Shown here: piece by piece, positions 1-64,000 of the stretch
How positions within the stretch are numbered: the stretch's first letter is position 1
How the letters are laid out: every line of letters begins with the position of its first letter
Source: Bacteroidota bacterium
GTDB taxonomy: Bacteria > Bacteroidota > Bacteroidia > NS11-12g > UBA9320
NCBI GenBank assembly: GCA_024679565.1
Contig: JAIBDD010000009.1
Span: 1,109 to 65,108 of the forward strand
Direction of reading: 5' to 3'
DNA: 64,000 bases
Notes under the pieces: generated by a model
Databases searched by the model: none
What the model saw: only the letters and a program-made list of their open reading frames with translations
What the model was told of the DNA's origin: nothing
Program-made: the position numbers and the translations under genes

Positions 1-520
1 TGGTTGAATTTCTTTCGATTTTTGTTCCGCTTGGTATTTCCTTTTCAGAATTGGGGTAACGCTGTTCTAATACAGGTTCGCTGGCAGCGTCTTTTATACC
101 TGCCAATTGTCTTTCAATCTTATTGCCCACACGAATTCCACGATTTTTCAATATTCTTTCAGCTTGAGTGAATGAGGTTTTACCGGCAAGATCTGGCATT
201 TCCACATCAGGAATTTGCTCTGCGTTTAACACCAAATAGATTTTCCGTCCTGACTTAACTTCAAACCCTGATTCCGGAATTTGATCAATGATAGAGAGCA
301 ACGGCACACCGTCTCTAAACACCGTATCGGTAATTTCATAGTTAAATCCACCATTTTCCAAAACTCTAACCGCTTTATCAATTCGGAGTCCTTCTATTTC
401 AGGCACTTTAACAAGGTCTTGACTGTGTTTCGTGTAAATATGAATAAATAGTAAAACACCACCCACCAATACAAGTGTTGTCAATGCTATGAAAACAATA
501 GACCTAAAGGTTTTTTTCAT
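1..520 (-). CDS. PASTA domain-containing protein, partial (N-terminal part; C-terminus lies off the window start)
   Basis: Reverse complement of 520..1 reads MKKTFRSIVFIALTTLVLVGGVLLFIHIYTKHSQDLVKVPEIEGLRIDKAVRVLENGGFNYEITDTVFRDG..., giving a signal/TM segment followed by PASTA-like V-P-x-x-x-G repeats. The frame stays open to position 1. Not in the ORF track because it runs off the edge. Confidence 0.6.
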   Translation of the reverse strand, partial: MKKTFRSIVFIALTTLVLVGGVLLFIHIYTKHSQDLVKVPEIEGLRIDKAVRVLENGGFNYEITDTVFRDGVPLLSIIDQIPESGFEVKSGRKIYLVLNAEQIPDVEMPDLAGKTSFTQAERILKNRGIRVGNKIERQLAGIKDAASEPVLEQRYPNSEKEIPSGTKIERNST

Positions 521-3192
521 ACGGCTAAATTATGTCTTAATCGTTGCTGACCAAAGGTTAATATTTCATCAATAAAATCAAAAGGCTTGTACCCGTTGAT
601 TGCTGCTTGATGGTAAATACATGTTGCCGGCGTCATACCTGGCAAAGAATTAATTTCAATAATGACTACCTCGACCCGTCTATCTTCGAAGATGCGCACA
701 AATGCATCAATACGGCAATACCCTTGTACGTTTAAGCACTTGGCCACTTTTTCAAATTCCTGACGCACAACCTCACTGACGTGCGTGTTTAATTCTTTGT
801 TTTGCGAAAACCGTGCAGGTGTAATATTCTGCCCCTCGCCTGCCAAAAATTTCTCAGCCAACGACAAGATTTCACCTTCGGCCAACGCTTCGGAAGGTTC
901 AAAGATCTCATACACAAGCTCTCCTTCGTCGTATTTGGTTAATAATCCACCTGTAATTTCAAGGAAATTTTGTGCTTCTTCATGATCAATAAACTGCTCC
1001 ACCAAAAAATAATCTTTGGCAGGAAACTCTTCTTTTTCTTGAATTTCTAATGTTTCCTTTTGCGCAGTGCTGATTGTTGAATTCCCTCTAAAAGTGGCTT
1101 CCGCATAGGCTTCAAGTGCTTCTATAGATTTTAATTTCTTTACTGCGCTACTACAGCCCTCGTCTGAGGGTTTCGCAATCAGTGGGAACTTCATCGATTG
1201 AGCCTCTTTCAACACATTATCCTTCTCAGATTCCCAAGAATATTTTTGCACCAACGCCCCATCCGCAACAAGAAATCCATTTTCTCGAAGGATGTTATTG
1301 GTTTTAAACTTGTCTATGGTTGTAGAGGATGATGCAACATCACTACCATTATAAGGCAAGTTTAGCGCATCCAGATGTTTTTGCACCTGACCATCTTCAC
1401 CAGGTCTACCATGTAAAGCGATAAACACAGTTTCGCAGATTGATGTTAGATCGGTATAGGAAATCTTTTGGGGCTCAAACACTGGAGGTGTTTCGGTGTA
1501 CTTTTCTGTTATTGCCTTCGCCTCATTGATAATCTTTGTAATTATTGGGGCATGATGATAGGCCTCCACTTTTGCCTTAATATCGTCTGCATTGTCTTTT
1601 AACATGACATTAATTGGCAACACATAAAGATGATGGTCACCGTCCTTCCCAGTTAAAAATACTGGGATTGGTTGGTATTTGCCCGACGAGGAAAGCTTCT
1701 CAAATATATTTCTACCGCTTTCAACAGAAATATGTCTTTCTGTTGAATAGCCGCCCATTATAATCGCAACGTTTTGTTTGGCGTTTTTTTGTGATGCATT
1801 CTTCACCAACTGCTTGTCAAGACGCTCCAACATCTCTGATTTCATAACCATCGATGGAATCGTATGAATTCTTTCTGCAATTGACGTTCGAATCAAGTAG
1901 GTTAAAAACTGACTGGGATTGAGCCCAATTTCTGCAGCTTGATGAAAGAAAAAAGACGACGGCATCATGCCTGACGTTGTGTTTGGATCATTCAAGAATA
2001 TTTCACCTTCATTGGTGTAAAACCCGTCAATTCTAGCATAAACGTTAAAACCGAAGTCGGTAAAAAGCTGCGAACACGATTGACGAATCTTCTCAATCTC
2101 TACATCTGGCAACTCTATAGGTGTAATCTTGCGAGACAACCCAGGTAGATATTTGGATTTATAATCGAAAAATGCGGTAGACTTTGCTATTTCTGTAGGC
2201 GGTAAAGCAATTACTTTTCCTGATTCGTCTTGAACCACGATACAGCTAAACTCCTTTCCAGAAATCATGCTTTCCACCACCACTTCTAATTCTCCCCTAA
2301 CCGCTTGAAGTCGGATTATGGATTTGGTTTCAAATCCCTTGTTTAAAAATTCAAGTGCAGCTTCTGGATGAAAAATAAGTTGATTGTCCATGATGATTGG
2401 GAATCCTAATGAACTCCTAATATCCGATAGGTCCCGTATAAACTGAACCTGGTCCATTTGACCCCATTCTTCAGCGCGTATTTCTGTTTCAAAAAGGCTG
2501 TTGTTAACGGCTTCTCTAAATATTGAAAAATCCGCTTCTTTGACAATGTTAACGCCAATGGAAGAGCCTTGGTTGGCAGACTTTACAACAAGTGGAAATC
2601 CTACTTGGTCTTTTGCGTTTTCATAAAACCCTCGTGGGTCGTTTGCCCATTGGTCTTTGGTTAAGCGTAAATATTTCGGCCCCGGGTAGCCTTTGTCCAT
2701 CATCCAATCTTTCTGTACGGCTTTGTTCATACCGAGAGCTGAAGGCAGGATTCCTGAACCTGAATAAGGTATTCCATACCATTCGAGCAAGCCTTGAACG
2801 TTACCGTCTTCTCCCCGTTCGCCGTGCAACGCAAGAAATGCAAAATCTATTTGACTGGATAATTTACTTGGTTCGATTACCTCCCCAATTTCCGTAAGCA
2901 TTTTTAAACGGTCGACTTGGGAAAGCTCAATACTTTCAGAGTAGATTTGATAATCGTTAGGTGACGTAGGTAAAAAGGAAACAGGCGGATAAAAATCTCT
3001 TATTGTTCCTCTATAGATATACTGCCACTTTAGTGACACCAGGTTACCAAACTCATCAACAAATATGGCCACTGGTTCAAACAGCTCTTTGTCCAAATTA
3101 TCATACACGGTTCTTCCTCCAGCAAACGAAACTTCTCGTTCACGTGAACTACCTCCGAAAAATATCCCAACTTTAATACGATGTGAACTCAC
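517..3192 (-). CDS. Tandem (duplicated) D-alanine--D-alanine ligase-like ATP-grasp protein, 891 aa
   Basis: Two complete Ddl-like halves. Half 1: KVGIFFGGSSREREVS...LALHGERGEDGNVQGLLE...VKSANQGSSIGVNIV. Half 2: NVAIIMGGYSTERHISVESG...IALHGRPGEDGQVQKHLD...AKPSDEGCSSAVKKL. GTG start. The second half has a diverged glycine-rich loop. Confidence 0.7.
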   Translation of the reverse strand: MSSHRIKVGIFFGGSSREREVSFAGGRTVYDNLDKELFEPVAIFVDEFGNLVSLKWQYIYRGTIRDFYPPVSFLPTSPNDYQIYSESIELSQVDRLKMLTEIGEVIEPSKLSSQIDFAFLALHGERGEDGNVQGLLEWYGIPYSGSGILPSALGMNKAVQKDWMMDKGYPGPKYLRLTKDQWANDPRGFYENAKDQVGFPLVVKSANQGSSIGVNIVKEADFSIFREAVNNSLFETEIRAEEWGQMDQVQFIRDLSDIRSSLGFPIIMDNQLIFHPEAALEFLNKGFETKSIIRLQAVRGELEVVVESMISGKEFSCIVVQDESGKVIALPPTEIAKSTAFFDYKSKYLPGLSRKITPIELPDVEIEKIRQSCSQLFTDFGFNVYARIDGFYTNEGEIFLNDPNTTSGMMPSSFFFHQAAEIGLNPSQFLTYLIRTSIAERIHTIPSMVMKSEMLERLDKQLVKNASQKNAKQNVAIIMGGYSTERHISVESGRNIFEKLSSSGKYQPIPVFLTGKDGDHHLYVLPINVMLKDNADDIKAKVEAYHHAPIITKIINEAKAITEKYTETPPVFEPQKISYTDLTSICETVFIALHGRPGEDGQVQKHLDALNLPYNGSDVASSSTTIDKFKTNNILRENGFLVADGALVQKYSWESEKDNVLKEAQSMKFPLIAKPSDEGCSSAVKKLKSIEALEAYAEATFRGNSTISTAQKETLEIQEKEEFPAKDYFLVEQFIDHEEAQNFLEITGGLLTKYDEGELVYEIFEPSEALAEGEILSLAEKFLAGEGQNITPARFSQNKELNTHVSEVVRQEFEKVAKCLNVQGYCRIDAFVRIFEDRRVEVVIIEINSLPGMTPATCIYHQAAINGYKPFDFIDEILTFGQQRLRHNLAV

Positions 3193-3355
3193 TTATTTAC
3201 GTGTTGTAGGCATTAACTATCGCCTGATTGTCAATTCATTAACTAACAACTGATGTCTTTTGTTGTTTATCAATTCACTTTATCTTGAATTTGATTAAAC
3301 TTGCAGACTTCCTTGTTGGAACAATAATTGAAATCTATCTTAACAAAAACAAGAA

Positions 3356-3919
3356 ATGAAGAATATAGTTATCGCCATTACCATTTGCTTAACAGCTATA
3401 GCCGCAAAGGCTGATGTAAAAGACAGTACAACAGCTAAACAAACATTACCTGCTGTTACTTTAAAGAACACTGAGGGTAAAAATGTTGATGTTTCAGAAT
3501 ATGCAAAGAATGGCAAAATCACGATTATATCTTTTTGGGCTACATGGTGTAAACCTTGTATCAAAGAATTAAGAAACCTTAACGACTTACTTGACGATTG
3601 GATTGAAGATTATAATGTTGAGCTCGTAGCGGTGTCTGTAGACGACAGTAGAAACTCAGCACGGGTAAAACCTTTCTCTGACGGACAAGGATGGGACTTC
3701 GATATATTATTAGATCCAAACGGAGAACTACAAAGAGATTTGAATGTTACCAATCCTCCTGTGACACTTCTTGTTGACCAAAACGGCAAAATCGTATACA
3801 CGCATACAGGATACCTCGAAGGCGATGAACTAGATTTAGAAGACAAAATCATCGAACTACAAGACAACGACAAGGTTGAAGAAGTAGAGCAAGAGGATAC
3901 GGATGTAGACAAAGAATAG
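3356..3919 (+). CDS. TlpA/ResA-like thiol:disulfide oxidoreductase (thioredoxin fold, secreted)
   Basis: N-terminal signal peptide, WCKPC active-site motif, and an acidic C-terminal tail. Confidence 0.75.
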   Translation: MKNIVIAITICLTAIAAKADVKDSTTAKQTLPAVTLKNTEGKNVDVSEYAKNGKITIISFWATWCKPCIKELRNLNDLLDDWIEDYNVELVAVSVDDSRNSARVKPFSDGQGWDFDILLDPNGELQRDLNVTNPPVTLLVDQNGKIVYTHTGYLEGDELDLEDKIIELQDNDKVEEVEQEDTDVDKE

Positions 3920-3934
3920 ATTCCAATGGAATAT

Positions 3935-3967
3935 AAAAAAGGCACGCATTACATCGTGCCTTTTTTT
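3935..3967. terminator. Bidirectional Rho-independent terminator between convergent tlpA-like gene and uvrA
   Basis: A6 (3935-3940), then stem GGCACG (3941-3946), 8-nt loop, CGTGCC (3955-3960), then T7 (3961-3967). Confidence 0.6.
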
Positions 3968-6851
3968 ATGCCTTTTTTAAAGCTGGATTCAAAAACCCAC
4001 CTTCCAATTTAGTTTTTAGAAACTTCCCAGTATGGGTATCGCTTTTTGCCAAGTCTTCAGGTGTTCCTTCAAACACCACTTGTCCACCAGCTTTACCGCC
4101 ATCAGGGCCAAGGTCTATAACCCAATCAGCAGACTTTACAACGTCCAAATTGTGTTCAATGGTGATTACGGTATTGCCACTATCAACCAATGCGTTCAAT
4201 GACTTTAGTAGCTTTTGAATATCGTGGAAGTGCAAGCCTGTAGTTGGCTCATCAAAGATGAACAGGGTATGCGTTTGACTATTATTTTTTCCTAAAAATG
4301 AAGCCAGTTTGATTCTTTGAGCCTCACCACCACTTAAGGTATTAGACGACTGCCCCAAAGAAACGTATCCCAATCCAACATCTTGAAGTGGTTTCAATCG
4401 TTTCAGGATCAACGATACGTCTTTAAAAAAGTCCATTGCGTCATCAACAGTCATGGACAACACATCATGAATGCTTTTACCGTTATACGTAACCTCTAAA
4501 ACTTCCTGCTTAAAACGTTTACCGCCACAAACCTCACAAGGCAAATGCAAGTCTGCCATAAACTGCATTGCTATAACCTCTTCTCCTTCGCCTTTGCAAT
4601 TGTCGCACCTGCCACCCTCAACGTTAAAAGAAAAGATAGAGCCTTTATACCCGCGTTGTTTCGACAACACTTGTTCGGCAAACAGGTCTCGTATGGCATC
4701 GTATGCTTTTACATAAGTAACCGGATTGGAACGTGAAGACTTTCCAATCGGATTTTGATCAATCATTTCAACCGCTTGAATCGTTTTTATATCGCCAACA
4801 ATACCGTCTGATTCGCCTGGTTTGATACCGGCGTATTGATCGAGTGATCTTAACATCAATGGATAAAAAACACCCTTGATTAAACTCGTTTTCCCAGAAC
4901 CAGAAACACCAGTGACAACGGTTAATGCCGACAACGGAATTTTTGTGGTTACCCGTTGTAGATTATTAAACCGGACATTTTTGACTTCAACAAAATTATT
5001 CCACTTACGTCTTTGCTCTGGGATTTTTATCTCTCGCACATTATTCAGGAATTCAGAAGTTAACGTACTTGACGACATCATATCGCTGAACGTACCATTA
5101 AACACGACTTCCCCTCCATTGGTTCCAGCAAAAGGTCCAATGTCTATTAATTCGTCGGCAGAGTTCATGAGTTCTTCATCATGCTCTACCACAACGACTG
5201 TGTTACCAGCCTTTTGCAATTTCTTTAATACCTTTATCAATCGCTCGGTGTCGCGCGAGTGCAAACCGATGCTAGGTTCGTCTAAGATGTATGTTGACCC
5301 AACTAAACTACTTCCAAGAGAAGTTGCTAAATTGATTCGTTGAGATTCTCCTCCAGACAAACTATTCGACAAACGATTTAAGCCGAGATACCCAAGTCCA
5401 ACATCTGACAGAAAGTCTAAACGCGCATATATTTCAGTCAATAATCGACTGGCTATCTTTTGATCTGTTTTACTAAAGCTAAATACTTGAAAAAAAGATT
5501 TTGCTTCATCTACCGTTAAAAGCAATACCTCCGACAAGGATACTTTATTTGGTGTATCTCGTGAATGAAACGGTAGTTCTGTTTCACTAACAATCTTCAC
5601 AAAATTGGAGTCATGCCTTAACCGTGTGCCTTTACAATCAGGGCAGATTGTTCTCCCACGGTATTTCGCGAGCATCACTCGATATTGAATTTTGTATGAA
5701 CTCTCTTGTAAAAACTTCACAAAAACATTGATACCTTCAACATTATCGTCACCTTGCCATAAAAGGTCCTTCTCCGATTCTGACAATTCCAAATAGGGTT
5801 TATGAATGGGGAACTTTTCAGGATCCACATTTTTCATAAAAGCCTTTTTCCATTTACTTAACGATTCACCACGCCAAGGTGCAACAGCTCCTTCAAATAA
5901 AGACAAGCTGCTGTCTGGTATCACTAAAGATTCGTCAATACCTATTATCGTGCCAAAACCTTGACACGTTTTACACGCACCATAAGGGTTATTGAAACTC
6001 AAAAAGTTAATCGTAGGTCGTTCAAATTGCATACCGTCCAATTCAAATAAATTGGAGAACTCAGTTTGCGATGTTGCATCACCTGTTTTAATCTGAATGG
6101 TTAATATTCCTTTACCTTCAAAAAAAGCCGTTTGCACCGAATCACTCAAGCGCTGCAAATACTCCTCATCGGTTTTGGATTCCACTAATACGCGATCAAT
6201 CAAAAGAAACAAGTCTTTACTGCGTACTTTAGTTTCTTTAAAATCTGAAATTTTGACTACTTGGTCTTTATACAGGAGTCTACTGTAGCCTTTTTGTACT
6301 TCTAAATCCAGTACCTCAACCAGCTCCTTTGCATTTTCGAAAGGAATAGAAGTCAGGATATACACCTGATCATCCGGATTGGCCTCGTTTAAAATATGGT
6401 CTACTACATTCTGCGGTGTATGGCACTTCACTTCTCCTCCAGAAATTGGTGAAAACGTTTTTCCTACACGGGTAAATAGTAGTTTTAAGTAATCGTAAAT
6501 CTCTGTTGACGTAGCAACGGTAGATCGCGGGTTACGCGTATTCACCTTTTGTTCAATCGCTACACAAGGCGTTAAACCTTTTATATGATCCACTTCTGGT
6601 TTGTCAAGCTTACCAAGAAACTGCCGTGCATAGGACGATAAACTTTCTACATATCTACGCTGCCCTTCTGCGTACAAGGTGTCAAAAACAAGCGACGACT
6701 TACCAGAGCCACTAACTCCTGTAACAACGGTAAATTTATTTCGCTTAATCTGCACATCAATGTTCTTTAGATTGTGCATCCTCGCCCCAACAATATCTAT
6801 TACTTTTTCAGATTTGTATCTCATGATTTTACTAACAACAAAATAACTCAA
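3966..6851 (-). CDS. uvrA: Excinuclease ABC subunit A
   Basis: 961 aa. Two ABC ATPase modules with Walker [10 protein letters not shown](L) repeated, zinc-finger Cys clusters (CxxC), and LSGGE signature motifs. Confidence 0.95.
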
Positions 6852-7010
6852 TTGCTTTGTTTTTTAATCTAGATGATTGGAATAATATTTTGAAATTCGA
6901 ATTCAATTCGCTATCTTAGTATTTCATTTAAAGCACAAAAGCCTATACAGTATACCTCTACTCTACAATTTTTATTTACAATCGACTGATTACCAGTCAC
7001 GTAACACATT

Positions 7011-7017
7011 AGGAGGT
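7011..7017 (+). promoter_or_regulatory. Strong Shine-Dalgarno-like AGGAGGT, 4 nt upstream of the ECF sigma ATG
   Basis: Sequence taggaggtatatATG. This is unusual because Bacteroidota genes generally lack SD sequences. Confidence 0.4.
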
Positions 7018-7021
7018 ATAT

Positions 7022-7600
7022 ATGAGCGAACAAATCAAAGACCGTGCTTTAATCAAGCAGTACATTCAAGGTAATGAAGCATGTTTAGAAATGCTTATCA
7101 ATAAGCATAAAAACAAAGTGTTTACTACGATATTATTAATCGTAAACGACACATACATTGCTGAAGACTTATTCCAAGAAACATTTATCAAGGTTATTAA
7201 AACCTTCAAATCTGGGAAGTACAACGAGGAAGGCAAGTTTTTACCATGGGTTGTGCGCATCGCTCGTAATTTGGCTATTGATCATTTCAGAAAATCTAAA
7301 CGTATGCCTACGATAACTTCTCAAGACGGGGAAGATATTTTTAGGACTATCGAAATTGGCGAAAGCAACAGAGAAGAATCATTCATTCAAAACCAACGAG
7401 ATGATACCGTGAGACAAATCATAAACATGTTACCAGCAGAGCAGAAAGAAGTTCTTGTACTACGTCATTATGGTGATATGAGTTTTAAAGAAATTGCAGA
7501 ACTAACTGGGGTAAGTATAAATACCGCACTGGGAAGAATGCGTTATGCTTTAAATAACATGCGAAAAATTATTTCAGAAAAATCAATAACACTGCAATAA
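7022..7600 (+). CDS. RNA polymerase sigma-70 factor, ECF subfamily
   Basis: 192 aa. Region 2 motif (RIARNLAIDHFRK) and region 4 HTH (SFKEIAELTGVSINTALGRMRYA). Confidence 0.85.
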   Translation: MSEQIKDRALIKQYIQGNEACLEMLINKHKNKVFTTILLIVNDTYIAEDLFQETFIKVIKTFKSGKYNEEGKFLPWVVRIARNLAIDHFRKSKRMPTITSQDGEDIFRTIEIGESNREESFIQNQRDDTVRQIINMLPAEQKEVLVLRHYGDMSFKEIAELTGVSINTALGRMRYALNNMRKIISEKSITLQ

Positions 7601-7646
7601 TTGTGTAATGCCGACGTTCATGAGGTAAAGAAACTAATTTCACTTT

Positions 7647-7880
7647 ATGGATTACAGCTCTACTCTAAATTCTCTTATTCAACTTTCATACTCAGAACTC
7701 ACTAATAATGAGCGCTCTATAGTGCTTGATAAAATGTCTGAATCTGATGAACTGTGTGATACCTTTAGTCAAATTGAACAAATTAAATCCGTTCTTGACA
7801 CTGAAAAATATAGTCCCAATCCAACTTCGGTAAAAATAATTTTAGAAGAATCACAACGTTCTGAATTAGAAATGCACTAG
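7647..7880 (+). CDS. Small hypothetical protein downstream of the ECF sigma (77 aa, no TM segment)
   Basis: ORF immediately after the sigma gene, at the position where an anti-sigma would normally sit. No recognisable motif; its end overlaps the stop of the convergent receiver gene. Confidence 0.3.
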   Translation: MDYSSTLNSLIQLSYSELTNNERSIVLDKMSESDELCDTFSQIEQIKSVLDTEKYSPNPTSVKIILEESQRSELEMH

Positions 7881-8248
7881 ACCATTCCTTCGGCCTGTAG
7901 TATTTCAGAAAGTCTTTCTACCACTAGTGGTTTACATATAAATCCGTGAACGATATCATACGTCTCTGATTTTTGTATGTCTTTGTTATTGATTGATGAA
8001 GACAACATATAGACACGTACTTTTTGCTCAAACTTATTATAGGCATCTAGAAAATCCCAGCCATTCATTTTGGGCATATTGATGTCTAGAAATATCATCT
8101 CTGGTTGTGTACCACTATTCTCTTCAAGCATCTTCAAAGCACTCTCGGCAGACGTAAACGCCTGAACAGGAATGTTATCTGCCACAATACTTATTACCCG
8201 AGTGTTGATCAGATTTTGAATCTCATCGTCGTCAATCAAATAAATCAT
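7877..8248 (-). CDS. Stand-alone response regulator receiver domain protein (CheY-like)
   Basis: 123 aa. N-terminal acidic DDD pocket, phospho-acceptor context FLDINMP, conserved K near the C-terminus. Sits 2 bp downstream of the histidine kinase. Confidence 0.85.
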   Translation of the reverse strand: MIYLIDDDEIQNLINTRVISIVADNIPVQAFTSAESALKMLEENSGTQPEMIFLDINMPKMNGWDFLDAYNKFEQKVRVYMLSSSINNKDIQKSETYDIVHGFICKPLVVERLSEILQAEGMV

Positions 8249-8250
8249 TG

Positions 8251-10719
8251 TTACTTACTAAAGTTCTTAAACGTCACAGTAAAAGTAGTACCATCTCCAT
8301 ATTTAGACTCCACTTTAATTTTACCTTTTAATTTGTCCATCGTCTCTTTAACGATATACAACCCAATTCCAGTTCCTTTCGAATTCGAACTAGCTCTATA
8401 AAACAATTCAAAAATTGCCGTAAGGTGCTCTTTTTCTATACCTATACCGTTGTCGGCCACAGTGATTTTTGCTTGTTTAGCATCAGCAACTACATCGATA
8501 TTTAAAAAACAATCTGGCTTCTCTGGGTCCATATATCTAACCGCATTCGAAACGAGATTATTCATAACAACAGAGAGTCGATTTAAATCTGTAACAAACT
8601 TTCCTGGCTGTTTAACCTTGATAGAAATCGCTAACTTTTCTGCATTTTCCGAGAAACGATATTGATCAACAACTTCATTTACAAATTCATCCAGGTTGAT
8701 TTCATCTTTAGACAAGCCTAGACGAGAATTCCGAGAATAGTCAACAATGCTCTTAATAAACTCATCAAGCTTTTCTAAACTCTTCTCTTGAAGGCCTATA
8801 TAATGTGACGCAGTATCAGAAATCTCTTCCATGCGTATAAGCTTAACCAAGCCCATAACGTTGGCAATAGGTGCTCTCAAATCATGCGCAGCACTGTAGA
8901 CAAATTGATCTAACTCCTGGTTTATCTTAATGAGCTCCTCATTTTGCTTTGTTATTTTTCTTTCTGCGGTTTTACGTTCTGTAATGTCTTCGATAATGGT
9001 AACGTTTCCATAATGATTTCCACCATCATCGTACAACGCACTGGAGGCTGTTTGCGCTACAATTCTTTTACCCGATTTAATTTTGTATTCCTTCTCCACC
9101 GAAACATACCGTTTCAAACCTGAAGCAAAGTCTTCTGATATTTGGTCGTTCAGTTTTCTACAGGAAGGAACCAACATATTATTCTCTTTAATGGTTTGCA
9201 TGTCTTCTTCCGTGTAGCCAAACATCTTCGTAAATGATTCGTTGATTTTCACCATGTCTTTTTCGTAGTTGGTATACACTACTGCCAAGCTATTGCTGTC
9301 AAACATGGTACGGTATCGCTCTTCACTTTCACGTAAGGCTTTTACAGAGTCCTTTAGGTCTGTTATGTCTTGAATCCCATACAACAAATCTCCCTTCCCT
9401 CCTATATCGGTGAAATGAACATTTATATTCAGATTCCGCATCTCGCCATAATTGTTTTTAATCAAAACTTCGCAAGTAAAGCTATCAAGCTTATTCTTAA
9501 TGGCTCCAAATAATTTCGCAGCCAAATCCTCAATTCCTTCATGAATATATCGCAATGGCTCAAAATCTGCTGGGTCCATATCATGCGCTAAACCAAAGAT
9601 ATCCCCCGCCTTAATGTTAAAACGAGTAACCAAACCAATATCCTCTTTATGTTCTTGTATTACTTTGTTGAAGTCATAATTGGCCGCAATCACAGATTTT
9701 ATTAGGTTAGGTGCGCTCACTTCAACCCAACCAATAGAATCACTATTAAAGAAATGCTTATACCGCCGTTCTTGGTCAAGCATCTTATTTTCTGACTCGA
9801 CTTCGTCGGTAATATTTTGGGCATAGATGATAATTCCACCAATAGTTGCTTCATCCACATACCAGGGCTTCACATCCCATCTGCACCACGCCGGATTTCC
9901 GTTTTCGTCTGTGAATTGGTCACGTTTCATACTTGACGGACTCCCTTTAAGCGCTTGCTTATGCTGCAATTTCCAACGTAATGGCGTCTGCGGGTTTAAC
10001 TCATAATGGTTTCTACCGATAATGTCTCTACCGTACTTAGTTGGAAAAGTTTCAATCCATTCGTCGGCAACAAACAAATAATTCATATTGTTGTCGAGCA
10101 TGGCCACGGGCATGGGGCTATCCCTAACAAAAGCACGTAAATAATTCTCTTGTTGCTCTCGTATGGCTTGATTTATATTGCTCTCAAACTTTAATTCATT
10201 TTCTTCAACTTTTTTCGACACATCATGTTTCAGTGAGATATCAATCACACTGCTTCTGATGAATGTTCCGTTTTGTGTAGGTAGTTTAAAAACACTCACT
10301 TCACAAGGCAATAGGGTGCCATTCTTCTGTCGTATCTGCCATTCAAACACAACACGTTTATTGGCCTGAACACATTGTTTTAAATGACTTGTTGCCACTT
10401 CAGTGGCGTCTTTACCATCTTGCATCGAACCAGGACTCAAATTTCCTAGCTCTAATGTTTTAAGCTCCTCAAGCGAATAGCCAAACAAAGCTTCCGCTTT
10501 ATCATTACCCGCAACGTACTTCTTTCGATCAAAATCTAGAATCAATACGGCTTGTGGCGAATTTTCTAAAACAGACCCGATTAGTTTTAAATCCGCATTA
10601 TTTATGGAAGGCGACCCTTCAACAGCATGCTTGGCACGCTGCATGATTAATGCTGTGGTCGAAGGAATTGAAACCATACAGAAGGGTTTGCCATTCAACC
10701 TCAATGTGCGGAATTCCAT
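8251..10719 (-). CDS. Multi-PAS sensor histidine kinase
   Basis: 822 aa. Several PAS/PAC-like blocks, HisKA H-box AAHDLRAPIANV, and HATPase_c G-boxes (DNGIGI, GTGIGL). Confidence 0.9.
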   Translation of the reverse strand: MEFRTLRLNGKPFCMVSIPSTTALIMQRAKHAVEGSPSINNADLKLIGSVLENSPQAVLILDFDRKKYVAGNDKAEALFGYSLEELKTLELGNLSPGSMQDGKDATEVATSHLKQCVQANKRVVFEWQIRQKNGTLLPCEVSVFKLPTQNGTFIRSSVIDISLKHDVSKKVEENELKFESNINQAIREQQENYLRAFVRDSPMPVAMLDNNMNYLFVADEWIETFPTKYGRDIIGRNHYELNPQTPLRWKLQHKQALKGSPSSMKRDQFTDENGNPAWCRWDVKPWYVDEATIGGIIIYAQNITDEVESENKMLDQERRYKHFFNSDSIGWVEVSAPNLIKSVIAANYDFNKVIQEHKEDIGLVTRFNIKAGDIFGLAHDMDPADFEPLRYIHEGIEDLAAKLFGAIKNKLDSFTCEVLIKNNYGEMRNLNINVHFTDIGGKGDLLYGIQDITDLKDSVKALRESEERYRTMFDSNSLAVVYTNYEKDMVKINESFTKMFGYTEEDMQTIKENNMLVPSCRKLNDQISEDFASGLKRYVSVEKEYKIKSGKRIVAQTASSALYDDGGNHYGNVTIIEDITERKTAERKITKQNEELIKINQELDQFVYSAAHDLRAPIANVMGLVKLIRMEEISDTASHYIGLQEKSLEKLDEFIKSIVDYSRNSRLGLSKDEINLDEFVNEVVDQYRFSENAEKLAISIKVKQPGKFVTDLNRLSVVMNNLVSNAVRYMDPEKPDCFLNIDVVADAKQAKITVADNGIGIEKEHLTAIFELFYRASSNSKGTGIGLYIVKETMDKLKGKIKVESKYGDGTTFTVTFKNFSK

Positions 10720-10758
10720 TCCAGTGCTTTTATCGTAAATAAATTCGTCTGTTTCTGA

Positions 10759-10980
10759 CTAAAACACAGTCTGACAGTGATTATCCCAATTTACTTTAAC
10801 GTCTTCAATAGCTAGAAATTCGTCGTACGCATTTCCAAACTGCTGTGTATATGAAGTATTTTGATAAACAGGATCTCGATCGGGATCAATGACAATAATG
10901 GCGTTCGGATTGGTGTCAAACAGCGAACAATACTGCCTAACATTCTCAATCGTCTCAACATTTGGTTGATAGAGACTCAT
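10759..10980 (-). CDS. Short PAS-like fragment ORF immediately upstream of the histidine kinase. It may be a split or frameshifted N-terminus, or a separate small sensor domain
   Basis: 73 aa, 40 bp upstream of the kinase start on the same strand. Sequence resembles the start of a PAS domain (NPNAIIVIDPDRDPVYQN). Confidence 0.3.
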   Translation of the reverse strand: MSLYQPNVETIENVRQYCSLFDTNPNAIIVIDPDRDPVYQNTSYTQQFGNAYDEFLAIEDVKVNWDNHCQTVF

Positions 10981-11107
10981 AGGAATTTATTAATAATTTT
11001 CTTTAAATGTAATATAGTAGTACACCAAAAATAACACATTCAGGATGTTAAAACTAGCTGTTTTAGCAGTTTTTTTGAGGCCTACGAGTTCACTTAAATA
11101 GACGATA

Positions 11108-12049
11108 TTACACCAACAAATGGTGCATAATATCGAGTGCAGCTTTTGCCATTTTGTTGTTCTGATCTATCAATGGGTTGATTTCAGTAATCTCTAAGGC
11201 CGTAATTTTAGGGCTCTTGTAGAGCTGTTCAAGAAGCGACTTGGCATTTTCAAGTGTTAAGCCATTAGGCACACTCGTGCCCGTGCCAACGCTTACCGAC
11301 GGGTCCATAGAATCAACATCAAACGAAATGTATATAAGATCACAATCTTCCAAATATTCTAACGTTTCGGCCGCAACTTGCTCCATAGTTTTGTTCAGTA
11401 ACCGCGCAGGAACGTAGTTGAATATGTTGTTATCATCTATGTCATTCCATTCAGCATCTTCTAGGTCTCTTATGGCAATAAGCGCTAAATCTTTCGGATC
11501 CACTTTGGGGTGAATCTGGTTTTTACCCATATGCGTCAAAGCGTGCCAACTGTTAACCACTTCTACGTTTGGTTCATTAATCGCGTTAGATTCATATCCT
11601 TCACCCAAGCTAGCCCCTAACGGCATTCCATGAACGTTACCACTTGGAGTGGTATAAGGTGTATGCAAATCGGCGTGGGCATCAATCCAAATCACGCCAA
11701 GCCTTTTTGATGGGTTGTGGTCTTTTATCGCAGCAATAGTCCCCAAGGCATTGCTATGGTCTCCTGACAGTATAAATGGGAACTTACCCGCATCTAAGAG
11801 CGGCTGAATGCGTCCAATTAACCTATTGTTTTGCTCTACAATCTCGTTAATGTATTTTGCATTTGGCGTTGTTATAGGATTGCATAAAGCGCCATTAAAA
11901 GTGTCAACGGTTAAGTGCGGAAACTTGCCATAAACCTTATTTCCTGTTTCATTGTCTTGCAATCTGACCGCAAATGGTCCTGTCCCAGCTCCACGTGCTC
12001 CTGCACCTACTTCAGAAGGATTCTCAACTATTACAACATCTCTATTCAT
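11108..12049 (-). CDS. Arginase/agmatinase/formimidoylglutamase family metal-dependent hydrolase
   Basis: SGDHS, DAHADL and SFDVDSMDP manganese-binding motifs. Confidence 0.8.
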   Translation of the reverse strand: MNRDVVIVENPSEVGAGARGAGTGPFAVRLQDNETGNKVYGKFPHLTVDTFNGALCNPITTPNAKYINEIVEQNNRLIGRIQPLLDAGKFPFILSGDHSNALGTIAAIKDHNPSKRLGVIWIDAHADLHTPYTTPSGNVHGMPLGASLGEGYESNAINEPNVEVVNSWHALTHMGKNQIHPKVDPKDLALIAIRDLEDAEWNDIDDNNIFNYVPARLLNKTMEQVAAETLEYLEDCDLIYISFDVDSMDPSVSVGTGTSVPNGLTLENAKSLLEQLYKSPKITALEITEINPLIDQNNKMAKAALDIMHHLLV

Positions 12050-12061
12050 GAATAACTTCTT

Positions 12062-12964
12062 TTACGCACGCATTTTGTGCCTTTTCACCAAAAACGGCAA
12101 TAATACTTGGTCTAGTGGTTTATTGATATCACAGTTAACAAAATCAATCTTGTACTGTGCACATTTATTTTTCAAGTTGGCGTAGAACGACTCAAACTGT
12201 TTGGTATAGGCTTCCTTTACTTCCGATGGGAATAGTTTCACCTTTTCACCAGATTCCAAATCTTCAAAAGTATAGGGTCTGTCTGCAAAGCTAAATTCCT
12301 TTTCAGATTGGTGATCCATAATATGAAACAAGACTACTTCATGCTTGTTAAACTTTAGATGCTGAAGGGCATCAAATAACGCCTCTTCATTATCCCCGTC
12401 AAACATGTCGCTGAATATGACCACCAAGCTTCTTTTGTGTATCCGCTCAGCAATTTCGTGCAACACTGCCGCTACGTTAGTCGTTTTTTGTACCGATTTG
12501 TGATTGTAGCTATTGCTAAGTTCAGTAAGAAGTTGCGCGTGGTGACTGGCTGACGATTTTGCAGGTAAATGGTTTATCACTGAATTGTGAAACAAGGTTA
12601 AACCAACTGCATCTCTTTGTTTTCGCAATAAGTGCATGATTGAAGCCGCTCCAACTACGCCGTATTTAATTTTGTTCTCGTCTTGGTTTGGATAAAACAT
12701 AGACGAAGAAACATCAAGAAGTAACTGACAACGTAGGTTCGTTTCCTCTTCAAATCGTTTCACATACAAACGGCCTGTTCTGGCAAACAACTTCCAATCA
12801 ATATTGCGGGTACTCTCACCACTATTGTATTGTCGATGTTCCGCAAACTCAACAGAAAAACCGTGATACGGACTTTTATGAAGTCCTGTTATAAACCCTT
12901 CAACCACTTGTTTTGCAAGTAATTCTAGGTTTTGAATTCGTACGGTTTCTTTGTTTAAATCCAT
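12062..12964 (-). CDS. DUF58 (vWA-like) domain protein
   Basis: HGFSVEFAEHRQY...LLLDVSSSM signature typical of DUF58 proteins, which usually partner a MoxR ATPase. No MoxR gene is adjacent here. Confidence 0.75.
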   Translation of the reverse strand: MDLNKETVRIQNLELLAKQVVEGFITGLHKSPYHGFSVEFAEHRQYNSGESTRNIDWKLFARTGRLYVKRFEEETNLRCQLLLDVSSSMFYPNQDENKIKYGVVGAASIMHLLRKQRDAVGLTLFHNSVINHLPAKSSASHHAQLLTELSNSYNHKSVQKTTNVAAVLHEIAERIHKRSLVVIFSDMFDGDNEEALFDALQHLKFNKHEVVLFHIMDHQSEKEFSFADRPYTFEDLESGEKVKLFPSEVKEAYTKQFESFYANLKNKCAQYKIDFVNCDINKPLDQVLLPFLVKRHKMRA

Positions 12965-13027
12965 AAAAAAACGATGGCTACAAAAATAACCATCGTTTTA
13001 ACTATAATATTGTTGCTTTGGCTTTAG

Positions 13028-13348
13028 TTATGCCAATTGTGCTTCTAATTTTCCAGAAATTGTACTCTTAGGTACAGCTCCTACTAATTTATCAACTACT
13101 TCTCCGTTTTTAAATACAAGTAAAGTAGGGATACTTCTAATACCGTACTTCATTGGAGTGTTTCTGTTTTCATCAACATTCATTTTGCCGATTTTAACTT
13201 TACCGTCGTACTCACCAGCCAATTCTTCTACAATGGGTCCAATCATTTTACAAGGACCACACCATACTGCCCAGAAGTCTACTAATACAGGAACGTCAGA
13301 ATTTATCACTTCTGCTTCCCAATTGTCGTCATTAAATTCTAATGCCAT
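13028..13348 (-). CDS. trxA: Thioredoxin
   Basis: 106 aa with WCGPCK active site. Confidence 0.92.
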   Translation of the reverse strand: MALEFNDDNWEAEVINSDVPVLVDFWAVWCGPCKMIGPIVEELAGEYDGKVKIGKMNVDENRNTPMKYGIRSIPTLLVFKNGEVVDKLVGAVPKSTISGKLEAQLA

Positions 13349-13393
13349 TATGTTTTGTGTTTATTTCGTTAACAAATCTTTCCTACAAAGGTA

Positions 13394-14770
13394 TTGGTTC
13401 AACAAGAAACACAATATTATTGTTCCATAATTTGTTTTGATAGTGTTATAACGCCTCTTTATTTGAAGACATCCAACCTTACTTTCGCCCATATCCTTTT
13501 AATAGGTATTCTTATTTCGCTGTTTGCATGCAAACCTGACAAATCGCGCAAAGAGACTAAAGACGAAAAAATAAGAAAAGAGCAACCCGTCATTGCTGCC
13601 ATTGATTCATCGTTTCCACATTACGGCTTACGATTGAATAAATATTTCGACCAACTCGACACCTTCAAAGTGCGCAAAAACAGTGTTTTTAGTAACCTGT
13701 TTGACGATTACAATACGGATGATTCTCTGTTATTCGAAGCCATAGGTATTGCCGATACTTTGTACCCAGTCAATAGAATAATAGCGGGTAAACCTGTACA
13801 TATGGTGTATAGGAAGGATAAACGTAAAAAGTCAGCATCTAACTTGGTGTATCATATCAGTGAAACAGACAAACTTATCTTGGGATTTAAGGATTCGGCG
13901 TACGCTTTTATCCATAAAATTCCGTTAGATACCGTTAGAAGAAGTATCTACGCACACATCAACAATACCCTGTATCATAGCATTTTAGCGAGCAACACTT
14001 CTTACGAACTTGGCATCAAAATGTCAGAAGTATTTGCCTGGCAAGTCAATTTCTTCAGAATTGACAAACATGACTTTTTTAAAGTAGTTTTCGACGAATA
14101 TCAAGTTGACGGCAAGGCGGTAGAAATTGGGAAAATTAAAGCGGCTTTGTTCTATCATCGAGGTGATTCCTTTTACGCGTTTCCGTATCAGAAAGGTACA
14201 GATAACGGCTACTTTGATGAAGAAGGGCAGAATCTTAAAAAAGCATTTTTAAAAGCACCATTAAAATATAGTCGGATAAGTTCTAGATATACCAAACGTC
14301 GTTTCCATCCTGTGCAAAAAAGATGGAAAGCGCACCTAGGTACAGATTACGCTGCACCGAGAGGCACACCTATCCGAACAGTTGGAGATGGAAAAATTAT
14401 TGCCGCCAGTTATTCTCGTGGGAATGGGCGCTATGTTAAAGTCAAACACAATAGTAAGTACACTACGCAATACTTGCACATGAGTCGGATTGCCAAAGGC
14501 ATCAAGAAAGGACGACATGTAAACCAAGGGGAAGTCATCGGATATGTAGGTAGCACCGGATTAGCAACAGGACCCCATCTTTGTTTTAGGTTTTGGGACA
14601 ACGGCGTGCAAGTAGATCCTTTTAAAATTAAAGCACCACCGACTACGCCAGTTTCACCTTCTAATATGAGTGATTTTAAACAATTGGCTGATATTGGTAG
14701 AAGCGAATTAAACCAAATTCATTTGTCTGTTTCTGACTCCACTGCAATTTCTAAAGACAAAGTCGACTGA
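13394..14770 (+). CDS. M23 family metallopeptidase (lipoprotein-like N-terminus)
   Basis: HLGTDYAAPRGTPI...GSTGLATGPHLCF, i.e. the HxxxD and HxH zinc motifs of LytM/M23. The N-terminal start is uncertain; ILLIGILISLFAC looks like a lipobox. Confidence 0.8.
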   Translation: MVQQETQYYCSIICFDSVITPLYLKTSNLTFAHILLIGILISLFACKPDKSRKETKDEKIRKEQPVIAAIDSSFPHYGLRLNKYFDQLDTFKVRKNSVFSNLFDDYNTDDSLLFEAIGIADTLYPVNRIIAGKPVHMVYRKDKRKKSASNLVYHISETDKLILGFKDSAYAFIHKIPLDTVRRSIYAHINNTLYHSILASNTSYELGIKMSEVFAWQVNFFRIDKHDFFKVVFDEYQVDGKAVEIGKIKAALFYHRGDSFYAFPYQKGTDNGYFDEEGQNLKKAFLKAPLKYSRISSRYTKRRFHPVQKRWKAHLGTDYAAPRGTPIRTVGDGKIIAASYSRGNGRYVKVKHNSKYTTQYLHMSRIAKGIKKGRHVNQGEVIGYVGSTGLATGPHLCFRFWDNGVQVDPFKIKAPPTTPVSPSNMSDFKQLADIGRSELNQIHLSVSDSTAISKDKVD

Positions 14771-15435
14771 ACATTAACCGCTTTGTTTCGAATTTTGCCC
14801 GGAATGGCGTTGGGTATTGAACGGATCACATAAATCCAGCAATCATCAGGAATGAGGTTGTCGCTTTCAAGTACATAAGCGTCAATGATGGACGAGTCTA
14901 CGCCAACAACAAATTGAATTTGAACAGCCGTTGTATCAAATTTAAAATCAAATGTATCGACCAACATGGTTCGAACAAAGGATTTGATTGAATCTAAGCC
15001 GCCATAAAAAGTGGGAGGCTCCTCACTCTCTTTGTAGTATGTATATTGATGTGTGTTAAGATCTAATTCAGGATCGACGTAGCTAAATTGAAAGTTCAAC
15101 ACCATTTGTGAATTTGCAATCACCCCATTGTGAACTGCTGGATGCCAAGCGGGCATTCCGTCTAAAAATCGCTCTACCTCTTCCTCAAATCCTAGATTAC
15201 TTTTTGGAAACACAAAACTCTGTATCCTAACCTTTCCCTGCGTATCGATCTCAACAACCACACGTATTTCTCTGGAGTTTTTTGATTCAATTGCCCTTTC
15301 AGGAAATACCAAGTGACTTGTAAGATATTCGTTGTATGCCTGGTCTCCTCCAGGAAAACTAGCAGATTTATCATTCTGGGCGTACGATAGAGTCACCGCC
15401 AACACTAAAACCATAGTATATATGGCTCGCATCAT
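14719..15435 (-). CDS. Secreted TonB C-terminal-domain-like protein
   Basis: Signal peptide, then SFPGGDQAYNEYLTSHLVFPERAIE...EIRVVVEIDTQGKV resembling a TonB_C fold. Overlaps the upstream histidine kinase by 4 bp (same operon). Confidence 0.5.
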   Translation of the reverse strand: MMRAIYTMVLVLAVTLSYAQNDKSASFPGGDQAYNEYLTSHLVFPERAIESKNSREIRVVVEIDTQGKVRIQSFVFPKSNLGFEEEVERFLDGMPAWHPAVHNGVIANSQMVLNFQFSYVDPELDLNTHQYTYYKESEEPPTFYGGLDSIKSFVRTMLVDTFDFKFDTTAVQIQFVVGVDSSIIDAYVLESDNLIPDDCWIYVIRSIPNAIPGKIRNKAVNVQSTLSLEIAVESETDK

Positions 15436-16595
15436 TTGCGTAAACTAATTTTAAACGTTGTGCGTTCGTTTGGTATCGACTCTTTAACGACAATAGTTCC
15501 ATCGTGGTAGTTGTCTACAATTCTTTTAACTAAAGACAACCCCAATCCCCATCCACGCTTTTTGGTGGTAAACCCAGGTTCAAAAACAGTCTTAAACCGG
15601 CTTCCAGGAATTCCTTTACCGGTATCTGAAACCTCTAAAAATAGTACTTTATCATTTTCTGTAATGGTATACGTTAAGGCCCCGTCTCCATTCATGGCAT
15701 CCGTGGCATTTTTGGTAAGGTTTTCTAAAACCCAGGCAAAAAGCGGCACATTCAAATGGCAAAACCCGTCCGTGGTATTGTCATTAATTGTAAATGATAC
15801 GCGGCTAGACAAACGCTTTTCTAAATACCCTATAGTCTCATCAACCACCGTTTTCATGTGCGTCGGACTCAACACGGGCTCAGAACCAATTTTACTAAAC
15901 CGCTCGGTGATCAATTCAAGGCGAACAATATCGTTGTTAATTTCATCGTATATCTCCTCAGAGATTTGGCCGTCACTTCCCTTTATAAGTTCCATCCAAG
16001 CCATCAATGAGGATATTGGTGTCCCTAATTGATGGGCAGTTTCTTTACTCATCCCCACCCAAACCTGATTTTGCTCTGAACGCTTGGCGTAACTGAACGC
16101 ATAATAACTCACCAGCAAGAACACCGCAATGATGATTAATTGAGCGTACGGGTATAGTTTCAACTTGGTAAAGAAAATGGAGTTTTCGTAATAGATTATG
16201 ATGTTTTGATCTTCGTACAAACCAGCAATTATGGGCTCGTTTGCAGCTTTCATATCTTCAATTTCGTCTTGGATGTAAACTTTATCTTCGGCTGAAGCCG
16301 AGTCGATATTTCTATGTGCGATTACAGTACCGTCTTCTAAGGTGACAATAACCGGAATCGTGTTGTTTGCACGTATTACTGAAAGTGCATACGTCACATC
16401 TGTTTGGTCCTCCACTTCCAAAGTAGCAATTAATCTTGTTGCCTCTGCCCACAACGCAACCTTAGAACGCTCGTCTTCTTTAAGGTTTTTTGCTAGGTTG
16501 TCTGTATATAAAAGCGACAAAGCGACAATAGACATGGCAACAACAAACAATGCTACCTTAACTATGGTTCTGGTTTGATACTTATTTATCGCCAT
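15432..16595 (-). CDS. Membrane sensor histidine kinase (orphan; no cognate regulator adjacent)
   Basis: Two TM segments, H-box HQLGTPISSLMAWMELI, and HATPase motifs (NATDAM, DTGKGI, GWGLGLSLV). Confidence 0.85.
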   Translation of the reverse strand: MAINKYQTRTIVKVALFVVAMSIVALSLLYTDNLAKNLKEDERSKVALWAEATRLIATLEVEDQTDVTYALSVIRANNTIPVIVTLEDGTVIAHRNIDSASAEDKVYIQDEIEDMKAANEPIIAGLYEDQNIIIYYENSIFFTKLKLYPYAQLIIIAVFLLVSYYAFSYAKRSEQNQVWVGMSKETAHQLGTPISSLMAWMELIKGSDGQISEEIYDEINNDIVRLELITERFSKIGSEPVLSPTHMKTVVDETIGYLEKRLSSRVSFTINDNTTDGFCHLNVPLFAWVLENLTKNATDAMNGDGALTYTITENDKVLFLEVSDTGKGIPGSRFKTVFEPGFTTKKRGWGLGLSLVKRIVDNYHDGTIVVKESIPNERTTFKISLRK

Positions 16596-16670
16596 TGGTA
16601 CAAAGAACGATTTTTTTTAAGTTTCTGATACAGATTCAAGATGTGGATGATTAAAAATGTATAGGAAGCG

Positions 16671-16678
16671 TATTTTTG
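16671..16678 (+). promoter_or_regulatory. Bacteroidota sigma-A -7 box (TATTTTTG, matching TAnnTTTG) upstream of the cyclase gene
   Basis: The ORF-track TTG start at 16676 is the TTTG of this box. The real start is more likely ATG at 16691. Confidence 0.45.
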
Positions 16679-16690
16679 AGACTTTCATCT

Positions 16691-17443
16691 ATGGAGTTTC
16701 AATTCAACCACAACGGACAAGCGTACACTTTTGAAAGTACACTATTTCATGACCTTTCTACACCAATTAGAAACGGATCAGAAAATGTAAACGCTTACTA
16801 TCTCGAGGACCCCAAATTCGAACCCTTTAAAGCAGGAGGATTTGTGGGGTCGGTCACACAGGGTGGTGCATGCAATTGTGAAGACATTACTTTTAATGCA
16901 CATGGCAACGGAACCCATACAGAATGTGTTGGACACATCAGTGATGGTGGGCAAACTATCAATGCATGCCTCAAAGACTTTACAACAATGGCGTTAGTGG
17001 TGACTATTTCACCCGAGCATCTCGACAACGGCGATCAAGTATTATTGAAAGAGTCGCTTGCGCATTACGATCTAAACTCAGTTGACTCTCTGGTTATACG
17101 AACTTTACCAAACTCTCCGAATAAATTGACAAGGCGCTATTCTGGAACAAATCCAACTTATCTATCTCCAGATTTTACCGCCTTACTTGCTACGCATAAT
17201 ATCAAGCATCTAATTGTTGATTTACCTTCAGTGGATCGAGAAGAAGATGGTGGATTGCTTAAAGCGCATCATGCTTTTTGGCAATACCCTGAAAATCCAA
17301 GAATGTCATCCACCATAACCGAACTGGCTTACATTACTGATGAAGTTGCAGATGGACACTACCTACTGCAAATTCAAATAGCAGCTTTTGAGTCGGATGC
17401 GAGTCCGAGCAAACCAATTCTTTACCCCCTAACCAAGATTTAG
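16691..17443 (+). CDS. Cyclase family protein (kynurenine formamidase-like)
   Basis: HGNGTHTECVGH motif (HxGTHxDxPxH-like). Start moved to ATG 16691; the ORF track gives 16676. Confidence 0.6.
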   Translation: MEFQFNHNGQAYTFESTLFHDLSTPIRNGSENVNAYYLEDPKFEPFKAGGFVGSVTQGGACNCEDITFNAHGNGTHTECVGHISDGGQTINACLKDFTTMALVVTISPEHLDNGDQVLLKESLAHYDLNSVDSLVIRTLPNSPNKLTRRYSGTNPTYLSPDFTALLATHNIKHLIVDLPSVDREEDGGLLKAHHAFWQYPENPRMSSTITELAYITDEVADGHYLLQIQIAAFESDASPSKPILYPLTKI

Positions 17444-18444
17444 TGGATACTGAAAAACTACTGTATTTCTGCACATCTTTCGTGTCGACGTTAGTAAACG
17501 CATTTCTACCTCGTCCGAAAGAAGTTGGTTCTGTGCTCATCGTGAAACTCGATGAAATTGGCGATATGATATATACACTTCATTGTATTGAAGCTATTGC
17601 TGATCAGTTCCCAAAGGCTACCATTGATGTATACTGCAAGTCTATGAACAATGCGTTGGTAGATCAAACTAGAGCTGTTACTGCGATTGTTAATGACCCA
17701 CACAACCTTCAGACTAGATACGATATACAAATCGATTTTAGGGGAAACTGGCAAACCATGCAACGTGCTTTACTTGGGAAGTGCTCTCGGTATTTCGATA
17801 GAGGAAGTGTACGCCTACAAAACAAGTTTAACGGCGGGCAAAAGCATGAAATTGAAACGAATCAAGAAACTGTTCAGGCATTATTTCCTGAGTCGTATCA
17901 GTGGAGCAAGCCCAAATTACATATTACGGAAGACGACCAAGAATCTGTGCGCGGTTTGACCGCCAAATATGGCATCAGTCAGTATGTGGTTATGCACTGT
18001 GGCGCCAGAGACGAAGCCCGAAGATGGCCGGTAGAGCGTTTCGCCAAATTAATTGACACAATTCATACCGAATATGGCTTAAAAACTTTGCTGATTGGTT
18101 CACCAAATGAGCATGACTTAAACCAATTGGTTGCCGATCAATGCAACAATGCAATCAACATAGCTGGAGAAACTGGGTTAATGCAACTCGCAGCAGTAAT
18201 GCGACAATGCGACTTTTTTGTGGGTAACGAAAGCGGCCCTTTACATTTTGCCATAGTTGAGAAAAAACCCTTGGTTGCACTTTTTGGCCCTGGAGTTAAA
18301 GATGTTTTTTACCCGTTATATCCCAACCAAAAAGTGATTCATCACATGAATGATCAACTTACAGAGGAAGACAAGATATCAAGTATGTTGAAGATCTCGG
18401 AACAAGAGGTTGTTGCTGCAGTTGAATCGTTGTCGTTATCGTGA
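17443..18444 (+). CDS. Glycosyltransferase family 9 (LPS heptosyltransferase-like)
   Basis: KLDEIGDMIYTLHCIEAI...YCKS N-terminal GT9 pattern and a C-terminal GT-B fold. GTG start overlaps the cyclase stop (TAGTG). Confidence 0.65.
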   Translation: MDTEKLLYFCTSFVSTLVNAFLPRPKEVGSVLIVKLDEIGDMIYTLHCIEAIADQFPKATIDVYCKSMNNALVDQTRAVTAIVNDPHNLQTRYDIQIDFRGNWQTMQRALLGKCSRYFDRGSVRLQNKFNGGQKHEIETNQETVQALFPESYQWSKPKLHITEDDQESVRGLTAKYGISQYVVMHCGARDEARRWPVERFAKLIDTIHTEYGLKTLLIGSPNEHDLNQLVADQCNNAINIAGETGLMQLAAVMRQCDFFVGNESGPLHFAIVEKKPLVALFGPGVKDVFYPLYPNQKVIHHMNDQLTEEDKISSMLKISEQEVVAAVESLSLS

Positions 18445-18513
18445 TTTGATTGAACAACGGCACTAGCTAAGTTCTGCATAACTTTATAAAAGCCCAAAAA
18501 TATCCTAAAAAAA

Positions 18514-18544
18514 AAGTCACTCCGATTATGCATCGAAGTGACTT
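18514..18544. terminator. Hairpin terminator downstream of the minus-strand T9SS gene
   Basis: Stem AAGTCACT (18514-18521) pairs with AGTGACTT (18537-18544) around a 15-nt loop. It is preceded by A9 on the plus strand, which gives a U-tract for the minus-strand transcript. The long loop lowers confidence. Confidence 0.4.
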
Positions 18545-18566
18545 AGAATTAAGTTTTCTTTATTGT

Positions 18567-19970
18567 TTATTTCTTAATGATACGATGTATTGAGACATTA
18601 TCATCTAACATGACCCTTACCATATATGGTCCTTGCGGTATATTTAATATGTCCATAGTTAACGTATTTAACCCATTAACGCTAGACTGTTTTATGACTT
18701 GTCCTTGTAAAGTTAGTAAGTCTATTTTTAGTTCTTCGGCAGTTTTTCCATTTGGATTAGAAACCGTTATTCGATCAGAAACAGGATTTGGAAAAACACG
18801 AATAATCGGTTTCTCTATCAGTGGTCTTAAAACAAAAACGTCTGACTCTTCTGTGTCTCCATTATAATCGTGCTGCACCAGTTTAAAGTAGTTAGCAACC
18901 TCTGAGTTGCCATAATAATGAAATTGGTAAGCTGATATGGTATTCTTTGTTCCGTTGCCATTGACCTGACCTATTTCATTCCAATCCAAACCATCATGAC
19001 TTTGCATAATCTGAAAGTGAGAATTGTTTTCCTCCGAAGCAGTTTCCCAATTAACGGACATTTTGCCAGTAGAATGTTTTGCATTTAAGAATAACAAATC
19101 TACCGGAAGCGGAGAGTTTATACCTGGAGATGTGTTCCATCCCACTCCATCAGAAAAATCAAGAAAAAAGTAAGCGGCACCTGAGCCACCTGCAGCACCA
19201 ACGACGATGTTTATTGATGTCAACGAATCGTAGAGTAACTTTATTCGGTTGTCATCCGCCGTGACATTGGTTGTATTAGATGAGGAAAAAGACTCAAATC
19301 TTATTTTAGTAGGACTTGCCTGATCATAAGATGTATCTAAATTGGATCCATATTGAACCGTTTTTAGATATTGTGTCGGAAATTCATTGAATTGATTCGT
19401 ACCAGATCCGCCATTTCCATCAATGTCATAGGTGTTGACATAAATGTTTTCAAGCACAACGTTGGCCCCCTTATGAGTGGTGTTGTTGTAACTCCCCCCT
19501 AAAATGAATTGATAACTAAACTCGCAACTACCAGCCGCGCTAAAGCTAAAAGTAGGTGAGAAAAAACTATCTTTGTTGGCTGACATACCACCTCCAGATG
19601 CAGAGCTATAGTCAAACGCCTCCGTTCCTGAGGCTGGACTAAAAGGTAAAGTAAAAGTAGCATTGGTTTTGGCAATTGTTGTCACGATGCAATCGATAGT
19701 CTGAGAACCAATGGTAATAATATTGGTATAGACCGTTTTGTCTCCAACATCTGTTCCAGTGCCGGAAGTGTGGCTTTGGTTTGCATCTAAAAAGCTGAAA
19801 GGTTGATAGTTTGCGTCGTAGGTCTGCCTAAACCCTAATAATGGATTTAAGAGCAGAATAAGTGCAATAAATCTAAATAGTTCTGACCATTTCACAAATG
19901 GTGAAAAATGTTTTGAAAATGTTTTAAATAGTAAAAGCATGAAAATAGTTATTAGTAATACAGTACTCAT
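18567..19970 (-). CDS. T9SS C-terminal sorting domain (type A) secreted protein
   Basis: C-terminal ~80 aa: VFPNPVSDRITVSNPNGK...YMVRVMLDDNVSIHRII. The body is Ser/Thr/Gly/Asn-rich and beta-rich. Confidence 0.75.
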   Translation of the reverse strand: MSTVLLITIFMLLLFKTFSKHFSPFVKWSELFRFIALILLLNPLLGFRQTYDANYQPFSFLDANQSHTSGTGTDVGDKTVYTNIITIGSQTIDCIVTTIAKTNATFTLPFSPASGTEAFDYSSASGGGMSANKDSFFSPTFSFSAAGSCEFSYQFILGGSYNNTTHKGANVVLENIYVNTYDIDGNGGSGTNQFNEFPTQYLKTVQYGSNLDTSYDQASPTKIRFESFSSSNTTNVTADDNRIKLLYDSLTSINIVVGAAGGSGAAYFFLDFSDGVGWNTSPGINSPLPVDLLFLNAKHSTGKMSVNWETASEENNSHFQIMQSHDGLDWNEIGQVNGNGTKNTISAYQFHYYGNSEVANYFKLVQHDYNGDTEESDVFVLRPLIEKPIIRVFPNPVSDRITVSNPNGKTAEELKIDLLTLQGQVIKQSSVNGLNTLTMDILNIPQGPYMVRVMLDDNVSIHRIIKK

Positions 19971-20809
19971 AACTAATCAAGAGGGATCCCAACGTTGCAA
20001 AAAATACATAAATGTATAATTATCAACACTTTATGTATTTGCACAAACATGCAATATGTCTAATTTTGAGAGTATATTCTATTTTTGGTACATTTTCTGA
20101 TATTGAATACACATTTTAGATAAATTTTCATATTAATGATTCCAAATGACGATTTAAGGTTTGCAAAATACTTCACCATTTAGTTTAGTACAACCTAGCA
20201 ACTGGTATCCTCGATCATACATTTCGACAAAGGTGAATCTTGAGAAACACAAATACCCAAGAGGAATATCTAAATGAATTGGGTCTATATGACGACCTAG
20301 ACAATGATACCCGCATTTATTGTCGTTTACCAAAGTTAAGGCCATCGGTCTTTTAGGAATTGGCAGAATAGAATCTTAATTCTCCATCATAAGACTTCCT
20401 CGGTAGTTGTAATAAGACAGCCTATTATTGAGCTCTGTAACAATATAACCGCCAGGTGAAGGTGCATATTTGCGCTCTAAGTTGTTATACGATTCAATAT
20501 TTCTTTTTTTTATGGATATGGCTGTATCACCCTTTGCTGTTAAGATCCCGCATACCAAAGGTCCTTGCTTAGAGGTCTTTTTACCGACGATGAATCGTAT
20601 TGTGGCTCAACAACGACCTGAATGTTAGTATCGGTTAATCCCAAGCGTCAACGGATCTGCATGGAACAAGTATCTCCTTTTGAGCAAGAGTATCGAGACC
20701 AGAAAGGAGGATGATACAAGTTACAATATATCTCGAAATCATAGCTCAAAGATATTCCAATAATCAAATGGGACATACACTATATTTGCTCATCTACCGT
20801 TAAAACCCT
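19971..20809. other. 840-bp AT-rich gene-free island. It holds only short ORFs on both strands, read as pseudogene fragments or an uncharacterised non-coding element
   Basis: No ORF longer than 63 aa. Two tandem minus-strand ORF fragments (20154-20345, 20376-20558). A 30-codon ORF (20711-20803) preceded by AAAGGAGG. Confidence 0.4.
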
Positions 20810-21943
20810 ATGACCTTAAGACTGCCGTTAATTGCCATTTGCACTTTCTTTTTTGTTAAGGCAAGTGCCCAAGACTACTACAATTACCGAAAGATTACCG
20901 ATCCGTTTCACTTCATTAATTTACCCGTTTTAGACGATATGAAGAAACAATACATCGTTGATAATCATATTAGCTCTGTAGCTACGAAAAGGTATGGATT
21001 TAAGAAGAACGGTAAACGAAAGAGGTATTACTATGGCTCGACGTTCACCTTTAATGAGTTAGGCCAGATCACAAAAGTTAAAGGTCGCAATCATAAAAAA
21101 GATATTGGCTATAGTGAATATACCTACTATAAAAACGGCAAGCTTGCCACTCATGCATACTACAACCGTAAAGGCAAGCTAGAGAAATACCACAAACAAC
21201 ATTTTGAAGGTGTAGAACGTGCCTATATACAATTGGACACCGATTTAGATACAGTTTTGTATGTGGTTAAAGGGCTCAAAAAGGGCAACAATATTGCAAC
21301 GGACTACTTTTACAAAAAAGGAAAACTCAAATACCGCTGGATAAACGAATATGATGTAGACGACAAGTTACAGCAAGTGACCATCTATAAAGGGAATGGG
21401 AAGGTGAAATACATCTGGGATTACAGGTGTATAGAAGAGGGTGCCGAAATATTAAAGCATAAGGATACAACGACCATATGTACAAGTGTCACGGAGAATG
21501 AAGATGGAACTACCACTTACGTATATCAAAACGTGAACGAAAAAGGAGAACTTGTAAAAAGCATTAACAGAATGAATAAGTCTGGCAAGTTGGAACACTA
21601 CAGAAGATTAAAAGGTGTTGAAGAGGTTATTGCCTACGAATATGATATTGAATATGATGACGACGATTCAACCATCACCAATACTTTAAGCAAATACTAT
21701 AGAAAAGGAACCCTTCGTAGCGTTACAGACAAAACTTTTGATGCAGACCACTACTTCGTATCGCATGTTACCACCCGATTTAAAAAAGGGGAAATAGTAT
21801 CTGAATCAATTCGGCAGTATGAATATGGTCAAAATGGGCTCCCTTCACGTTATACTCGAGAGAACAAAGTGAAGAAATCTAAAGGGGTAACCGAGTTCAA
21901 TTTTGATATCAATTCAGGACCAGGTACGGAGTCATTTGACTAG
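20810..21943 (+). CDS. Secreted MORN/YwqK-like repeat protein
   Basis: Signal peptide, then many Y-Y-K-N-G-K-L type repeats (YYKNGKLATHAYYNRKGKLEKY, YFYKKGKLKYRW, IYKGNGKVKYIW). Confidence 0.55.
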   Translation: MTLRLPLIAICTFFFVKASAQDYYNYRKITDPFHFINLPVLDDMKKQYIVDNHISSVATKRYGFKKNGKRKRYYYGSTFTFNELGQITKVKGRNHKKDIGYSEYTYYKNGKLATHAYYNRKGKLEKYHKQHFEGVERAYIQLDTDLDTVLYVVKGLKKGNNIATDYFYKKGKLKYRWINEYDVDDKLQQVTIYKGNGKVKYIWDYRCIEEGAEILKHKDTTTICTSVTENEDGTTTYVYQNVNEKGELVKSINRMNKSGKLEHYRRLKGVEEVIAYEYDIEYDDDDSTITNTLSKYYRKGTLRSVTDKTFDADHYFVSHVTTRFKKGEIVSESIRQYEYGQNGLPSRYTRENKVKKSKGVTEFNFDINSGPGTESFD

Positions 21944-22018
21944 GCGTCTAGTCAATGTGACATTTACCATTAAAACTTTTTCACTTTTTATTTTTAATCA
22001 TTCTAAATAAAAATAATT

Positions 22019-23227
22019 TTGCCCCATCAAATTGAAAGGATGAGGAAATTAATTGCGTTTACGTCATTATTTATCACAGTATTTATTGCTTCAGCGCAAA
22101 ACACTGATAGCGTATATAACACCAAGAACTCTGCACAAACCTTAATCGCTGCTAAAAGTGGAAAGTTGTTGATGGCAGCCTATGGAGAAGCGCATTATAA
22201 TCAACCCGTAAATGCAGGCAAAATCCAGAATGGCAACATGGATATTCACCGCCAGGTGTTATTGTTCGGCTACAAATTTAACAGCAGAACATCGTTTATT
22301 ACTGAGATTGAAATAGAGCACATTAAAGAGGTATACCTTGAGCAAGCCTTTTTAAACTATCAACTAAAACCTTGGTTAAACTTCCAGGGAGGTTTAATAC
22401 TTATCCCAATGGGTATTGTGAATGAATATCACGAACCTACTACGTTCAATGGTGTGGAACGTCCACTCATTGACAAAATAATGGTTCCTAGTACCTGGAG
22501 AGAGCTAGGAACAGGTTTTACTGGGAATTTACCGGACATCAATTTACGATATCAAGTATTCGCAGTTAACGGCCCAATGGGTTATAACGGTGATACTCGG
22601 CTTAGCGGAAAGGCTCCCATTAGAGGTGCAAGACAAAAAGGTTCAGAAGCTAAAATGCGTCAACCAGACCTTTCGACAAAAGTGAACTACTATGGCATCA
22701 GAGGACTAAACATTGGCGCTGCAGTTTACATGGGCACAACTGAATCTTCCTTATTTGCTAACTTAAACACAGACAGCACCATGCAATCAGCCATGGCGGA
22801 TAGTTCTGTGATCGGTGTAAAAATGGTTGGGTTAGATTTTAGGTACTCTAGAAAACAATTTGAAGCGCGCGGTCAAGTGATATACGGCATGTATAACAAC
22901 ACAAGTGCTTACAACCACTTTGCTGACTCTGATTTGGGTACAGCAGCATATGGCTATTACGCGGAGTGTGGTTATGATGTCAGTAAGCTTTTGAAAATCA
23001 AAAACAGATTGGTTCCATTTGTACGGTATTCAAATTACAATACGCACCACCAAACGACTACAGAAACACCTGCAAATGCACAGTACGAGCAAACTATAAT
23101 CACAACAGGATTAAGTCTTTTTCTTGACAAAGCATTTGTTGCGAAAGCAGATTTTCAACACAGCACCAATGGTAATAATGTAACCAACAATACGGTCAAC
23201 TTAGGCTTAGGTTTCTGGTTTAGATAA
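22019..23227 (+). CDS. Outer-membrane beta-barrel, porin-like protein
   Basis: Signal peptide (likely start MRKLIAF at 22040), alternating amphipathic beta-strand pattern, aromatic-rich C-terminus GLGFWFR. Confidence 0.5.
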   Translation: MPHQIERMRKLIAFTSLFITVFIASAQNTDSVYNTKNSAQTLIAAKSGKLLMAAYGEAHYNQPVNAGKIQNGNMDIHRQVLLFGYKFNSRTSFITEIEIEHIKEVYLEQAFLNYQLKPWLNFQGGLILIPMGIVNEYHEPTTFNGVERPLIDKIMVPSTWRELGTGFTGNLPDINLRYQVFAVNGPMGYNGDTRLSGKAPIRGARQKGSEAKMRQPDLSTKVNYYGIRGLNIGAAVYMGTTESSLFANLNTDSTMQSAMADSSVIGVKMVGLDFRYSRKQFEARGQVIYGMYNNTSAYNHFADSDLGTAAYGYYAECGYDVSKLLKIKNRLVPFVRYSNYNTHHQTTTETPANAQYEQTIITTGLSLFLDKAFVAKADFQHSTNGNNVTNNTVNLGLGFWFR

Positions 23228-23767
23228 TTGATGAAGAAAGGATTTGCGATCATATTATTTTGTTCGTTTAGCGCGGCTTTTGGAGTGGCTACTTTTAGTT
23301 ACTTCCCACAAAACGTTTGCAAAAAAATGGACAAAGTGGTGCGTAAAACCTTTGGCAAAGAGAGTCAGTACTTCTCCATAGAAACGCCTGACAGTTTAAA
23401 AATCAATCACGAAGTGTATAAAGTGATTGAAGGAGACAGTGTACAAGGATTTACTTTTGTAACAAGGGCTTTAGGCTGCCAATTAGGCGGTTGCGACAAA
23501 CCACGTAAGGATAGCCTAGCATTCGAACAATTTTTCTTTGTCACTGTATTTGACCACTTAAAACGCATAAAAAAAGTTCGCATTTTGGAATACACCTCAA
23601 ACCACGGATATGAAATCGCGAACAAAGGTTGGTTAAAACAGTTTACAAAAGAGGAACATTTTGAAGTTGGAAAAAACATTGATGGTATAAGCGGCGCTAC
23701 TATTTCAGTGAATTCAATCACCCAAAATGTCAATTTCCAACGTCAGATTATCAATCAAGTCGATTGA
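23228..23767 (+). CDS. FMN-binding (FMN_bind) domain protein with candidate flavinylation motif
   Basis: Signal peptide. C-terminal DGISGATISVNSIT contains the [S/T]GAT motif that ApbE flavinylates in NqrC/RnfG-type domains. Start ATG is 1 nt after the porin stop. Confidence 0.6.
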   Translation: MMKKGFAIILFCSFSAAFGVATFSYFPQNVCKKMDKVVRKTFGKESQYFSIETPDSLKINHEVYKVIEGDSVQGFTFVTRALGCQLGGCDKPRKDSLAFEQFFFVTVFDHLKRIKKVRILEYTSNHGYEIANKGWLKQFTKEEHFEVGKNIDGISGATISVNSITQNVNFQRQIINQVD

Positions 23768-23770
23768 TTT

Positions 23771-25219
23771 TTATTTCCATTGCTGCCTGATAAGCACAAT
23801 GGTCTCTGAAATTTGAATAAGCACATCTTTATGAATCGTTGAAGACTGTCGGGCCAAGCTGTACGCGTCAAATAGCCTGTTTATCAACTTGTCGGAAACA
23901 CCCGTTTTGGACTTAAATCGAGACTTAAAATCATCATTGAGTTCATGAGTTGTCAGACCATATCGGTTACGCACTTCAAACAAAAACATCTTCATTTTTT
24001 GGTCTGCCATTTTCCGGTGATTCGGATTTAACCAGTACAACCTAGCTATCGTTTTAGAAAAATCAATCGAACTGTTTGTAACTGGGTCAAGCACTTCTAT
24101 TGTATTGTATTTACGCTTTATCCCAACAACCAAAAACACAATCAATCCTATTAAGAAAAAGTAAAAGGCTGCTTTGAGGGCCCTGTTTTTAAAAATATAT
24201 TCAAAGTAGCTTTTGTCAGATAATCCGTAACCTTCATTTTTTGCATTTAAAAACTGAAAGGAAAGTTCGTCCCAATACACTTGCGTATAATCAATATCGG
24301 TAAACATAGTTTTGACGTACTCAAAAATTTCAGGTTTATCAAACTGGGCGTTGGTAAATAGTACAGGGTTGGTGTGCAAATAAATGCTCCCCTCCCCCAT
24401 GTCTATTCGAATCAGATTAGCTCCTTGTTTTTTAGTTTTACCTAAGACCGTAATTTGCTGAATCTCATCAATATCAAATGTCTTGTTCTCTTTGCCTAAT
24501 TCTACTGGGTCTAACTCAACTGTTTCTAACTCTTCATATTCATAAGAATCTTCTTCGTAGTCATATGACTCTTCCTCGTAAGCATACTCTTCCTCTTCAT
24601 AAGCATACGCCTCATCTTCATATGCTTCTTCTTCCCAGGTATAGGTTGTACTTTTTCCATAAATGTCATTGGCCAGATTACTTGTGTCAACAAGAAAGAC
24701 GGATCTCAATGCGTTTTCACCGTATGTAATAATGTTTATTGATGTTGGTTTGTTATGTATAGACAACTCGTCTGTGAGCGTAATTGCAGAATCAACACGA
24801 TCTATGCTGAAGTAAGGGTCATCGCTTTTTAACTGGATCCCGCGTATTTTCTTAAACAATTCGAAATTAAAGTCATGTGCGATAATCAAGGCAGTATTGC
24901 CTTCTGCAACAAATTCATACAAGGCATCCGACTCCGTTCTATCTATATCGAAATTGTCGTTATAGAAAAAATATAACCCTTTGCTTTCTTCCTTATCTAT
25001 TCGAGAAAACCGCTCTTCTAGCTCAGTAAAGTCTTCGGACGTTTTCTCCATGTAATCAATGAAGAAATCACGATCATAGGGAAGCTTTTCACCTTCGTAG
25101 CCGTAATTAAATCGCCACTTTGCCATGTCTGAGCTTTGTCTTGATGAATTGGACAAATAGATTAAAAAACCCACGACAACCAAGATGACAATTATCAGTA
25201 CGATGTTACTTCTACGCAT
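23771..25219 (-). CDS. DUF4350-like membrane-anchored protein with acidic Tyr/Glu-rich low-complexity insert
   Basis: N-terminal TM, internal EEEAYEDEAYAYEEEEYAYEEESYDYEEDSYEYEE, a second TM near the C-terminus. Sits in the RDD/SpoIIM/DUF4129 cluster. Confidence 0.5.
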   Translation of the reverse strand: MRRSNIVLIIVILVVVGFLIYLSNSSRQSSDMAKWRFNYGYEGEKLPYDRDFFIDYMEKTSEDFTELEERFSRIDKEESKGLYFFYNDNFDIDRTESDALYEFVAEGNTALIIAHDFNFELFKKIRGIQLKSDDPYFSIDRVDSAITLTDELSIHNKPTSINIITYGENALRSVFLVDTSNLANDIYGKSTTYTWEEEAYEDEAYAYEEEEYAYEEESYDYEEDSYEYEELETVELDPVELGKENKTFDIDEIQQITVLGKTKKQGANLIRIDMGEGSIYLHTNPVLFTNAQFDKPEIFEYVKTMFTDIDYTQVYWDELSFQFLNAKNEGYGLSDKSYFEYIFKNRALKAAFYFFLIGLIVFLVVGIKRKYNTIEVLDPVTNSSIDFSKTIARLYWLNPNHRKMADQKMKMFLFEVRNRYGLTTHELNDDFKSRFKSKTGVSDKLINRLFDAYSLARQSSTIHKDVLIQISETIVLIRQQWK

Positions 25220-25886
25220 GATCCATCTCCTCTCTTAATTGTGTGAACAACACCGCAATTTTTTCGTAGTCTTCTAAAGAAAGTACATGTTCGCCGTACC
25301 AGTAATATTCGTAAACGATTGTTAAATCTCTAATCCGTTTATAGTGGTTGAATTGTATGATTTGATTGAGATACTCGCCGTTGGTATTGTATTTATGCCA
25401 TCGTATTAATCCTTTGGCTTGAAGCCTTTCTAAAAGCAATAAGAACTCATACCGCAGGCAACGATTGTAATTATTGGCTTGTGCGGCATCTTGCAGTTCT
25501 TTTTCAAGCTCTGACAACACCAGTTCTTCAGGATTTTCGGCATCATAGGTTGGATTTAGCTTCACCTTTCTCGAGCCCACTTTAATGACGTCGGCCTGTA
25601 CCAACACATAAATAAGTAGAGCAATTAATGCTGCTATGCCAATGTATAGCAGTATGTTAATAAAATTAGTACCTAAGCCGCCTCCCGAATATTCTGGTAT
25701 TTTCTTATTCTCTTTTTTTTGCTCGGGCTTTTCTTCTTCCTTCTTCTTTGTTTGTGGTGGAGAGTAGTTATACTTATCAGACATTTTCACCCAAGTAGAA
25801 CTGTCAAGTTCGTTGGCCTGAACGCTTGTGTTTCCAACAAGCGTAATAAGGAAAATGCCAATTATGATTTGTACGAGTTTATGCAT
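25212..25886 (-). CDS. DUF4129-like protein (signal peptide plus one TM)
   Basis: 224 aa. Lys/Glu-rich linker, TM segment, C-terminal YEYYWYG region typical of DUF4129. 8-bp overlaps with both neighbours. Confidence 0.5.
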   Translation of the reverse strand: MHKLVQIIIGIFLITLVGNTSVQANELDSSTWVKMSDKYNYSPPQTKKKEEEKPEQKKENKKIPEYSGGGLGTNFINILLYIGIAALIALLIYVLVQADVIKVGSRKVKLNPTYDAENPEELVLSELEKELQDAAQANNYNRCLRYEFLLLLERLQAKGLIRWHKYNTNGEYLNQIIQFNHYKRIRDLTIVYEYYWYGEHVLSLEDYEKIAVLFTQLREEMDHA

Positions 25887-27726
25887 TAGTCACAATATCT
25901 TCTACTTCCTTCTTTAGGTGAATGGCATGGTACTTTTCGACCAAGGAAAGCACCATATAATAAACTGCATAGATATAAAATGGGATGGTAGCCATTACCA
26001 CCGTCATATAGAGGCATATCTGAGCGCCAATAGCTATCTTCTCCTTTTGATTTGCATCAAATGGCAGCAAGTCGTTTAGCACATGAATAGAAAGCTCGGT
26101 TAACCCTGAATGTACCAACATCTGAACAAAAAACAGAAGTACCGACACGGAGAGCCATAACATCAAAAAGTGAAACACTTTCCCCAAAAATAGGTTTACA
26201 ATGGTTTGTCGATTACCGGTGTAATAATGAACGGTCAACAAAAGAGTAACTGCAAGTGCTATGGCAATCATACTTCCATAGCTCGTTAAATAGGCCAACG
26301 GGAATCCAGGATTAAGGTAGAACCGTAAATAACTTGCCAGTGCCAGTACAGCAAAAATCAACAAGTACTGAGGCATGTGCTTCATGCGCAATTTAAATGC
26401 AAAGGCATGAACCGCATTTACAGCAAATATGATGATGGTCCATATGGCAAAATACAGTCCGGTAAACAACCGATAATCCGACGTTTCGGGTAGGCCTGTA
26501 TTACCCAAACTACTAGAACTAGTGACTGAATCAAATATATTGTTGATCCATTCCATCGCTGGCGTAGAATGGAAGAGGAAATATCTATCAAAATTAAAAT
26601 AGAGCAATACCGGGTAAATCAATCCAGCAATTAGACAAAGGGTGATGTTTCTGCCAAACTGCATTTTATAGGTCGTAAATGAATCGGTGACTATCTGCGA
26701 CGTTGTTTTAATTTCTTTATCGGATATCACTTTTGGCGGGTGGTCTTTCCGTAATTTTTCATGATGTGGATTGGTTCCATGTCTTTTGTGCATCATAGCC
26801 GGATAAACAAAAAAGTATATCACCACCAACGCAAGATTTAGGAGAATAAATATTCCTTTGACGGCATCTGGCATACCCGTCATACGTGTGACAAAACCTT
26901 CTATTACAGCCGCAACAAAAGTGAAAGGTAGAACCATAAGCAAAAGCTTCCCAGCATTACCAGCGCTTAAACGCCACGATTGGTATCTGGTATAGTTGCC
27001 TGGGAATAAAAGTCCTTTACCGGCCAACAAGGCTACACCACCCATCAGACCGATGGTTGAGATTTCTATGGTACCATGGAGCCAAATGGTCAGCAATGAA
27101 TCTTTAAAACCGCCATGTTGGACAAAAAAGTATTGAAAAACGCCCACCATTATGCCGTTTCTGACCAGCACCCAAATGGCGCCGAAACTAAAAAATAAAC
27201 CGAGCCCCAACATCATGATATCAATCCTGGCATTGTTCTCTAAAATCATTAAAAAACCTTCAATACCTGAACCTCCTGTGTACACCGCCATGGCATCTCC
27301 ATTTTCGATATTTGCCTTGGTCATGGCCACATACGATTCGCCCAGCACTACAGAAGCAAACTCTGGATTTTTAATAGAAGAGTAAATACCAATGCCCATG
27401 GCGAGGATAAACACCAGAAATGAAATAATCATTTCGCGCCGGGCTAGGTACATGAGTTGTGGAACCTCAATGGTATAAAAATCCTTTATCACTTGAAAAT
27501 CAAGGCGTTTACGTTTCCCTAGCTTGTCAAATATTTTGCTTGCTAAATCATTTAAGTATACCCGTACAGATCGATTCGGGTAATGTGATCGACTGTGGCT
27601 TAAATCATCTGTTATTTGAATAAAAACTTCGCTTAATTCATCTGGATCATTTTCCGATTGGGTGATTATTTTTTCATAATCAATCCACTTATTCTTATTT
27701 TGGTCGATGAATTCGGATTCCTTCAT
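25879..27726 (-). CDS. Polytopic membrane protein with SpoIIM/DUF95-like N-terminal module
   Basis: The track ORF 25879..27942 overlaps the divergent RDD gene by 185 bp. Internal start MKESEFIDQNKNKW at 27726 removes the overlap. At least 10 predicted TM helices. Confidence 0.55.
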   Translation of the reverse strand: MKESEFIDQNKNKWIDYEKIITQSENDPDELSEVFIQITDDLSHSRSHYPNRSVRVYLNDLASKIFDKLGKRKRLDFQVIKDFYTIEVPQLMYLARREMIISFLVFILAMGIGIYSSIKNPEFASVVLGESYVAMTKANIENGDAMAVYTGGSGIEGFLMILENNARIDIMMLGLGLFFSFGAIWVLVRNGIMVGVFQYFFVQHGGFKDSLLTIWLHGTIEISTIGLMGGVALLAGKGLLFPGNYTRYQSWRLSAGNAGKLLLMVLPFTFVAAVIEGFVTRMTGMPDAVKGIFILLNLALVVIYFFVYPAMMHKRHGTNPHHEKLRKDHPPKVISDKEIKTTSQIVTDSFTTYKMQFGRNITLCLIAGLIYPVLLYFNFDRYFLFHSTPAMEWINNIFDSVTSSSSLGNTGLPETSDYRLFTGLYFAIWTIIIFAVNAVHAFAFKLRMKHMPQYLLIFAVLALASYLRFYLNPGFPLAYLTSYGSMIAIALAVTLLLTVHYYTGNRQTIVNLFLGKVFHFLMLWLSVSVLLFFVQMLVHSGLTELSIHVLNDLLPFDANQKEKIAIGAQICLYMTVVMATIPFYIYAVYYMVLSLVEKYHAIHLKKEVEDIVTNA

Positions 27727-27757
27727 TTTGAGACCGAAAAAGTAGCTAATTTTTTTA

Positions 27758-28492
27758 ATGCGAACAATAGAAATTACCACCACACAAAATGTGGTCATAC
27801 AGGTTAAACTAGCCACCTTAATGGACCGAATTGTGGGTTTTATTGTTGACTTAATCATTATGACCATCAGCTTTTTGATTTTGGCTGGTATCATTTTAAA
27901 CTGGTTGCTAGAAAGTTCGAGTGACGAATGGTGGGTGTTCACTATTTTAACGATTACATTTTCCTTTTACACCCTACTATTTGAGATGGCGCTTCGCGGC
28001 CAAACGATAGGAAAGATGGTAATGGGTGTTAAGGTAATAAAGGTTGACGGCGGGCAACCAGAGTTTATTGACTACTTCCGCAGATGGGCTATTCGATGGA
28101 TAGACATTTGGGCTTCTTTTGGTGCGGTTGGTATGATATCGATAAGTACGTCTGACAAAGGCCAACGACTTGGCGATAAGATTGCAGACACGATACTGGT
28201 AAAGAAAAAGCAGACGTCAGGATATAACCTGAAAGACATTTTGAGCATCACGAGTACGACTTCATATACGCCTGTATATCCTGAAGTAACTGGCATAACG
28301 GAAACAAACATGTTGACGGTTAAGCGTTTATTGAACCGATACCAGAAATATCCAAATATTGATGCCTATACCGACATGATTCGGCAAACAAGCAAGGCAT
28401 TTGAAACAAATCTAGATCTGAAGCGTAAAGAGAAAAACCATGTAGCCTTTTTAAAACAGCTGCTTAAAGATTACGTCATCTTGACAAGGTAA
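27758..28492 (+). CDS. RDD family membrane protein
   Basis: RIVGFIVDLIIMTI...RRWAIRWIDIW RDD signature, followed by a C-terminal soluble extension. Confidence 0.65.
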   Translation: MRTIEITTTQNVVIQVKLATLMDRIVGFIVDLIIMTISFLILAGIILNWLLESSSDEWWVFTILTITFSFYTLLFEMALRGQTIGKMVMGVKVIKVDGGQPEFIDYFRRWAIRWIDIWASFGAVGMISISTSDKGQRLGDKIADTILVKKKQTSGYNLKDILSITSTTSYTPVYPEVTGITETNMLTVKRLLNRYQKYPNIDAYTDMIRQTSKAFETNLDLKRKEKNHVAFLKQLLKDYVILTR

Positions 28493-28510
28493 TTTTTTAC
28501 ATTTGAGAAG

Positions 28511-29170
28511 ATGAACCGACTCTTCTCCATTTTTGTTTGCATTCTTCTTGTAGGTTTTCCTTCTGTTCTCAAGAGCCAGACCGCAAAACATACCATAGGT
28601 GTAAACTTTTTACGGCTTACAGACTTAAGTATAATTGGAGACCTTAGCAACATACAAACTGGGTTTTCACCAACCCTGGGTCTAACCTATCAATTTGCTT
28701 TGAATCATCACTCAAGTGTAAGATTCGCGTACGCCAAGGATCGAAAATATATGAAGTCAAATGGCTTCTTTAGCGATTTTACCGAATTATCTGAGCGTCG
28801 AATGCTTAGCATCGGTATTCAAGCCCCGTTAAAGCCAAAAAAAACTTTGTCTTGGGTAATTATACTTGATGGGTATGCAACAACAGGTTCTTTGACCTCA
28901 AATAATAACATGGGACGTAATACTTCCACCCCCATTATTGCTCCGTGGCAAGGCGTTTATCATAATGAGTACATATTTGATGAATTTGGGTTACAAGTAG
29001 GACTCGGCAAAACCGTTCAACTATCTAAAGCAATTTCGTTTACCATAGAATCGGCTGCCATGTTTGGAGAACGACACCAAACCGACACCAAAAATCAAAG
29101 AACCAGTATTTTTAGTGTTGCACATTTTAACCCCGTATCTAGGTTTAGTTTGAATTACTCGTTTAAATAG
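28511..29170 (+). CDS. Small outer-membrane beta-barrel protein (hypothetical)
   Basis: Signal peptide, alternating hydrophobic pattern, C-terminal ...FSLNYSFK. Confidence 0.4.
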   Translation: MNRLFSIFVCILLVGFPSVLKSQTAKHTIGVNFLRLTDLSIIGDLSNIQTGFSPTLGLTYQFALNHHSSVRFAYAKDRKYMKSNGFFSDFTELSERRMLSIGIQAPLKPKKTLSWVIILDGYATTGSLTSNNNMGRNTSTPIIAPWQGVYHNEYIFDEFGLQVGLGKTVQLSKAISFTIESAAMFGERHQTDTKNQRTSIFSVAHFNPVSRFSLNYSFK

Positions 29171-29730
29171 CTTTCCACCCGTGCCTGCAACTTCGACACT
29201 ACTCTGTCTTCAAACCAAGGGTTCTTCTTCAACCAAAAACGATTTCTAGGTGATGGGTGTGGCATTGCAAAAAACTTTGGTAAGTATTGCTCATAATTCG
29301 CCACCGTTTGGGTCAATGTCTTTTTCGCTAAACTTCCCAGATATTGCTTTTGTGCATACAGTCCGATAAGCAAGATGATTTCGACATCAGGCATAAGCGC
29401 AAACAACTTTTTATGCCATGCGGCATAACACTCAGGGCGTGGAGGTAAATCACCCGATTTTCCTTTACCAGGATAACAAAACCCCATGGGTACAATAGCT
29501 ATAGACGGATTATTATAAAACGTATCCCTATCCATGTTCAACCATTTGCGCAGTTGATCACCACTTGGGTCGTTCCATGGTATGCCAGTGTTGTGGACTT
29601 TGGTGCCAGGTGCTTGCCCGATTATAACCAACTTTGCCTTTGGGTGTGCCCAAACAACAGGGTTGGGTCCCAAAGGCAAATGTTCTTCGCACAAATTGCA
29701 CTGTTTTATCTCTTTGAGTAAGGATTTCAT
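29155..29730 (-). CDS. Uracil-DNA glycosylase superfamily protein (family 4/5-like)
   Basis: LVIIGQAPG...HPSP pattern of UDG-fold enzymes, plus an N-terminal CNLCEEH cysteine motif. Confidence 0.65.
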   Translation of the reverse strand: MKSLLKEIKQCNLCEEHLPLGPNPVVWAHPKAKLVIIGQAPGTKVHNTGIPWNDPSGDQLRKWLNMDRDTFYNNPSIAIVPMGFCYPGKGKSGDLPPRPECYAAWHKKLFALMPDVEIILLIGLYAQKQYLGSLAKKTLTQTVANYEQYLPKFFAMPHPSPRNRFWLKKNPWFEDRVVSKLQARVESYLNE

Positions 29731-29752
29731 TTTGGAGCGCTACACCGGAAAA

Positions 29753-32353
29753 TTAACTATTCTTAAAGACAAATTTTTTGTTTGTATCGATGTCTAACTC
29801 AATCGTATCAGAACTAGAAACCGTTCCTGAAAGAATCTCTCTCGAAAGAATATTTAACACCTCTCGCTGTATCGCTCTTTTCAATGGTCGAGCACCGAAA
29901 CTTGGATCATAACCAATTTCACCCAACCAATCTAAGGCTGCCTGAGAAGCTTTTATCACAATGCCTTGCTCTGCCAGCATCTTGCGTAACGACTCAAACT
30001 GTATGTCTACGATTCCACGGATTTCGTCGCGCCCTAGAGGTTTAAACATGATTAGCTCGTCAATACGGTTCAAAAACTCTGGCCTTATCGTAGATTTCAA
30101 CAAATCAAATACCTCTCGTTTTGTATTGGCTTCAATTTCTTCTTGATTGTCTGACGTTAGTTCGTTAAACCTTTCCTGTATCAAATGAGCACCAATGTTC
30201 GAAGTCATGATGATAATGGTATTTCTAAAGTTGGCCGTTCTTCCTTTATTGTCAGTTAATCGACCATCATCTAATACTTGCAGCAAAATATTGAATACAT
30301 CTGGATGGGCTTTTTCTATTTCATCCAATAAGATAACCGAATAGGGCTTTCTTCTAACAGATTCAGTTAGCTGACCGCCTTCATCGTATCCAACATATCC
30401 TGGAGGCGCACCAATCAATCGTGAAACCGTATGCTTCTCCTGATACTCACTCATGTCTATGCGCACCATTGAGTCATCCTTATTAAACAGATAAGAGGCT
30501 AATGCTTTAGCTAGCTCTGTTTTGCCAACACCCGTGGTACCTAAGAAAATAAAGCTACCAATCGGTTTTTTAGGATCGGACAGCCCTGCTCTGCTTCTTC
30601 TAATGGCGTCTGAAATTGCGTTTATCGCTTCGTCTTGACCAACAACACGTTTATGCAGTTCATCCTCCAAGTTCAGCAGTTTCTCTCGTTCGCTTTGCAG
30701 CATGCTTTGAACAGGAATACCGGTCCATCGACTCACCACTTCCGCGATGTCTTCATTACTCACTTCTTCCTTCACCAAACTTGAATCCGTTTGTTTTTCA
30801 GACAACTCGCTTTTCAAGTTATTTAACTCGTCTTCTACTTCTTTGATTTTACCATATCGGATTTCTGCAACCTTACCGAAATCACCCGCTCGCTCTGCCT
30901 GTTCGGCCTCCAATCTCAGTTCTTCAATGTGTTTCTTGCTGTTTTGAATGCCATCAACAATAACCTTTTCACTTTGCCATTTGGCTTTTAGGCTGTCGCG
31001 CTCTTCACTTAAGTTGGCAATTTCTTCATTTAATGACGCCAATTTCTTTTTGTCATTTTCTCGCTTAATGGCCTCCCTTTCAATTTCAAGCTGACGAATT
31101 CTTCGGTCAAGTTCATCCAGTTCTTCTGGCACTGAATCAATTTCTAGACGCAGCTTGGCAGCGGCCTCATCAATCAAGTCAATCGCTTTGTCTGGAAGAA
31201 ATCTATCAGAGATATAACGTTGCGATAACTCAACGGCCGATATAATGGCTTCGTCTTTGATACGAACCTTATGATGTACTTCATATCGCTCCTTTAATCC
31301 ACGAAGGATTGAAATGGCATCTGCCGTATCCGGTTCATCTACCAAAATACTTTGGAAACGACGTTCAAGGGCCTTATCCTTTTCGATATACTTTTGATAT
31401 TCTGCAAGCGTAGTCGCACCAATGGCACGAAGCTCTCCGCGTGCCAATGCTGGCTTCAAAATGTTCGCCGCGTCCATAGCGCCTTCCCCACTGCCTCCAG
31501 CACCAACAAGGGTATGAATCTCATCTATAAAAAGTACCAGCTCTCCATTGCTATCCACCACTTCTTTAATTACCGCCTTAAGCCGCTCTTCGAATTCACC
31601 TTTGTATTTAGCTCCTGCAACAAGGCTTCCCATGTCTAACGAAAAAATACGTTTACTTCTTAAGTTTTCAGGCACGTCTTCTGAAATGATTCGGTGCGCC
31701 AAACCTTCTGCAATTGCCGTTTTACCAACACCAGGCTCCCCAATCAGAATCGGGTTGTTTTTTGTTCGACGCGACAGTATTTGCAGCAATCGACGAATCT
31801 CGTCATCACGACCAATTACCGGATCGAGTTTGCCATTTTTAGCAAGTTCGTTTAGGTCTTTCGCATATTTTTTTAGCGCGTTAAACTGGTTTTCTGCACT
31901 TTGACTGGTCACTTTATTCCCCCCTCTTAGTTCTGTAAATGCCTTTTTAATTTCAGACAATTTAATACCTGCGTCTTTTAGCAAATTCCCTATCTGATCT
32001 TTACCATCAATCAAAGCCATAAAAACGTGCTCTATGCTCACAAACTCGTCGTCGAGTTCCTTCATAAATTTTTTAGCCTTTATCAACGCTCGGTCTGCGT
32101 CGTTGCTAATGTAGTTTTTTGTTACCCCAGACACCTTAGAATAAGAACTTAACACCGCGTCAAGTGCTTGGCCCACTCTATCCAAGTTGACGTTCACTTT
32201 TTTAATTGCAAACGAAACGATGTCTTCGTCAACGAGTAAAATTCCCTTTAACAAGTGCCCTGTTTCAATGGCTTGATTTTCGGCACTTACGGCAAGTTCT
32301 TGCGCTTTTTGAACCGCCTCTTGTGCTTTTATGGTGAAATTATTTAAATCCAT
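29753..32353 (-). CDS. clpB: ATP-dependent chaperone ClpB
   Basis: 866 aa. Two AAA+ modules ([17 protein letters not shown]) and a long coiled-coil M-domain. Confidence 0.95.
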
Positions 32354-32575
32354 GTTTGTTCTGTTTGCTCCATCTACTTCAAAAAACGTGACGAAGGTTA
32401 TTTTCTGACAAAATTTCTGATTTCGTTAAAACATTTTCCCAAGCTGCTGACACTTTATCACCTTAACCACTTGATATTGAAATATTTACAGACATATTGA
32501 CACGTAATGTAATGCCTATAGGGTGTATCGTGCAATAAAAACCCAATTCATTAAGTTTGAAATATAACCAGTACC

Positions 32576-33583
32576 GTGAAAATACACATCCCACAGCCAT
32601 GTAAGGAGAATTGGAACGAGATGACTCCGCAAGAGCAAGGGCGCCACTGTGCAAAATGCGACAAGGTTGTTCAGGACTTTTCACAGATGCGAGATGACCA
32701 GATCATAAACAAAGTTCAATCCGGTGAATCAACTTGTGGTCGGTTTTACAATTGGCAACTGCAAAAAGACATTCAGCTCCCCGCATTAGAAAACCCGTGG
32801 ACAAGCTGGATGAAGAAACTCGCTGTTGGCGGATTCTTATTTGGCTCTGCAGTTCAATCAAGGGGACAAGACACGCTAGATGTGAACACGTCGTTAAAGC
32901 AGGTATTGGTTGAACCAACCGACTCAACAAACACTGATTCAGCAAGAACAATCTCTGGATTTATTCATCAGCCAGATGATACAACGATGGTTGCAAAGCG
33001 TTTACAGTTTGTAGTTGATGATTTCAACATGGTAATTGAGTTGGACTCACATGCCTTTACACTTGACCTTCCAATTGAAGTAAAAGGAGATTCACTTCGA
33101 ACAACGTTATTTACAGAAACCGATACAATCGAATTAGATTCCATCAAAATCATCCTGTCGGATTATTTATCGGTGCACTACGACTCAGTTTGGAAAATTG
33201 AAACCATTTCCATGGAGGTGTTCGAAACTCCGCAAAGAAACGATACGTTCTTTGTGGTTAGTGAAGAAATTACAACGTGGACTTATGGTGATTTTATTAC
33301 AACCACAGGCGTTATTGCCATTCCGGAGCACCCTTATGTAGAGCCATTAGCTCCTTTAATAAATCCGACTGTCCAAACGATTGACATCGCTAACCGGTCT
33401 GGAATAGATGGCAATAAGTCAATAGATCAACCTAAGATTCATATTACTAGCAAGGCCTCCAAAGACCTAATCGTCTACAACAAACGAACGTCATCCGTTT
33501 GGTGGTGGTTATTACCAATTCCGGTATTGTTGTTTTTTGCAGGTTACTATTGGAAGCGAAAACAGATTGGAGCAACCGCTTGA
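32576..33583 (+). CDS. Membrane protein with N-terminal Cys4 zinc-ribbon and a large extracytoplasmic domain
   Basis: CKENW...CAKCDK pair of CxxC motifs, TM at ~80, second TM at the C-terminus (WWWLLPIPVLLFFAGYYW). GTG start. Confidence 0.45.
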   Translation: MKIHIPQPCKENWNEMTPQEQGRHCAKCDKVVQDFSQMRDDQIINKVQSGESTCGRFYNWQLQKDIQLPALENPWTSWMKKLAVGGFLFGSAVQSRGQDTLDVNTSLKQVLVEPTDSTNTDSARTISGFIHQPDDTTMVAKRLQFVVDDFNMVIELDSHAFTLDLPIEVKGDSLRTTLFTETDTIELDSIKIILSDYLSVHYDSVWKIETISMEVFETPQRNDTFFVVSEEITTWTYGDFITTTGVIAIPEHPYVEPLAPLINPTVQTIDIANRSGIDGNKSIDQPKIHITSKASKDLIVYNKRTSSVWWWLLPIPVLLFFAGYYWKRKQIGATA

Positions 33584-33774
33584 ACCGAATTTCAAGGTAC
33601 AATGTCTGGGTGTTTCTGTCTTGTTTCCGTAGTGGAATCTACTTCATCTTACTCAAGCTTCACCATTGTTTTTGCCTATAGTGATTCACAACATGTATCT
33701 TATGATATATGTTGCCAAAGAATTATGCGTATCTGGTTCAATTTCAAAGCAAAAGGACTTAATTTCGCCCAGAT

Positions 33775-34965
33775 ATGGAAGTATCCAAGCGACTACAATC
33801 AGTTTCAGAATCACAAACCCTTGTGATGACTAAGAAAGCGCGAGCGCTTGCTGCTACAGGCGTTAAGGTAATAAACCTAAGCATTGGCGAACCAGACTTT
33901 GACACACCTACCTTTATTAGCGATGCGGCAAAACAAGCGATTGATGATGGATGGACACATTATCCACCAGTGGCAGGTTATCCTGAACTACGTCAAGCCA
34001 TATCTAAGAAGTTTAAAGACCAAAACAACCTTGACTACGCACCAGAGCAAATCGTTGTAAGTGGAGGCGCAAAACACTCTATCACCAATGTTATCTTCTC
34101 ATTAATAAATGACGGTGACGAAGTAATCATTCCTGCACCCTACTGGGTGAGCTACCCAGAGATGGTTAAGCTCGCAGGTGGTGTTCCGGTAGTTATAAAT
34201 TCAGACATAGACACCGACTATACATTCGACTTAGACGACCTAAAACAAGCCATATCGGGCAAAACTAAGATTGTGCTTTTTAGTTCGCCATGTAACCCGA
34301 GTGGAACTGTATTCTCTGAATCATTTTTAAAAGAAGTTGCTGCCATTATCGACAGTCATCCAGACATTATTGTAATATCAGATGAAATTTACGAGCACAT
34401 TCAATACGGACAAAAACATACAAGTATTGGTTCGTTAGGTTACTTAAAAGACAGAGTGGTTACCGTAAACGGTTTAAGCAAAGGTTTTGCTATGACGGGT
34501 TGGCGTATAGGATTTCTTGGAGCTCCATTATGGATCGCAAAGGCCGTTGAAAAACTGCAAGGGCAATTCACCTCAGGCACCAATTCGGTTGCACAGCGTG
34601 CCGCTATTACTGCGTTAGAAGGTAGCTTAGACGACACCAAACGCATGCGTGAGACATTTGAAGCACGTAGGAAGGTGATTTGTGACTGCTTGTCGGAGAT
34701 TGACGGGATTAACCCTAACTTTCCGAAAGGCGCTTTCTATGTTTTTCCGGACGTTAGCGCATACTTTGGCAAGTCGTACAATGGAAAAACTATAAATTCT
34801 TCAACTGACTTATGTTTGTTTTTACTAGAAAACGCACATGTTTCTATCGTTGGTGGAGATGCTTTTGGCAATCCTAAATGTATACGGATAAGTTATGCCG
34901 CATCGGAAGCAGATTTGCTGGAAGCCATGGACAAAGTTAAAATTGCATTAGCCAAGTTGACCTAA
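33775..34965 (+). CDS. Pyridoxal-phosphate-dependent aminotransferase class I (aspartate/aromatic type)
   Basis: NPSGT and SKGFAMTGWRIG (PLP lysine) motifs. Confidence 0.85.
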   Translation: MEVSKRLQSVSESQTLVMTKKARALAATGVKVINLSIGEPDFDTPTFISDAAKQAIDDGWTHYPPVAGYPELRQAISKKFKDQNNLDYAPEQIVVSGGAKHSITNVIFSLINDGDEVIIPAPYWVSYPEMVKLAGGVPVVINSDIDTDYTFDLDDLKQAISGKTKIVLFSSPCNPSGTVFSESFLKEVAAIIDSHPDIIVISDEIYEHIQYGQKHTSIGSLGYLKDRVVTVNGLSKGFAMTGWRIGFLGAPLWIAKAVEKLQGQFTSGTNSVAQRAAITALEGSLDDTKRMRETFEARRKVICDCLSEIDGINPNFPKGAFYVFPDVSAYFGKSYNGKTINSSTDLCLFLLENAHVSIVGGDAFGNPKCIRISYAASEADLLEAMDKVKIALAKLT

Positions 34966-34969
34966 TTGG

Positions 34970-35953
34970 ATGGCACAGATTCAAGAAATATTTGAAGGCT
35001 TTAAACATCTGAATGTACTCATTCTAGGTGATGTAATGGTTGATGAGTACTACGTAGGAGAGGTAACAAGAATCAGCCCTGAAGCGCCAGTTCCGGTGGT
35101 TTCAGTTAAAAAAAGAGAACGCAGATTAGGAGGAGCGGCTAACGTTGCTTTGAATATTAAAGCACTGGGGGCAAATCCTATTCTTTGTGCAGTACGTGGT
35201 AACGACCCAGAAGGCGAATGGCTTTATAACCGGTTAAGTGAAGTTGCACTCGAAAACGAAGGTATTATCGTTGACCGAAAACGACCAACAACAATTAAGA
35301 CGCGGGTAATTGGTAACAACAAACAACTCTTGCGCGTTGACCAAGAAGATTGTACCGAAGTTGATAGCGATATTGAAAAACATGCGCTTGACTTTGTAAA
35401 GTCTATATTAACCGGAATAGACGTTGTGATTTTCCAAGATTACAACAAAGGCTTCTTAACTAAAAAACTCATCGGGAGCGTCATTAAACTTTGTAACAAA
35501 GAAGACATCCCAACGTTGGTAGATCCAAAAATTGAACACTTTTTTGACTACAAAGGAGTTACGTTGTTTAAACCAAATAAAAAAGAAATCATTGATGGTC
35601 TCCAGTTACAAAGTGAACTTTCTACCAAAACAGAAATAGAGTCGGCAATTCAATTGCTTGCCAAGAAACTAGACATAAAGCAGGTGCTTTTAACCTTGTC
35701 TGAAATGGGTGTCGCCATATTAGAAAACGAACAGGTAGTTTTTATCGACGCACATAAACGCAAGATTGCCGATGTTAGCGGCGCTGGTGACTCTGTGATT
35801 AGCGTAGCGGCTTTAGCTGTTGGCTCTAAAATGCCTTGGACTTCTGTAGCCGGATTAAGCAATTTGGCCGGAGGTTTGGTTTGCGAAAAAATAGGCGTAG
35901 TAGCCATAGACAAAACTAGACTGTTAGACGAAGCCTTGCGTATTGGTCTATAA
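34970..35953 (+). CDS. PfkB-family sugar kinase, RfaE domain-I-like (D-glycero-beta-D-manno-heptose-7-phosphate kinase type)
   Basis: VLILGDVMVDEY...ISPEAPVPVV...LGGAANVA N-terminus typical of HldE/RfaE kinase. C-terminal GAGD anion hole. No adenylyltransferase domain. Confidence 0.7.
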   Translation: MAQIQEIFEGFKHLNVLILGDVMVDEYYVGEVTRISPEAPVPVVSVKKRERRLGGAANVALNIKALGANPILCAVRGNDPEGEWLYNRLSEVALENEGIIVDRKRPTTIKTRVIGNNKQLLRVDQEDCTEVDSDIEKHALDFVKSILTGIDVVIFQDYNKGFLTKKLIGSVIKLCNKEDIPTLVDPKIEHFFDYKGVTLFKPNKKEIIDGLQLQSELSTKTEIESAIQLLAKKLDIKQVLLTLSEMGVAILENEQVVFIDAHKRKIADVSGAGDSVISVAALAVGSKMPWTSVAGLSNLAGGLVCEKIGVVAIDKTRLLDEALRIGL

Positions 35954-36790
35954 AGGGATATACTGAAAGTCTCTAATTATTATTTCGACATCTCTACCCG
36001 TTTCAGGACCTTGACCGCCGTCATTCACTAACCAAAGATTTATTCTTGCATTTGTTTCCGAACCTGGCTTAGGAATCACAATCGGTTCGGAGGTATTTCC
36101 TCCCTCTTGCTTGACGCGTGCGGGCTGAGTATCATCAAAGCTCCATTCGCCAAGCACTGTTCCTTGACCATAGGTATCGCCAGCATATGATATCCAAGTA
36201 ATCTCTTTCTCGGTCCATGTAAACGCGTGCGTAGAAACTCCTTTTAAGCTTCCAAATGGATATTCTGGACGGTGCTTCCGTTCTTCGTTTAACTGCCCGA
36301 AGAATATTGGTTGAACACCATATTGCAATGTTCTCTGTTCTGCTTTGTTATTCCATTTACTTACTTCAATATCCACCTCTGAGTTCCCGTCCGTTTGAAA
36401 CGTGTTGTTGTCCCAGGTAAACAAGCCCAGTACGATGTTGTCGGAGATATTTTCTAAATCCGCGTCAACCGTGAAGATATATGTACCAAAACCCATGTTT
36501 TTATCTGAAACTACCTCCGTGCTGAACCATTTATCGTTTCGTTTTACAATTTTCATATGTAAATACCCATTGTCATCAATGGTGATGTCTCTTTCATTTC
36601 CAGAGAAATAATTTGGCCCCGGTCCCCATTTACCTGTCTCGTGAATTTTTACAGTCCAGTCATGACCAGCGAAGTGGATACTGTCTCCTACCCTCCCAAA
36701 TGTTTCGGTATTGACCGATGGATCTGGAGGAGCAGATTGTTGACATGCCACCAATGAAGTGCTGACAACCAATAGGCCGAATAGTTTCAT
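35948..36790 (-). CDS. Small GH16-like (concanavalin-fold) lipoprotein
   Basis: Lipobox LVACQQ (start moved to MKLFGLL at 36790). EVDIEV resembles the GH16 ExDxE catalytic motif. Confidence 0.5.
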   Translation of the reverse strand: MKLFGLLVVSTSLVACQQSAPPDPSVNTETFGRVGDSIHFAGHDWTVKIHETGKWGPGPNYFSGNERDITIDDNGYLHMKIVKRNDKWFSTEVVSDKNMGFGTYIFTVDADLENISDNIVLGLFTWDNNTFQTDGNSEVDIEVSKWNNKAEQRTLQYGVQPIFFGQLNEERKHRPEYPFGSLKGVSTHAFTWTEKEITWISYAGDTYGQGTVLGEWSFDDTQPARVKQEGGNTSEPIVIPKPGSETNARINLWLVNDGGQGPETGRDVEIIIRDFQYIPL

Positions 36791-36797
36791 TTTAATC

Positions 36798-38027
36798 TTA
36801 TTCACTTTTCTGTTCTTCATATGTTATGTTGCCCCACAATGATGGATTTTTATGAAATCCTTCGATGCCACTGCTATTCCATTTAAGCTGTTTTGTTCTG
36901 TTCTTGCCATTGCCGTCGTTAATGGCCACTTCTAAATGGTAGTTAATGTCAGATTTTAGGTTTCCTCGATTGAAATGCGCATAAGGTATTTTAGCCTCAA
37001 ACTGATAACCCGAATTGGTCTTTTTATAGGCAATGTTACTGTTTGCAATTATTTTATGTGCTTGCCAGTCCCACACCACAGGGTTTTCACCAAGTTTGAT
37101 ACAAACGTGCTGATCGGTCAATAGCAATTGCTTTCTTTTGGGATTTGCATCCTCATTCGTACTAAAGGCAAGTTCTACTCCGTCACCATTCCATACGTCA
37201 TCACCTGACTTATCGTTCAATATAGGGCTTGCATCTTGTATCACTCCACTTACAAATAAGTATTCTGAATTCCCAACGATTGAGATTTTATTACCTTCAA
37301 TTTCAATTGAGTTGCTCCAACTTACTTCGTCGAGTTCGCCGTCAATCACAAATCCAGGATCGTTATCAAAACGTGATGCGTAATGCTTGTTTAAAGTTCC
37401 GGTAAACGGTACTACACGTATTTCATCAAAATATACATCGCCTGCGGCTTCAAACTGAATAATCATTTGTTTGATGTTGGTCTCATCTGCACCAAATTGT
37501 TCCCAACCAAAATCACCAATTGGAAGTGTAACCGTTGCCCAGCTTTCACCTTCGTTATATGCAATGTATTTAGACGCAAAACCAATCCAGGCTTGTTTTC
37601 CGCCATAATCTTCCATGGCCGCAGCCAATGGCAACGACACAATCTTACCATCTTTACTAAAGGCTTTAAACTGAATAGCGGCCTTGTTCATAATCATGCT
37701 AAGGTCTTTTGGAGCCCAGCCATCCCATCCTATTCCCATGCCTATCCAGTCGCAACCACCTTCAATTTTATCCCACTTTAGGTGTACGGCGCTGTTACCC
37801 GCATACAAAGTTTCTGCGCTATTGGCTACCTGAATGCATTTTACATCAGGCGTAAACCAGACTTCAGAATTAAGTTTGTCTTTCAGTACATTTAGGGCAT
37901 AAAAGTTTTCAATATGTGGTGGTTCAGGTTTACTCGAAGCCTCGTCAAAAAGTGCCTTAGGTTTCACCGAAACACATGCAGTCATCAAAACCAGCACTGC
38001 TGAACATACAATAATTTTATTCCACAT
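36798..38027 (-). CDS. Lipoprotein with CBM9-like/DOMON-like carbohydrate-binding C-terminal domain
   Basis: Lipobox LMTAC. C-terminal block with GDGVELAF...EVAINDGNGKNRTKQLKWN typical of family-9-like CBMs. Confidence 0.5.
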   Translation of the reverse strand: MWNKIIVCSAVLVLMTACVSVKPKALFDEASSKPEPPHIENFYALNVLKDKLNSEVWFTPDVKCIQVANSAETLYAGNSAVHLKWDKIEGGCDWIGMGIGWDGWAPKDLSMIMNKAAIQFKAFSKDGKIVSLPLAAAMEDYGGKQAWIGFASKYIAYNEGESWATVTLPIGDFGWEQFGADETNIKQMIIQFEAAGDVYFDEIRVVPFTGTLNKHYASRFDNDPGFVIDGELDEVSWSNSIEIEGNKISIVGNSEYLFVSGVIQDASPILNDKSGDDVWNGDGVELAFSTNEDANPKRKQLLLTDQHVCIKLGENPVVWDWQAHKIIANSNIAYKKTNSGYQFEAKIPYAHFNRGNLKSDINYHLEVAINDGNGKNRTKQLKWNSSGIEGFHKNPSLWGNITYEEQKSE

Positions 38028-38029
38028 CT

Positions 38030-39058
38030 TTAGAGTTTTAAAGGTCCATCAGTCGTAAATATCATGTAATCCATTAGCGCTTGTGAGTAACCGCTTGACG
38101 GATTCGCCAAAAACAAACAAGAAATCATCTCAAGCTTGTCTGGGTTGTGAAGACCGTTCCCTTTTGGTGCAGTAGGTTGACCGTTTTCCAATGCTACCAT
38201 GTCAGAATATTTGATTGATACAATTTGCCATCCAGCATCTAGTCCTTTGAGCTCAACAGAGTACATATCTTCGTTCGCTTCATTGAAATTACCGTCGCCA
38301 TTCTCGTCTTCCTTAAATTGGAATAAAACCACACCGTTGGTAATTGTATCAGGCCTGTACAAGGCTACATTAAAGTAAGATTCATTTGGGTTACTGCTTA
38401 AGCCAAAACCATTCGGTCCTACAGATTTTGCTGGGAAATCTATAAGGCCTATCAACCAGTCCCAATTCACTGCACCCCCCATGTCAAAGTATCTACTGCC
38501 TTGAGGAACTGTTTTATCACTAGCTAGTTTAAAAGACATATTTGCGCCACTTTGAGCGAATATATTCCAGTCTGGATTGATGGCTTCAAAATCTGCCACT
38601 ACAGTACCATTAGGCACTCGTAAACCTGTGACATTTACATTTGCATTTTGTTTAGAACTATCGGCTTCAGTCCAAAGTTCAACAGTGCATGCTCCAGTGC
38701 CAAATGACGGAAAAATAGTTGTAGACCCATCCCATGTCCCATTCTCTTCGTTAATCAAATTCGATCTTCCTTCAATGATTTTAGTCGCATCAGACGTGCT
38801 ACTTTTTATGGTAATCGTCCATGAGGTAATTGTTGAAAACCGCGCTGAGAAGTATACGGTTTCGTTAGCCGAAAAATCGACATCGTCTTGACTCGTCTTA
38901 AAATCTTCAAGAACCGTAAAATCTCCATATAAGTCAGTCAAATTTGGCCCTTCAGGCTCTGTCACTCTTTCGCAACCTACTGTAAATACCATCGTACCAA
39001 TTACTACAAACGCAGCAAATCGATTCATAATAGATGTTTTATTTAATATCATTTTCAT
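38030..39058 (-). CDS. Surface lipoprotein (SusE/F-like position in the operon)
   Basis: Lipobox FTVGCE, beta-rich, no enzymatic motif. Confidence 0.4.
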   Translation of the reverse strand: MKMILNKTSIMNRFAAFVVIGTMVFTVGCERVTEPEGPNLTDLYGDFTVLEDFKTSQDDVDFSANETVYFSARFSTITSWTITIKSSTSDATKIIEGRSNLINEENGTWDGSTTIFPSFGTGACTVELWTEADSSKQNANVNVTGLRVPNGTVVADFEAINPDWNIFAQSGANMSFKLASDKTVPQGSRYFDMGGAVNWDWLIGLIDFPAKSVGPNGFGLSSNPNESYFNVALYRPDTITNGVVLFQFKEDENGDGNFNEANEDMYSVELKGLDAGWQIVSIKYSDMVALENGQPTAPKGNGLHNPDKLEMISCLFLANPSSGYSQALMDYMIFTTDGPLKL

Positions 39059-39069
39059 TTCTATTCAAT

Positions 39070-40782
39070 TTAAAAGTACATACTATAAACGATGCCAAAT
39101 TGACTTAAGTCAAACGCAGGTGTTTCTGAATTTGCAGCATCTTCATAGTTTAATTTCTGCCAAACTATATTCAAGTGATTCTTCTCGTCAAACGTATAGC
39201 GGAGTGCAACCGACATAATAGACTGATTCATTTCAGTATTAAACCGCTCAAAGTCTACAATTTCGCTATAGTCGTTTCTCGTGTTAAGGAACTCCAAGCC
39301 TTTGGCATTAATCATTCGATAGCTACCGATTATCGCGAAATCCTTCGACAAACCAACCTTCACACCCAAATCAACCATAGTAGAAGTAAAATCTACATCC
39401 GCTGTATCCAAGGCTATATCACGTTGTGTGTTTTGATTGGTTATACCCAAACTCACTTCTAATGGATGCTTAAAGGTTGGCATCAACGTATCTAATCTGA
39501 TAAGTGCCGAAAGGTCTATCACGTTAAATGTACGCAGTTCATCGGTTCCTTGGCCAACAACTTCAGACAACATTCGATAGGTTGCGTCAACGTTAATCAA
39601 CTCGTTATTTGTGCTGTGTATCGCATTAACGGAGAGTCCCTTTCTGTTTGGTGTAGCCTTACCATAAGGCTGAACATTATCGTACTGAGGAGCAAATCTT
39701 TGCAGCTCCATAGAAAGCGTTGGTTGGTATAAGGAAGCATCCTGCATCATGTCTAACTGGGTTACAGGGCGAACAACTTGGTCGTTGCCATAGCGGTTAA
39801 ACATTTGCGCTTGCGATTCAAAATTGATTCGCCTACTTTGTGCTCCAACACTTCTGAATTGAGGTCCCACATTAATATAATTCACAGACAGGCTAGGAAG
39901 TTTGTCTCCTCGCGTAATTTTCAAGTCAAGATCGTAGAAGTAATCGCGAAGACCCTTCGCATTTGGGTCGTTAAGTGTATACATCTCTGAAATACCACTT
40001 TCTGATGTAAAACTCAGATCGTATGCATTCACCTTTTGATGTATCTCTGTTGTTCCGGTAATTACAGGATTGTGAAAGGCCATCTCTGAACGCGAAGTTC
40101 CTAGTACATCCATCATGTCAACATAATTTAGGCCAACGGCAAGCTTGTCACTCTGCAGCAATGTTGCGTTACCTCCAAAGAAAATACGTTCGCTAGATTG
40201 CCCAAAATCCGTAGGTCTATTCCGAAACATAAATGAGTTCACTTGAAGTTCCTTTACCGCTTTAGAAAACTCTAAGGTAAAGTCAACCGCGGCACCTTGC
40301 TGGCGCCAAGTATTGTCGTCGGTATAGAATAAGTCGTAGTGTACCATATCACGGTAAATGTTAAGCACCTCTGATTGATGACTACTCAATTCTTCTTGGT
40401 TATTAAAAAAGGTGTATGGGCTTAATTTGTAATTGATATCCCCTAATTGATATCGCACTGCATCATTCACTAAGCCTTTCAAATACATTTGACGCATGTC
40501 GAAAGTGACACCCGAACCCCAAAATCCACCAAAATCATTTCGAACCCTAACCATGGCATGAACAAACGTGTTTGCATTCGGTCTTGCATTTAAGGCTACG
40601 TCAACCAAAGTATTCCCAGAGTTTAAGTTAGTCGGAGTAATGGTATCACCGGCTGAATTCAATTTATTTTGTTGGAATACGCTACGTGCGGCACCTGAAG
40701 CCCACACTTTCTTTCCTTGTCCTAGTGTAATTGTTGAGCAAAGCGTCAACGCGATTACGACTATATATTTCTTCTGAATCAT
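39070..40782 (-). CDS. Uncharacterised outer-membrane beta-barrel protein (570 aa)
   Basis: Signal peptide, amphipathic beta-strand periodicity, C-terminal ...GIVYSMYF with terminal Phe. Not SusC (no plug/TonB box) and not SusD. Confidence 0.5.
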   Translation of the reverse strand: MIQKKYIVVIALTLCSTITLGQGKKVWASGAARSVFQQNKLNSAGDTITPTNLNSGNTLVDVALNARPNANTFVHAMVRVRNDFGGFWGSGVTFDMRQMYLKGLVNDAVRYQLGDINYKLSPYTFFNNQEELSSHQSEVLNIYRDMVHYDLFYTDDNTWRQQGAAVDFTLEFSKAVKELQVNSFMFRNRPTDFGQSSERIFFGGNATLLQSDKLAVGLNYVDMMDVLGTSRSEMAFHNPVITGTTEIHQKVNAYDLSFTSESGISEMYTLNDPNAKGLRDYFYDLDLKITRGDKLPSLSVNYINVGPQFRSVGAQSRRINFESQAQMFNRYGNDQVVRPVTQLDMMQDASLYQPTLSMELQRFAPQYDNVQPYGKATPNRKGLSVNAIHSTNNELINVDATYRMLSEVVGQGTDELRTFNVIDLSALIRLDTLMPTFKHPLEVSLGITNQNTQRDIALDTADVDFTSTMVDLGVKVGLSKDFAIIGSYRMINAKGLEFLNTRNDYSEIVDFERFNTEMNQSIMSVALRYTFDEKNHLNIVWQKLNYEDAANSETPAFDLSQFGIVYSMYF

Positions 40783-42777
40783 TTAAAATGTTAATTTAAG
40801 TTCTACAACTGTCTCAGTACCGTTGAACGCATCGCGTTCAAAATTGCGATCTTCATAATGGAACCATCTGTGACGTAAAAATAAAGCGGTGTTTTTAGAC
40901 AAATCATAGTCTATTCCTAGGCCTGCTCCCCAGCCTCTTTGATTTCGTGGGGCATTTGTAATCGCATCCAAATCCGTTTGATAATTGGCTACAATACTTT
41001 CGTAACCCAAGTACGTTGCGATAACGCATCGATCATTATATTCATAGTACGTTTCTAACTCATTGCTATAATGTCTTAGGTAGGCATCTTCCGAAAAAAC
41101 GGTAATAGGTGAAATGAAATCCTGAACCGAACTATATCTATTTAACAAGAATGCGTAGAATCGTTTTAGGCCAATTTTGCCAGAATATTTGGCCTGGACT
41201 TCCATTACGTTAAACTTCTTAGCCACAAAAGTGTCGGACAGTTCAACGATTTCATATACATCTCGGAAAATCACATTATATCTACCATAAGCACCAACAT
41301 TTGTCGGGAAATTCCATCTCCAAAAGCGAGATCGCGTTAGTTGATTAACAGGGTGTCCGTAGCTTATTTGATTACTAAGTCCTTTCAATTCTGAAGATAT
41401 GCCATTGGCAACTGAAAGCTTGAGTTTTTTCATCGGGAATTCAGCATTGATGTTGACCCCTTGTCGATTGTTGGTAAACTGACCAATTGCTGTGAGTGCA
41501 CTCGCAAAAGGAGCCAATACTTGACTTGACCCTACCGTACCTGCGGCTAGCGTATTGTTACTAGCCTCACGGATTGCGGAGTTAAAGAATATAGCATTGT
41601 TGTTTATAACGTTAGGGCTAACTCTAAAGAAATGTAATTCTAAAGGCACCTTACTGATTTTTTCGGTGAAATTCAACTTAAGGTTTATGGCTTCACCAAA
41701 TGGAAGACTATGCACCGGACTGTAATACTGACCTGCACCGATTTCTGATTTCAGAATAATTCCTTTCGATACATTCGCTTGAAACTGTATGGTTGATATA
41801 TCAAATCCAATGCTGTTCGTTCCAAGACTATCGCTATAGGTTTGATTATGGAACGTGTTAAACGCAACAAATCCAAAAGGCGTTTCCTTTTTTAACTGCC
41901 CCCCGTAAGACAAATTAGGAATGGTAAGAAAACCACCATTTAGTTCTGTTTTACCGTACAAGGCTTTTAAACTCAAATTACCTGGAAGATTTGAAGCTTC
42001 CACAATAGTTCCAGTAAATGCCCGCTCTCCCCAACGTGTATCTTGGTTAATATTTCCTTGATTATAGAAGCTACTATATCTGTCAGACACATTGCCTGTA
42101 ACAGGATCCCAAGGATTCCGTTCAAACAACATAAAACGATTGTAACCTGTAAAGCCTGCCAAAGTAAAATCACTCAACGATACCCAATGAATACCACCAG
42201 TTTTTACACCGAACGTGCCTATATCTGTATCAAAGTTTCCATATAGATTGATACCAAGAAGCAAACCTAAGTTTGTGCCAAAACGCGTACCTGTTAGTGG
42301 ACTATATATCGTTGGCAAATTGGTTTGACTTACTTGCCCTTGTCCATAGGTTTGGTTGATTTTACCATCCAAAAATTGAAAAGCATATAAATCGAAACCC
42401 CAAGCAGTTTTTGCCGAAGGTCTTCCAGAAAAATTTAATGTGAGATTTGGCAATTGACTATCGTCACCAACAAAAACACTTTTTTGAAGCGCTGTGTCGT
42501 TGTTTACTTCGTTTAAGATCAACGCGTCCTTATGTCGCGTATACGTGCTAAAAAATCGATACGTCCCACCAATTTTGAAAGTGTATAGTGCGTCTGCGGG
42601 CTTCTTAGGATAAACTCCAACCTTGGGTTTTATCGTAGAATCGAACCGGGTGTTCCAGTGGGCTTGCCAACGCTTAAACGAATCTAACTCCTGATTATCA
42701 GGAGGAGCCTGACCCGAACTGGATTGCCATCCAATCAGACAACAGATGATTGTAACTATTCTTTTTGAATTCATCAT
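40783..42777 (-). CDS. Uncharacterised outer-membrane beta-barrel protein (664 aa)
   Basis: Signal peptide, C-terminal ...VVELKLTF. Adjacent to the 570-aa barrel with 0-bp spacing, and overlaps the upstream symporter by 4 bp. Confidence 0.5.
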   Translation of the reverse strand: MMNSKRIVTIICCLIGWQSSSGQAPPDNQELDSFKRWQAHWNTRFDSTIKPKVGVYPKKPADALYTFKIGGTYRFFSTYTRHKDALILNEVNNDTALQKSVFVGDDSQLPNLTLNFSGRPSAKTAWGFDLYAFQFLDGKINQTYGQGQVSQTNLPTIYSPLTGTRFGTNLGLLLGINLYGNFDTDIGTFGVKTGGIHWVSLSDFTLAGFTGYNRFMLFERNPWDPVTGNVSDRYSSFYNQGNINQDTRWGERAFTGTIVEASNLPGNLSLKALYGKTELNGGFLTIPNLSYGGQLKKETPFGFVAFNTFHNQTYSDSLGTNSIGFDISTIQFQANVSKGIILKSEIGAGQYYSPVHSLPFGEAINLKLNFTEKISKVPLELHFFRVSPNVINNNAIFFNSAIREASNNTLAAGTVGSSQVLAPFASALTAIGQFTNNRQGVNINAEFPMKKLKLSVANGISSELKGLSNQISYGHPVNQLTRSRFWRWNFPTNVGAYGRYNVIFRDVYEIVELSDTFVAKKFNVMEVQAKYSGKIGLKRFYAFLLNRYSSVQDFISPITVFSEDAYLRHYSNELETYYEYNDRCVIATYLGYESIVANYQTDLDAITNAPRNQRGWGAGLGIDYDLSKNTALFLRHRWFHYEDRNFERDAFNGTETVVELKLTF

Positions 42778-44411
42778 TTAAATAAATACCATAAAATGAA
42801 AACTGAGATTATTAATAAAAGTGACAGAATAATATTGACACTTGATTTTTGAATTGTAATGGCGCCTTTAGACCATGTTATGTCTGCGAGACGGGATTCT
42901 GAAAGTGCGTCTTTCTCTTTCGAGAACACATACAGCAACGCCACACAAACCAGAAAAAGGAATAAAGCAAAGTGTAAAAAGTTTATTTGCGTGAAGGCAT
43001 ATAAGGGCCCGCTTAAATCGTCTTGAACTAGTTCTAACCCAAGTCTAACTAATCCTAAAACTGCACCACTTAACAAGGATATTTTAGCAGCTTGAGGCGT
43101 TATTTTCTTACTCAAAATACCAATTAAGAAAACAGCAGCAATTGGTGGTGATATATATGCTTGAATACTTTGAAGCACCTTAAATAAGCCTCCTTTAATA
43201 TCTTCCATAAAAGGAATCCACGCCATACCCAATAAAATGAGAACGACGGTAGCAATCTGACCTACGTACACAAGTTGTTTTTTGGTGGCCTCAGGTTTGT
43301 ATTGACGGTAAATGTCCATTGTAAACAACGTAGAACATGAATTAAAAACAGAAGACAATGAACTCATGAGAGCGGCCAGTAAGCCAGCAATAACAAGGCC
43401 TTTAAAACCCGCCGGCAAAACTGTTAGGCTAAGCAGCGGTAATGCGGCATCGTAGTTTGTGGTGCCGTCTGCTTTCAATGGAAACGTAATGAGCGCATTG
43501 TCGCCAACCGAAAGGGCTAGTGCGATAACACCCGGGATTACAAACAAAAACAGCGGTAAAAGCTTCAAGAAACCACCAAAAATGGTTCCTTTCCTAGCGT
43601 GATCAATATTTTTTGCAGCCAATACACGTTGAACGATAAATTGGTCCGTACACCAATACCATACTCCTAAAATTGGAGCGCCAAAGACTATACCTGTCCA
43701 AGGATAGTCTGGATGTTGCATGTTTTTCCATAGGCTAAGCGAACCTTCAGGAACGTTTTGCACTACACCTTCCCATCCATTTAAAGATTTTAAACCAAAA
43801 TAGGTTAGGGCAATAGAGCCACCTATAAGCACTATCATTTGCAGAAAGTCGGTATACACAACCACTTTTAACCCACCTATTAGCGTATACACACCGGTGA
43901 ATACAACAATTAACAAAGCACCAGTCCAGAAGTTGATTCCGAGTAATGTGGTAAATACGATACCTCCTGCGGCAATGGTTATAGATATTTTGGTTAAGAC
44001 ATACGCCACTATGGAAATCCAGCTTAGATAATTTCTGGCCCAAGAACTGTACCTTCTTTCTAAAAATTCAGGCATAGTAAATACACCACTTTTCATATAA
44101 AAAGGAACAAAGAACCAACCCAATACCAGCAGCATAAGTGCAGCGAGTATTTCGAACTGACCTGCGGCAAACTCTCCTTTTGCCCCGGCACCAGCCAATC
44201 CAATTAAATGTTCAGAGCCAATATTTGATGCAAACAGTGAAGCGCCAATCACCCACCAACCTAAATTTCTTCCACCCAAGAAGTACGACTCTGGACTTCT
44301 TTTGCGTTTAGAACATTTCTTCTTCAAAAAGAAAAACAAAGCAATACCAAATACGCATAAGAAATATACTCCTATAACGACTAAATCCAGCGATGCTAAG
44401 TGCTCAAACAT
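42774..44411 (-). CDS. Sodium:solute symporter family (SSF) sugar transporter
   Basis: 545 aa, ~14 TM helices, typical SGLT/SSF glycine-rich core. Confidence 0.85.
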   Translation of the reverse strand: MFEHLASLDLVVIGVYFLCVFGIALFFFLKKKCSKRKRSPESYFLGGRNLGWWVIGASLFASNIGSEHLIGLAGAGAKGEFAAGQFEILAALMLLVLGWFFVPFYMKSGVFTMPEFLERRYSSWARNYLSWISIVAYVLTKISITIAAGGIVFTTLLGINFWTGALLIVVFTGVYTLIGGLKVVVYTDFLQMIVLIGGSIALTYFGLKSLNGWEGVVQNVPEGSLSLWKNMQHPDYPWTGIVFGAPILGVWYWCTDQFIVQRVLAAKNIDHARKGTIFGGFLKLLPLFLFVIPGVIALALSVGDNALITFPLKADGTTNYDAALPLLSLTVLPAGFKGLVIAGLLAALMSSLSSVFNSCSTLFTMDIYRQYKPEATKKQLVYVGQIATVVLILLGMAWIPFMEDIKGGLFKVLQSIQAYISPPIAAVFLIGILSKKITPQAAKISLLSGAVLGLVRLGLELVQDDLSGPLYAFTQINFLHFALFLFLVCVALLYVFSKEKDALSESRLADITWSKGAITIQKSSVNIILSLLLIISVFILWYLFK

Positions 44412-44415
44412 CTTC

Positions 44416-45759
44416 CTAATATTCGAAATTCAGTTTACGTTTTTTCAACTTAATGGTAGTCGTCGCGTTAGGATCAGGTTTAACATAAAATGGAATATTG
44501 AAATACCCCATTTGTCCTTTACGATCGTAGGCAAATACAAAAACCCGGTACGCGCCTTCTTTTTGGGGAGCGACAAACTCCATTTTGTTTTTTTGCTTTG
44601 ATTTAATCAAACCTGGAATGCTCGGTGGTGCGCTTTCGACATCTCCACCTGCCTTTACGTCTGTACTTTCAGATATGACCTGCCAATCGATTTTAAGCTT
44701 GTCCCCATCTGGGTCGTTGAAGTTTGCTATTACCGTATAACGCCTACCCGATTCAACAATATTATCTGGTATAGGTTTACTATCGTAGAGTAACGCAAAA
44801 TCAACCACTTTGGGTGATTCATTTTTAGGTTTTTCGCCTCGCCAATCAATATGTAATCGATCGACCGATTCGGTACTTTCACCCGCAGCGCTAAACATAC
44901 CATACCAAGTTGCTGTAGTCTCCTGCTTTTGCCCCCATAAAAATACATAGGAACCAACACACTTTAAACTATCTGCATTGATGTAGTTATTTCGTTCTTC
45001 ATAGCTATCGGCTTTTTCACTAGACGTTTGTTCGATTGGGGCGCCCCACTTTGTTTTTGCCGTTTCCCAATGTCCATTAGGGCCCCACTCTGCAATTAGG
45101 TATGCTCCTGGCCAACCAAATCTATGCATGTCATCTACGGCTTTTTTCAAATCGCCATAGGTATTGACTCCATAGATATCAAGATCAGGTACGTTTTGTA
45201 ATATTAATGCTGTTTCGGTAGAATCATATCCGGCAGTTACCGTTGTTGTTGGATGATTTGGGTCGATACGGTGCACCATGGCACAGATATCCTGAACCGC
45301 ATTCCAAACCTTCGTATTACTGTAAAATAAATCTACTTCATTACCAACACCCCACATAAGCAAAGCTGGATGGTCTTTGAACTCTTTTACTTTTCTAGTA
45401 AAATACTCCAACTGTTTGCGTACAGCAGTTGTGTCGTTGTAGTCGAAACCATGTCGTTCGTGCTGAACCCACAAACCCATCATTACTGTCAAACCACGTT
45501 CGTGTGCCGCATCTAAAAATTTCTTGGCATTTTCTAAACTCCAAGTACGAATGGAATTGCTACCAATTTCAACCGCCTTGTCGAGATAGACTTGCCCCCC
45601 TACTCCTTTAATGTAATAAGGTTTTCCATCACGATAGAGTTCCCAGTCTCCATTGACTTTTTTTACTTCTACTTTTACAGCTTGCGCATTTGAATTGACG
45701 TATAACACAAACGCCAACACACTCATTAGTATAGCTTTATAGTTCAAAACTGATTTCAT
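44416..45759 (-). CDS. Secreted clan GH-A (TIM-barrel) glycoside hydrolase with C-terminal beta-sandwich. Possibly GH158-like endo-beta-1,3-glucanase
   Basis: Signal peptide from M28 (start 45759). LLMWGVGNEVD block with the clan GH-A acid/base Glu context. IAEWGPNGHWE as nucleophile-region candidate. ~100-aa Ig-like C-terminal domain. The family call is a guess from memory. Confidence 0.5.
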   Translation of the reverse strand: MKSVLNYKAILMSVLAFVLYVNSNAQAVKVEVKKVNGDWELYRDGKPYYIKGVGGQVYLDKAVEIGSNSIRTWSLENAKKFLDAAHERGLTVMMGLWVQHERHGFDYNDTTAVRKQLEYFTRKVKEFKDHPALLMWGVGNEVDLFYSNTKVWNAVQDICAMVHRIDPNHPTTTVTAGYDSTETALILQNVPDLDIYGVNTYGDLKKAVDDMHRFGWPGAYLIAEWGPNGHWETAKTKWGAPIEQTSSEKADSYEERNNYINADSLKCVGSYVFLWGQKQETTATWYGMFSAAGESTESVDRLHIDWRGEKPKNESPKVVDFALLYDSKPIPDNIVESGRRYTVIANFNDPDGDKLKIDWQVISESTDVKAGGDVESAPPSIPGLIKSKQKNKMEFVAPQKEGAYRVFVFAYDRKGQMGYFNIPFYVKPDPNATTTIKLKKRKLNFEY

Positions 45760-46468
45760 TTTTCTTTCTTGCATCGTAACGTTCTTTGTCAAAATTGAAT
45801 AGTTTGGCTGGTCGGTGTGCGACATTTGATTCAACCTCATTTAAAGGCGTAACCAAATCCATACTTAAGATCTTCTTTCTGAAGTTTGGTTTGTCAAATC
45901 TCATATTTAGGAGTGCCTCGTATACACCTTGCAATTCAAGCAAAGTGAATTTTTCGGGTAAAAGTTCAAATCCGATAGGCTCGGTACGCACTTTTTTCCG
46001 AAGATTGGCTAATGCCTTTTGAAGGATTTCCTCGTGGTCAAAACCCAAGGGGGGAAGTTCATTGATATCGAACCATTTCACCTCTTTTGCCCAAGTGGAC
46101 GCCACAGGCTTATGATTATCAGTTCGAACAAGTGAGTAATAACCTACTGTTATAACTCGGCCAACAGGGTGTCTATCAACACGACCGAAGGTGTGAAATT
46201 GTTCAAAGTATATATTCTCGAGTCCAGTAAGATGTTGTAAAATTCTATCGGCTGAGGAGTCTAAATCTTCTTCGGGATACACCAAATCACCAGGTATGGC
46301 CCAATTGTCTAAATACGGTTCTGCCCCCCTTTGGATTAATAGAACGCGTAATGATTTGTCTTTATAACCGAATATGACACAATCCGTTGACATACCAAAA
46401 TGAAGGAAATCTGAAAAAGGTAAATTGTTTTCGGAGAGGAAATATATATCTGGGTTTTTCTTGTGCAT
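45737..46468 (-). CDS. NUDIX-domain transcriptional regulator (NrtR-like: NUDIX plus C-terminal winged helix)
   Basis: NUDIX fold signature region (LLIQRGAEPYLDNWAIPGDLVYPEEDLDSSADRILQ), then a ~100-aa C-terminal domain. Start moved to ATG 46468 (MHKKNPD); the track TTG start is 46489. Confidence 0.6.
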   Translation of the reverse strand: MHKKNPDIYFLSENNLPFSDFLHFGMSTDCVIFGYKDKSLRVLLIQRGAEPYLDNWAIPGDLVYPEEDLDSSADRILQHLTGLENIYFEQFHTFGRVDRHPVGRVITVGYYSLVRTDNHKPVASTWAKEVKWFDINELPPLGFDHEEILQKALANLRKKVRTEPIGFELLPEKFTLLELQGVYEALLNMRFDKPNFRKKILSMDLVTPLNEVESNVAHRPAKLFNFDKERYDARKKNEISFEL

Positions 46469-46489
46469 TTTCAATAAGGATATGCACAA
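46461..46489. promoter_or_regulatory. Perfect 8-bp inverted repeat TTGTGCAT-N13-ATGCACAA overlapping the NUDIX regulator start. Candidate operator in the divergent control region
   Basis: 46461-46468 TTGTGCAT and 46482-46489 ATGCACAA are exact reverse complements. The regulator's ATG (rc of 46466-46468) lies within the left half. Confidence 0.5.
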
Positions 46490-46599
46490 ACATATAAAAA
46501 AAAACTTATAGTACTTTTTACTTTAAGAAAATTACGCTTATTTCGACTCTAAATGAAAATGAGATTATTTTCATGCGTTGATTATTTAATAATAGATAT

Positions 46600-48165
46600 A
46601 TGAAAACAAAAAATCCAGTTATTATGATGATCGCCATGATTGTAGCCCTAGGGGGGTTACTCATGGGATTCGACGCCTCGGTAATATCAGGGGTTATAAA
46701 ATTTATTGAGCCTGAGTTTGGTTTAACGAAACTGCAATTGGGATGGTCGGTAGCTTCATTAACGGTTACAGCAACCCTTGCCATGCTTGTGGCCGGGCCA
46801 TTAAGTGACAAAATTGGTCGAAGAACGGTGTTGCGATACGCGGCAATATTATATGCCGTGTCTGCATTTGCATCGGCTTTTGCACCCACGTATACATTTT
46901 TGGTAATTGCACGAATGATTGGTGGATTCGGCGTAGGGGCCTCATTAATTTTGGCACCAATGTACATCGCAGAAATGGCTCCACCTGAAATAAGAGGCCG
47001 GTTGGTATCGTTCAACCAGCTTAACATTGTAATAGGTATTTCACTGGCTTTCTTTACCAACTACCTCATTCTTCAACTCGGTAAAAGTGACGCTTCATGG
47101 GTTGCTTCTCTTAAAATTAATGAGAACAATTGGCGGTGGATGCTTGGTTTAGAAACCGTTCCTGCGATTTTATATTTCTCCGGTTTGTTTTTCGTACCTA
47201 ACAGTCCTAGGTGGCTTATTCTAAAAGGTCGATATGACGAGGCCAAAAAGGTTCTTAGTAAATTCTCAGGACCTGAAGAATCAGAAAAGACGGTACAGGA
47301 AATTCAAGACCACATCGAACAAGATAAAAACAAAGCCAAGGTTAGTATTGGAGAGCTCTTTAAACCGGCAATGAGATTCGTATTGGTCATTGGTGTTGTG
47401 GTAGCCGTATTACAACAAATCACGGGTATTAACTCCGTATTTTTCTACGCACCAATGATTTTTGAACAGTCGGGTATTGGCACTGACGCGTCATTTATTC
47501 AAGCCATTTTAGTAGGGATAACCAACCTCTTGTTTACCATTTTAGCTTTAGCCTTGATAGATAGACTTGGACGTAAGCCACTACTCAGTATTGGAGTAGC
47601 CGGAATGACGATATGTCTGTTCCTGTTGTCTTACGGGTTTAATTCGGCATCCTATACCTTACCTGCAGATTCTATTTCAGGATTGGTAGACAATGTTGAC
47701 TTATCGGGTTTGGAAGCTATCGCTGGTAAAACGTATGAATCTGACATTGCGTTTAATGAAGCCTTGTCGTCGTCTTTAGAAGTAGACGTATTAGCCGCAC
47801 ATAAATCGGAAATTATTAAAGCAGCGATTCAAATGAATCCTAAATTAATTTTAGTTGGCATTTTAGGGTTTGTAGCTTCTTTCGCCATTTCGATTGGGCC
47901 AGTGATGTGGGTCCTGTTTTCAGAACTGTTTCCAAATCGAATCAGAGGAATTGCCATATCATTTGTAGGCGTAATCAACTCTGCCATAAGCTTTGTGGTT
48001 CAATGGGTATTCCCATGGCAATTAGAAGTACTGGGTAACGCAGGAACATTTTTTATCTATGGCGTATTTGCCCTTATTGGCCTCATATTTATTATACGTG
48101 TAATTCCAGAAACCAAAGGGAAGTCATTAGAGGAGTTGGAAGAAGAACTTGTTAAAACCGCTTAA
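46600..48165 (+). CDS. MFS sugar porter family transporter
   Basis: GRR/GRK loops, PNSPRWL and PETKG sugar-porter signatures, 12 TM helices with a large central loop. Confidence 0.9.
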   Translation: MKTKNPVIMMIAMIVALGGLLMGFDASVISGVIKFIEPEFGLTKLQLGWSVASLTVTATLAMLVAGPLSDKIGRRTVLRYAAILYAVSAFASAFAPTYTFLVIARMIGGFGVGASLILAPMYIAEMAPPEIRGRLVSFNQLNIVIGISLAFFTNYLILQLGKSDASWVASLKINENNWRWMLGLETVPAILYFSGLFFVPNSPRWLILKGRYDEAKKVLSKFSGPEESEKTVQEIQDHIEQDKNKAKVSIGELFKPAMRFVLVIGVVVAVLQQITGINSVFFYAPMIFEQSGIGTDASFIQAILVGITNLLFTILALALIDRLGRKPLLSIGVAGMTICLFLLSYGFNSASYTLPADSISGLVDNVDLSGLEAIAGKTYESDIAFNEALSSSLEVDVLAAHKSEIIKAAIQMNPKLILVGILGFVASFAISIGPVMWVLFSELFPNRIRGIAISFVGVINSAISFVVQWVFPWQLEVLGNAGTFFIYGVFALIGLIFIIRVIPETKGKSLEELEEELVKTA

Positions 48166-48169
48166 ATCT

Positions 48170-49432
48170 ATGCATCAGAAGTTACTATTTTTGAAGCTGA
48201 ACGTCTTGCTGAGCGGTAAGTTCACCGCCCTTGTATTGATGTGTTCTCTCGTTGGTTGTAAACAGGAAGCCAATGAAGTTGAGACTGATCTTATCCAAGT
48301 CGAAAACTATACAACAGGTACCGACCATGTTCAAAAGACCGAAACGTATGTTCGTATTCCTGCTGATAACCACATTACCATCAACGTTGACGTTCCTGCT
48401 ACTGGGCGTTATCAAGTGGAAGTTTTTGGATCGTCCGATAATGGTACAATCTGGATTGAAGACTATATCAACAATACAGATGACCGGACTTACAACATCA
48501 CGGGAGACATCAAATTTGCACACAACAATTCCTTTCATTCTTCAAGCATGTTTGGCTCACCTCTATCGGAAGGAAGTCACCCATTTAAAATCCATGCTAA
48601 AAACGATACCGTAAATATTGACTGGATAAAACTTACCCCGATACTTGTGCATGATTCGACCTACGAAGTGTTGGAACAAAAAATGCAGGGTAGTCAATGG
48701 GACTTGGTATGGTCAGACGAGTTTGATGTAAACGGCTTACCTGACACGTCAAAATGGTCTTACAACATCGGAAACTGGGGATGGGGCAACAACGAGTTAC
48801 AGTATTACACCGCCTTTGACGAGAAAACAGCGCGCGTAGAAGACGGCAATCTTATTATTCAAGCACATCAAGACAAGAGTGATTCTACTTGGACCTCAGC
48901 AAGATTGACAACCCAAGGTAAATTCGGCTTCAAATATGGTAAGATAGAATTTAGGGCTAAGGTACCGCACGATCGTGGAACATGGGCTGCTGGTTGGCTG
49001 CTTGGATCAAATTACAAGGACGAAATATCTTGGCCATACTGCGGAGAAATAGATGTTCTTGAATGCGTTGGATATGAAATTAACGACACCACATTCGCTG
49101 GATTAAACCATGCTACCTGCCATACAAGAAAGTATTATTTCAAACAGGGCAATCAAATAGGAAGTGATACGACGTTAACCCACATGACAGATTCCTTTCA
49201 TACTTATGCAGTTGAATGGCATCCAGATGTTATCTATGGGTTGGTGGATGGAAAGCGTTATTACACCTATGACAAAAATGCCGACGACTTAGAATGGCCC
49301 TTTAACAAACCACAAGACATTATACTCAACCTTGCCATTGGAGGCGGATGGGGCGGAGCAAAAGGACTTGACCCTAATATGGACGCTCCTCAATACATTT
49401 TAGACTATGTGCGGGTGTACGACCTCAAATAA
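48170..49432 (+). CDS. GH16 family beta-glucanase (laminarinase-like) lipoprotein with N-terminal accessory domain
   Basis: Lipobox LVGCKQ. Catalytic motif EIDVLE (ExDxxE) at CGEIDVLECVG. ~170-aa N-terminal non-catalytic beta domain. Start moved to ATG 48170. Confidence 0.85.
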   Translation: MHQKLLFLKLNVLLSGKFTALVLMCSLVGCKQEANEVETDLIQVENYTTGTDHVQKTETYVRIPADNHITINVDVPATGRYQVEVFGSSDNGTIWIEDYINNTDDRTYNITGDIKFAHNNSFHSSSMFGSPLSEGSHPFKIHAKNDTVNIDWIKLTPILVHDSTYEVLEQKMQGSQWDLVWSDEFDVNGLPDTSKWSYNIGNWGWGNNELQYYTAFDEKTARVEDGNLIIQAHQDKSDSTWTSARLTTQGKFGFKYGKIEFRAKVPHDRGTWAAGWLLGSNYKDEISWPYCGEIDVLECVGYEINDTTFAGLNHATCHTRKYYFKQGNQIGSDTTLTHMTDSFHTYAVEWHPDVIYGLVDGKRYYTYDKNADDLEWPFNKPQDIILNLAIGGGWGGAKGLDPNMDAPQYILDYVRVYDLK

Positions 49433-49440
49433 CTTCTAGT

Positions 49441-50940
49441 ATGACAAAGCTTACACCGTATGCGTTATGTTTTATGACCTTATTTGTTTTGGTCGGTTGC
49501 GGCCAAAAAACTATAGAAGAATTGAATGTTAGCATTTTTCAAACCAGTGCTGCTGGTGATCATTTAAAACAAATTGAACTACCCACCACAGAAGCTGCTG
49601 TTTCTGGTGAGATCGTTATCAATACAAATGAAACATTCCAAACTGTTACCGGTTTTGGTGGAGCGTTTACAGAATCTAGTGCCACTTTGCTCAACCAATT
49701 AAGCGCTGATAAACGCAACCAAATTATGGAGGCGTATTTTTCAGCAGACGGGGCACAATACAGTTTGACTCGAACGCATATGAATAGTTGCGACTTCTCT
49801 GTTGGTCATTACAGTTATGCTCCAGTTGAAGGAGATACGGCTCTTGAATCGTTTAGCATTGCAGAAGATACGGCTGATATAATTCCGATGATAAAACAAG
49901 CACAAGCATTGTCGTCAGAAGGGTTTAAGATTGTTGCCTCTCCGTGGACGGCACCCATCTGGATGAAAGACAACAAAACGTGGAACGGCGGAAAGTTAGA
50001 AAAAAAATACTACGGCACTTGGGCAAAATTCTTTTCGAAATATGCACAAGCATATAGCGATGAAGGAATTAATATTTGGGCATTTACAGTAGAAAATGAA
50101 CCCTTGGGTAATGATGCCAATTGGGAAAGCATGCACTACACCCCTCAAGAAACTGCGGATTTTGTAAAACACCATCTAGGACCACAGTTGCAACAAGATA
50201 ACATTGACGCCAAAATATTGGTGTACGACCAAAACCGCGGAAAAGAATTAGATGAATGGGCATTGGCATTACTAACCGACTCGGCTTTAGCACCTTACAT
50301 TTACGGCACAGCGGTACATTGGTATACAAGTACGATTGATTGGTATCCGCAATCACTAACGTCCACACATAACCTTGCTCCCACCAAACATATTATACAT
50401 ACTGAAGGTTGTATTGATGCTGAAGTACCTCACTGGAAAGATGATGCCTGGTATTGGAGTAAAGAAGCAACAGACTGGGGTTGGGATTGGGCCAAAGAAG
50501 AAGACAAAAAAGACCACCCGAAATATGTGCCATGTTATAGATACGCCAGAGATATCATTGGCTGTATGAATAACTGGGTGGAAGGTTGGATAGATTGGAA
50601 CATGGTTCTTGATAAAAATGGAGGCCCTAACTTAGCTAACAATTGGTGTATAGCACCAGTCATTGTTGACACTGATAGTAACGAAGTTTATATCACACCG
50701 TTGTACTATGTTCTCAGTCATTTTAGTAAATTTATTCGACCTGATGCTATAAGAACAGGCATAGACACAAAACATGATGCGCTGATGGCAACCGCTGTAA
50801 AGAATAAAGATGGATCTAACGTAGTAATCGTTTTTAACGAATCTGATAAACCGATACACTACAAGCTAACCATTGATAATAAAGAAAAAACAATATTGAT
50901 TGACCAACAAGCGATACAAACTATCGTTGTAAGTCAGTAA
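49441..50940 (+). CDS. GH30 family glycoside hydrolase (beta-1,6-glucanase / glucosylceramidase-like) lipoprotein
   Basis: Lipobox LVGCGQ and TGFGGAFTESSA, the hallmark GH30 N-terminal motif. Confidence 0.8.
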   Translation: MTKLTPYALCFMTLFVLVGCGQKTIEELNVSIFQTSAAGDHLKQIELPTTEAAVSGEIVINTNETFQTVTGFGGAFTESSATLLNQLSADKRNQIMEAYFSADGAQYSLTRTHMNSCDFSVGHYSYAPVEGDTALESFSIAEDTADIIPMIKQAQALSSEGFKIVASPWTAPIWMKDNKTWNGGKLEKKYYGTWAKFFSKYAQAYSDEGINIWAFTVENEPLGNDANWESMHYTPQETADFVKHHLGPQLQQDNIDAKILVYDQNRGKELDEWALALLTDSALAPYIYGTAVHWYTSTIDWYPQSLTSTHNLAPTKHIIHTEGCIDAEVPHWKDDAWYWSKEATDWGWDWAKEEDKKDHPKYVPCYRYARDIIGCMNNWVEGWIDWNMVLDKNGGPNLANNWCIAPVIVDTDSNEVYITPLYYVLSHFSKFIRPDAIRTGIDTKHDALMATAVKNKDGSNVVIVFNESDKPIHYKLTIDNKEKTILIDQQAIQTIVVSQ

Positions 50941-50977
50941 TTGTGATACCTCAAAACAAGAAAAGTAAAAGAATTTA

Positions 50978-53900
50978 ATGTCTAATCAAGAGTCGACTGG
51001 AGAATACGTCAAAATAGACGGTGAACAGTTTTATAAAATTTCAAATAGCGATTCGATTCGTCCGTTTTTCATGACCATCGTAAGCCCTAGCGACCATTGG
51101 TTGTTTATTGCTAGTAATGGTGGCATCACTGCAGGTAGAAAAAATGCAGGGTCGTCCTTATTCCCGTATTACACTGACGACAAAATAATTGACCTTGCCG
51201 ATATCACGGGGAGTAAAACTATCGTTCGTTTCGATGATAAGAATAAAAGATTCTGGGAACCATTCTCGGAGCGTAATGTAGGAGAAAACATTGCACGAAA
51301 TCTGTACAAAAACCGAATTGGCAACAAGGTGATTTTTGAAGAAATTCACCATACACATGGCTTGTCTTTTCAATATATGTGGACGTTTTCAGAAAAATTT
51401 GGCTTCGTTAAACGTGCAAGCATAAAAAACACAGGCGATACTCCAATGCCGTTCGAAATACTGGATGGCTTACAAAACGTTCTCCCTTATGGTGTCGATA
51501 CAGATTTACAAGCTTCGCGAAGCACATTGGTTGATGCGTACAAGAAGTGTGAGTTAGACAATGCCAGTGGCATGGGTATCTACTCCTTAAGTGCGATGAT
51601 TGTAGATAGGGCTGAGCCAAGTGAGTCGTTGTCTTGCACAACGATTTGGTCAACCGGTTTGAACCGGGAAAAAACTTTATTGTCGTCAACCCAACTGAAG
51701 TCTTTTAGACTCGGCAATACAATTAAACATGAACACGATGTTCGTGCTGAAAAGGGTGCTTACTTTTTGTCTGCCAAATTAGCGCTGGCGGCTAACGAAG
51801 AAACCACGTGGTTTACCATATGTGAGGTGAATCAAAATCATGCAGACGCTATCAATTTGAAAGCCCAAATTGTAAATGAAAGTTCACTAGTTCATGAATT
51901 AACTGAAGACATTGCCAATACTACAACAGATCTTAAGAAATTGGTGGCCAAGGCCGACGGTCTTCAAAAAACCAACGATGACTTAAGTACTGGAAGGCAT
52001 TTTTCTAATGTTTTATTCAACATCATGCGCGGTGGCATATTTGACGACCAATATTGCATTTATCGGTCTGATTATGAGCCACACATTGCCTCAATGAATA
52101 AGAACGTGTATGAAAACAATATAGCGTTCTTTCAAAACCTTGATGACGAACTAGAGCTTAAGTCTTTCATACAACTTGTATCAGACCAGGGTGATATTGA
52201 TTTATTGAGATTGACAAATGAATATTTACCCCTGTTTTTCAGTCGTCGACACGGGGACCCAAGCCGACCTTGGAACTATTTTTCCATCGAAACTCAAAAC
52301 AATGAAGGTGAAAAAATCAGAAATTACGAAGGCAACTGGCGTGATATTTTTCAAAATTGGGAAGGTTTAGCATTAACTTTTCCAGACTACACATTTGGCT
52401 TTATTAGTAAATTTTTAAATGCCTCTACCATTGATGGTTACAATCCGTATCGGGTATTTAAGGAAGGTTTAGACTGGGAAGTAGCGGATGAACATGACCC
52501 TTGGTCTTACATCGGTTACTGGGGTGATCATCAGATCATATACCTAACCAAATTATTGGAGATTTGTGAAGCACACTTCCCTAATTTACTGTCAGACATG
52601 CTTACTACGGAGTTATTCGTTTATGCGAATGTGCCTTATCGAATTAAGGAGTTTGATGCTATAGTATCAAACCCGCGCGATACAATTGTTTACGACTATG
52701 CTGCAGAACAAAAAATAGCTGAAAAAGTTAAGGAAATTGGTGCTGATGGAAAACTAGCCTTACACCGAGATAATACTCCTGTACGTGCAAGTATGACTGA
52801 AAAATTAATGGTCGCGCTATGTACAAAACTATATAACTTTATACCTGATGCAGGTATTTGGCTCAATACACAACGACCCGAATGGAATGATGCGAATAAT
52901 GCCTTAGTTGGTAATGGAGTATCAATGGTTACCTTGTATTATTTACGTAGGTTCATCGCATTCACACAGCAAATTATTGACGCAGACAAGCAACCGACTA
53001 CTGTTATTAACAGACCTGTCGCCCGTTTAATTCAATCGTTAAAATCTACCTACGAAGAGAATATACCGACATTACATAAAGGATTTACAGATTCTGAACG
53101 TTATGACTTTACGGCGTCTATTGGTGAAATAGGTGAATACTTCCGACGACAGGCTTACGCTGGGTTTAGAGCAGAAAAAGAAACAATAAACACCGCTGAT
53201 ATTTCAGAACTATTGGCAGTTGCTTTACAATATATAGATGCTACCATTGCCAAAAATAAAAGGGATGATGCACTGTATCATGCCTACAACGTAGTTGACT
53301 TTAAAAACAAGTCTGTTGGTATTGACCATCTTTACGAGATGCTGGAAGGACAGGTTGCCGTGCTAAGTGCAGGTACCATTGAGCCACAAGAAGCCAGTGA
53401 CATTTTAGATGCACTTAAGGCTAGTAAGATGTTTCGTGAAGACCAGTATAGCTATCTATTGTATCCAGACCGTCAATTGCCGTTTTTTATTGACAAAAAC
53501 ACCATACCCAAAACTGCGGCAGCAAACATTGCCTTATTTCAACAACTTCAGTCGGATTCGAACACGTCACTTATCCTTTTAGATGACTGCGGCGATTATC
53601 ATTTTAATGGAGACATTAATAATGCGAACGACGTTATTGACGTATTAAGGAATCTATCTGCTGAAGGGTATTCTGACCTCGTAAATGAAAACAGACAAGA
53701 GATTTTAACCGTTTTTGAAGATCTATTTGACCACAAATCTTTTACTGGTCGATCAGGAACATTTTATGGATATGAAGGACTAGGCTCCATTTACTGGCAC
53801 ATGGTGTCAAAACTATTACTCGCTGTTCAAGAAAACATTATTTCAGCATACCACAAAGGCGCGTCTGATCAGATTCTTGGTAACCTAGTAGAGCACTATT

Positions 53901-54394
53901 ATGAAATACGCGCTGGCATTGGGGTTAACAAATCACCTCAATTGTACGGTGCTTTCCCTACAGACGCCTATTCGCACACGCCAGGAAATGCTGGAGCACA
54001 ACAACCTGGCATGACTGGGCAAGTTAAAGAGGACTTAATCAATCGATGGGCTGAATTTGGTTTGGTGATTCGAAGTGGTACAATTTGTTTTGAACCTCTG
54101 CTTCTTAGAAGCGTCGAATTCTTTAAAGAATCGAGTACGTTTGATTTTTACGACCTCAACGACAAACCAGCAAGCATTGAATTGCCCGCAGACGCTTTAG
54201 CCTTTACCTATTGCCAAATCCCTGTAGTTTATCAAAATAGCGATGCAGAAAGCATTACAGTAACGTTTAATGATAATCGAACGGAAGTAATCCTTGGTCA
54301 CGAAATGCCTACCGATCTATCAAACAAGGTGTTTTCTCGTAAAGGAGATATCATCTCCATTCATTTCAACTGCATCAATCTACTAGTGAAGTAG
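50978..54394 (+). CDS. Large cytoplasmic (signal-less) conserved protein, 1138 aa. Candidate GH149/GH161-type beta-1,3-glucan (laminarioligosaccharide) phosphorylase
   Basis: No signal peptide. Size and position, last gene of the MFS-GH16-GH30 operon, match the bacterial GH149 context described for laminarin loci. No catalytic motif was verified. Confidence 0.4.
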   Translation: MSNQESTGEYVKIDGEQFYKISNSDSIRPFFMTIVSPSDHWLFIASNGGITAGRKNAGSSLFPYYTDDKIIDLADITGSKTIVRFDDKNKRFWEPFSERNVGENIARNLYKNRIGNKVIFEEIHHTHGLSFQYMWTFSEKFGFVKRASIKNTGDTPMPFEILDGLQNVLPYGVDTDLQASRSTLVDAYKKCELDNASGMGIYSLSAMIVDRAEPSESLSCTTIWSTGLNREKTLLSSTQLKSFRLGNTIKHEHDVRAEKGAYFLSAKLALAANEETTWFTICEVNQNHADAINLKAQIVNESSLVHELTEDIANTTTDLKKLVAKADGLQKTNDDLSTGRHFSNVLFNIMRGGIFDDQYCIYRSDYEPHIASMNKNVYENNIAFFQNLDDELELKSFIQLVSDQGDIDLLRLTNEYLPLFFSRRHGDPSRPWNYFSIETQNNEGEKIRNYEGNWRDIFQNWEGLALTFPDYTFGFISKFLNASTIDGYNPYRVFKEGLDWEVADEHDPWSYIGYWGDHQIIYLTKLLEICEAHFPNLLSDMLTTELFVYANVPYRIKEFDAIVSNPRDTIVYDYAAEQKIAEKVKEIGADGKLALHRDNTPVRASMTEKLMVALCTKLYNFIPDAGIWLNTQRPEWNDANNALVGNGVSMVTLYYLRRFIAFTQQIIDADKQPTTVINRPVARLIQSLKSTYEENIPTLHKGFTDSERYDFTASIGEIGEYFRRQAYAGFRAEKETINTADISELLAVALQYIDATIAKNKRDDALYHAYNVVDFKNKSVGIDHLYEMLEGQVAVLSAGTIEPQEASDILDALKASKMFREDQYSYLLYPDRQLPFFIDKNTIPKTAAANIALFQQLQSDSNTSLILLDDCGDYHFNGDINNANDVIDVLRNLSAEGYSDLVNENRQEILTVFEDLFDHKSFTGRSGTFYGYEGLGSIYWHMVSKLLLAVQENIISAYHKGASDQILGNLVEHYYEIRAGIGVNKSPQLYGAFPTDAYSHTPGNAGAQQPGMTGQVKEDLINRWAEFGLVIRSGTICFEPLLLRSVEFFKESSTFDFYDLNDKPASIELPADALAFTYCQIPVVYQNSDAESITVTFNDNRTEVILGHEMPTDLSNKVFSRKGDIISIHFNCINLLVK

Positions 54395-54420
54395 ACCCAA
54401 GAGAATCAAAAAAATAAGCA

Positions 54421-54451
54421 TTAAAAAAGCCACTAAGTTTCCTTAGTGGCC
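54421..54451. terminator. Rho-independent terminator for the minus-strand T9SS gene
   Basis: Stem GCCACTAAG (54429-54437), loop TTTC, CTTAGTGGC (54442-54450). A6 at 54423-54428 gives the U-tract on the minus transcript. Confidence 0.55.
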
Positions 54452-54493
54452 CGTCTGAAAAGTTAAACCGTTCTAGGTTTTTTGTTAAGATTC

Positions 54494-55843
54494 TTAATTC
54501 TTAGCTGCTTTGAAGCTAATTGTATCGTTGTTTGTTTCTACAACAAATACGTATAAACCGTTTTCATAAGTACTCATGTCAACAGTAACTTGAGTAGTAG
54601 TTGCGTCAATATGTGCAACAACCTGTCCTAAACTGTTTGAAACTGTAATGTTATTAATCGTTGCATTCGCATTGATGTTAATCACGTCGGTAACAGGGTT
54701 AGGATAGTAAGAAAGAGTAGTTGAAGCTATGTCTTTTACAGATGAATTGTCTGGCTCACCAAACATCATATCATCCCAGTAGTAAGTCTTTTCTCCAGCA
54801 GTAGCACCATCAACTCCAAAGTTGAAAAACAAAGAAGCTTTGCTGTATGTATTCATTAAATCTAATGCAGCAGTACCATCAGCATGTTTTGAAAAGTCAA
54901 ATACAACGTCTTCCCATGCATTCGCCTTAGTTGTTTTTGTATCTGTCTCACAAGATTTAGTTGGATCACCAGCATCTTCTACTTTTAAACGAACTGTAAT
55001 GTCTGCATCTGGGCTATAAACCTTAACAGTCATTTTAGTTTGTGTAGTAGTAAATGGTATAGCATCTTTAAATCCGAATGGAGTTCCAGCAGTAACACCT
55101 GCCCAAGTAGGGCTGCTTGCCACTTTTTTAGACATGGCAACCATATTCGTTCCACCTGCAGGATCTGCAACGATGGTAGATACCATATCCCCGAAATCAG
55201 TTAATGTGTAATCAACCATAGTATCTTCGAAAGTTACAGGTAAGTTGATTTGATTTTTAGTAGGACCAGAAGTCATAAATTCAACATTGTCCCAGTAGTA
55301 AGTTTTTGCACCTGCAGTAGGACCGTCAACATTATAGTTGAAGAAAACAGAACCTTTGTTATACGTCTTGTTTAAATCCAATAATGCAGTACCGTCTGCT
55401 TGTTTCGAAAAGTCGAAAACCAATACTTCCCACTCATTCGCTTTTGTAGTTTTAGCTTCTGTCTCTACAGATTTAGTAGGATCAGAAGCATCTTCTACTT
55501 TAAAACGTACTGTGATTCCTGCATCAGGAGACATTACTTTGATACTCATTTTAGTATCAGTATTGGTAAAAGGTAGTTTTTTCGAAAAACTTGTCACTGT
55601 ACCAGAAACATCTACTCCGATAGTAGTTCCTGCCCAGCCTTGAGCTGCAGCAGTCTTTTCCGACTTAACAATCGTATTGTTTGCATCGTTAGGGTCTACC
55701 ATAATTGTTGAAGCGTTTCCTCCGAAGTCTACAACTCCATAAGTTACAGCACCATCGTCCCAAGTTAGGGGTAAGTCATATCCTTGTGCAAAGCTTAAAG
55801 TAGCTGCTAGCATCAAGAACGAAAACGTAAAATTCTTAATCAT
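54494..55843 (-). CDS. T9SS-sorted surface protein with two tandem ~172-aa homologous domains (candidate glycan-binding protein)
   Basis: Signal peptide from MIKNFTFSFLMLAATLSFAQG. Two repeated domains. C-terminal Por_Secre_tail-like YPNPVTDVININ... Confidence 0.6.
   Translation of the reverse strand: MIKNFTFSFLMLAATLSFAQGYDLPLTWDDGAVTYGVVDFGGNASTIMVDPNDANNTIVKSEKTAAAQGWAGTTIGVDVSGTVTSFSKKLPFTNTDTKMSIKVMSPDAGITVRFKVEDASDPTKSVETEAKTTKANEWEVLVFDFSKQADGTALLDLNKTYNKGSVFFNYNVDGPTAGAKTYYWDNVEFMTSGPTKNQINLPVTFEDTMVDYTLTDFGDMVSTIVADPAGGTNMVAMSKKVASSPTWAGVTAGTPFGFKDAIPFTTTQTKMTVKVYSPDADITVRLKVEDAGDPTKSCETDTKTTKANAWEDVVFDFSKHADGTAALDLMNTYSKASLFFNFGVDGATAGEKTYYWDDMMFGEPDNSSVKDIASTTLSYYPNPVTDVININANATINNITVSNSLGQVVAHIDATTTQVTVDMSTYENGLYVFVVETNNDTISFKAAKN
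54739..55783. repeat. Internal tandem duplication, about 2 x 520 bp, encoding the two homologous domains of the T9SS protein
   Basis: Antisense ORFs 54822-55019 and 55338-55643 have near-identical translations (MKNKEALLYVFIKSNAAVPSACFEKS vs MKKTEPLLYVLFKSNNAVPSACFEKS). This implies ~516-bp periodicity with roughly 60-65% protein identity between domains. Confidence 0.7.
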
Positions 55844-56105
55844 AATTCTTTTTTTTATTTTCTTTTTTGTCTTTAAAAATTGATCACAACACATGCAATC
55901 GATTATTTGATGGTACGAATTAAATAAAACTTAAGGTAAATATTACTATAACTTATGGTATTTATTACAATAAACTTATAATTGAAGTATAGAAATAAGC
56001 GAATGAATTGGCTTGAATGATTGTTATTCATACTTTTGAAGCCTGCAAACGCGGAAAAAGTTTAAGCATTATTTGTTGTATCAATAGAGCAGTGAGATAA
56101 GATTT

Positions 56106-56960
56106 ATGAAATTAATAGCAGATAGCGGTTCAACTAAGTGCGATTGGATGATAGTTGGCGAACATGGAAATAAAATTGCCAAAACGATGGGTTTTAACCC
56201 GTTTTTCCATACACAAGAATTCATAGAAACTCAACTACAAGACAACGCTGAATTAATGTCGGTTAAATCGGCTATCAAAGAAATATATTATTACGGTGCT
56301 GGCTGCAGTAGCTCAGATCGGAATCAAATCATCAGAACAGCCTTGTCTGAAATATTTACAAACGCATCAGTTGTTCACGTTGCAGAAGATTTAGATGGTG
56401 CGGCGTATGCTGCTTCTGGACATAATCCAGGCATTGTTTGTATTATAGGTACTGGATCTAACTCGTGTTATTTCGACGGCAAACAAGTACACAGTAGAAT
56501 TCCAGCGCTTGGTTATGTTTTGGGAGATGAAGCGAGTGGTGCGTACTTTGGTAAAATAATGGTGTCAAACTATCTATACAACTTGATGCCTTCTAAACTT
56601 GCTGTCAAATTTTTCGACACGTACAAGGAAGACAAAGAGTCTATTTTGCACGCCACATACAATAAACCCAATGCAAACGTATACCTAGCGTCGTTCATGA
56701 AATTTGCTTCGGCGAATAGGAATGAGCCGTGGATCAAACAAATGATTTACGATGGGATAAAAACCTTTGCTGAGATTCACATTACGAGTCATCCAGAGTA
56801 CAAAACAGTACCCGTAAACTTTGTTGGCTCTATCGCCTATTATTTCCAAGATCAGCTTGACAAAGTGGCTAATGAGATGGGATTTAAAGTGGGCACCATT
56901 GTTAAAAAACCAATTGAAGCCCTTGTCGACTACCATGCTACCACCAATGTTGAGGTGTAG
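56106..56960 (+). CDS. BadF/BadG/BcrA/BcrD-type ATPase (N-acetylglucosamine kinase / glucokinase-like sugar kinase)
   Basis: MKLIADSGSTKCDW N-terminal phosphate-1 motif and ASKHA fold pattern. Confidence 0.65.
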   Translation: MKLIADSGSTKCDWMIVGEHGNKIAKTMGFNPFFHTQEFIETQLQDNAELMSVKSAIKEIYYYGAGCSSSDRNQIIRTALSEIFTNASVVHVAEDLDGAAYAASGHNPGIVCIIGTGSNSCYFDGKQVHSRIPALGYVLGDEASGAYFGKIMVSNYLYNLMPSKLAVKFFDTYKEDKESILHATYNKPNANVYLASFMKFASANRNEPWIKQMIYDGIKTFAEIHITSHPEYKTVPVNFVGSIAYYFQDQLDKVANEMGFKVGTIVKKPIEALVDYHATTNVEV

Positions 56961-57089
56961 CAAAAACACAGGAGTACACCAAAAACTTTTAGTACATCTT
57001 ACACCTTCTTAAATATCAACAATTGTTGAATCTTATTTCACGATAAATATTTACCTTCGCAGGCTTTAATTCGGACATAAAAATTCTGC

Positions 57090-58139
57090 ATGAAACTTTC
57101 TAAATTCAAATTTGAACTTCCTGAAAACCTAATTGCTCAAAAACCAGCTGGCTATAGAGGCGATTCCCGCTTAATGGTCGTAAATCGAAAAGATGGTTCA
57201 ATAGAGCACAAAGAGTTTAAAGAATTGTTAGGCATATTTGATGAAGGCGACGTATTGGTGTTGAACGATGCCAAAGTTTTTCCTGCTCGTTTATTTGGAA
57301 ACAAGGAAAAAACTGGCGCTAGAATTGAAGTTTTCCTATTGCGTGAACTTAATCCAGAATTGCGATTATGGGACGTATTGGTTGACCCAGCTAGAAAAAT
57401 TCGTGTTGGAAATAAATTGTTTTTCGGGGAAGATGATTTGGTTGCCGAAGTAATTGACAATACAACTTCACGTGGACGTACCATCCGATTCTTGTTCGAC
57501 GGTTCTTCCGATGATTTTAAAGCAGTTGTTGACAGAATTGGTGAAACACCACTTCCTAAATACATCGACAGATCTGTTGAGGCCGAAGACAAAGAAAGAT
57601 ATCAAACCATTTTCGCTGATACTGAAGGAGCGATTGCACCACCGGCTGCAGGCTTACACTTTACGCGAGAGCTTATGATGCGTTTGGAAATTAAAGGCGT
57701 GAATTTTGCCAAAATGAATTTAAATATTGGTTTAGGTTCGTCTCGAAATGTTGAGGTAGAAGATTTGACCAAGCACAAAATGGATTCAGAAAAGTTTAGC
57801 ATTTCTGATGAAGTAGCTAGCCAAGTAAACAACGCAAAAGAAAATAAAAAGCGTGTTTGTGCGGTTGGGTCAAGCGTAATGAGAGGATTAGAATCTTCTG
57901 TATCTGCTTTTGGCAGGTTGAATGGAGCCGACGGGTGGACAGACAAATTCTTATTCCCTCCGCATAATTTCAAAATTGCGAATTCATATCTAACTGGTTT
58001 TCACCAGCCAGAATCAACACTAATGATGCTAACCAGTGCATTTTTAGATGATGTTGATTTAACGCACGAAATCTACAATACCGCAATTAAGGAGAAGTAT
58101 AATTTCTTATGCTACGGTGACGCATTACTAATTATCTAG
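57090..58139 (+). CDS. queA: S-adenosylmethionine:tRNA ribosyltransferase-isomerase
   Basis: [13 protein letters not shown]...R N-terminus and full-length QueA architecture (349 aa). Confidence 0.9.
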
Positions 58140-58154
58140 TAGGCATCGATAAGA

Positions 58155-59699
58155 TTATGTTCTGGCCCAAAAGGCAGGCATAAACAGCAACAACATTGTA
58201 AACAATTCTAACCTTCCGAGAAGCATTAAAAAGCTAAGGAAGATTTTGGCCGATTCAGGAAATGCTGAGAAGTTGTGTGCAGGCCCTACCCCTCCTATTC
58301 CTGGCCCTATGTTACCCAAAGATGATATCGTAGCACCAGCGGCCGTAACTATGTCGTAACCATAAAAGGTCATGACTATTGTACCAAGAGCAAATACAGT
58401 AAGGTAAATAAAGAAGAACGCGAGGATGTTGTAAATAATCTTTTGCTCAACCGCCCTACCGTTATATCGTACCGGTATTATGGCAGACGGATGCAATATG
58501 CGTTTTAGTTCGGCCATGCCGTTTTTTGCAATCAACATGTGTCTAACGATCTTAATTCCACCGGATGTAGAACCCGCCGACGCACCAAAAAACATCAACA
58601 AGAAAAAGGTTAAGGTTAAGAAGTGCCCCCAAGTCGTATAATCTGCTGTAGCAAAACCTGTAGTCGTTACAATACTGACTACCATAAACACCGACTCCCT
58701 AAATGACTGTTCTAGTCCACTTACGTCAAGAAACAGAAGTGACGCAGTAGTTGCTATTATTGAAAAAATGACCAAACCACTATAAAATCTAAACTCCTCA
58801 TTTTTTACAATTTCAGAGAATTTTAGCTTGATAATAAAATAGAACAACGTAAAATTTAATCCTCCAAAAAACATAAAGAGGCTCACTACGTATTCAATGG
58901 AAGGAGAGTTATAGGCCGCAATGCTGGCATTTTTTGTGGAAAAGCCACCGGTAGAAACCGTTGTAAACGAATGATTGACAGCGTCGTACCACGTCATTCC
59001 GGCCAATTTAAGTGCAAACACTTCTACCAAGGTGATTACGGCGTATATAATCCACAAACGTTTCGCTGTTTCCGTAATTCTAGGGTGCAATTTACTTGTA
59101 GAGGGTCCTGGAGACTCTGCCATAAACAACTGCATACCACCAACCCCAAGAATCGGCAAAATGGCAACCGTTAACACGATAATACCCATCCCTCCCATCC
59201 ATTGGGTTAAACTTCGCCAAAGCAGTATGCCCTTATGAACACCTTCAATATTATTAAGTACAGAACTACCCGTTGTGGTGTAACCTGATACCGTTTCAAA
59301 AAATGCAGAGGTGAAGCTTGGAATAATCCCGCTTAATATATACGGCAAACTTCCTCCGAACGACAAAGCCAACCAGCCAAGTGTTACAATTAGATACCCG
59401 TCTTTCTGTCTTAGCTTCTTCTCATGCTCCCTTGAGAAATACCACAACATGAACCCCAGATTCAGGTTCATAGCCGAAGAAATCAAAATCGGATACGTGT
59501 CCCCTTCTAAATAATAGATACTCGTAGGTAAACAAAATAGAATAAAGAGTCCGTTGAGCATAAAGAGTAGCCCAATGACATTGGAAATTAATTTCCAATT
59601 GATATGTGAGTTAGAAGAATTTTTCAACTTCCTTAATAACTGAGTGTTCGGACAAAACAACAACCTTGTCGTTTGGTTGGATTTGATCATTGCCTCCAA
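58155..59699 (-). CDS. trkH: Trk/Ktr-family potassium uptake membrane subunit (TrkH)
   Basis: Repeated M1PM2 motifs with selectivity-filter glycines (TTTGFS, TTGSSV, GGS). The track start overlaps trkA by 89 bp, so the real start is probably downstream. Confidence 0.85.
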   Translation of the reverse strand: MEAMIKSNQTTRLLFCPNTQLLRKLKNSSNSHINWKLISNVIGLLFMLNGLFILFCLPTSIYYLEGDTYPILISSAMNLNLGFMLWYFSREHEKKLRQKDGYLIVTLGWLALSFGGSLPYILSGIIPSFTSAFFETVSGYTTTGSSVLNNIEGVHKGILLWRSLTQWMGGMGIIVLTVAILPILGVGGMQLFMAESPGPSTSKLHPRITETAKRLWIIYAVITLVEVFALKLAGMTWYDAVNHSFTTVSTGGFSTKNASIAAYNSPSIEYVVSLFMFFGGLNFTLFYFIIKLKFSEIVKNEEFRFYSGLVIFSIIATTASLLFLDVSGLEQSFRESVFMVVSIVTTTGFATADYTTWGHFLTLTFFLLMFFGASAGSTSGGIKIVRHMLIAKNGMAELKRILHPSAIIPVRYNGRAVEQKIIYNILAFFFIYLTVFALGTIVMTFYGYDIVTAAGATISSLGNIGPGIGGVGPAHNFSAFPESAKIFLSFLMLLGRLELFTMLLLFMPAFWART

Positions 59700-60948
59700 T
59701 CATTTGAGCAACGCCGTTTCTCAAAATTCCACCTATAATTGCCTTCTTCGGGAAGGCTAAGTCTTTTACCAAACTCTTGGTAATTTTTGACTTCTCCTTT
59801 GCATTAAACTCGAGCACCTCGGCATCCAATCCATGCACAGCCGCAATACTAATTACCTCACCTTGCCTTACATATCTAAAAATGTTGTTGGCAGCGATTA
59901 GCTTTTTATTGATCAATGTATCAATGCCAATCGTTTGGGACAAATTGATATAGTCCATATTCTCAACTAGCGCAATGGTTTTTTTAACGCCATGTGCTTT
60001 TGCCATCAAACATGACATGATGTTGGTCTCAGAATTACCTGTAACTGCTATATAAGCATCCATGTCTGAAATACTCTCTTGCTCTAATACACGAACGTCG
60101 TGTCCATCAGAATTGATTACAAGAACGTCTGCAAATTCGTCAGCAATAGACATGCATCGCTCTGCATTTTGCTCTATAAGTTTAATCTTCCTTTTCTTCC
60201 GAATCTTTTTGATGGCATTAAGACCCACTTTCCCACCACCTAACATCATTACATTCTTGATACGATGTTCTTCTTTGCCCGTTAGGTTTATTATCTCCTC
60301 AAGACCTGCTGGTAGGGATAGAAAATAAATGTGGTCACCAAAAATAAACTTGGTATCACCACGTGGTACCATGGTTACCCCGTCTCGCTGAATACCAATA
60401 GGAATGAAATTAAAATTGGGATTTAACGCCGCTGTTTCATTGATAGTTCTATTGACAACAGGAGCGTGATTATCCAAGTTAATACCAACCAGTACCAACT
60501 TCCCCATTTCAAACTCAAACGCATCAGTAAAAGCCGAACGCTTTATCAGTCGCCAAATTTCCTTTGAAGCAAGCTCTTCGGGAGAGATCATTACATCAAT
60601 ACCCAATTGTTTGAAATCAATGCTACATTTTGGGTCGAGAAATTCAGTGTTATTGACACGAGCAATGGTTTTGGCTACGCCTAATTGCTTGCCAATGGTT
60701 GACACCATGAAGTTAATTTTCTCGGAAGACGTTACGGCTATAAGCAAGTCTGCACTTTGCACTTCTGCTTCACGCAGTATTTTAATAGAACAGGCATCAC
60801 CTTTAATACCGATGACGTCCAAACTGTCTTGTACACGTGATAGTATTTTCGCATTGTCGTCGATCAATACGATGTCGTGTGACTCATTTGAAAGTAGTTT
60901 CGCTAAATAGAAACCAACCTCCCCAGCACCAGCAATTACAATTCTCAT
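59611..60948 (-). CDS. trkA: Trk system NAD-binding subunit TrkA (two RCK modules)
   Basis: MRIVIAGAGEVG Rossmann motif, and a second Rossmann GGGKVG mid-protein. Confidence 0.9.
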   Translation of the reverse strand: MRIVIAGAGEVGFYLAKLLSNESHDIVLIDDNAKILSRVQDSLDVIGIKGDACSIKILREAEVQSADLLIAVTSSEKINFMVSTIGKQLGVAKTIARVNNTEFLDPKCSIDFKQLGIDVMISPEELASKEIWRLIKRSAFTDAFEFEMGKLVLVGINLDNHAPVVNRTINETAALNPNFNFIPIGIQRDGVTMVPRGDTKFIFGDHIYFLSLPAGLEEIINLTGKEEHRIKNVMMLGGGKVGLNAIKKIRKKRKIKLIEQNAERCMSIADEFADVLVINSDGHDVRVLEQESISDMDAYIAVTGNSETNIMSCLMAKAHGVKKTIALVENMDYINLSQTIGIDTLINKKLIAANNIFRYVRQGEVISIAAVHGLDAEVLEFNAKEKSKITKSLVKDLAFPKKAIIGGILRNGVAQMIGGNDQIQPNDKVVVLSEHSVIKEVEKFF

Positions 60949-61067
60949 TTTATAACGTATGCAAAAGTAAATAACCTAGGTACTTGTTGGTCATTTTCGG
61001 TAGATATCTGTGCTATTTTTAATTAATTTGAATTCATTAAAACAAAAGACAAAAAAAAGAAAATTAC

Positions 61068-61101
61068 TTGCGGTTTTTGAATAGGAAAACCCCTACTTTT
61101 G
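61068..61101 (+). promoter_or_regulatory. Bacteroidota sigma-A promoter: -33 TTG (61068-61070) and -7 TACTTTTG (61094-61101)
   Basis: The track TTG start at 61099 is the TTTG of the -7 box. The gene more likely starts at ATG 61117. Confidence 0.5.
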
Positions 61102-61116
61102 CGAAAATTTTTTGAG

Positions 61117-61662
61117 ATGGCAGTAACACGATTAGAGCGTAAAGCAAGAAGAAATAAAACGAAAGCTAAAGAAAGAACCTTAGCGATTAAGCGAAATATC
61201 CGACGCAATTTTGTGGCTTCTCCTTATAAGGAAGAGTCTGGAATTATATTAGAAGACGACGTTTTAACGGTTGCTAAAAACTTAAGCAAGGCATCAAAGC
61301 CTGCAGCGAAAAAAGCAGCAAAAGCAGAATCAAAAGAGGAAGCTCCAGCAGCTGCAAAAAAAGCGGCTAAAACTGAAACAAAAGAAAAGGCTCCTACCGC
61401 TGCAAAGAAAGCAGCTGATAAATTAAACAAGATTGAAGGTATTGGACCTAAAATCGCAAGCGTTTTAAATGAAGCAGGTGTTGATTCATTTGCAACATTG
61501 GCAACTAAATCTCCAGAAGACATTAGAGCCATCTTAGACGCTGCAGAAGGAAACTTCAAAGCACACGATCCAGGCACATGGCCAAAGCAAGCTGAAATGG
61601 CTGCAGCTGGAAACTGGGACGAGTTAAAAACTTGGCAAGACGAACTTAACGGCGGTAAATAA
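61117..61662 (+). CDS. Lys/Ala-rich histone H1-like protein with C-terminal helix-hairpin-helix domain
   Basis: Three AKKAAK-type repeats (PAAKKAAKAESKEEAPAAAKKAAKTETKEKAPTAAKKAADK), then IEGIGPKIASVLNEAGVDSFATLA (HhH). Confidence 0.5.
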   Translation: MAVTRLERKARRNKTKAKERTLAIKRNIRRNFVASPYKEESGIILEDDVLTVAKNLSKASKPAAKKAAKAESKEEAPAAAKKAAKTETKEKAPTAAKKAADKLNKIEGIGPKIASVLNEAGVDSFATLATKSPEDIRAILDAAEGNFKAHDPGTWPKQAEMAAAGNWDELKTWQDELNGGK

Positions 61663-61685
61663 TCCCGTTTAACGATATTAAAAAA

Positions 61686-61715
61686 AGCCCTAATCTTACG
61701 ATTAGGGCTTTTTTG
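61686..61715. terminator. Strong bidirectional Rho-independent terminator
   Basis: A7 (61679-61685), stem AGCCCTAATC (61686-61695), loop TTAC, GATTAGGGCT (61700-61709), then T6 (61710-61715). Confidence 0.7.
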
Positions 61716-61758
61716 TTTACCTATTTTTAAAAGTGCTTTCTTGCTGCACTAGATTATA

Positions 61759-64000
61759 TTAGTTCGATACAACGGCGCCAGCCTCCGCCATTTGCTTAAA
61801 CTTGCCTTTGCTTTTTCGCAATCGACAACTCACAACTTTGTATTCCGGACACATCGCTTCTGAACAGTGCTCGTCTGAGGTAATGATGTTCAACATCACT
61901 TCTGGGAAGTGGAATGTAGAACTCAAGATACCCGGCTTCATTTCATCCGTCACAAATGCTTTGATATCCACTTTACCACGCGGTGATTCTACACACACAA
62001 ACTCACCATCGGCAATACCTTCTTTTTTTGCATCATCTGGGTGAATCAATAGCACGTCTTCGGTAAGGATATCAACGTTTCCTGTTCTTCGGGTCATTGC
62101 ACCACAGTTGTAATGCTCTAACTCACGGTTGGTTGTAATGATATATGGGAAGTCTTTACTGTATTTCTCAAGCTCTTTTGATTCGCTAAACGAATAGAAG
62201 GCAAATTGTCCTTTACCGTTTTTGAACTCTTCGATGTGCAGCATCTGGGTATCTTCTCCATTAGGTTTCACTGGCCATTGCTTTCCATTTTGGCCCAATT
62301 CATCCCATTTTACACCAGCAAAGAATGGAACAATTTGAGAAATCTCTTCTAACATTCCTTTGGCCGTATAATCTGGCTGTTCGTATCCCATACGATTCAT
62401 CATGTCAATTATGATTTGACCGTCAGGTTTTGTACCCTCTAAAGGTTCAACCACTTTATTCACACGTTGAATACGTCGTTCTCCATTTGTAAAGGTTCCT
62501 TCTTTTTCCAAGAAACTTGCGCCTGGCAAAACGACTGTTGCCCGCATGGCTGTTTCAGTCATAAACAACTCTTGTACAACCAGTAAATCAACACTTTCCA
62601 TGGCTTTTATAACCTTGTTGGTATTCGGATCTGTTTGAACCACGTCTTCACCTATTATCCACAATGCTTTTAGATCGCCACTAATGGCTGCATCAAACAT
62701 TTCCGGAATTTTATATCCAATATGACTTGGTACATCTCTTTTATAAAATGTATTGTACCTGTGATTCATTTCTGGATCAGTGACATCTAGGTATCCAGCA
62801 CCTTGATGCGGTTGCGCACCCATATCGGCTGCTCCTTGAACATTGTTTTGTCCTCTTAAAGGATTCATCCCAGCACCTGGTTTACCGATATTACCGGTAA
62901 TCATAACCAAATCAGCAATGAGTTGGATAGCAAAAGTTCCTTGCGAGTGCTCTGTTACACCCAAACCATGGAACTCCATAGCCGCTTTAGAAGAAGCGTA
63001 TGCTTTTGTTGCTTCTTTCACAAGATTGCGATCCACACCTGTTAGGCGCTCCATCTCATCCATATCTAAGGCAAGAATTTCTTTCTTTAATGCTTCAAAT
63101 CCTTCGGTTCGATTGGCTACAAAATCGTCATCTGCCCATCCTTCTGAAATAATGTAATACAACATCATATTCAGCATAGCCACGTTGGTACCTGGTCGTA
63201 ATTGTAGGTGGTAGGTGGCATATTTTGCGAGTTCAATTCGTCTCGGGTCAATCACAATACTGGTGACGCCTTTCATGAACTTCTGCTTTATCTTCACTCC
63301 CGTAACAGGATGTGCATCGGTTGGGTTTGCACCAATTACGATGATACAATCTGTGTGCTCCAAGTCACTAATCGAGTTGGTGGCGGCTCCTGTACCAAAG
63401 GCGCGTTGCATACCTAACGCTGTTGGTGAATGACATACACGTGCACAACAATCGATATTATTGGTACCGACAACTGCTCTAATAAACTTTTGCATTAAGT
63501 AGTTCTCCTCGTTTGGCGTACGCGCCGACGAGATACCAGCGATAGCATCAGGCCCACTTTCTGCTTTAATGCGGTTTAGTTCGTTTTCGATATGTGTGTA
63601 AGCCTCATCCCATGTGGCCTCTTCAAACTTCCCGTTACGTTTAATCAACGGACTTCGTAAACGATCTGGATGGTTATAAAACTTAAAGGCATAACGTCCT
63701 TTAAGACACGTATGCCCTCCATTTGTTTGGGCATCATACGGTGCTTGAATTGACAATATCTCTCCGTTTGAAGTATTCACTTCTAGGTTACATCCTACAC
63801 CACAATACGTACAAATGGTTCGTGTTGTTTCTTCTGTACTGACTGACTTAGATTGAAATACATCAGATATTGCTGATGTTGGGCAAGCTTGGGCACAAGC
63901 ACCACAACTCACACAATCGGACTCCATAAAAGTCAAGTCGTTTCCTTTAACAATATGGCTATCAAACCCACGTCCAGCCATACTTAGCACAAACTCTCCT
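61759..64000 (-). CDS. Formate dehydrogenase alpha subunit (molybdopterin oxidoreductase, Cys-type), partial. The N-terminus lies off the window end
   Basis: 4Fe-4S ferredoxin Cys clusters (CVSCGACAQACP), CTYCGVGC MopB Fe-S motif, ARVCHSPT with Cys at the Sec/Cys active-site position, C-terminal molybdopterin dinucleotide-binding domain. The frame stays open past 63990. Confidence 0.7.
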   Translation of the reverse strand, partial: GEFVLSMAGRGFDSHIVKGNDLTFMESDCVSCGACAQACPTSAISDVFQSKSVSTEETTRTICTYCGVGCNLEVNTSNGEILSIQAPYDAQTNGGHTCLKGRYAFKFYNHPDRLRSPLIKRNGKFEEATWDEAYTHIENELNRIKAESGPDAIAGISSARTPNEENYLMQKFIRAVVGTNNIDCCARVCHSPTALGMQRAFGTGAATNSISDLEHTDCIIVIGANPTDAHPVTGVKIKQKFMKGVTSIVIDPRRIELAKYATYHLQLRPGTNVAMLNMMLYYIISEGWADDDFVANRTEGFEALKKEILALDMDEMERLTGVDRNLVKEATKAYASSKAAMEFHGLGVTEHSQGTFAIQLIADLVMITGNIGKPGAGMNPLRGQNNVQGAADMGAQPHQGAGYLDVTDPEMNHRYNTFYKRDVPSHIGYKIPEMFDAAISGDLKALWIIGEDVVQTDPNTNKVIKAMESVDLLVVQELFMTETAMRATVVLPGASFLEKEGTFTNGERRIQRVNKVVEPLEGTKPDGQIIIDMMNRMGYEQPDYTAKGMLEEISQIVPFFAGVKWDELGQNGKQWPVKPNGEDTQMLHIEEFKNGKGQFAFYSFSESKELEKYSKDFPYIITTNRELEHYNCGAMTRRTGNVDILTEDVLLIHPDDAKKEGIADGEFVCVESPRGKVDIKAFVTDEMKPGILSSTFHFPEVMLNIITSDEHCSEAMCPEYKVVSCRLRKSKGKFKQMAEAGAVVSN

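What the first reader, a model, noticed from the sequence alone, without database searches (positions are those of the whole stretch)
517..3192. Single 891-aa polypeptide made of two complete D-Ala-D-Ala-ligase-like modules
Canonical Ddl is ~300-370 aa; here two full Ddl-type ATP-grasp units are fused head-to-tail. The first half keeps a canonical glycine-rich loop (KSANQGSSIGV). The second half reads KPSDEGCSSAV, which is diverged and suggests sub-functionalisation: a regulatory or non-catalytic half, or a different ligation specificity. The gene sits next to a PASTA-domain protein, which ties it to the cell wall.
Basis: seen in the sequence. Interest (0 to 1): 0.6.

Follow-up and report, generated by a model that had tools for sequence, protein, structure and literature searches.

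The report
Conserved two-module D-alanine ligase fusion
One 891-residue gene really does encode two complete but different D-alanine–D-alanine ligase units. This fused form is common in the public data for many Bacteroidota and some other bacteria, and its second unit carries a fixed set of active-site changes whose biochemical meaning nobody seems to have tested.

Summary
Window 517..3192 (-) is one uninterrupted 891-aa ORF with two full Ddl units that are 24% identical to each other.

It is not an oddity of this genome. At least 119 full-length homologues (55-100% identity) exist, and genome hits include Flammeovirga and MAGs labelled Chitinophagales, Saprospiraceae, Sphingobacteriales and Cytophagaceae. 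Two more distant tandem families exist, one of them in Patescibacteria.

In an NJ tree all first modules, all second modules and ordinary single Ddl form three separate clades (bootstrap 86, 100 and 97). Each clade has its own active-site signature in E. coli DdlB numbering:
- Ordinary single Ddl: S150, Y216, E270, S281, L282.
- First module: the same, except D270 and F282.
- Second module: C150, F216, T281 and C/V/A282.

Both modules keep every ATP, Mg and transition-state residue. The second half is therefore not a dead domain here, and it is slightly more conserved than the first.

The PASTA membrane protein is a real partner. The genes overlap by ATGA, the pair is syntenic in 35 of 44 tandem loci against 0 of 36 single-Ddl loci, and relatives fuse them into one protein. 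Another relative is fused to MurF.

Plant DDL is also reported as a tandem fusion. I found no paper on the bacterial form. The substrate specificity of module 2 is unresolved.

The parts
517..3192 (-). Complete tandem-Ddl ORF, 891 aa, GTG start, TGA stop
1798..3192 (-). Module 1 (H1, 'N-type', aa 1-465). It keeps E18, H123, K157, K204, S210, K347, Y348, R387, D389, N404, G408 and S413. It has D402 in place of E270 and F414 in place of L282.
520..1797 (-). Module 2 (H2, 'C-type', aa 466-891). It keeps E485, H594, K628, K674, E732, E745, K781, R827, D829, E846, N848 and G852. It has C680 (S150), F782 (Y216), T857 (S281) and C858 (L282).
2551..2583 (-). H1 phosphate/glycine-rich loop KSANQGSSIGV (aa 204-214)
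1141..1173 (-). H2 loop KPSDEGCSSAV (aa 674-684). C680 is invariant.
2137..2172 (-). H1 omega loop FFDYKSKYLPGL (aa 341-352) with K347-Y348. Low pLDDT, as expected for a mobile lid.
829..882 (-). H2 omega loop AEGEILSLAEKFLAGEGQ (aa 771-788) with K781-F782. Low pLDDT.
1792..1917 (-). Inter-module connector (aa 426-467), predicted as two long helices at pLDDT of about 90
2302..2499 (-). H1-specific insert of about 65 aa (aa 232-297) between the central and C-terminal domains. It is structured in the model and absent from E. coli DdlB.
2893..3057 (-). H1-specific N-domain insert (aa 46-100) with invariant W56, Y60, G62, D66, F67 and P69
1477..1650 (-). H2-specific N-domain insert (aa 515-572) with the invariant LKDNADDI motif
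1..520 (-). 5' part (173 codons) of the downstream gene. It encodes a single-pass membrane protein with PASTA repeats. Its ATG overlaps the ddl stop (ATGA at 517-520). The gene runs off the window.

Best explanation
The ORF is one real gene encoding a covalent 'heterodimer' of two anciently diverged Ddl paralogues. It is most likely this organism's peptidoglycan D-Ala-D-Ala ligase, supplying MurF.

- **Module 1 (aa 1 to about 445)** keeps the E15/S150/Y216 hydrogen-bond triad and the D-Ala2 carboxylate site. It is predicted to perform the ordinary D-Ala + D-Ala ligation.
- **Module 2 (aa about 470 to 891)** keeps every ATP, Mg2+ and transition-state residue, so it should also be an active ATP-grasp ligase. 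Its substrate environment is rewired (S150C, Y216F, S281T, L282C). It is predicted to differ in nucleophile preference or in kinetic and product control, and is not expected to be inert.
- **Architecture.** A helical connector and family-specific inserts hold the modules in one fixed arrangement. This would replace the homodimer formed by ordinary Ddl.
- **Partner.** The gene is translationally coupled to a single-pass membrane protein with periplasmic PASTA repeats. Together they probably tie dipeptide synthesis to the membrane site of wall synthesis.

**Shown here:** the architecture, residue conservation, phylogenetic pattern, synteny and fusions.
**Inferred:** catalysis by either module, the pseudo-dimer packing, and the role of the PASTA protein.
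For: - **Two complete Ddl units in one frame**.
- **Many full-length homologues** across genome hits from Flammeovirga and from MAGs labelled Cytophagaceae, Chitinophagales, Saprospiraceae and Sphingobacteriales.
- **Catalytic residues.** ATP, Mg and R255-type residues are invariant in both modules in 119 sequences. The module-2 changes C680, F782 and T857 are also invariant.
- **The same two signatures recur** in two distant tandem families (~800 aa and ~720 aa). None of them occurs in 20 canonical single Ddl.
- **NJ tree.** C-modules, N-modules and singles form separate clades with bootstrap 100, 86 and 97 of 100.
- **Conservation.** H2 shows 60.8% mean pairwise identity against 57.9% for H1.
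- **Stand-alone C-type genes exist**, in Ca. Amoebophilus (L040) and as P0171 (L082).
- **Link to the peptidoglycan pathway.** One relative is a Ddl-Ddl-MurF fusion (TIGR01143 319.7 bits against a 288.6 cut-off). The Patescibacteria tandem gene lies beside murB, murC, murG and ftsW.
- **Structure model.** AF2 gives pLDDT 86.3 and pTM 0.87 for all 891 aa. Only the two omega loops are disordered, and the connector is helical. The best PDB folds are all Ddl.
- **PASTA partner.**
  - The two genes overlap by ATGA.
  - The PASTA gene lies downstream in 35 of 44 tandem loci against 0 of 36 single-Ddl loci.
  - In-frame Ddl-Ddl-TM-PASTA fusions occur in L028 and in several 50%-identity clusters.
- **Plant evidence from papers.**
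  - At-DDL and its moss homologue encode a fusion of two putative DDL enzymes, and moss Ddl knockouts could no longer dimerise D-alanine for peptidoglycan (PMC9954125).
  - Moss Ddl is closest to FCB-group homologues (PMC9434261).
Against: - **No enzymology, and no whole-genome check.** I could not test whether a separate single-domain ddl exists elsewhere in this genome. There is none in the 64 kb window.
- **Each half alone falls below NCBIfam's Ddl cut-off.** H1 scores 225.1 and H2 159.4 against 245.65.
- **Module 1 has two invariant non-canonical residues.** E270D sits at a Mg ligand, and L282F sits in the D-Ala2 pocket. So even its specificity is an assumption.
- **Some Ddl-Ddl-PASTA relatives have lost catalytic residues in both modules**. 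The scaffold can therefore persist without catalysis.
- **The pseudo-dimer packing rests only on pTM.** I could not inspect coordinates.
- **The separate PASTA protein has only about 7 cytoplasmic residues.** Direct contact with Ddl is unproven.
Confidence: 0.6

Rival explanations
1. Module 2 has a truly different product. It would act as a depsipeptide or alternative-dipeptide ligase (D-Ala-D-lactate, D-Ala-D-Ser or another D-Ala-D-X), so the cell makes two kinds of precursor termini from one polypeptide.
For: - F782 replaces Y216 invariantly in all three tandem families.
- In lactic acid bacteria this single Phe/Tyr position decides between depsipeptide and dipeptide activity (PMC5996685).
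- S150C removes the third member of the E15/S150/Y216 triad.
- Position 282, which lines the second-substrate pocket, becomes the smaller C, V or A.
Against: - H2 scores 91.5 bits against the 550 cut-off of NCBIfam D_ala_D_lac (NF000206), and far below all Van models.
- No D-lactate dehydrogenase, VanX or VanH-like gene recurs among the neighbours.
- The tandem form is fused to an ordinary MurF in one relative.
- Plants with tandem DDL are reported to make the ordinary pentapeptide (PMC9434261).
Confidence: 0.25
2. Both modules make the same D-Ala-D-Ala. On this view the fusion is a covalently stabilised dimer, and the signature residues are kinetic tuning (Km, product inhibition or cation dependence) with no change of chemistry.
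For: - All chemistry-critical residues are retained in both modules.
- E. coli itself keeps two Ddl isozymes (own knowledge).
- A stand-alone C-type is the ddl-like gene next to PASTA in Ca. Amoebophilus, a lineage said to make peptidoglycan (PMC3486910).
Against: - C150, F216 and T281 stay conserved across three tandem families, down to about 30% identity. Mere tuning would not obviously hold them that tightly.
- Y216F is known to change product spectrum in other Ddl.
Confidence: 0.3
3. Module 2 is a non-catalytic regulatory or scaffold domain (a pseudoenzyme). On this view it serves only as dimer partner for module 1 and as a tether to the PASTA protein.
For: - In several Ddl-Ddl-PASTA fusion clusters the catalytic residues of module 2 are degenerate: P0172, P0183, P0186, P0204, P0215 and P0218.
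- The H2 C-terminus is the point of fusion to the TM-PASTA part.
Against: - In this protein and 118 relatives every catalytic residue of H2 is invariant.
- H2 is more conserved than H1.
- In most of the degenerate relatives module 1 is also degenerate. Those are a separate pseudoenzyme offshoot, not a model for this gene.
- Stand-alone C-type genes keep the full catalytic set.
Confidence: 0.1
4. Artefact: two adjacent ddl genes merged by a sequencing or assembly error.
For: None found.
Against: - The frame is uninterrupted.
- 119 independent homologues have the same length.
- About 40 genome loci carry the same single ORF.
- The connector is a conserved, confidently modelled helix pair.
Confidence: 0.01

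Closest known systems
Canonical single-domain D-alanine--D-alanine ligase (E. coli DdlA/DdlB; PDB 2DLN, 3I12 and others)
   Same: - The domain pair PF01820 + PF07478 is present.
- The fold matches (Foldseek TM 0.77-0.88 to target).
- All ATP, Mg and transition-state residues are present in both modules.
   Different: - Two modules sit in one chain, where the ordinary enzyme is a 300-370 aa homodimer.
- Module 1 has E270D, L282F and two large inserts.
- Module 2 has S150C, Y216F, S281T, L282C and its own inserts.
- Each module alone scores below the NCBIfam cut-off.
Plant DDL (Arabidopsis At-DDL, Physcomitrium PpDDL BAE45860, rice OsDDL)
   Same: [quoted passage not shown]
- Moss Ddl is reported as closest to homologues of the Fibrobacteres-Chlorobi-Bacteroidetes group (PMC9434261).
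- It therefore has the same architecture and is possibly the same lineage.
   Different: It is eukaryotic and plastid-targeted, with no PASTA partner. I could not obtain a plant sequence, so I did not test whether plant DDL carries the N-type and C-type signatures.
D-Ala-D-lactate ligases of intrinsically vancomycin-resistant lactic acid bacteria (Leuconostoc LmDdl2, F261; PDB 1EHI)
   Same: Module 2 has Phe at the position whose Phe/Tyr state decides between depsipeptide and dipeptide synthesis. The 1EHI fold is among the matches.
   Different: - Sequence similarity is low, and module 2 scores far below the NCBIfam D-Ala-D-Lac cut-off.
- S150C, S281T and L282C are additional changes. I did not check them against the LAB enzymes.
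- The hosts are Bacteroidota (own knowledge: Gram-negative).
Other natural fusions of peptidoglycan precursor enzymes (Chlamydia MurC-Ddl, NF011171; MurE-MurF chimeras, PMC10214165)
   Same: These are Rosetta-stone style fusions within the same pathway. Relatives of this protein are fused to MurF.
   Different: This protein has no Mur ligase domain (NF011171 scores 186.5 against a 1015 cut-off). Its fusion joins two diverged copies of the same enzyme.
PASTA-domain sensor proteins (PknB/Stk1 kinases, class B PBPs)
   Same: The partner protein has a TM helix followed by extracytoplasmic PASTA repeats. Its best NCBIfam match is the PASTA part of Stk1 kinases (60.6 bits).
   Different: It has no kinase or transpeptidase domain. 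In the fused relatives the cytoplasmic part is the tandem Ddl itself.

Membership tests
D-alanine--D-alanine ligase (EC 6.3.2.4; TIGR01205 / PF01820+PF07478) | N-terminal Ddl domain followed by an ATP-grasp C-terminal domain | tested here: met
   Both halves have the pair. Both align end to end with E. coli DdlB.
D-alanine--D-alanine ligase (EC 6.3.2.4; TIGR01205 / PF01820+PF07478) | Score above the curated family cut-off | tested here: inconclusive
   The whole protein scores 378.8 against 245.65. Each half alone is below it: H1 225.1 and H2 159.4.
D-alanine--D-alanine ligase (EC 6.3.2.4; TIGR01205 / PF01820+PF07478) | ATP, Mg2+ and transition-state residues K97, K144, E180, E187, K215, R255, D257, E270, N272 (DdlB numbering; roles from own knowledge of DdlB structures) | tested here: met
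   H2 keeps all of them, invariant in 119 sequences. H1 keeps all except the conservative, invariant E270D.
D-alanine--D-alanine ligase (EC 6.3.2.4; TIGR01205 / PF01820+PF07478) | Substrate triad E15/S150/Y216 and D-Ala2 site S281/L282 | tested here: not met
   H1 has E, S, Y and S but F at 282. H2 has E, C, F, T and C. In H2 four of the five positions differ, and three of those changes (C150, F216, T281) are invariant. All 20 canonical single Ddl sampled have S, Y, S and L.
D-alanine--D-alanine ligase (EC 6.3.2.4; TIGR01205 / PF01820+PF07478) | Forms D-Ala-D-Ala from two D-Ala with ATP | not testable with these tools
   Needs enzymology. Indirect support comes from the MurF fusion, the mur-cluster neighbourhood in Patescibacteria and moss genetics.
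D-Ala-D-lactate depsipeptide ligases (LAB type or VanA/B/D type) | Phe (LAB) or the VanA-type omega loop in place of Y216 | tested here: met
   Met for module 2 only: F782 is invariant. The Phe/Tyr rule is from PMC5996685.
D-Ala-D-lactate depsipeptide ligases (LAB type or VanA/B/D type) | Score above the NCBIfam D_ala_D_lac or Van model cut-offs | tested here: not met
   H2 scores 91.5 against 550 for NF000206. It scores 60-74 against 700-775 for the Van models.
D-Ala-D-lactate depsipeptide ligases (LAB type or VanA/B/D type) | Accompanying D-lactate supply or D-Ala-D-Ala removal genes (VanH or LdhD, VanX) | tested here: not met
   None appear among the recurrent neighbours within 5 kb in 43 loci. 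The rest of the genome was not searchable.
Plant-type tandem DDL | Two DDL enzymes fused in one polypeptide | tested here: met
   The architecture is the same.
Plant-type tandem DDL | Sequence orthology, with shared N-type and C-type signatures | not tested
   No plant DDL sequence was obtainable (the supplement holds it as an image). The only basis is the literature statement of FCB-group affinity.
MurC-Ddl bifunctional enzyme (NF011171) | Mur ligase domains N-terminal to Ddl | tested here: not met
   No Mur ligase domain is present. The score is 186.5 against a 1015 cut-off. The JGI label 'UDP-N-acetylmuramate--alanine ligase' on some homologues therefore appears to be a misannotation.

The most novel reading that the evidence does not exclude
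The C-type module may define an unrecognised, ancient Ddl-like enzyme class. Its marks are C150, F216 and T281. On present evidence it is found in Bacteroidota, in Patescibacteria, in the endosymbiont Ca. Amoebophilus and possibly in plants. Its product or regulation would differ from D-Ala-D-Ala synthesis.

The tandem enzyme may also be physically coupled to a periplasmic PASTA sensor. Dipeptide (or depsipeptide) supply would then be adjusted to the state of the wall. This would be a direct sensor-to-enzyme link without a kinase.
Probability: 0.25. Interest if true: 0.8.

Novelty: new variant of a known kind. Interest (0 to 1): 0.55.

Why it matters
- **Drug target.** Ddl is a classic antibiotic target (D-cycloserine) and the enzyme whose reprogramming causes vancomycin resistance. 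In many Bacteroidota lineages and in part of the Patescibacteria the enzyme is a fixed pair of two different modules. Neither module has the textbook active site, so rules learned from E. coli, Staphylococcus and enterococci may not transfer.
- **Testable specificity question.** The invariant Cys/Phe/Thr signature of module 2 sits on the positions known to switch product specificity. This gives a sharp question that can be tested directly.
- **Unusual regulatory layout.** The repeated fusion to a PASTA membrane protein suggests wall status is linked to precursor synthesis. Some of those fusions have lost catalytic residues, which points the same way.
- **Origin of plant DDL.** The bacterial family is the obvious candidate ancestor of the plant tandem DDL, whose two halves have puzzled plant biologists.

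Tried and rejected
1. **A second ddl nearby.** tblastn of the whole protein against the window found only itself. The weak hit at 28550-28651 lies in an unrelated 219-aa protein.
2. **A whole-genome check for another ddl.** Not possible.
3. **Plant DDL sequence.**
   - The At-DDL sequence in the PMC9954125 supplement is an image.
   - Hirano 2016, Machida 2006 and Sato & Takano 2017 are not held.
   - The AFDB libraries were unavailable.
   - P0174 (UniParc) looked like a candidate plant protein but is a truncated homologue with no plant-like transit peptide.
4. **Literature on a bacterial tandem Ddl.** Five searches found nothing relevant. A sixth search failed on query syntax.
5. **Apparent 'stand-alone' H2 proteins P0128 and P0170.** I rejected these as evidence, because their 90% clusters contain 895- and 913-aa members, so they are probably fragments. 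L040 and P0171 are genuine.
6. **Cardinium Table S3.** It lists no ddl at all, so it does not help decide whether a C-type module alone suffices.
7. **First bootstrap run.** It was spoiled by NaN distances. I repeated it with capped distances.
8. **RNA, promoter and terminator scans.** Rfam over the whole window found nothing. The promoter and terminator scans of 1-4000 found nothing above chance near the gene.


Full report
**1.

Window 517..3192 (minus strand) is one uninterrupted ORF of 891 aa. It starts at a GTG directly after an in-frame TAA.

- Pfam finds the Ddl N-terminal domain twice, and the Ddl C-terminal ATP-grasp domain in both halves.
- NCBIfam TIGR01205 scores 378.8 bits against a cut-off of 245.65.
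- The halves (aa 1-465 'H1' and aa 466-891 'H2') align along their full length at 24% identity, E 2e-25.
- PDB sequence and fold searches return only Ddl, VanA and VanG-type ligases, each matching one module.

**2. It is neither an artefact nor a rarity**

A search of the 5.8-billion-protein collection gave 4913 hits at E <= 1e-10. Of the best 120, 119 are 860-920 aa long at 55-100% identity.

A scan of one genome per species returned about 40 loci with the same single ORF. The sources were Flammeovirga isolates and MAGs labelled Cytophagaceae, Flammeovirgaceae, Chitinophagales, Saprospiraceae, Sphingobacteriales, Flavobacteriales and Bacteroidia. The Bacteroidales-labelled locus and 35 loci from other or less precisely labelled lineages had ordinary 300-390 aa Ddl. 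The closest genome is an uncultured Bacteroidia MAG chromosome (L002, 88% identity).

**3. Active-site anatomy**

I mapped residues onto E. coli DdlB, taken from NC_000913.3. The roles of the residues are from my own knowledge of the DdlB structures.

In 119 homologues H1 keeps E15, H63, K97, K144, S150, S151, E180, E187, K215, Y216, R255, D257, N272, G276 and S281, all invariant. E270 is always D, and L282 is always F.

H2 keeps E15, H63, K97, K144, E180, E187, K215, R255, D257, E270, N272 and G276, all invariant. It differs as follows:
- S150 is always C.
- Y216 is always F.
- G153 is A.
- S281 is always T.
- L282 is C or A.

The local alignments around these positions are gapless.

H1 carries inserts at aa 46-100 and aa 232-297. 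H2 carries inserts at aa 515-572 (with an invariant LKDNADDI motif) and aa 704-727.

H2 is slightly more conserved than H1, at 60.8% against 57.9% mean pairwise identity. H2 is therefore not a decaying domain in this family.

**4. The tandem is ancient and has two module types**

An exhaustive HMMER search with H2 alone against 1.84 billion cluster representatives found three tandem families:
- This family, of about 860-950 aa.
- A family of about 740-855 aa. One of its clusters is named Patescibacteria, and its gene lies beside murB, murC, murG and ftsW.
- A family of about 700-750 aa.

In an NJ tree of 77 modules, all second modules form one clade, all first modules another, and 20 canonical single Ddl a third. 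Bootstrap support is 100, 86 and 97 of 100.

The residue signatures agree with the tree:

| Group | 150 | 216 | 270 | 281 | 282 |
|---|---|---|---|---|---|
| Canonical single Ddl (20 of 20) | S | Y | E | S | L |
| First modules | S | Y | D | S | F |
| Second modules | C | F | E | T | C, V or A |

A few members of the two module groups depart from these signatures (for example P0179_N has E at 270, and P0189_C and P0248_C have S at 150).

The simplest reading is one old duplication-fusion. After it, each module fixed its own active-site variant.

**5. Natural experiments among relatives**

- **Stand-alone C-type genes.**
  - One occurs in Ca. Amoebophilus sp. (L040, 436 aa). An unrelated gene lies upstream and a PASTA gene follows it.
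  - P0171 (402 aa, L082) is another.
  - Both keep the full catalytic set and nest inside the Bacteroidota C-module clade.
- **Ddl-Ddl-MurF fusion.** P0223 (1262 aa) scores 319.7 bits on TIGR01143 against a cut-off of 288.6. This links the tandem enzyme to the step that consumes the dipeptide.
- **Ddl-Ddl-linker-TM-PASTA fusions.** These occur in L028 (1241 aa) and in several 50%-identity clusters such as P0122, P0124 and P0127.
- **Degenerate offshoot.** In a subset of those fusions both Ddl modules have lost catalytic residues: P0183, P0186, P0204, P0215 and P0218. This is a pseudoenzyme side branch.

**6. The PASTA neighbour**

In the window the downstream gene's ATG overlaps the ddl stop as ATGA. 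It encodes a short N-terminus, one TM helix and PASTA repeats.

A PASTA-protein gene follows the tandem gene in 35 of 44 tandem loci, and several of the nine misses are contig ends. It follows 0 of 36 single-Ddl loci. The other recurrent neighbours carry no obvious wall-precursor function:
- A protein of about 620 aa, whose L002 example has a Por_Secre_tail (T9SS-type) sorting domain, in 18 loci.
- A TlpA-like thioredoxin in 13 loci.

**7. Structure**

AlphaFold2 with a 58-sequence alignment gives mean pLDDT 86.3 and pTM 0.87 for the whole 891 aa. The only disordered stretches are the two omega loops (aa 341-352 and 771-788). The connector (aa 426-467) is two confident helices, and the family-specific inserts are structured.

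A pTM this high for two modules of about 440 aa implies a defined mutual arrangement. That is my inference. I could not read the coordinates, so I could not test whether this arrangement mimics the Ddl homodimer.

**8. Mechanism**

The best-supported model is a covalent heterodimeric Ddl that feeds MurF. Module 1 would act as the ordinary D-Ala-D-Ala synthetase. Module 2 would be a second active ligase whose first- and second-substrate environment is rewired.

Phe in place of Tyr at position 216 is the very switch that distinguishes depsipeptide from dipeptide ligases in lactic acid bacteria (PMC5996685). A different nucleophile preference is therefore a serious possibility. Against it:
- Module 2 is far below every D-Ala-D-Lac or Van model cut-off.
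- No D-lactate or VanX-type genes recur nearby.

I cannot decide between 'same product, different kinetics' and 'different product'. I rate the pseudoenzyme idea as unlikely for this gene.

**9. Relation to what is known**

Databases already label these proteins Ddl. Some JGI labels call them MurC, apparently wrongly, since no Mur ligase domain is present.

Plant DDL is described as a fusion of two DDL enzymes. Moss Ddl is said to be closest to Fibrobacteres-Chlorobi-Bacteroidetes homologues (PMC9954125 and PMC9434261). I could not obtain a plant sequence to test orthology.

Five literature searches found no description of the bacterial tandem enzyme, its two module signatures or the PASTA and MurF fusions.

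**10. Verdict**

This is a real and conserved feature, and a new variant of a well-known enzyme kind. It is less exotic than a one-off fusion would be, because it recurs across several Bacteroidota lineages in the public data. It is more interesting than a simple duplication, because both modules carry fixed non-canonical active sites and the enzyme is repeatedly wired to a PASTA membrane protein.

Noticed in passing
L028 9998..13723 (Saprospiraceae MAG); also P0122, P0124, P0127: Ddl-Ddl, a low-complexity linker, a TM helix and PASTA repeats lie in one reading frame (1241-1285 aa). This is a natural fusion of the two genes that are separate in the window.
   Followed up: partly
P0183, P0186, P0204, P0215, P0218 (about 1200 aa): These are Ddl-Ddl-PASTA fusions in which both Ddl modules have lost most catalytic residues. 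They look like a pseudoenzyme 'receptor' offshoot of the family.
   Followed up: partly
P0223 (1262 aa): A tandem Ddl of the ~800-aa family is fused to a complete MurF (TIGR01143 319.7 bits against a 288.6 cut-off).
   Followed up: yes
P0232 (987 aa): A GNAT acetyltransferase domain is fused N-terminally to a tandem Ddl.
   Followed up: no
L040 9956..12211 (Ca. Amoebophilus sp. 36-38); L082 6001..7209 (P0171): Stand-alone C-type Ddl modules carry the Cys/Phe/Thr signature. In Amoebophilus the gene is still followed by the PASTA gene. I could not check whether these genomes have any other ddl.
   Followed up: partly
L086 (Patescibacteria MAG GCA_043816685.1) 47..8397: The ~800-aa tandem Ddl sits next to murB, murC, murG and ftsW. 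It is followed by a two-component system.
   Followed up: partly
L002 13455..15368 and 17 other loci: A protein of about 620-640 aa, whose L002 example carries a Por_Secre_tail (T9SS-type) sorting domain, recurs just downstream of the PASTA gene in 18 tandem-Ddl loci. The L002 example has no other Pfam domain.
   Followed up: partly
window 3356..3919 (+), 3966..6851 (-), 7022..7600 (+), 7877..10719 (-): The neighbours of the ddl gene are a TlpA/AhpC-like thiol-disulfide oxidoreductase, uvrA, an ECF-type sigma factor, and a response regulator plus an 822-aa PAS histidine kinase. Only the thioredoxin has a Pfam assignment; the other names are my reading of the translations. A TlpA-like gene recurs upstream in 13 loci. 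A terminator-like hairpin lies at 3935-3966, between the convergent thioredoxin and uvrA genes.
   Followed up: partly
homologues (for example P0003, P0007, P0019): Many JGI records label these tandem Ddl proteins 'UDP-N-acetylmuramate--alanine ligase', although no Mur ligase domain is present. The label probably carries over from the MurC-Ddl orthology group.
   Followed up: yes
window 1..64000: No Rfam family reaches its gathering score anywhere in the 64 kb window.
   Followed up: yes

Follow-up and report, generated by a model that had tools for sequence, protein, structure and literature searches.

Two adjacent genes in the window (the whole 64,000-nucleotide stretch analysed here) probably encode the outer-membrane uptake core of a laminarin locus which is independent of SusC/SusD and probably also of TonB, and for this core we infer a channel role. 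The products are the beta-barrels OMP-B (664 aa, positions 40783–42777, minus strand) and OMP-A (570 aa, 39070–40782, minus strand), identified from their open-reading frames, their AlphaFold2 models and their homology to CHU_1276 and CHU_1277, respectively, with a conservation map in addition for OMP-A. In Bacteroidota it is the susC/susD pair that defines a polysaccharide utilisation locus (PUL) and serves to detect it; clusters lacking the pair go under the name "CAZyme clusters", and no way across the outer membrane is known for them.

A barrel pair and its Cytophaga relatives

The two barrel genes are separated by 0 bp, and the OMP-B gene overlaps by 4 bp with that of an inner-membrane sodium:solute symporter (SSS; 42774–44411, minus strand; Pfam SSF E 7e-84, TIGR00813 E 6e-109). 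Both frames lie exactly where an earlier note on this DNA had placed them, and its account of their spacing, of their tight coupling to adjoining genes within a glycan operon, of their signal peptides and of their C-terminal aromatic residues was correct throughout. Each barrel carries an N-terminal SPase-I-type signal peptide ending ...G/Q or ...AQ, as do its homologues, and each ends in Phe (...SMYF and ...KLTF); on the strength of these two features and of the beta-barrel models, both are predicted to lie in the outer membrane. Homologues of the two barrels formed 676 and 439 clusters at 90% identity, hence both are real genes.

The relatives are the products of chu_1276-1280, published as a cellulose "atypical PUL" in Cytophaga hutchinsonii and, in the literature searched, a type of cluster reported from three cellulolytic species only (PMC12016534). 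OMP-B aligned with CHU_1276 at 27.7% identity over 557 aa (BLASTP, E 2e-53) and with P0304, a member of the same 90% cluster as an NCBI "CHU_1276 family" protein, at 28% (E 3e-57), whilst OMP-A aligned with CHU_1277 at 31% identity across its full length (E 1.5e-87). The respective family profiles (A2 and A1) matched CHU_1276 at E 2.5e-80 and CHU_1277 at E 2.5e-123. A 342-aa lipoprotein (lip342; 38030–39058, minus strand) aligned with CHU_1278 (25% identity, E 1.8e-14), and in the window the two barrels and then this CHU_1278-like lipoprotein are encoded on a single strand beside glycoside hydrolase genes. By these alignments OMP-A, OMP-B and lip342 are distant relatives of CHU_1277, CHU_1276 and CHU_1278; since they share no more than 25–31% identity with them, function may have drifted.

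In C. hutchinsonii, CHU_1276 and CHU_1277 are outer-membrane proteins, CHU_1278 and CHU_1279 are SGBP-like, the latter resembling SGBP-B, and CHU_1280 is a GH9 endoglucanase (PMC12016534); the SusC/D homologues of the organism are dispensable (PMC12016534, PMC5553014). Cellulose use reportedly needs both barrels, the CHU_1276 mutant grows poorly on low glucose and CHU_1277 is also needed for assimilation of cello-oligosaccharides (PMC12016534, PMC5553014; original studies PMC4784033, PMC4148786). Mutation of chu_1276 or chu_1277 is also reported to abolish the beta-glucosidase activity associated with the cells (PMC5553014), a loss that would suit a scaffold no less than a channel.

Common to the two loci are the three homologous proteins and their order, a CBM-like lipoprotein and then a glycoside hydrolase encoded after them, the signal peptides, the C-terminal Phe and the lack of SusC/SusD. 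They differ in substrate, cellulose (GH9) in Cytophaga but beta-1,3-glucan (GH158, GH16, GH30, GH149) in the window; in the regulator, an ECF sigma factor there but a Nudix/AraR-type protein here; and in the GH16-like lipoprotein and inner-membrane symporter which the window operon adds. Laminarin-type loci have as their hosts Flavobacteriales of the marine and freshwater plankton. The fourth gene differs too: in the CHU_1279 position the window encodes a 409-aa CBM9-like lipoprotein (CBM409; 36798–38027, minus strand) with no detectable homology to CHU_1279, as a comparison with the 375-aa CHU_1279 orthologue found no similarity; the exact CHU_1279 sequence (ABG58551.1) is present on the Cytophaga comparison contig.

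The laminarin locus

The enzymes around the barrels are those of a beta-1,3-glucan pathway. Upstream of the symporter lies a GH158 endo-beta-1,3-glucanase with an SPase-I signal (44416–45840, minus strand; PDB 9oro "GH158(Pro)" E 6.4e-92, 6pal E 1.2e-71), whose true start is probably Met28, near 45759, and which is preceded by a Nudix-family NrtR/AraR-type transcriptional regulator (45737–46489, minus strand; Pfam NrtR_WHD E 3e-25, AraR_C E 1e-11, NUDIX E 7e-11). The divergently transcribed half opens with an MFS sugar transporter (46600–48165, plus strand; Pfam Sugar_tr E 5e-117) and continues on the plus strand with a GH16 glucanase (48149–49432; Pfam Glyco_hydro_16 E 4e-20), a GH30 glycosidase (49441–50940; Pfam Glyco_hydro_30 E 1.6e-75) and a cytoplasmic GH149 beta-1,3-oligosaccharide phosphorylase (50978–54394), which matched Pro_7066 (PDB 6hq6) over residues 7–1130 at 1258.7 bits (E 0). 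We assign the locus to beta-1,3-glucan (laminarin) because of GH158, GH149, GH16 and GH30, together with the GH3 which sister loci add. SusC/SusD were found neither among the window ORFs scanned with Pfam nor in 12 annotated contexts.

Three lipoproteins follow the barrels. In lip342 a conserved Cys is followed by an acidic run (C-E/D-R-D/N-T-E/D), lipobox and run recurring in more than 20 homologues, and because of these acidic residues the protein is probably surface-exposed; with a weak CBM_11 match in one homologue, it is a probable glycan-binding protein. CBM409 matched CBM9_1 (E 8.8e-12) and, weakly, SGBP_B_XBD (E 0.0014) and CBM30 (E 0.0025) in Pfam, and is probably a substrate-specific binding protein. 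The last is a GH16-like lipoprotein of 290 aa (35948–36820, minus strand), with a Pfam GH16 match under the gathering score (E 8.7e-4), C-x-Q-S-D-P after the lipobox and a catalytic-type motif, EVDIE, of which the ExDxE pattern is retained in 49 of 50 homologues; it is a probable surface endo-beta-glucanase. Searches of PDB sequences with these three lipoproteins gave nothing useful.

A glycan-specific porin or translocon, as the earlier note had suggested, fits both the Cytophaga literature and the gene context, and we retain it as our hypothesis. At the cell surface lip342, CBM409 and the GH16-like enzyme would capture and nick beta-1,3-glucan, and the resulting gluco-oligosaccharides would pass the outer membrane through OMP-A and OMP-B, made in equal amounts and probably forming one complex, without energy from TonB, the long loops conserved across each family narrowing or gating pores which might otherwise be very wide. 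The chains would then be shortened by periplasmic GH158, GH16 and GH30, the products imported by the SSS and MFS transporters, and the last step left to the cytoplasmic GH149 phosphorylase, with the whole locus presumably under the control of the Nudix/AraR-type regulator.

Reuse of the cassette across genomes

The pair occurs in at least 365 species-level genomes. Among 81 genome loci OMP-A followed OMP-B in 77, the remaining four being cut by contig ends, and the junction was 25 bp or less in 77 of 80 loci, with a 1-nt overlap in 58; the pair thus keeps a fixed order in which the stop of one gene is coupled to the start of the next. Equally constant was lip342, within 25 bp after OMP-A in 68 of 70 loci, and the order barrel, barrel, CHU_1278-like lipoprotein held in 77 laminarin-type and 11 divergent loci. 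Around this core, GH158 adjoined OMP-B in 78 of the 81 loci, the Nudix NrtR/AraR-type regulator was found in 69 and CBM409 in 64, whilst the symporter, inserted between GH158 and OMP-B in 29 of 81, is optional. As its position varies between loci, CBM409 appears to be a substrate-specific part and not a core feature. Divergent cassettes stood beside quite different enzymes: GH5 mannosidase/PMI/ROK (mannan-type), GH10/GH43/XylA and GH67/GH10 (xylan-type), GH9, GH3, and GH3/GH16 in a lineage of 75.5% GC. The best reading of these gene orders is that OMP-B, OMP-A and the CHU_1278-like lipoprotein would together be the part that never varies, at the outer membrane, of an "atypical" PUL which does without SusC/SusD.

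The organisation resembles that of SusC/SusD PULs in combining surface binders and an endo-enzyme with a barrel and its lipoprotein partners, periplasmic exo-enzymes, an inner-membrane transporter and a dedicated regulator, and in reusing a signature gene pair with different enzyme sets. It differs in having two barrels and not one, with no detectable sequence similarity to those of SusC/SusD systems; it also lacks a plug, a TonB box, an N-terminal extension domain and a TPR protein of the SusD kind. We therefore put forward, at roughly even odds, a wider proposal: the CHU_1276-like/CHU_1277-like pair with its CHU_1278-like lipoprotein may serve Bacteroidota and related lineages, alongside SusC/SusD, as a second general system of glycan import. 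This would be a complex of two plug-less barrels, probably independent of TonB, which different enzyme sets adapt to laminarin, mannan, xylan, cellulose and further beta-glucans.

Until now the chu_1276-1280 cluster has been regarded as a special case, confined to three species specialised in cellulose (PMC12016534). In the window a Cytophaga-type core of outer-membrane proteins serves a locus for laminarin, among the most abundant marine glycans. If the wider proposal is true, the second apparatus would occur in several hundred species or more, above all in planktonic Flavobacteriales, for whose "CAZyme clusters without SusCD" no outer-membrane entry has been known, and PUL prediction that looks for susC/susD pairs would overlook every such locus. 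The core offers a candidate explanation for glycan uptake by SusCD-poor planktonic Flavobacteriales (Salibacteraceae, Schleiferiaceae, Cryomorphaceae), the barrel pair is a new marker for finding SusCD-free glycan loci, and the cultured Phaeocystidibacter luteus, of which strain LMG 25704 has the complete locus, provides a soluble-substrate system for understanding the long-puzzling Cytophaga apparatus.

The same context bears on a different role, in which the barrels are outer-membrane platforms that export, anchor or organise the surface lipoproteins and enzymes of the locus, much as in LptD/LptE or MtrB/MtrC, and sugars enter through other porins. The two barrels are always accompanied by two or three lipoproteins, their conserved loops are common to loci for different glycans, as expected for protein-protein contacts, and the reported beta-glucosidase phenotype of the Cytophaga mutants (PMC5553014) is compatible with such a role. 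However, CHU_1277 is linked to the assimilation of cello-oligosaccharides (PMC5553014), and the annotated loci contain no other candidate outer-membrane importer; we therefore consider a platform without uptake unlikely, and scaffold and channel roles are not mutually exclusive. Some relatives of OMP-B carry a fused N-terminal CBM_4_9 domain. A CBM in that position of a barrel should as a rule lie on the periplasmic side, and this sits uneasily with the simple idea of capture at the cell surface.

Predicted fold and comparison with known barrels

AlphaFold2 models, built with 60-sequence alignments and with strands counted from the DSSP strings, were almost all-beta for both proteins. OMP-A gave 22 strands (pLDDT 88.8, pTM 0.83), the first beginning at residue 26, 3–4 residues past the signal peptide, and has two long conserved loops, 119–158 and 306–379, the second bearing the motifs VGPxFRSxGAQ and PYGxATPNRKG. 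OMP-B gave approximately 24–26 strands in a model of moderate confidence (pLDDT 75, pTM 0.72), the least confident parts of which are its most conserved loops; its N-terminal extension (45 residues, 22–66) varies more within the family than any other part (mean column conservation 0.29). No Pfam match to Plug (PF07715) or TonB_dep_Rec (PF00593) appeared at E ≤ 1 in the window barrels or 120 family members. Both proteins are thus predicted to be large plug-less outer-membrane beta-barrels, in agreement with the earlier note, which had claimed barrels without plug or TonB box and left the strands to be counted by structure prediction.

That the barrels are energised transporters, either divergent SusC/TonB-dependent proteins or otherwise coupled, with the conserved internal loops acting as a plug of their own which a partner in the inner membrane would shift, is very improbable. 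The 22 predicted strands of OMP-A are the number found in TonB-dependent transporters, SusC included, its two loops together (~114 residues) are near the size of a plug, and TBDT barrels were among the Foldseek matches, as they were for the published CHU_1276 model (PMC12016534). Against this stand the missing plug domain, the first strand of OMP-A directly after the signal peptide, the poor conservation of the OMP-B extension and the absence of TonB/ExbBD genes from the loci.

Foldseek searches of the PDB returned generic barrels alone for both proteins (TM 0.26–0.46). LamB/ScrY, ChiP, OprB, OprD/Occ and AlgE were among these matches and are likewise plug-less barrels encoded with sugar-catabolic genes, but they have 16–18 strands (14–18 for classical sugar porins and channels with FadL included) in 350–450 residues, compared with at least 22 strands in 570–664 residues here, and the window barrels had no Pfam match to Porin, LamB, OprB, OprD or Alginate_exp; the comparison with AlgE, FadL, OprB and sugar porins proposed in the earlier note thus yielded no Pfam family. 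For OMP-A the best E-values (1.8e-9) were to the FimD/PapC ushers, also large barrels. In ushers an internal insertion, the usher plug domain, plugs the pore. The superpositions were poor (TM 0.34–0.40, rmsd 16–20 Å) and neither usher Pfam domains nor chaperone/pilin genes were present, the likeness being in barrel size only. Between OMP-A and OMP-B themselves hhalign gave a signal centred on an NRxG loop motif (P 0.0028, probability 10.8%; reversed controls 0.6–0.7), which is suggestive only, and for that reason we do not claim that they are paralogues.

The earlier note could place the barrels in no recognisable family, and for the databases this stands: Pfam and NCBIfam gave none for either barrel or for the 120 aligned members, with just weak generic matches below threshold (OMP_b-brl, DUF3575, Porin_4), family-profile searches of PDB sequences matched nothing, the barrels of the window are labelled hypothetical at NCBI, and the literature on laminarin, GH158, Cryomorphaceae and Phaeocystidibacter yielded no description of these outer-membrane proteins. 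The further step, to a wholly new porin family without characterised relatives, is almost certainly wrong and is rejected here, since direct comparison clearly shows homologues, over their full length and encoded in matching order, in CHU_1276, CHU_1277 and CHU_1278, the first two already studied genetically (PMC12016534), and the name "CHU_1276 family cellulose-binding protein" is in use at NCBI for close relatives of CHU_1276.

Two predicted barrels in a laminarin locus

The two barrel genes lie in a beta-1,3-glucan (laminarin) locus that lacks SusC and SusD and whose enzyme complement is of the laminarin type. On the minus strand the operon runs from a Nudix NrtR/AraR-type regulator (45737-46489) through a GH158 enzyme (44416-45840; PDB 9oro E 6e-92, 6pal E 1e-71), a Na+/solute symporter (42774-44411), OMP-B (the 664-aa barrel, 40783-42777) and OMP-A (the 570-aa barrel, 39070-40782) to lipoproteins of 342 aa (lip342, 38030-39058), 409 aa (CBM9-like, 36798-38027) and 290 aa (GH16-like, 35948-36820). 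The divergent half encodes an MFS sugar transporter, GH16, GH30 and a GH149 beta-1,3-oligosaccharide phosphorylase (50978-54394, plus strand; 1258.7 bits to PDB 6hq6). No SusC, SusD or TonB-dependent receptor was found among the ORFs scanned across the 64-kb window. Over more than 20 homologous loci, GH158 carries an SPase-I signal and is soluble, lip342 has acidic residues after its lipobox Cys, a run which we take to resemble the Bacteroidota lipoprotein surface-export signal, and the GH16-like lipoprotein begins C-E-Q-S-D-P; its ExDxE catalytic-type motif is kept in 49 of 50 homologues. The GH149 enzyme is very close kin of the metagenome-derived Pro_7066 (PDB 6hq6) and the GH158 is near PDB 9oro, labelled "GH158(Pro)", the source of these crystallised proteins perhaps being a SusCD-less locus of the window's type.

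The ORF positions, the 0 bp between the OMP-B stop and the OMP-A start, and the 4-bp overlap of OMP-B with the upstream symporter gene are exactly as an earlier note gave them, and its signal peptides and aromatic C-termini were also borne out: both proteins have SPase-I-type signals, which finish ...AQ in homologues, and they end ...SMYF and ...KLTF. AlphaFold2 models from 60-sequence alignments support the beta-barrel folds it proposed, predicting 22 strands for OMP-A (pLDDT 88.8, pTM 0.83), with strand 1 starting at residue 26 and long non-strand stretches at 119-158 and 306-379, and about 24-26 for OMP-B (pLDDT 75, pTM 0.72), in which N-terminal residues 22-66 are poorly modelled and several long loops are of low confidence. 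Neither of these large predicted barrels has a plug domain: at E<=1, Plug and TonB-receptor profiles gave no match to them or to any of the 120 relatives scanned. Conserved long loops amount to about 114 residues in OMP-A and about 160 in OMP-B. Aligning the two families with hhalign gave P 0.0028 (reversed controls 0.6-0.7), centred on a common ...NR(K/Q)G motif just before a strand; N-R-(K/Q)-G is invariant in both family alignments (A1 and A2 respectively), at the end of the longest conserved loop, and judged by sequence the two families may be ancient, distant paralogues.

Relationship to the Cytophaga hutchinsonii cellulose cluster

The earlier note could place the barrels in no family, and Pfam, NCBIfam and PDB sequence-profile searches with both were indeed negative, while Foldseek against the PDB returned generic barrels only (FimD/PapC ushers, MOMP, chitoporin, OprD/Occ, LamB, AlgE, MtrB and TBDT barrels; TM 0.26-0.46). 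Orphan status did not survive, however, since OMP-B is homologous to CHU_1276 (27.7% identity over 557 aa; BLASTP E 2e-53, profile E 2.5e-80) and OMP-A to CHU_1277 (31% identity, full length; BLASTP E 1.5e-87, profile E 2.5e-123) of Cytophaga hutchinsonii, so the failed placement reflects gaps in curated libraries. The next protein, lip342, matches CHU_1278 (25% identity, BLASTP E 1.8e-14), whereas at the fourth position the CBM9-like lipoprotein and CHU_1279 are unrelated. The contig with the exact CHU_1279 sequence (ABG58551.1) has consecutive genes of 743, 606, 380, 375 and 589 (GH9) aa, and the database protein P0304 falls in a 90% cluster that also contains an NCBI entry called "CHU_1276 family cellulose-binding protein". 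Loop motifs are kept in the Cytophaga counterparts of OMP-B (e.g. FERNPWDP, GNINQDTRWGE, IGQxTNNRQG) and OMP-A (e.g. VGPxFRSxGAQ, PYGxATPNRKG), pointing to common machinery, not substrate choice.

The chu_1276-1280 genes are cellulose-induced and have been proposed as an atypical PUL (PMC12016534); cellulose use requires the outer-membrane protein CHU_1276, whose mutant shows poor growth on low glucose, and the SusC/SusD homologues of C. hutchinsonii are dispensable (PMC12016534). The search for the cluster in that 2025 paper covered just two related species, both cellulolytic (PMC12016534), and we found no extension to other glycans or lineages in the literature searched. On sequence comparison, the window holds a new member of the atypical-PUL core typified by CHU_1276 and CHU_1277, with a shifted substrate.

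Spread of the pair and change of enzymes

Homologues form 676 (OMP-A) and 439 (OMP-B) clusters at 90% identity, all unnamed or "hypothetical", and an OMP-B relative is encoded in at least 365 genomes when each species is represented by a single genome. Most hosts are Flavobacteriales MAGs of marine and freshwater origin (Salibacteraceae, Schleiferiaceae, Cryomorphaceae, Crocinitomicaceae), with the cultured Phaeocystidibacter luteus LMG 25704 among them; one MAG, B_MB356 (L002), is 95% identical. Order is near-invariant in 81 fetched loci: regulator, GH158, an optional symporter (29 of 81), OMP-B, OMP-A, lip342, CBM9-like lipoprotein, sometimes an inserted GH3, then GH16-like lipoprotein. OMP-B precedes OMP-A in 77, the remaining four being cut by contig ends, and no more than 25 bp lie at the junction in 77 of 80 cases, with a 1-nt stop/start overlap in 58, which argues for coupled, equimolar production of the barrels. 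One 361-aa database protein, P0368, is hit by the OMP-A profile (E 4.7e-23) as well as by the C-terminal portion of the one for OMP-B; either the genes are fused there or the gene call ran through the 1-nt junction.

At E<=1e-3, the OMP-B profile picked out 323 clusters from 1.84 billion representative proteins; many of the matches are divergent full-length proteins, 590-836 aa long, that have signal peptides and end in ...LK(I/V)FF. In every context of these divergent members, an OMP-A-like gene (A1 profile E 1e-109 to 1e-135) comes after the OMP-B-like one, usually with a lip342-like lipoprotein third. Beside the pair lie a GH5 mannosidase, ROK kinase and mannose-6-phosphate isomerase (L082-L084), GH3 (L085), GH9 and a 7TMR-DISM sensor (L087), two GH10, GH43, xylulokinase and xylose isomerase (L091), or GH67, GH10 and GH3 (L092). 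At L090 (ENA ctg148395, 9001-14513) a LacI regulator, a 1389-aa GH3, GH16 and a T9SS-tailed protein are found; this lineage is of 75.5% GC, so the cassette reaches well beyond low-GC Flavobacteriales. A CBM_4_9 carbohydrate-binding domain opens three divergent OMP-B relatives, tying the barrel family directly to glycans. It follows the signal peptide directly (P0277, P0286, P0292; loci L082, L083, L088), a puzzling location because barrel N-termini normally face the periplasm, and at L092 sits on a separate 601-aa protein encoded just upstream of the barrel. The interest lies in this wider pattern, of which the literature searched holds no description: a single barrel pair is found again and again in loci for laminarin, mannan, xylan and cellulose, in hundreds of species and with SusC/SusD absent from those loci.

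Homology of the three core proteins, their fixed order and coupling, and cassette reuse with different enzyme sets are established by these comparisons. The glycan porin or translocon role first proposed was a sensible guess for proteins that are real and unusual, and the channel mechanism is one that we infer. Both barrels would act as one complex through which oligosaccharides cross the outer membrane without TonB, the long conserved loops narrowing or gating pores otherwise far too wide. Polymer would be captured and nicked at the surface by the lipoproteins, chains would be shortened by periplasmic GH158, GH16 and GH30, plus GH3 in sister loci, and SSS and MFS transporters with the GH149 phosphorylase would act as the sink. 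In the main rival reading, the barrels serve lipoproteins and enzymes as platforms instead of being channels, although both roles can coexist. An energised transporter with a plug of its own is far less probable, because plug and conserved N-terminal element are both absent.

Genes flanking the locus

The locus is often accompanied by a protein bearing a T9SS C-terminal sorting domain, which may be a secreted accessory component. It is encoded at 54494-55894 (minus strand) in the window, and in 11 loci (e.g. L001, 2106-4139) it lies upstream of the regulator, with faint CBM48-like matches in the P. luteus copy; mannan-type loci are likewise flanked by T9SS-tailed proteins. A pfkB-family sugar kinase gene (34970-35953, plus strand) converges on the operon end, sharing 6 bp with the 3' end of the GH16-like gene. 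Elsewhere in the window, the N-terminal domain of D-Ala-D-Ala ligase occurs twice in an 891-aa ORF (517-3192, minus strand), along with several C-terminal domain matches, so that the ORF resembles a tandem Ddl fusion of roughly double the normal length.

Follow-up and report, generated by a model that had tools for sequence, protein, structure and literature searches.

Introduction

Laminarin is among the largest marine carbon fluxes. One of the enzymes acting on its fragments, Pro_7066, is a characterised and crystallised beta-1,3-oligosaccharide phosphorylase of family GH149 (PDB 6HQ6/6HQ8; PMC5827456, PMC6771811). It phosphorolyses Glc-beta-1,3-Glc linkages only, with acceptors from Glc to G6 (PMC5827456; PMC6484121), and in the synthetic direction it also takes beta-linked disaccharides with another regiochemistry as acceptors (PMC6484121). 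EgP1 of Euglena gracilis, the founding member of the family, shares 45% identity with Pro_7066 and differs from it in acceptor kinetics (PMC5827456). The WND and RD motifs and the phosphate-site His of these enzymes are machinery common to clan GH-Q (PMC6771811). GH149 is treated in the literature as a marker of laminarin PULs (PMC5827456, PMC6246565, PMC10108472, PMC13188888), and GH149-bearing laminarin PULs have been described in the marine Flavobacteriia Formosa, Polaribacter, Aurantivirga, and Muricauda (PMC6246565, PMC10108472, PMC13188888).

In this study, a gene for a 1138-aa protein was analysed within the window, which is the whole 64-kb stretch of DNA. As judged from sequence comparison and a structure model, the gene product is very probably a 1,3-beta-D-glucan phosphorylase, an inverting glycoside phosphorylase of the cytoplasm that belongs to CAZy family GH149 in clan GH-Q. 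The features of the locus are listed in Table 1.

Table 1. Features of the GH149 gene and the adjoining operons, with positions in the window
Feature	Position	Strand	Evidence
Sodium:solute symporter (SSF), divergent operon	42774..44411	-	Pfam SSF 282 bits
GH158 (endo-beta-1,3-glucanase family), signal peptide, first enzyme of divergent operon	44416..45759	-	PDB
Nudix + winged-helix regulator (NrtR/AraR-type), 218 aa	45737..46393	-	Pfam NrtR_WHD, AraR_C, NUDIX
Sugar-porter MFS transporter, 521 aa, first operon gene	46600..48165	+	Pfam Sugar_tr 392 bits; TIGR00879 378 bits
GH16 lipoprotein, 420 aa from ATG	48170..49432	+	Pfam GH16; lipobox LVGC
GH30 lipoprotein, 499 aa, GH30_1-like (glucosylceramidase / beta-1,6-glucosidase type)	49441..50940	+	Pfam GH30 255 bits + GH30C
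Predicted GH149 beta-1,3-glucan phosphorylase gene	50978..54394	+	ATG-to-stop ORF, 1138 aa, without signal peptide
Predicted N-terminal beta-sandwich, residues ~7-287 (Pro_7066 1-303)	50996..51838	+	Pro_7066 mapping; all-beta in model
Predicted helix-rich region with Dom1 and Dom2	51953..54058	+	Pro_7066 mapping; model; Foldseek
RD motif R455-D456, sugar 1-phosphate recognition (Pro_7066 R470/D471)	52340..52345	+	Predicted by alignment
WND catalytic loop W636-N637-D638; D638 predicted catalytic acid (Pro_7066 D653)	52883..52891	+	
E933 ... H941 (Pro_7066 E951, phosphate-site His H959)	53774..53800	+	Alignment
Predicted C-terminal region	54059..54391	+	Pro_7066 mapping; beta strands 1029-1132 in model
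Hairpin with 11-bp stem, between GH149 stop and convergent gene	54427..54452	.	T-run on minus-strand side

The gene and its product

The ATG at 50978 is the right start, since the alignment to the NCBIfam GH149 profile already begins at residue 3 of the protein, which pairs with profile position 2. No hydrophobic segment is present at the N-terminus (MSNQESTGEYVKIDGEQ...); the Kyte-Doolittle(12) maximum of its first 30 windows reaches 0.89, compared to 2.24 and 2.60 for the neighbouring GH16 and GH30, respectively. Both neighbours carry lipoprotein signal peptides ending in ...LVGC. The earlier note had described a signal-less protein of 1138 residues, the sole large cytoplasmic protein of the locus, encoded last in an operon behind MFS, GH16, and GH30. 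The exact reading frame and the low N-terminal hydropathy agree with the first point. The second holds as well, the other products of the locus being membrane transporters, signal-peptide proteins or lipoproteins, or the 218-aa regulator, and the final position is evident from the gene order and tight spacing. An identical protein occurs in the public record as MCO4819103.1, labelled "hypothetical protein".

Family assignment

Against the NCBIfam equivalog NF058639 ("GH149_beta_1_3") the protein scores 1618.3 bits, where the cutoff is 1150, and its residues 3-1130 cover profile positions 2-1131 of 1134. The best PDB match by phmmer is Pro_7066 (6HQ6/6HQ8) with 1258.7 bits (E = 0), spanning query residues 7-1130 and residues 40-1167 of the 6HQ6 chain. 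Over this full-length alignment 583 of 1122 aligned positions (52%) are identical, with 8 gap columns. A Pfam scan of the protein returned 0 families; as Pfam holds no GH149 model, this result carries no information either way.

The earlier note had proposed a phosphorylase of GH149/GH161 type and had named GH94 as a further family for HMM comparison. Both GH161 and GH94 share features with the protein. The WND and RD motifs are common to the whole clan, and in the Foldseek search of the predicted structure GH161 (TM 0.65) and then the GH94 laminaribiose phosphorylase (TM 0.60) follow after Pro_7066. However, the GH161 structures matched by phmmer at only ~70 bits, in fragments limited to three short stretches, a score that the full-length GH149 match exceeds about 18-fold. 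No GH94 chain was among the phmmer matches to the PDB at E <= 10, and no GH94 domain was found by the Pfam scan. Structural identity to the GH161 and GH94 chains is 8-15%, with GH161 at 15%, and the TM of at most 0.60 to GH94 is a fold-level likeness only. The GH149-specific inserts Dom1 and Dom2 are also present. Membership in GH161 or GH94 therefore has next to no probability; on sequence and model, these families are clan-level relatives only. The conditions that the earlier note had set for a refutation all turned out in its favour, and its proposal is resolved to GH149, whose equivalog cutoff is clearly exceeded.

Domains, active site, and predicted structure

Domain limits were transferred from Pro_7066 as published (PMC6771811). 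By alignment and model, the predicted architecture is colinear with that enzyme: an N-terminal beta-sandwich, a helical linker, an (alpha/alpha)6 catalytic barrel, and a jelly roll at the C-terminus, together with Dom1 and Dom2, which contain 2 and 1 of the gap columns, respectively. The AF2 model of the monomer reached a pLDDT of 81.3 and a pTM of 0.80. Its top Foldseek matches were 6HQ8 and 6HQ6 at TM 0.94-0.95, with TM 0.95 to 6HQ8 over 1141 columns.

Every functional residue of Pro_7066 named in PMC6771811 is conserved in the alignment. R455/D456, W636-N637-D638, E933, and H941 do not vary among 26 homologues, whose identity goes down to 51%, and the WND loop lies within the invariant block IWLNTQRPEWNDANNALVGNG. 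The residues of the surface oligosaccharide-binding site, Y824 and E972/Y975/E976, match Pro_7066 as well. The (alpha/alpha)6 barrel and catalytic Asp for which the earlier note had proposed a search are thus both found, as a predicted barrel and a conserved D638.

The predicted MFS-GH16-GH30-GH149 operon

The gaps between MFS and GH16, GH16 and GH30, and GH30 and GH149 are 4, 8, and 37 nt, respectively, and this spacing and the conserved gene order suggest that the four genes are co-transcribed. In the GH16 protein, an extra domain at the N-terminus precedes the laminarinase-type catalytic domain (residues 176-418), and the best PDB match is the laminarinase 3ILN (214 bits), with numerous endo-beta-1,3-glucanases ranking after it. 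The gene most likely starts with the ATG at 48170 rather than the TTG at 48149; the GH16 gene call of the near-identical contig begins at the same ATG. The GH30 protein, with its lipobox LVGC, matched glucosylceramidases in the PDB at ~257 bits. A locus directed at beta-1,3-glucan, as had been proposed before, is apparent from the laminarinase-type GH16, the GH30_1-type GH30, and the GH158 of the divergent operon.

The hairpin behind GH149 is likely the end of the operon, although it forms a canonical terminator just for the convergent gene, as its T-run sits on the minus-strand side. A terminator scan gave 12 matches, a number near the 7.4 +/- 2.7 expected from shuffles, and among them this hairpin was the only convincing one. 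The count of sigma-70-type promoters was under expectation, for a model that is not applicable to Bacteroidota.

The gene order MFS-GH16-GH30-GH149 recurs in four further loci (L004, L012, L057, and L084). Of 80 GH149 loci with 48-53% identity, 55 have a GH30 no more than 10 kb away, 52 a GH16, and 20 an MFS of this type. The MFS-first arrangement is kept down to 48% GH149 identity.

The divergent operon and probable regulator

The Nudix-wHTH protein is probably the regulator of the locus, and two other loci, L001 and L084, have it in the equivalent position. The intergenic region between its gene and that of the MFS contains two perfect inverted repeats of 8 bp (46461-46489 and 46553-46574). 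They were rejected as operators, as L084, which is syntenic, does not conserve them and the frequency of the second is about that of chance; another block of the intergenic region, at about 46497-46533, is conserved in their place. The GH158 protein matched 9ORO with 312 bits and 6PAL with 245 bits in the PDB.

Next to GH158, the divergent operon also holds two unannotated outer-membrane beta-barrels of 664 and 570 aa, side by side, and this pair is the most unusual feature nearby. They were dismissed as paralogues, since BLASTP found no significant similarity between them (E = 0.10). A literature search for porin-type laminarin uptake systems beside GH158 found nothing relevant.

Possible routes of oligosaccharide import

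Beside the gene lies a further question, namely how oligosaccharides pass both membranes at a locus without SusC/D. Neither SusC nor SusD Pfam families were detected among the scanned ORFs of the 64-kb window. It also holds no SusC-sized ORF, as those longer than 800 aa encode only a Ddl-like protein, UvrA, a histidine kinase, ClpB, and the GH149. Without SusC/D, the locus is a "CAZyme cluster" as PMC5827456 uses the term, and not a canonical PUL, unless the pair lies outside the window.

For the inner membrane, the adjacent MFS transporter may import laminari-oligosaccharides. Among solved structures it comes closest to XylE (286 bits) and GlcP (243 bits), which are monosaccharide/H+ symporters, and it keeps 7 of the 11 XylE sugar-site residues (Q168, Q288, Q289, N294, N325, G388, and W392). 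It may therefore import glucose instead, in which case the GH149 substrate would enter by a different inner-membrane transporter or by the SSF symporter; that the MFS type occurs in just a quarter of the GH149 loci (20/80) would fit this. However, four pocket residues are altered relative to XylE (F24M, Y298F, Q415N, and W416S), W416S enlarging the pocket, and the protein has an insertion of ~68 residues at 349-416. It heads the same operon as the GH149, in an arrangement that persists across divergent loci, and a cytoplasmic phosphorylase acting on DP >= 2 requires an oligosaccharide importer, while monosaccharides already have a second symporter, of SGLT type, encoded alongside. Cellodextrin-carrying members of the sugar-porter family are known from fungi. 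Glucose import by the MFS is a serious possibility, albeit a somewhat improbable one, and it concerns the pathway only, being compatible with the GH149 identity of the 1138-aa protein.

If the MFS does carry oligosaccharides, the locus could belong to a SusC/D-independent laminarin pathway found in small lineages of Flavobacteriales, such as Salibacteraceae, Schleiferiaceae, and similar MAGs. Passage through the outer membrane would then fall to the two barrels of 664 and 570 aa instead of SusC/D, and the MFS, with its altered pocket and insertion, would supply laminaribiose or oligosaccharides directly to the GH149. We consider this full scheme rather unlikely and offer it tentatively.

Proposed pathway and meaning

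The family membership, predicted fold, conserved catalytic residues, missing signal peptide, and conserved gene order were computed in this study; from here we infer activity, chain-length preference, and the delivering transporter. By homology to Pro_7066 and EgP1, the enzyme would use Pi to take glucose off the non-reducing end of linear beta-1,3-gluco-oligosaccharides of DP >= 2. The products would be alpha-D-glucose 1-phosphate (G1P) and a chain one unit shorter, and finally free glucose. D638 of the WND loop would act as general acid, R455/D456, E933, and H941 would hold the glucosyl and phosphate groups, and Y824 with E972/Y975/E976 would form a remote oligosaccharide-binding site on the surface.

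Laminarin would be cut outside the cytoplasm by the lipoprotein GH16 (endo-beta-1,3), the GH30 (beta-1,6 debranching), and the secreted GH158. The short products would then pass the inner membrane and be turned into G1P by the GH149 as the final step of the laminarin pathway. Compared to hydrolysis and glucokinase, phosphorolysis would spare one ATP per bond.

The assignment is of value for annotation, as MCO4819103.1 and nearly all of its listed relatives, which number in the thousands, are unnamed or labelled "hypothetical protein". Such proteins can be named as 1,3-beta-D-glucan phosphorylases with high confidence. The locus would also add one more to the uncultured Bacteroidota lineages that complete the breakdown of laminarin by phosphorolysis and so save ATP. 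Both points are of a known kind, since laminarin loci with GH149 have been on record since 2018.

Comparison with known systems

The protein resembles Pro_7066 in length class, in colinearity over residues 7-1130, in its four domains with Dom1 and Dom2, and in its model (TM 0.95), and the active-site RD, WND, Glu, and His and the surface Y/E/Y/E residues are identical. It differs at 48% of positions, with the helical linker (11/38 positions identical), Dom1 (19/61), and the jelly roll at the C-terminus (38/103) diverging most. While Pro_7066 stems from a proprietary metagenome (Bacteroidota), the genomic context of the window protein is known. EgP1 belongs to the same family and catalyses the same reaction, but it comes from a eukaryote and favours short acceptors (PMC5827456).

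The family assignment rests on these two characterised enzymes, the nearest at 52% identity, and chain-length or branch tolerance could therefore differ from Pro_7066. The window protein is further part of a small clade (98, 87, and 68-66% identity) that stands apart from the bulk of the family (<= 57%). This distance, the unlike acceptor kinetics of EgP1 and Pro_7066 at 45% identity (PMC5827456), and the other-regiochemistry disaccharides accepted by Pro_7066 in synthesis (PMC6484121) would allow a GH149-fold enzyme with another substrate or reaction, be it beta-1,6-branched or mixed-linkage oligosaccharides, disaccharides only, or mainly synthesis. Yet the donor-, phosphate-, and surface-site residues are all those of Pro_7066, the NF058639 score is far over the equivalog cutoff, the gene neighbours are beta-1,3-glucan enzymes, and biosynthetic genes are absent from the locus, which leaves such a departure very improbable and favours a phosphorylase of Pro_7066 type.

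The GH161 enzymes PapP and THA_1941 (PDB 9GY9, 9QQK) share the clan-level fold, the beta-1,3 linkage, the cytoplasmic location, and the setting in beta-glucan gene clusters. In contrast, they need DP >= 3, do not cleave laminaribiose, and occur mainly in Gram-positive bacteria with ABC transporters (PMC6484121). The GH94 enzyme PsLBP (PDB 6GGY/6GH3) has in common clan GH-Q, the WND/RD/His machinery, and inverting phosphorolysis, but it is ~900 aa long, disaccharide-specific, and without Dom1/Dom2, with TM 0.60 at 11% identity.

The published laminarin PULs of these marine Flavobacteriia are defined by a SusC/SusD pair, often with GH17 and a LuxR/BguR-type regulator. Unlike these, the window has neither SusC/D nor GH17 and carries a Nudix-wHTH regulator and two outer-membrane beta-barrel genes instead. 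With the published PULs of Flavobacteriia it shares GH149 together with GH16_3, GH30_1, GH158, and an MFS transporter, and its setting beside GH16 and GH30 in a marine-type Bacteroidota genome is the usual place for a GH149.

Family assignment and predicted structure

The window protein was covered over residues 3-1130 by the curated NCBIfam equivalog NF058639 ("1,3-beta-D-glucan phosphorylase, GH149 family") with 1618.3 bits (cutoff, 1150 bits), and no family was matched in the Pfam search. Among all PDB sequences, the top match was the characterised bacterial GH149 enzyme Pro_7066 (6HQ6/6HQ8) with 1258.7 bits (query 7-1130, chain 40-1167). In the rebuilt alignment, 583 of 1122 aligned positions (52%) were identical with 8 gap columns. 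Dom1 and Dom2, the inserts which set GH149 apart from GH94 (PMC6771811), contained 2 and 1 gap columns, respectively. GH161 structures were the next PDB matches.

The AlphaFold2 model, built from a 26-homologue alignment, reached a mean pLDDT of 81.3 and a pTM of 0.80. From N- to C-terminus, it consists of an all-beta domain, a long linker of helices, a core rich in helices, and a terminal beta domain. Foldseek against the PDB ranked 6HQ8_A, 6HQ6_B, and 6HQ6_A first at TM 0.94-0.95 and 51% identity, followed by GH161 (0.65), the GH94 laminaribiose phosphorylase (0.57-0.60), and other GH94 enzymes (0.43-0.50). Both the (alpha/alpha)6 barrel and the conserved catalytic Asp, which the earlier note had named as features to look for, were present in the model. 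A GH161 identity was rejected on its fragmentary sequence match (~70 bits in three fragments) and lower TM, and a GH94 identity on its low TM and the lack of any GH94 chain in the PDB sequence search, even at E <= 10. The protein is a member of GH149, and the earlier reading as a beta-1,3-glucan phosphorylase of GH149/GH161 type is thus supported and narrowed by NF058639, 6HQ6/6HQ8, the conserved site, and the fold.

Conserved sites and predicted reaction

The functional residues described for Pro_7066 are the WND catalytic loop (W651, N652, and the predicted catalytic residue D653), the RD motif R470/D471, E951, the phosphate-site H959, and a surface oligosaccharide-binding site of Y841 and E990/Y993/E994 (PMC6771811). 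This numbering equals the SEQRES numbering minus 19, as verified at four independent motifs. All of these residues were identical in the window protein, where they correspond to W636-N637-D638, R455-D456, E933, H941, and, for the surface site, Y824 and E972/Y975/E976. The active-site residues and Y975 were invariant among the 26 aligned homologues (down to 51% identity), as was the entire block IWLNTQRPEWNDANNALVGNG.

In vitro, Pro_7066 and EgP1 of Euglena gracilis phosphorolyse no linkages other than Glc-beta-1,3-Glc and use glucose through laminarihexaose as acceptors in the reverse direction (PMC5827456). Laminaritriose is converted completely to glucose by Pro_7066, whereas GH161 halts at the disaccharide (PMC6484121). 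From the 52% identity to Pro_7066 and the fully conserved site, we infer that the window protein catalyses beta-1,3-glucan phosphorolysis. It would convert cytoplasmic laminari-oligosaccharides (DP >= 2) and Pi to alpha-glucose 1-phosphate, with one glucose per chain as the other end product. For every phosphorolysed bond, one glucokinase ATP is spared.

Gene organization

The ORF was recovered with exactly the coordinates, 1138-aa length, and signal-less start previously described, as its N-terminus (MSNQESTGEYVKIDGEQFYK...) carries no hydrophobic stretch. Its GC content of ~0.39-0.40 was the same as in the remaining window. GH16 and GH30 begin with lipoprotein signal peptides ending in LVGC. 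While the mechanical ORF start of GH16 is TTG 48149, the true start is likely ATG 48170, as it is called there on a 98%-identical contig and gives a proper lipoprotein leader. The gaps between MFS, GH16, GH30, and GH149 measured 4, 8, and 37 nt and, with the hairpin past GH149, make a single operon plausible.

Positions of the features in the window
Feature	Position	Strand	Remarks
891-aa ORF	517-3192	-	
Three small lipoproteins (342, 409, 290 aa)	35948-39058	-	End of divergent operon
570-aa protein	39070-40782	-	Signal peptide; adjoins 664-aa gene
664-aa protein	40783-42777	-	Signal peptide; divergent operon
GH158	44416-45759	-	First enzyme of divergent operon; 9ORO 312 bits, BuGH158 6PAL 245 bits
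Nudix + winged-helix NrtR/AraR-type regulator			Between MFS operon and divergent operon
Perfect 8-bp palindrome	46461-46489		
~37-nt block	~46497-46533		Between regulator and MFS
Imperfect palindrome	46505-46527		Inside ~37-nt block
Perfect 8-bp palindrome	46553-46574		
Sugar-porter MFS	46600-48165	+	Upstream of GH149, same strand as GH16 and GH30
GH30	49441-50940	+	Directly 5' of GH149
GH149	50978-54394	+	ATG 50978, stop end 54394; 1138 codons
Hairpin, 11-bp stem	54427-54452		Between GH149 stop and convergent gene
466-aa protein	54494-55894	-	Convergent; T9SS C-terminal sorting domain
284-aa protein	56106-56960	+	

The neighbouring genes are consistent with a beta-1,3-glucan pathway. In the PDB, residues 176-418 of GH16, its catalytic domain, most resembled the Rhodothermus laminarinase 3ILN (214 bits), with many endo-beta-1,3-glucanases ranking next. 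GH30 most resembled glucosylceramidases of the GH30_1 type (257 bits); for laminarin PULs, the literature gives GH30 the role of removing beta-1,6 branches. The enzyme encoded first in the divergent operon had a weak Pfam match to GH2_C/apiosidase, which was rejected as PDB comparison identified GH158. With this GH158, the divergent operon forms a second beta-1,3-glucan module.

Between the two operons, the ~37-nt block AAAAAAACTTATAGTACTTTTTACTTTAAGAAAA was 100% identical to that of the related locus L084, with coding regions just ~57-70% identical. It contains the imperfect palindrome CTTATAGTA-N5-TACTTTAAG (8/9 complementary) and is a candidate operator or promoter of the divergent operons. 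The two perfect palindromes nearby were not conserved and were discarded.

Downstream of GH149, the 466-aa protein had no recognisable domain besides its sorting domain, and the 284-aa protein showed weak matches (23-37 bits) to BadF/BcrAD/NagK-like ATPases. Both genes lie at the corresponding place in L001-L003 and in L084. The 284-aa kinase-like protein could phosphorylate the glucose remaining after phosphorolysis.

Transport components

The MFS protein is assigned to the sugar-porter family by TIGR00879 (378 bits). At positions which we take from the structure literature to form the XylE sugar site, seven residues were kept (Q168, Q288, Q289, N294, N325, G388, and W392) and four changed (F24M, Y298F, Q415N, and W416S), and a ~68-residue insertion (~349-416) was present relative to XylE. 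With a pocket partly kept and partly changed, and this insertion, sequence alone gives no substrate size. Given the insertion and the four substitutions, the substrate could be larger than a monosaccharide. The nearest characterised relatives, XylE (286 bits) and GlcP (243 bits), are monosaccharide symporters, and it is conceivable, if somewhat doubtful, that the MFS protein imports glucose and oligosaccharides enter by another route. Delivery of oligosaccharides is the weak link in the pathway of the earlier note.

The 64-kb window contains no SusC/SusD pair: neither gave a Pfam match among the ORFs scanned, and the only ORFs exceeding 800 aa encoded a Ddl-like protein, UvrA, a histidine kinase, ClpB, and GH149. 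The first of these, the 891-aa ORF, had two D-Ala-D-Ala ligase N-terminal matches, four C-terminal-domain stretches, and ATP-grasp matches, and looks like two Ddl-like proteins fused in tandem.

The 664-aa and 570-aa genes sit between an SSF symporter and the three small lipoproteins. Both proteins end in a C-terminal Phe, had no Pfam, NCBIfam, or PDB sequence match, and showed no detectable paralogy to each other. The 664-aa protein models as a large outer-membrane beta-barrel of ~22-24 strands (pLDDT 71.7), with generic fold matches only (porins, Occ channels, AlgE, and TonB-dependent-transporter barrels; TM 0.2-0.44), and UniRef labels one relative of the 570-aa protein "outer membrane beta-barrel protein". 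Both families comprise only a few hundred proteins each, most of them from Salibacteraceae, Schleiferiaceae, and Flavobacteriales MAGs. The genes are also adjacent elsewhere by locus tag (JJ975_12940/12945 and GC194_03160/03165). Both barrels are reasonable candidates and may serve as outer-membrane uptake channels of this SusC/D-less laminarin locus.

Among the lipoproteins, the 409-aa protein carried a CBM9-like domain, the 290-aa protein a sub-threshold GH16 match, and the 342-aa protein had no matches. All three may bind glycans at the cell surface or have accessory functions in the locus. Counterparts of the 342-aa and 570-aa proteins occurred close to GH149 and GH158 in one Rhodothermales MAG (L061) as well. 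The most novel question is posed by these transport components around the GH149 gene, not by the phosphorylase.

Conservation and comparison with known loci

The whole arrangement recurred on L001-L003 (GH149 98% identical) and L084 (57% identical). A tblastn comparison of the window's proteins covered 80 GH149 loci at 48-53% identity, taken from GTDB species representatives that belong mainly to Flavobacteriales, Cyclobacteriaceae, and Saprospiraceae. Of these 80 loci, 55 had GH30, 52 had GH16, 20 had the MFS type, and 11 had GH158 no more than 10 kb from GH149, and the order MFS-GH16-GH30-GH149 was identical in L004, L012, and L057.

The exact sequence is deposited as MCO4819103.1 ([quoted passage not shown]) and is carried by 20 contigs; the record is probably unnamed because Pfam gives no match. 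The GH149 family is very large, with at least 8000 candidates in the homologue search. The window protein is an unannotated addition to this already-known family, and ordinary for specialists. Bacteroidetes GH149 were placed in PULs or CAZyme clusters with GH16/GH17 and GH3/GH30_1 by the founding paper (PMC5827456), and later literature treats GH149 as a laminarin-PUL marker in Formosa, Polaribacter, Aurantivirga, Prosiliicoccus, and Muricauda.
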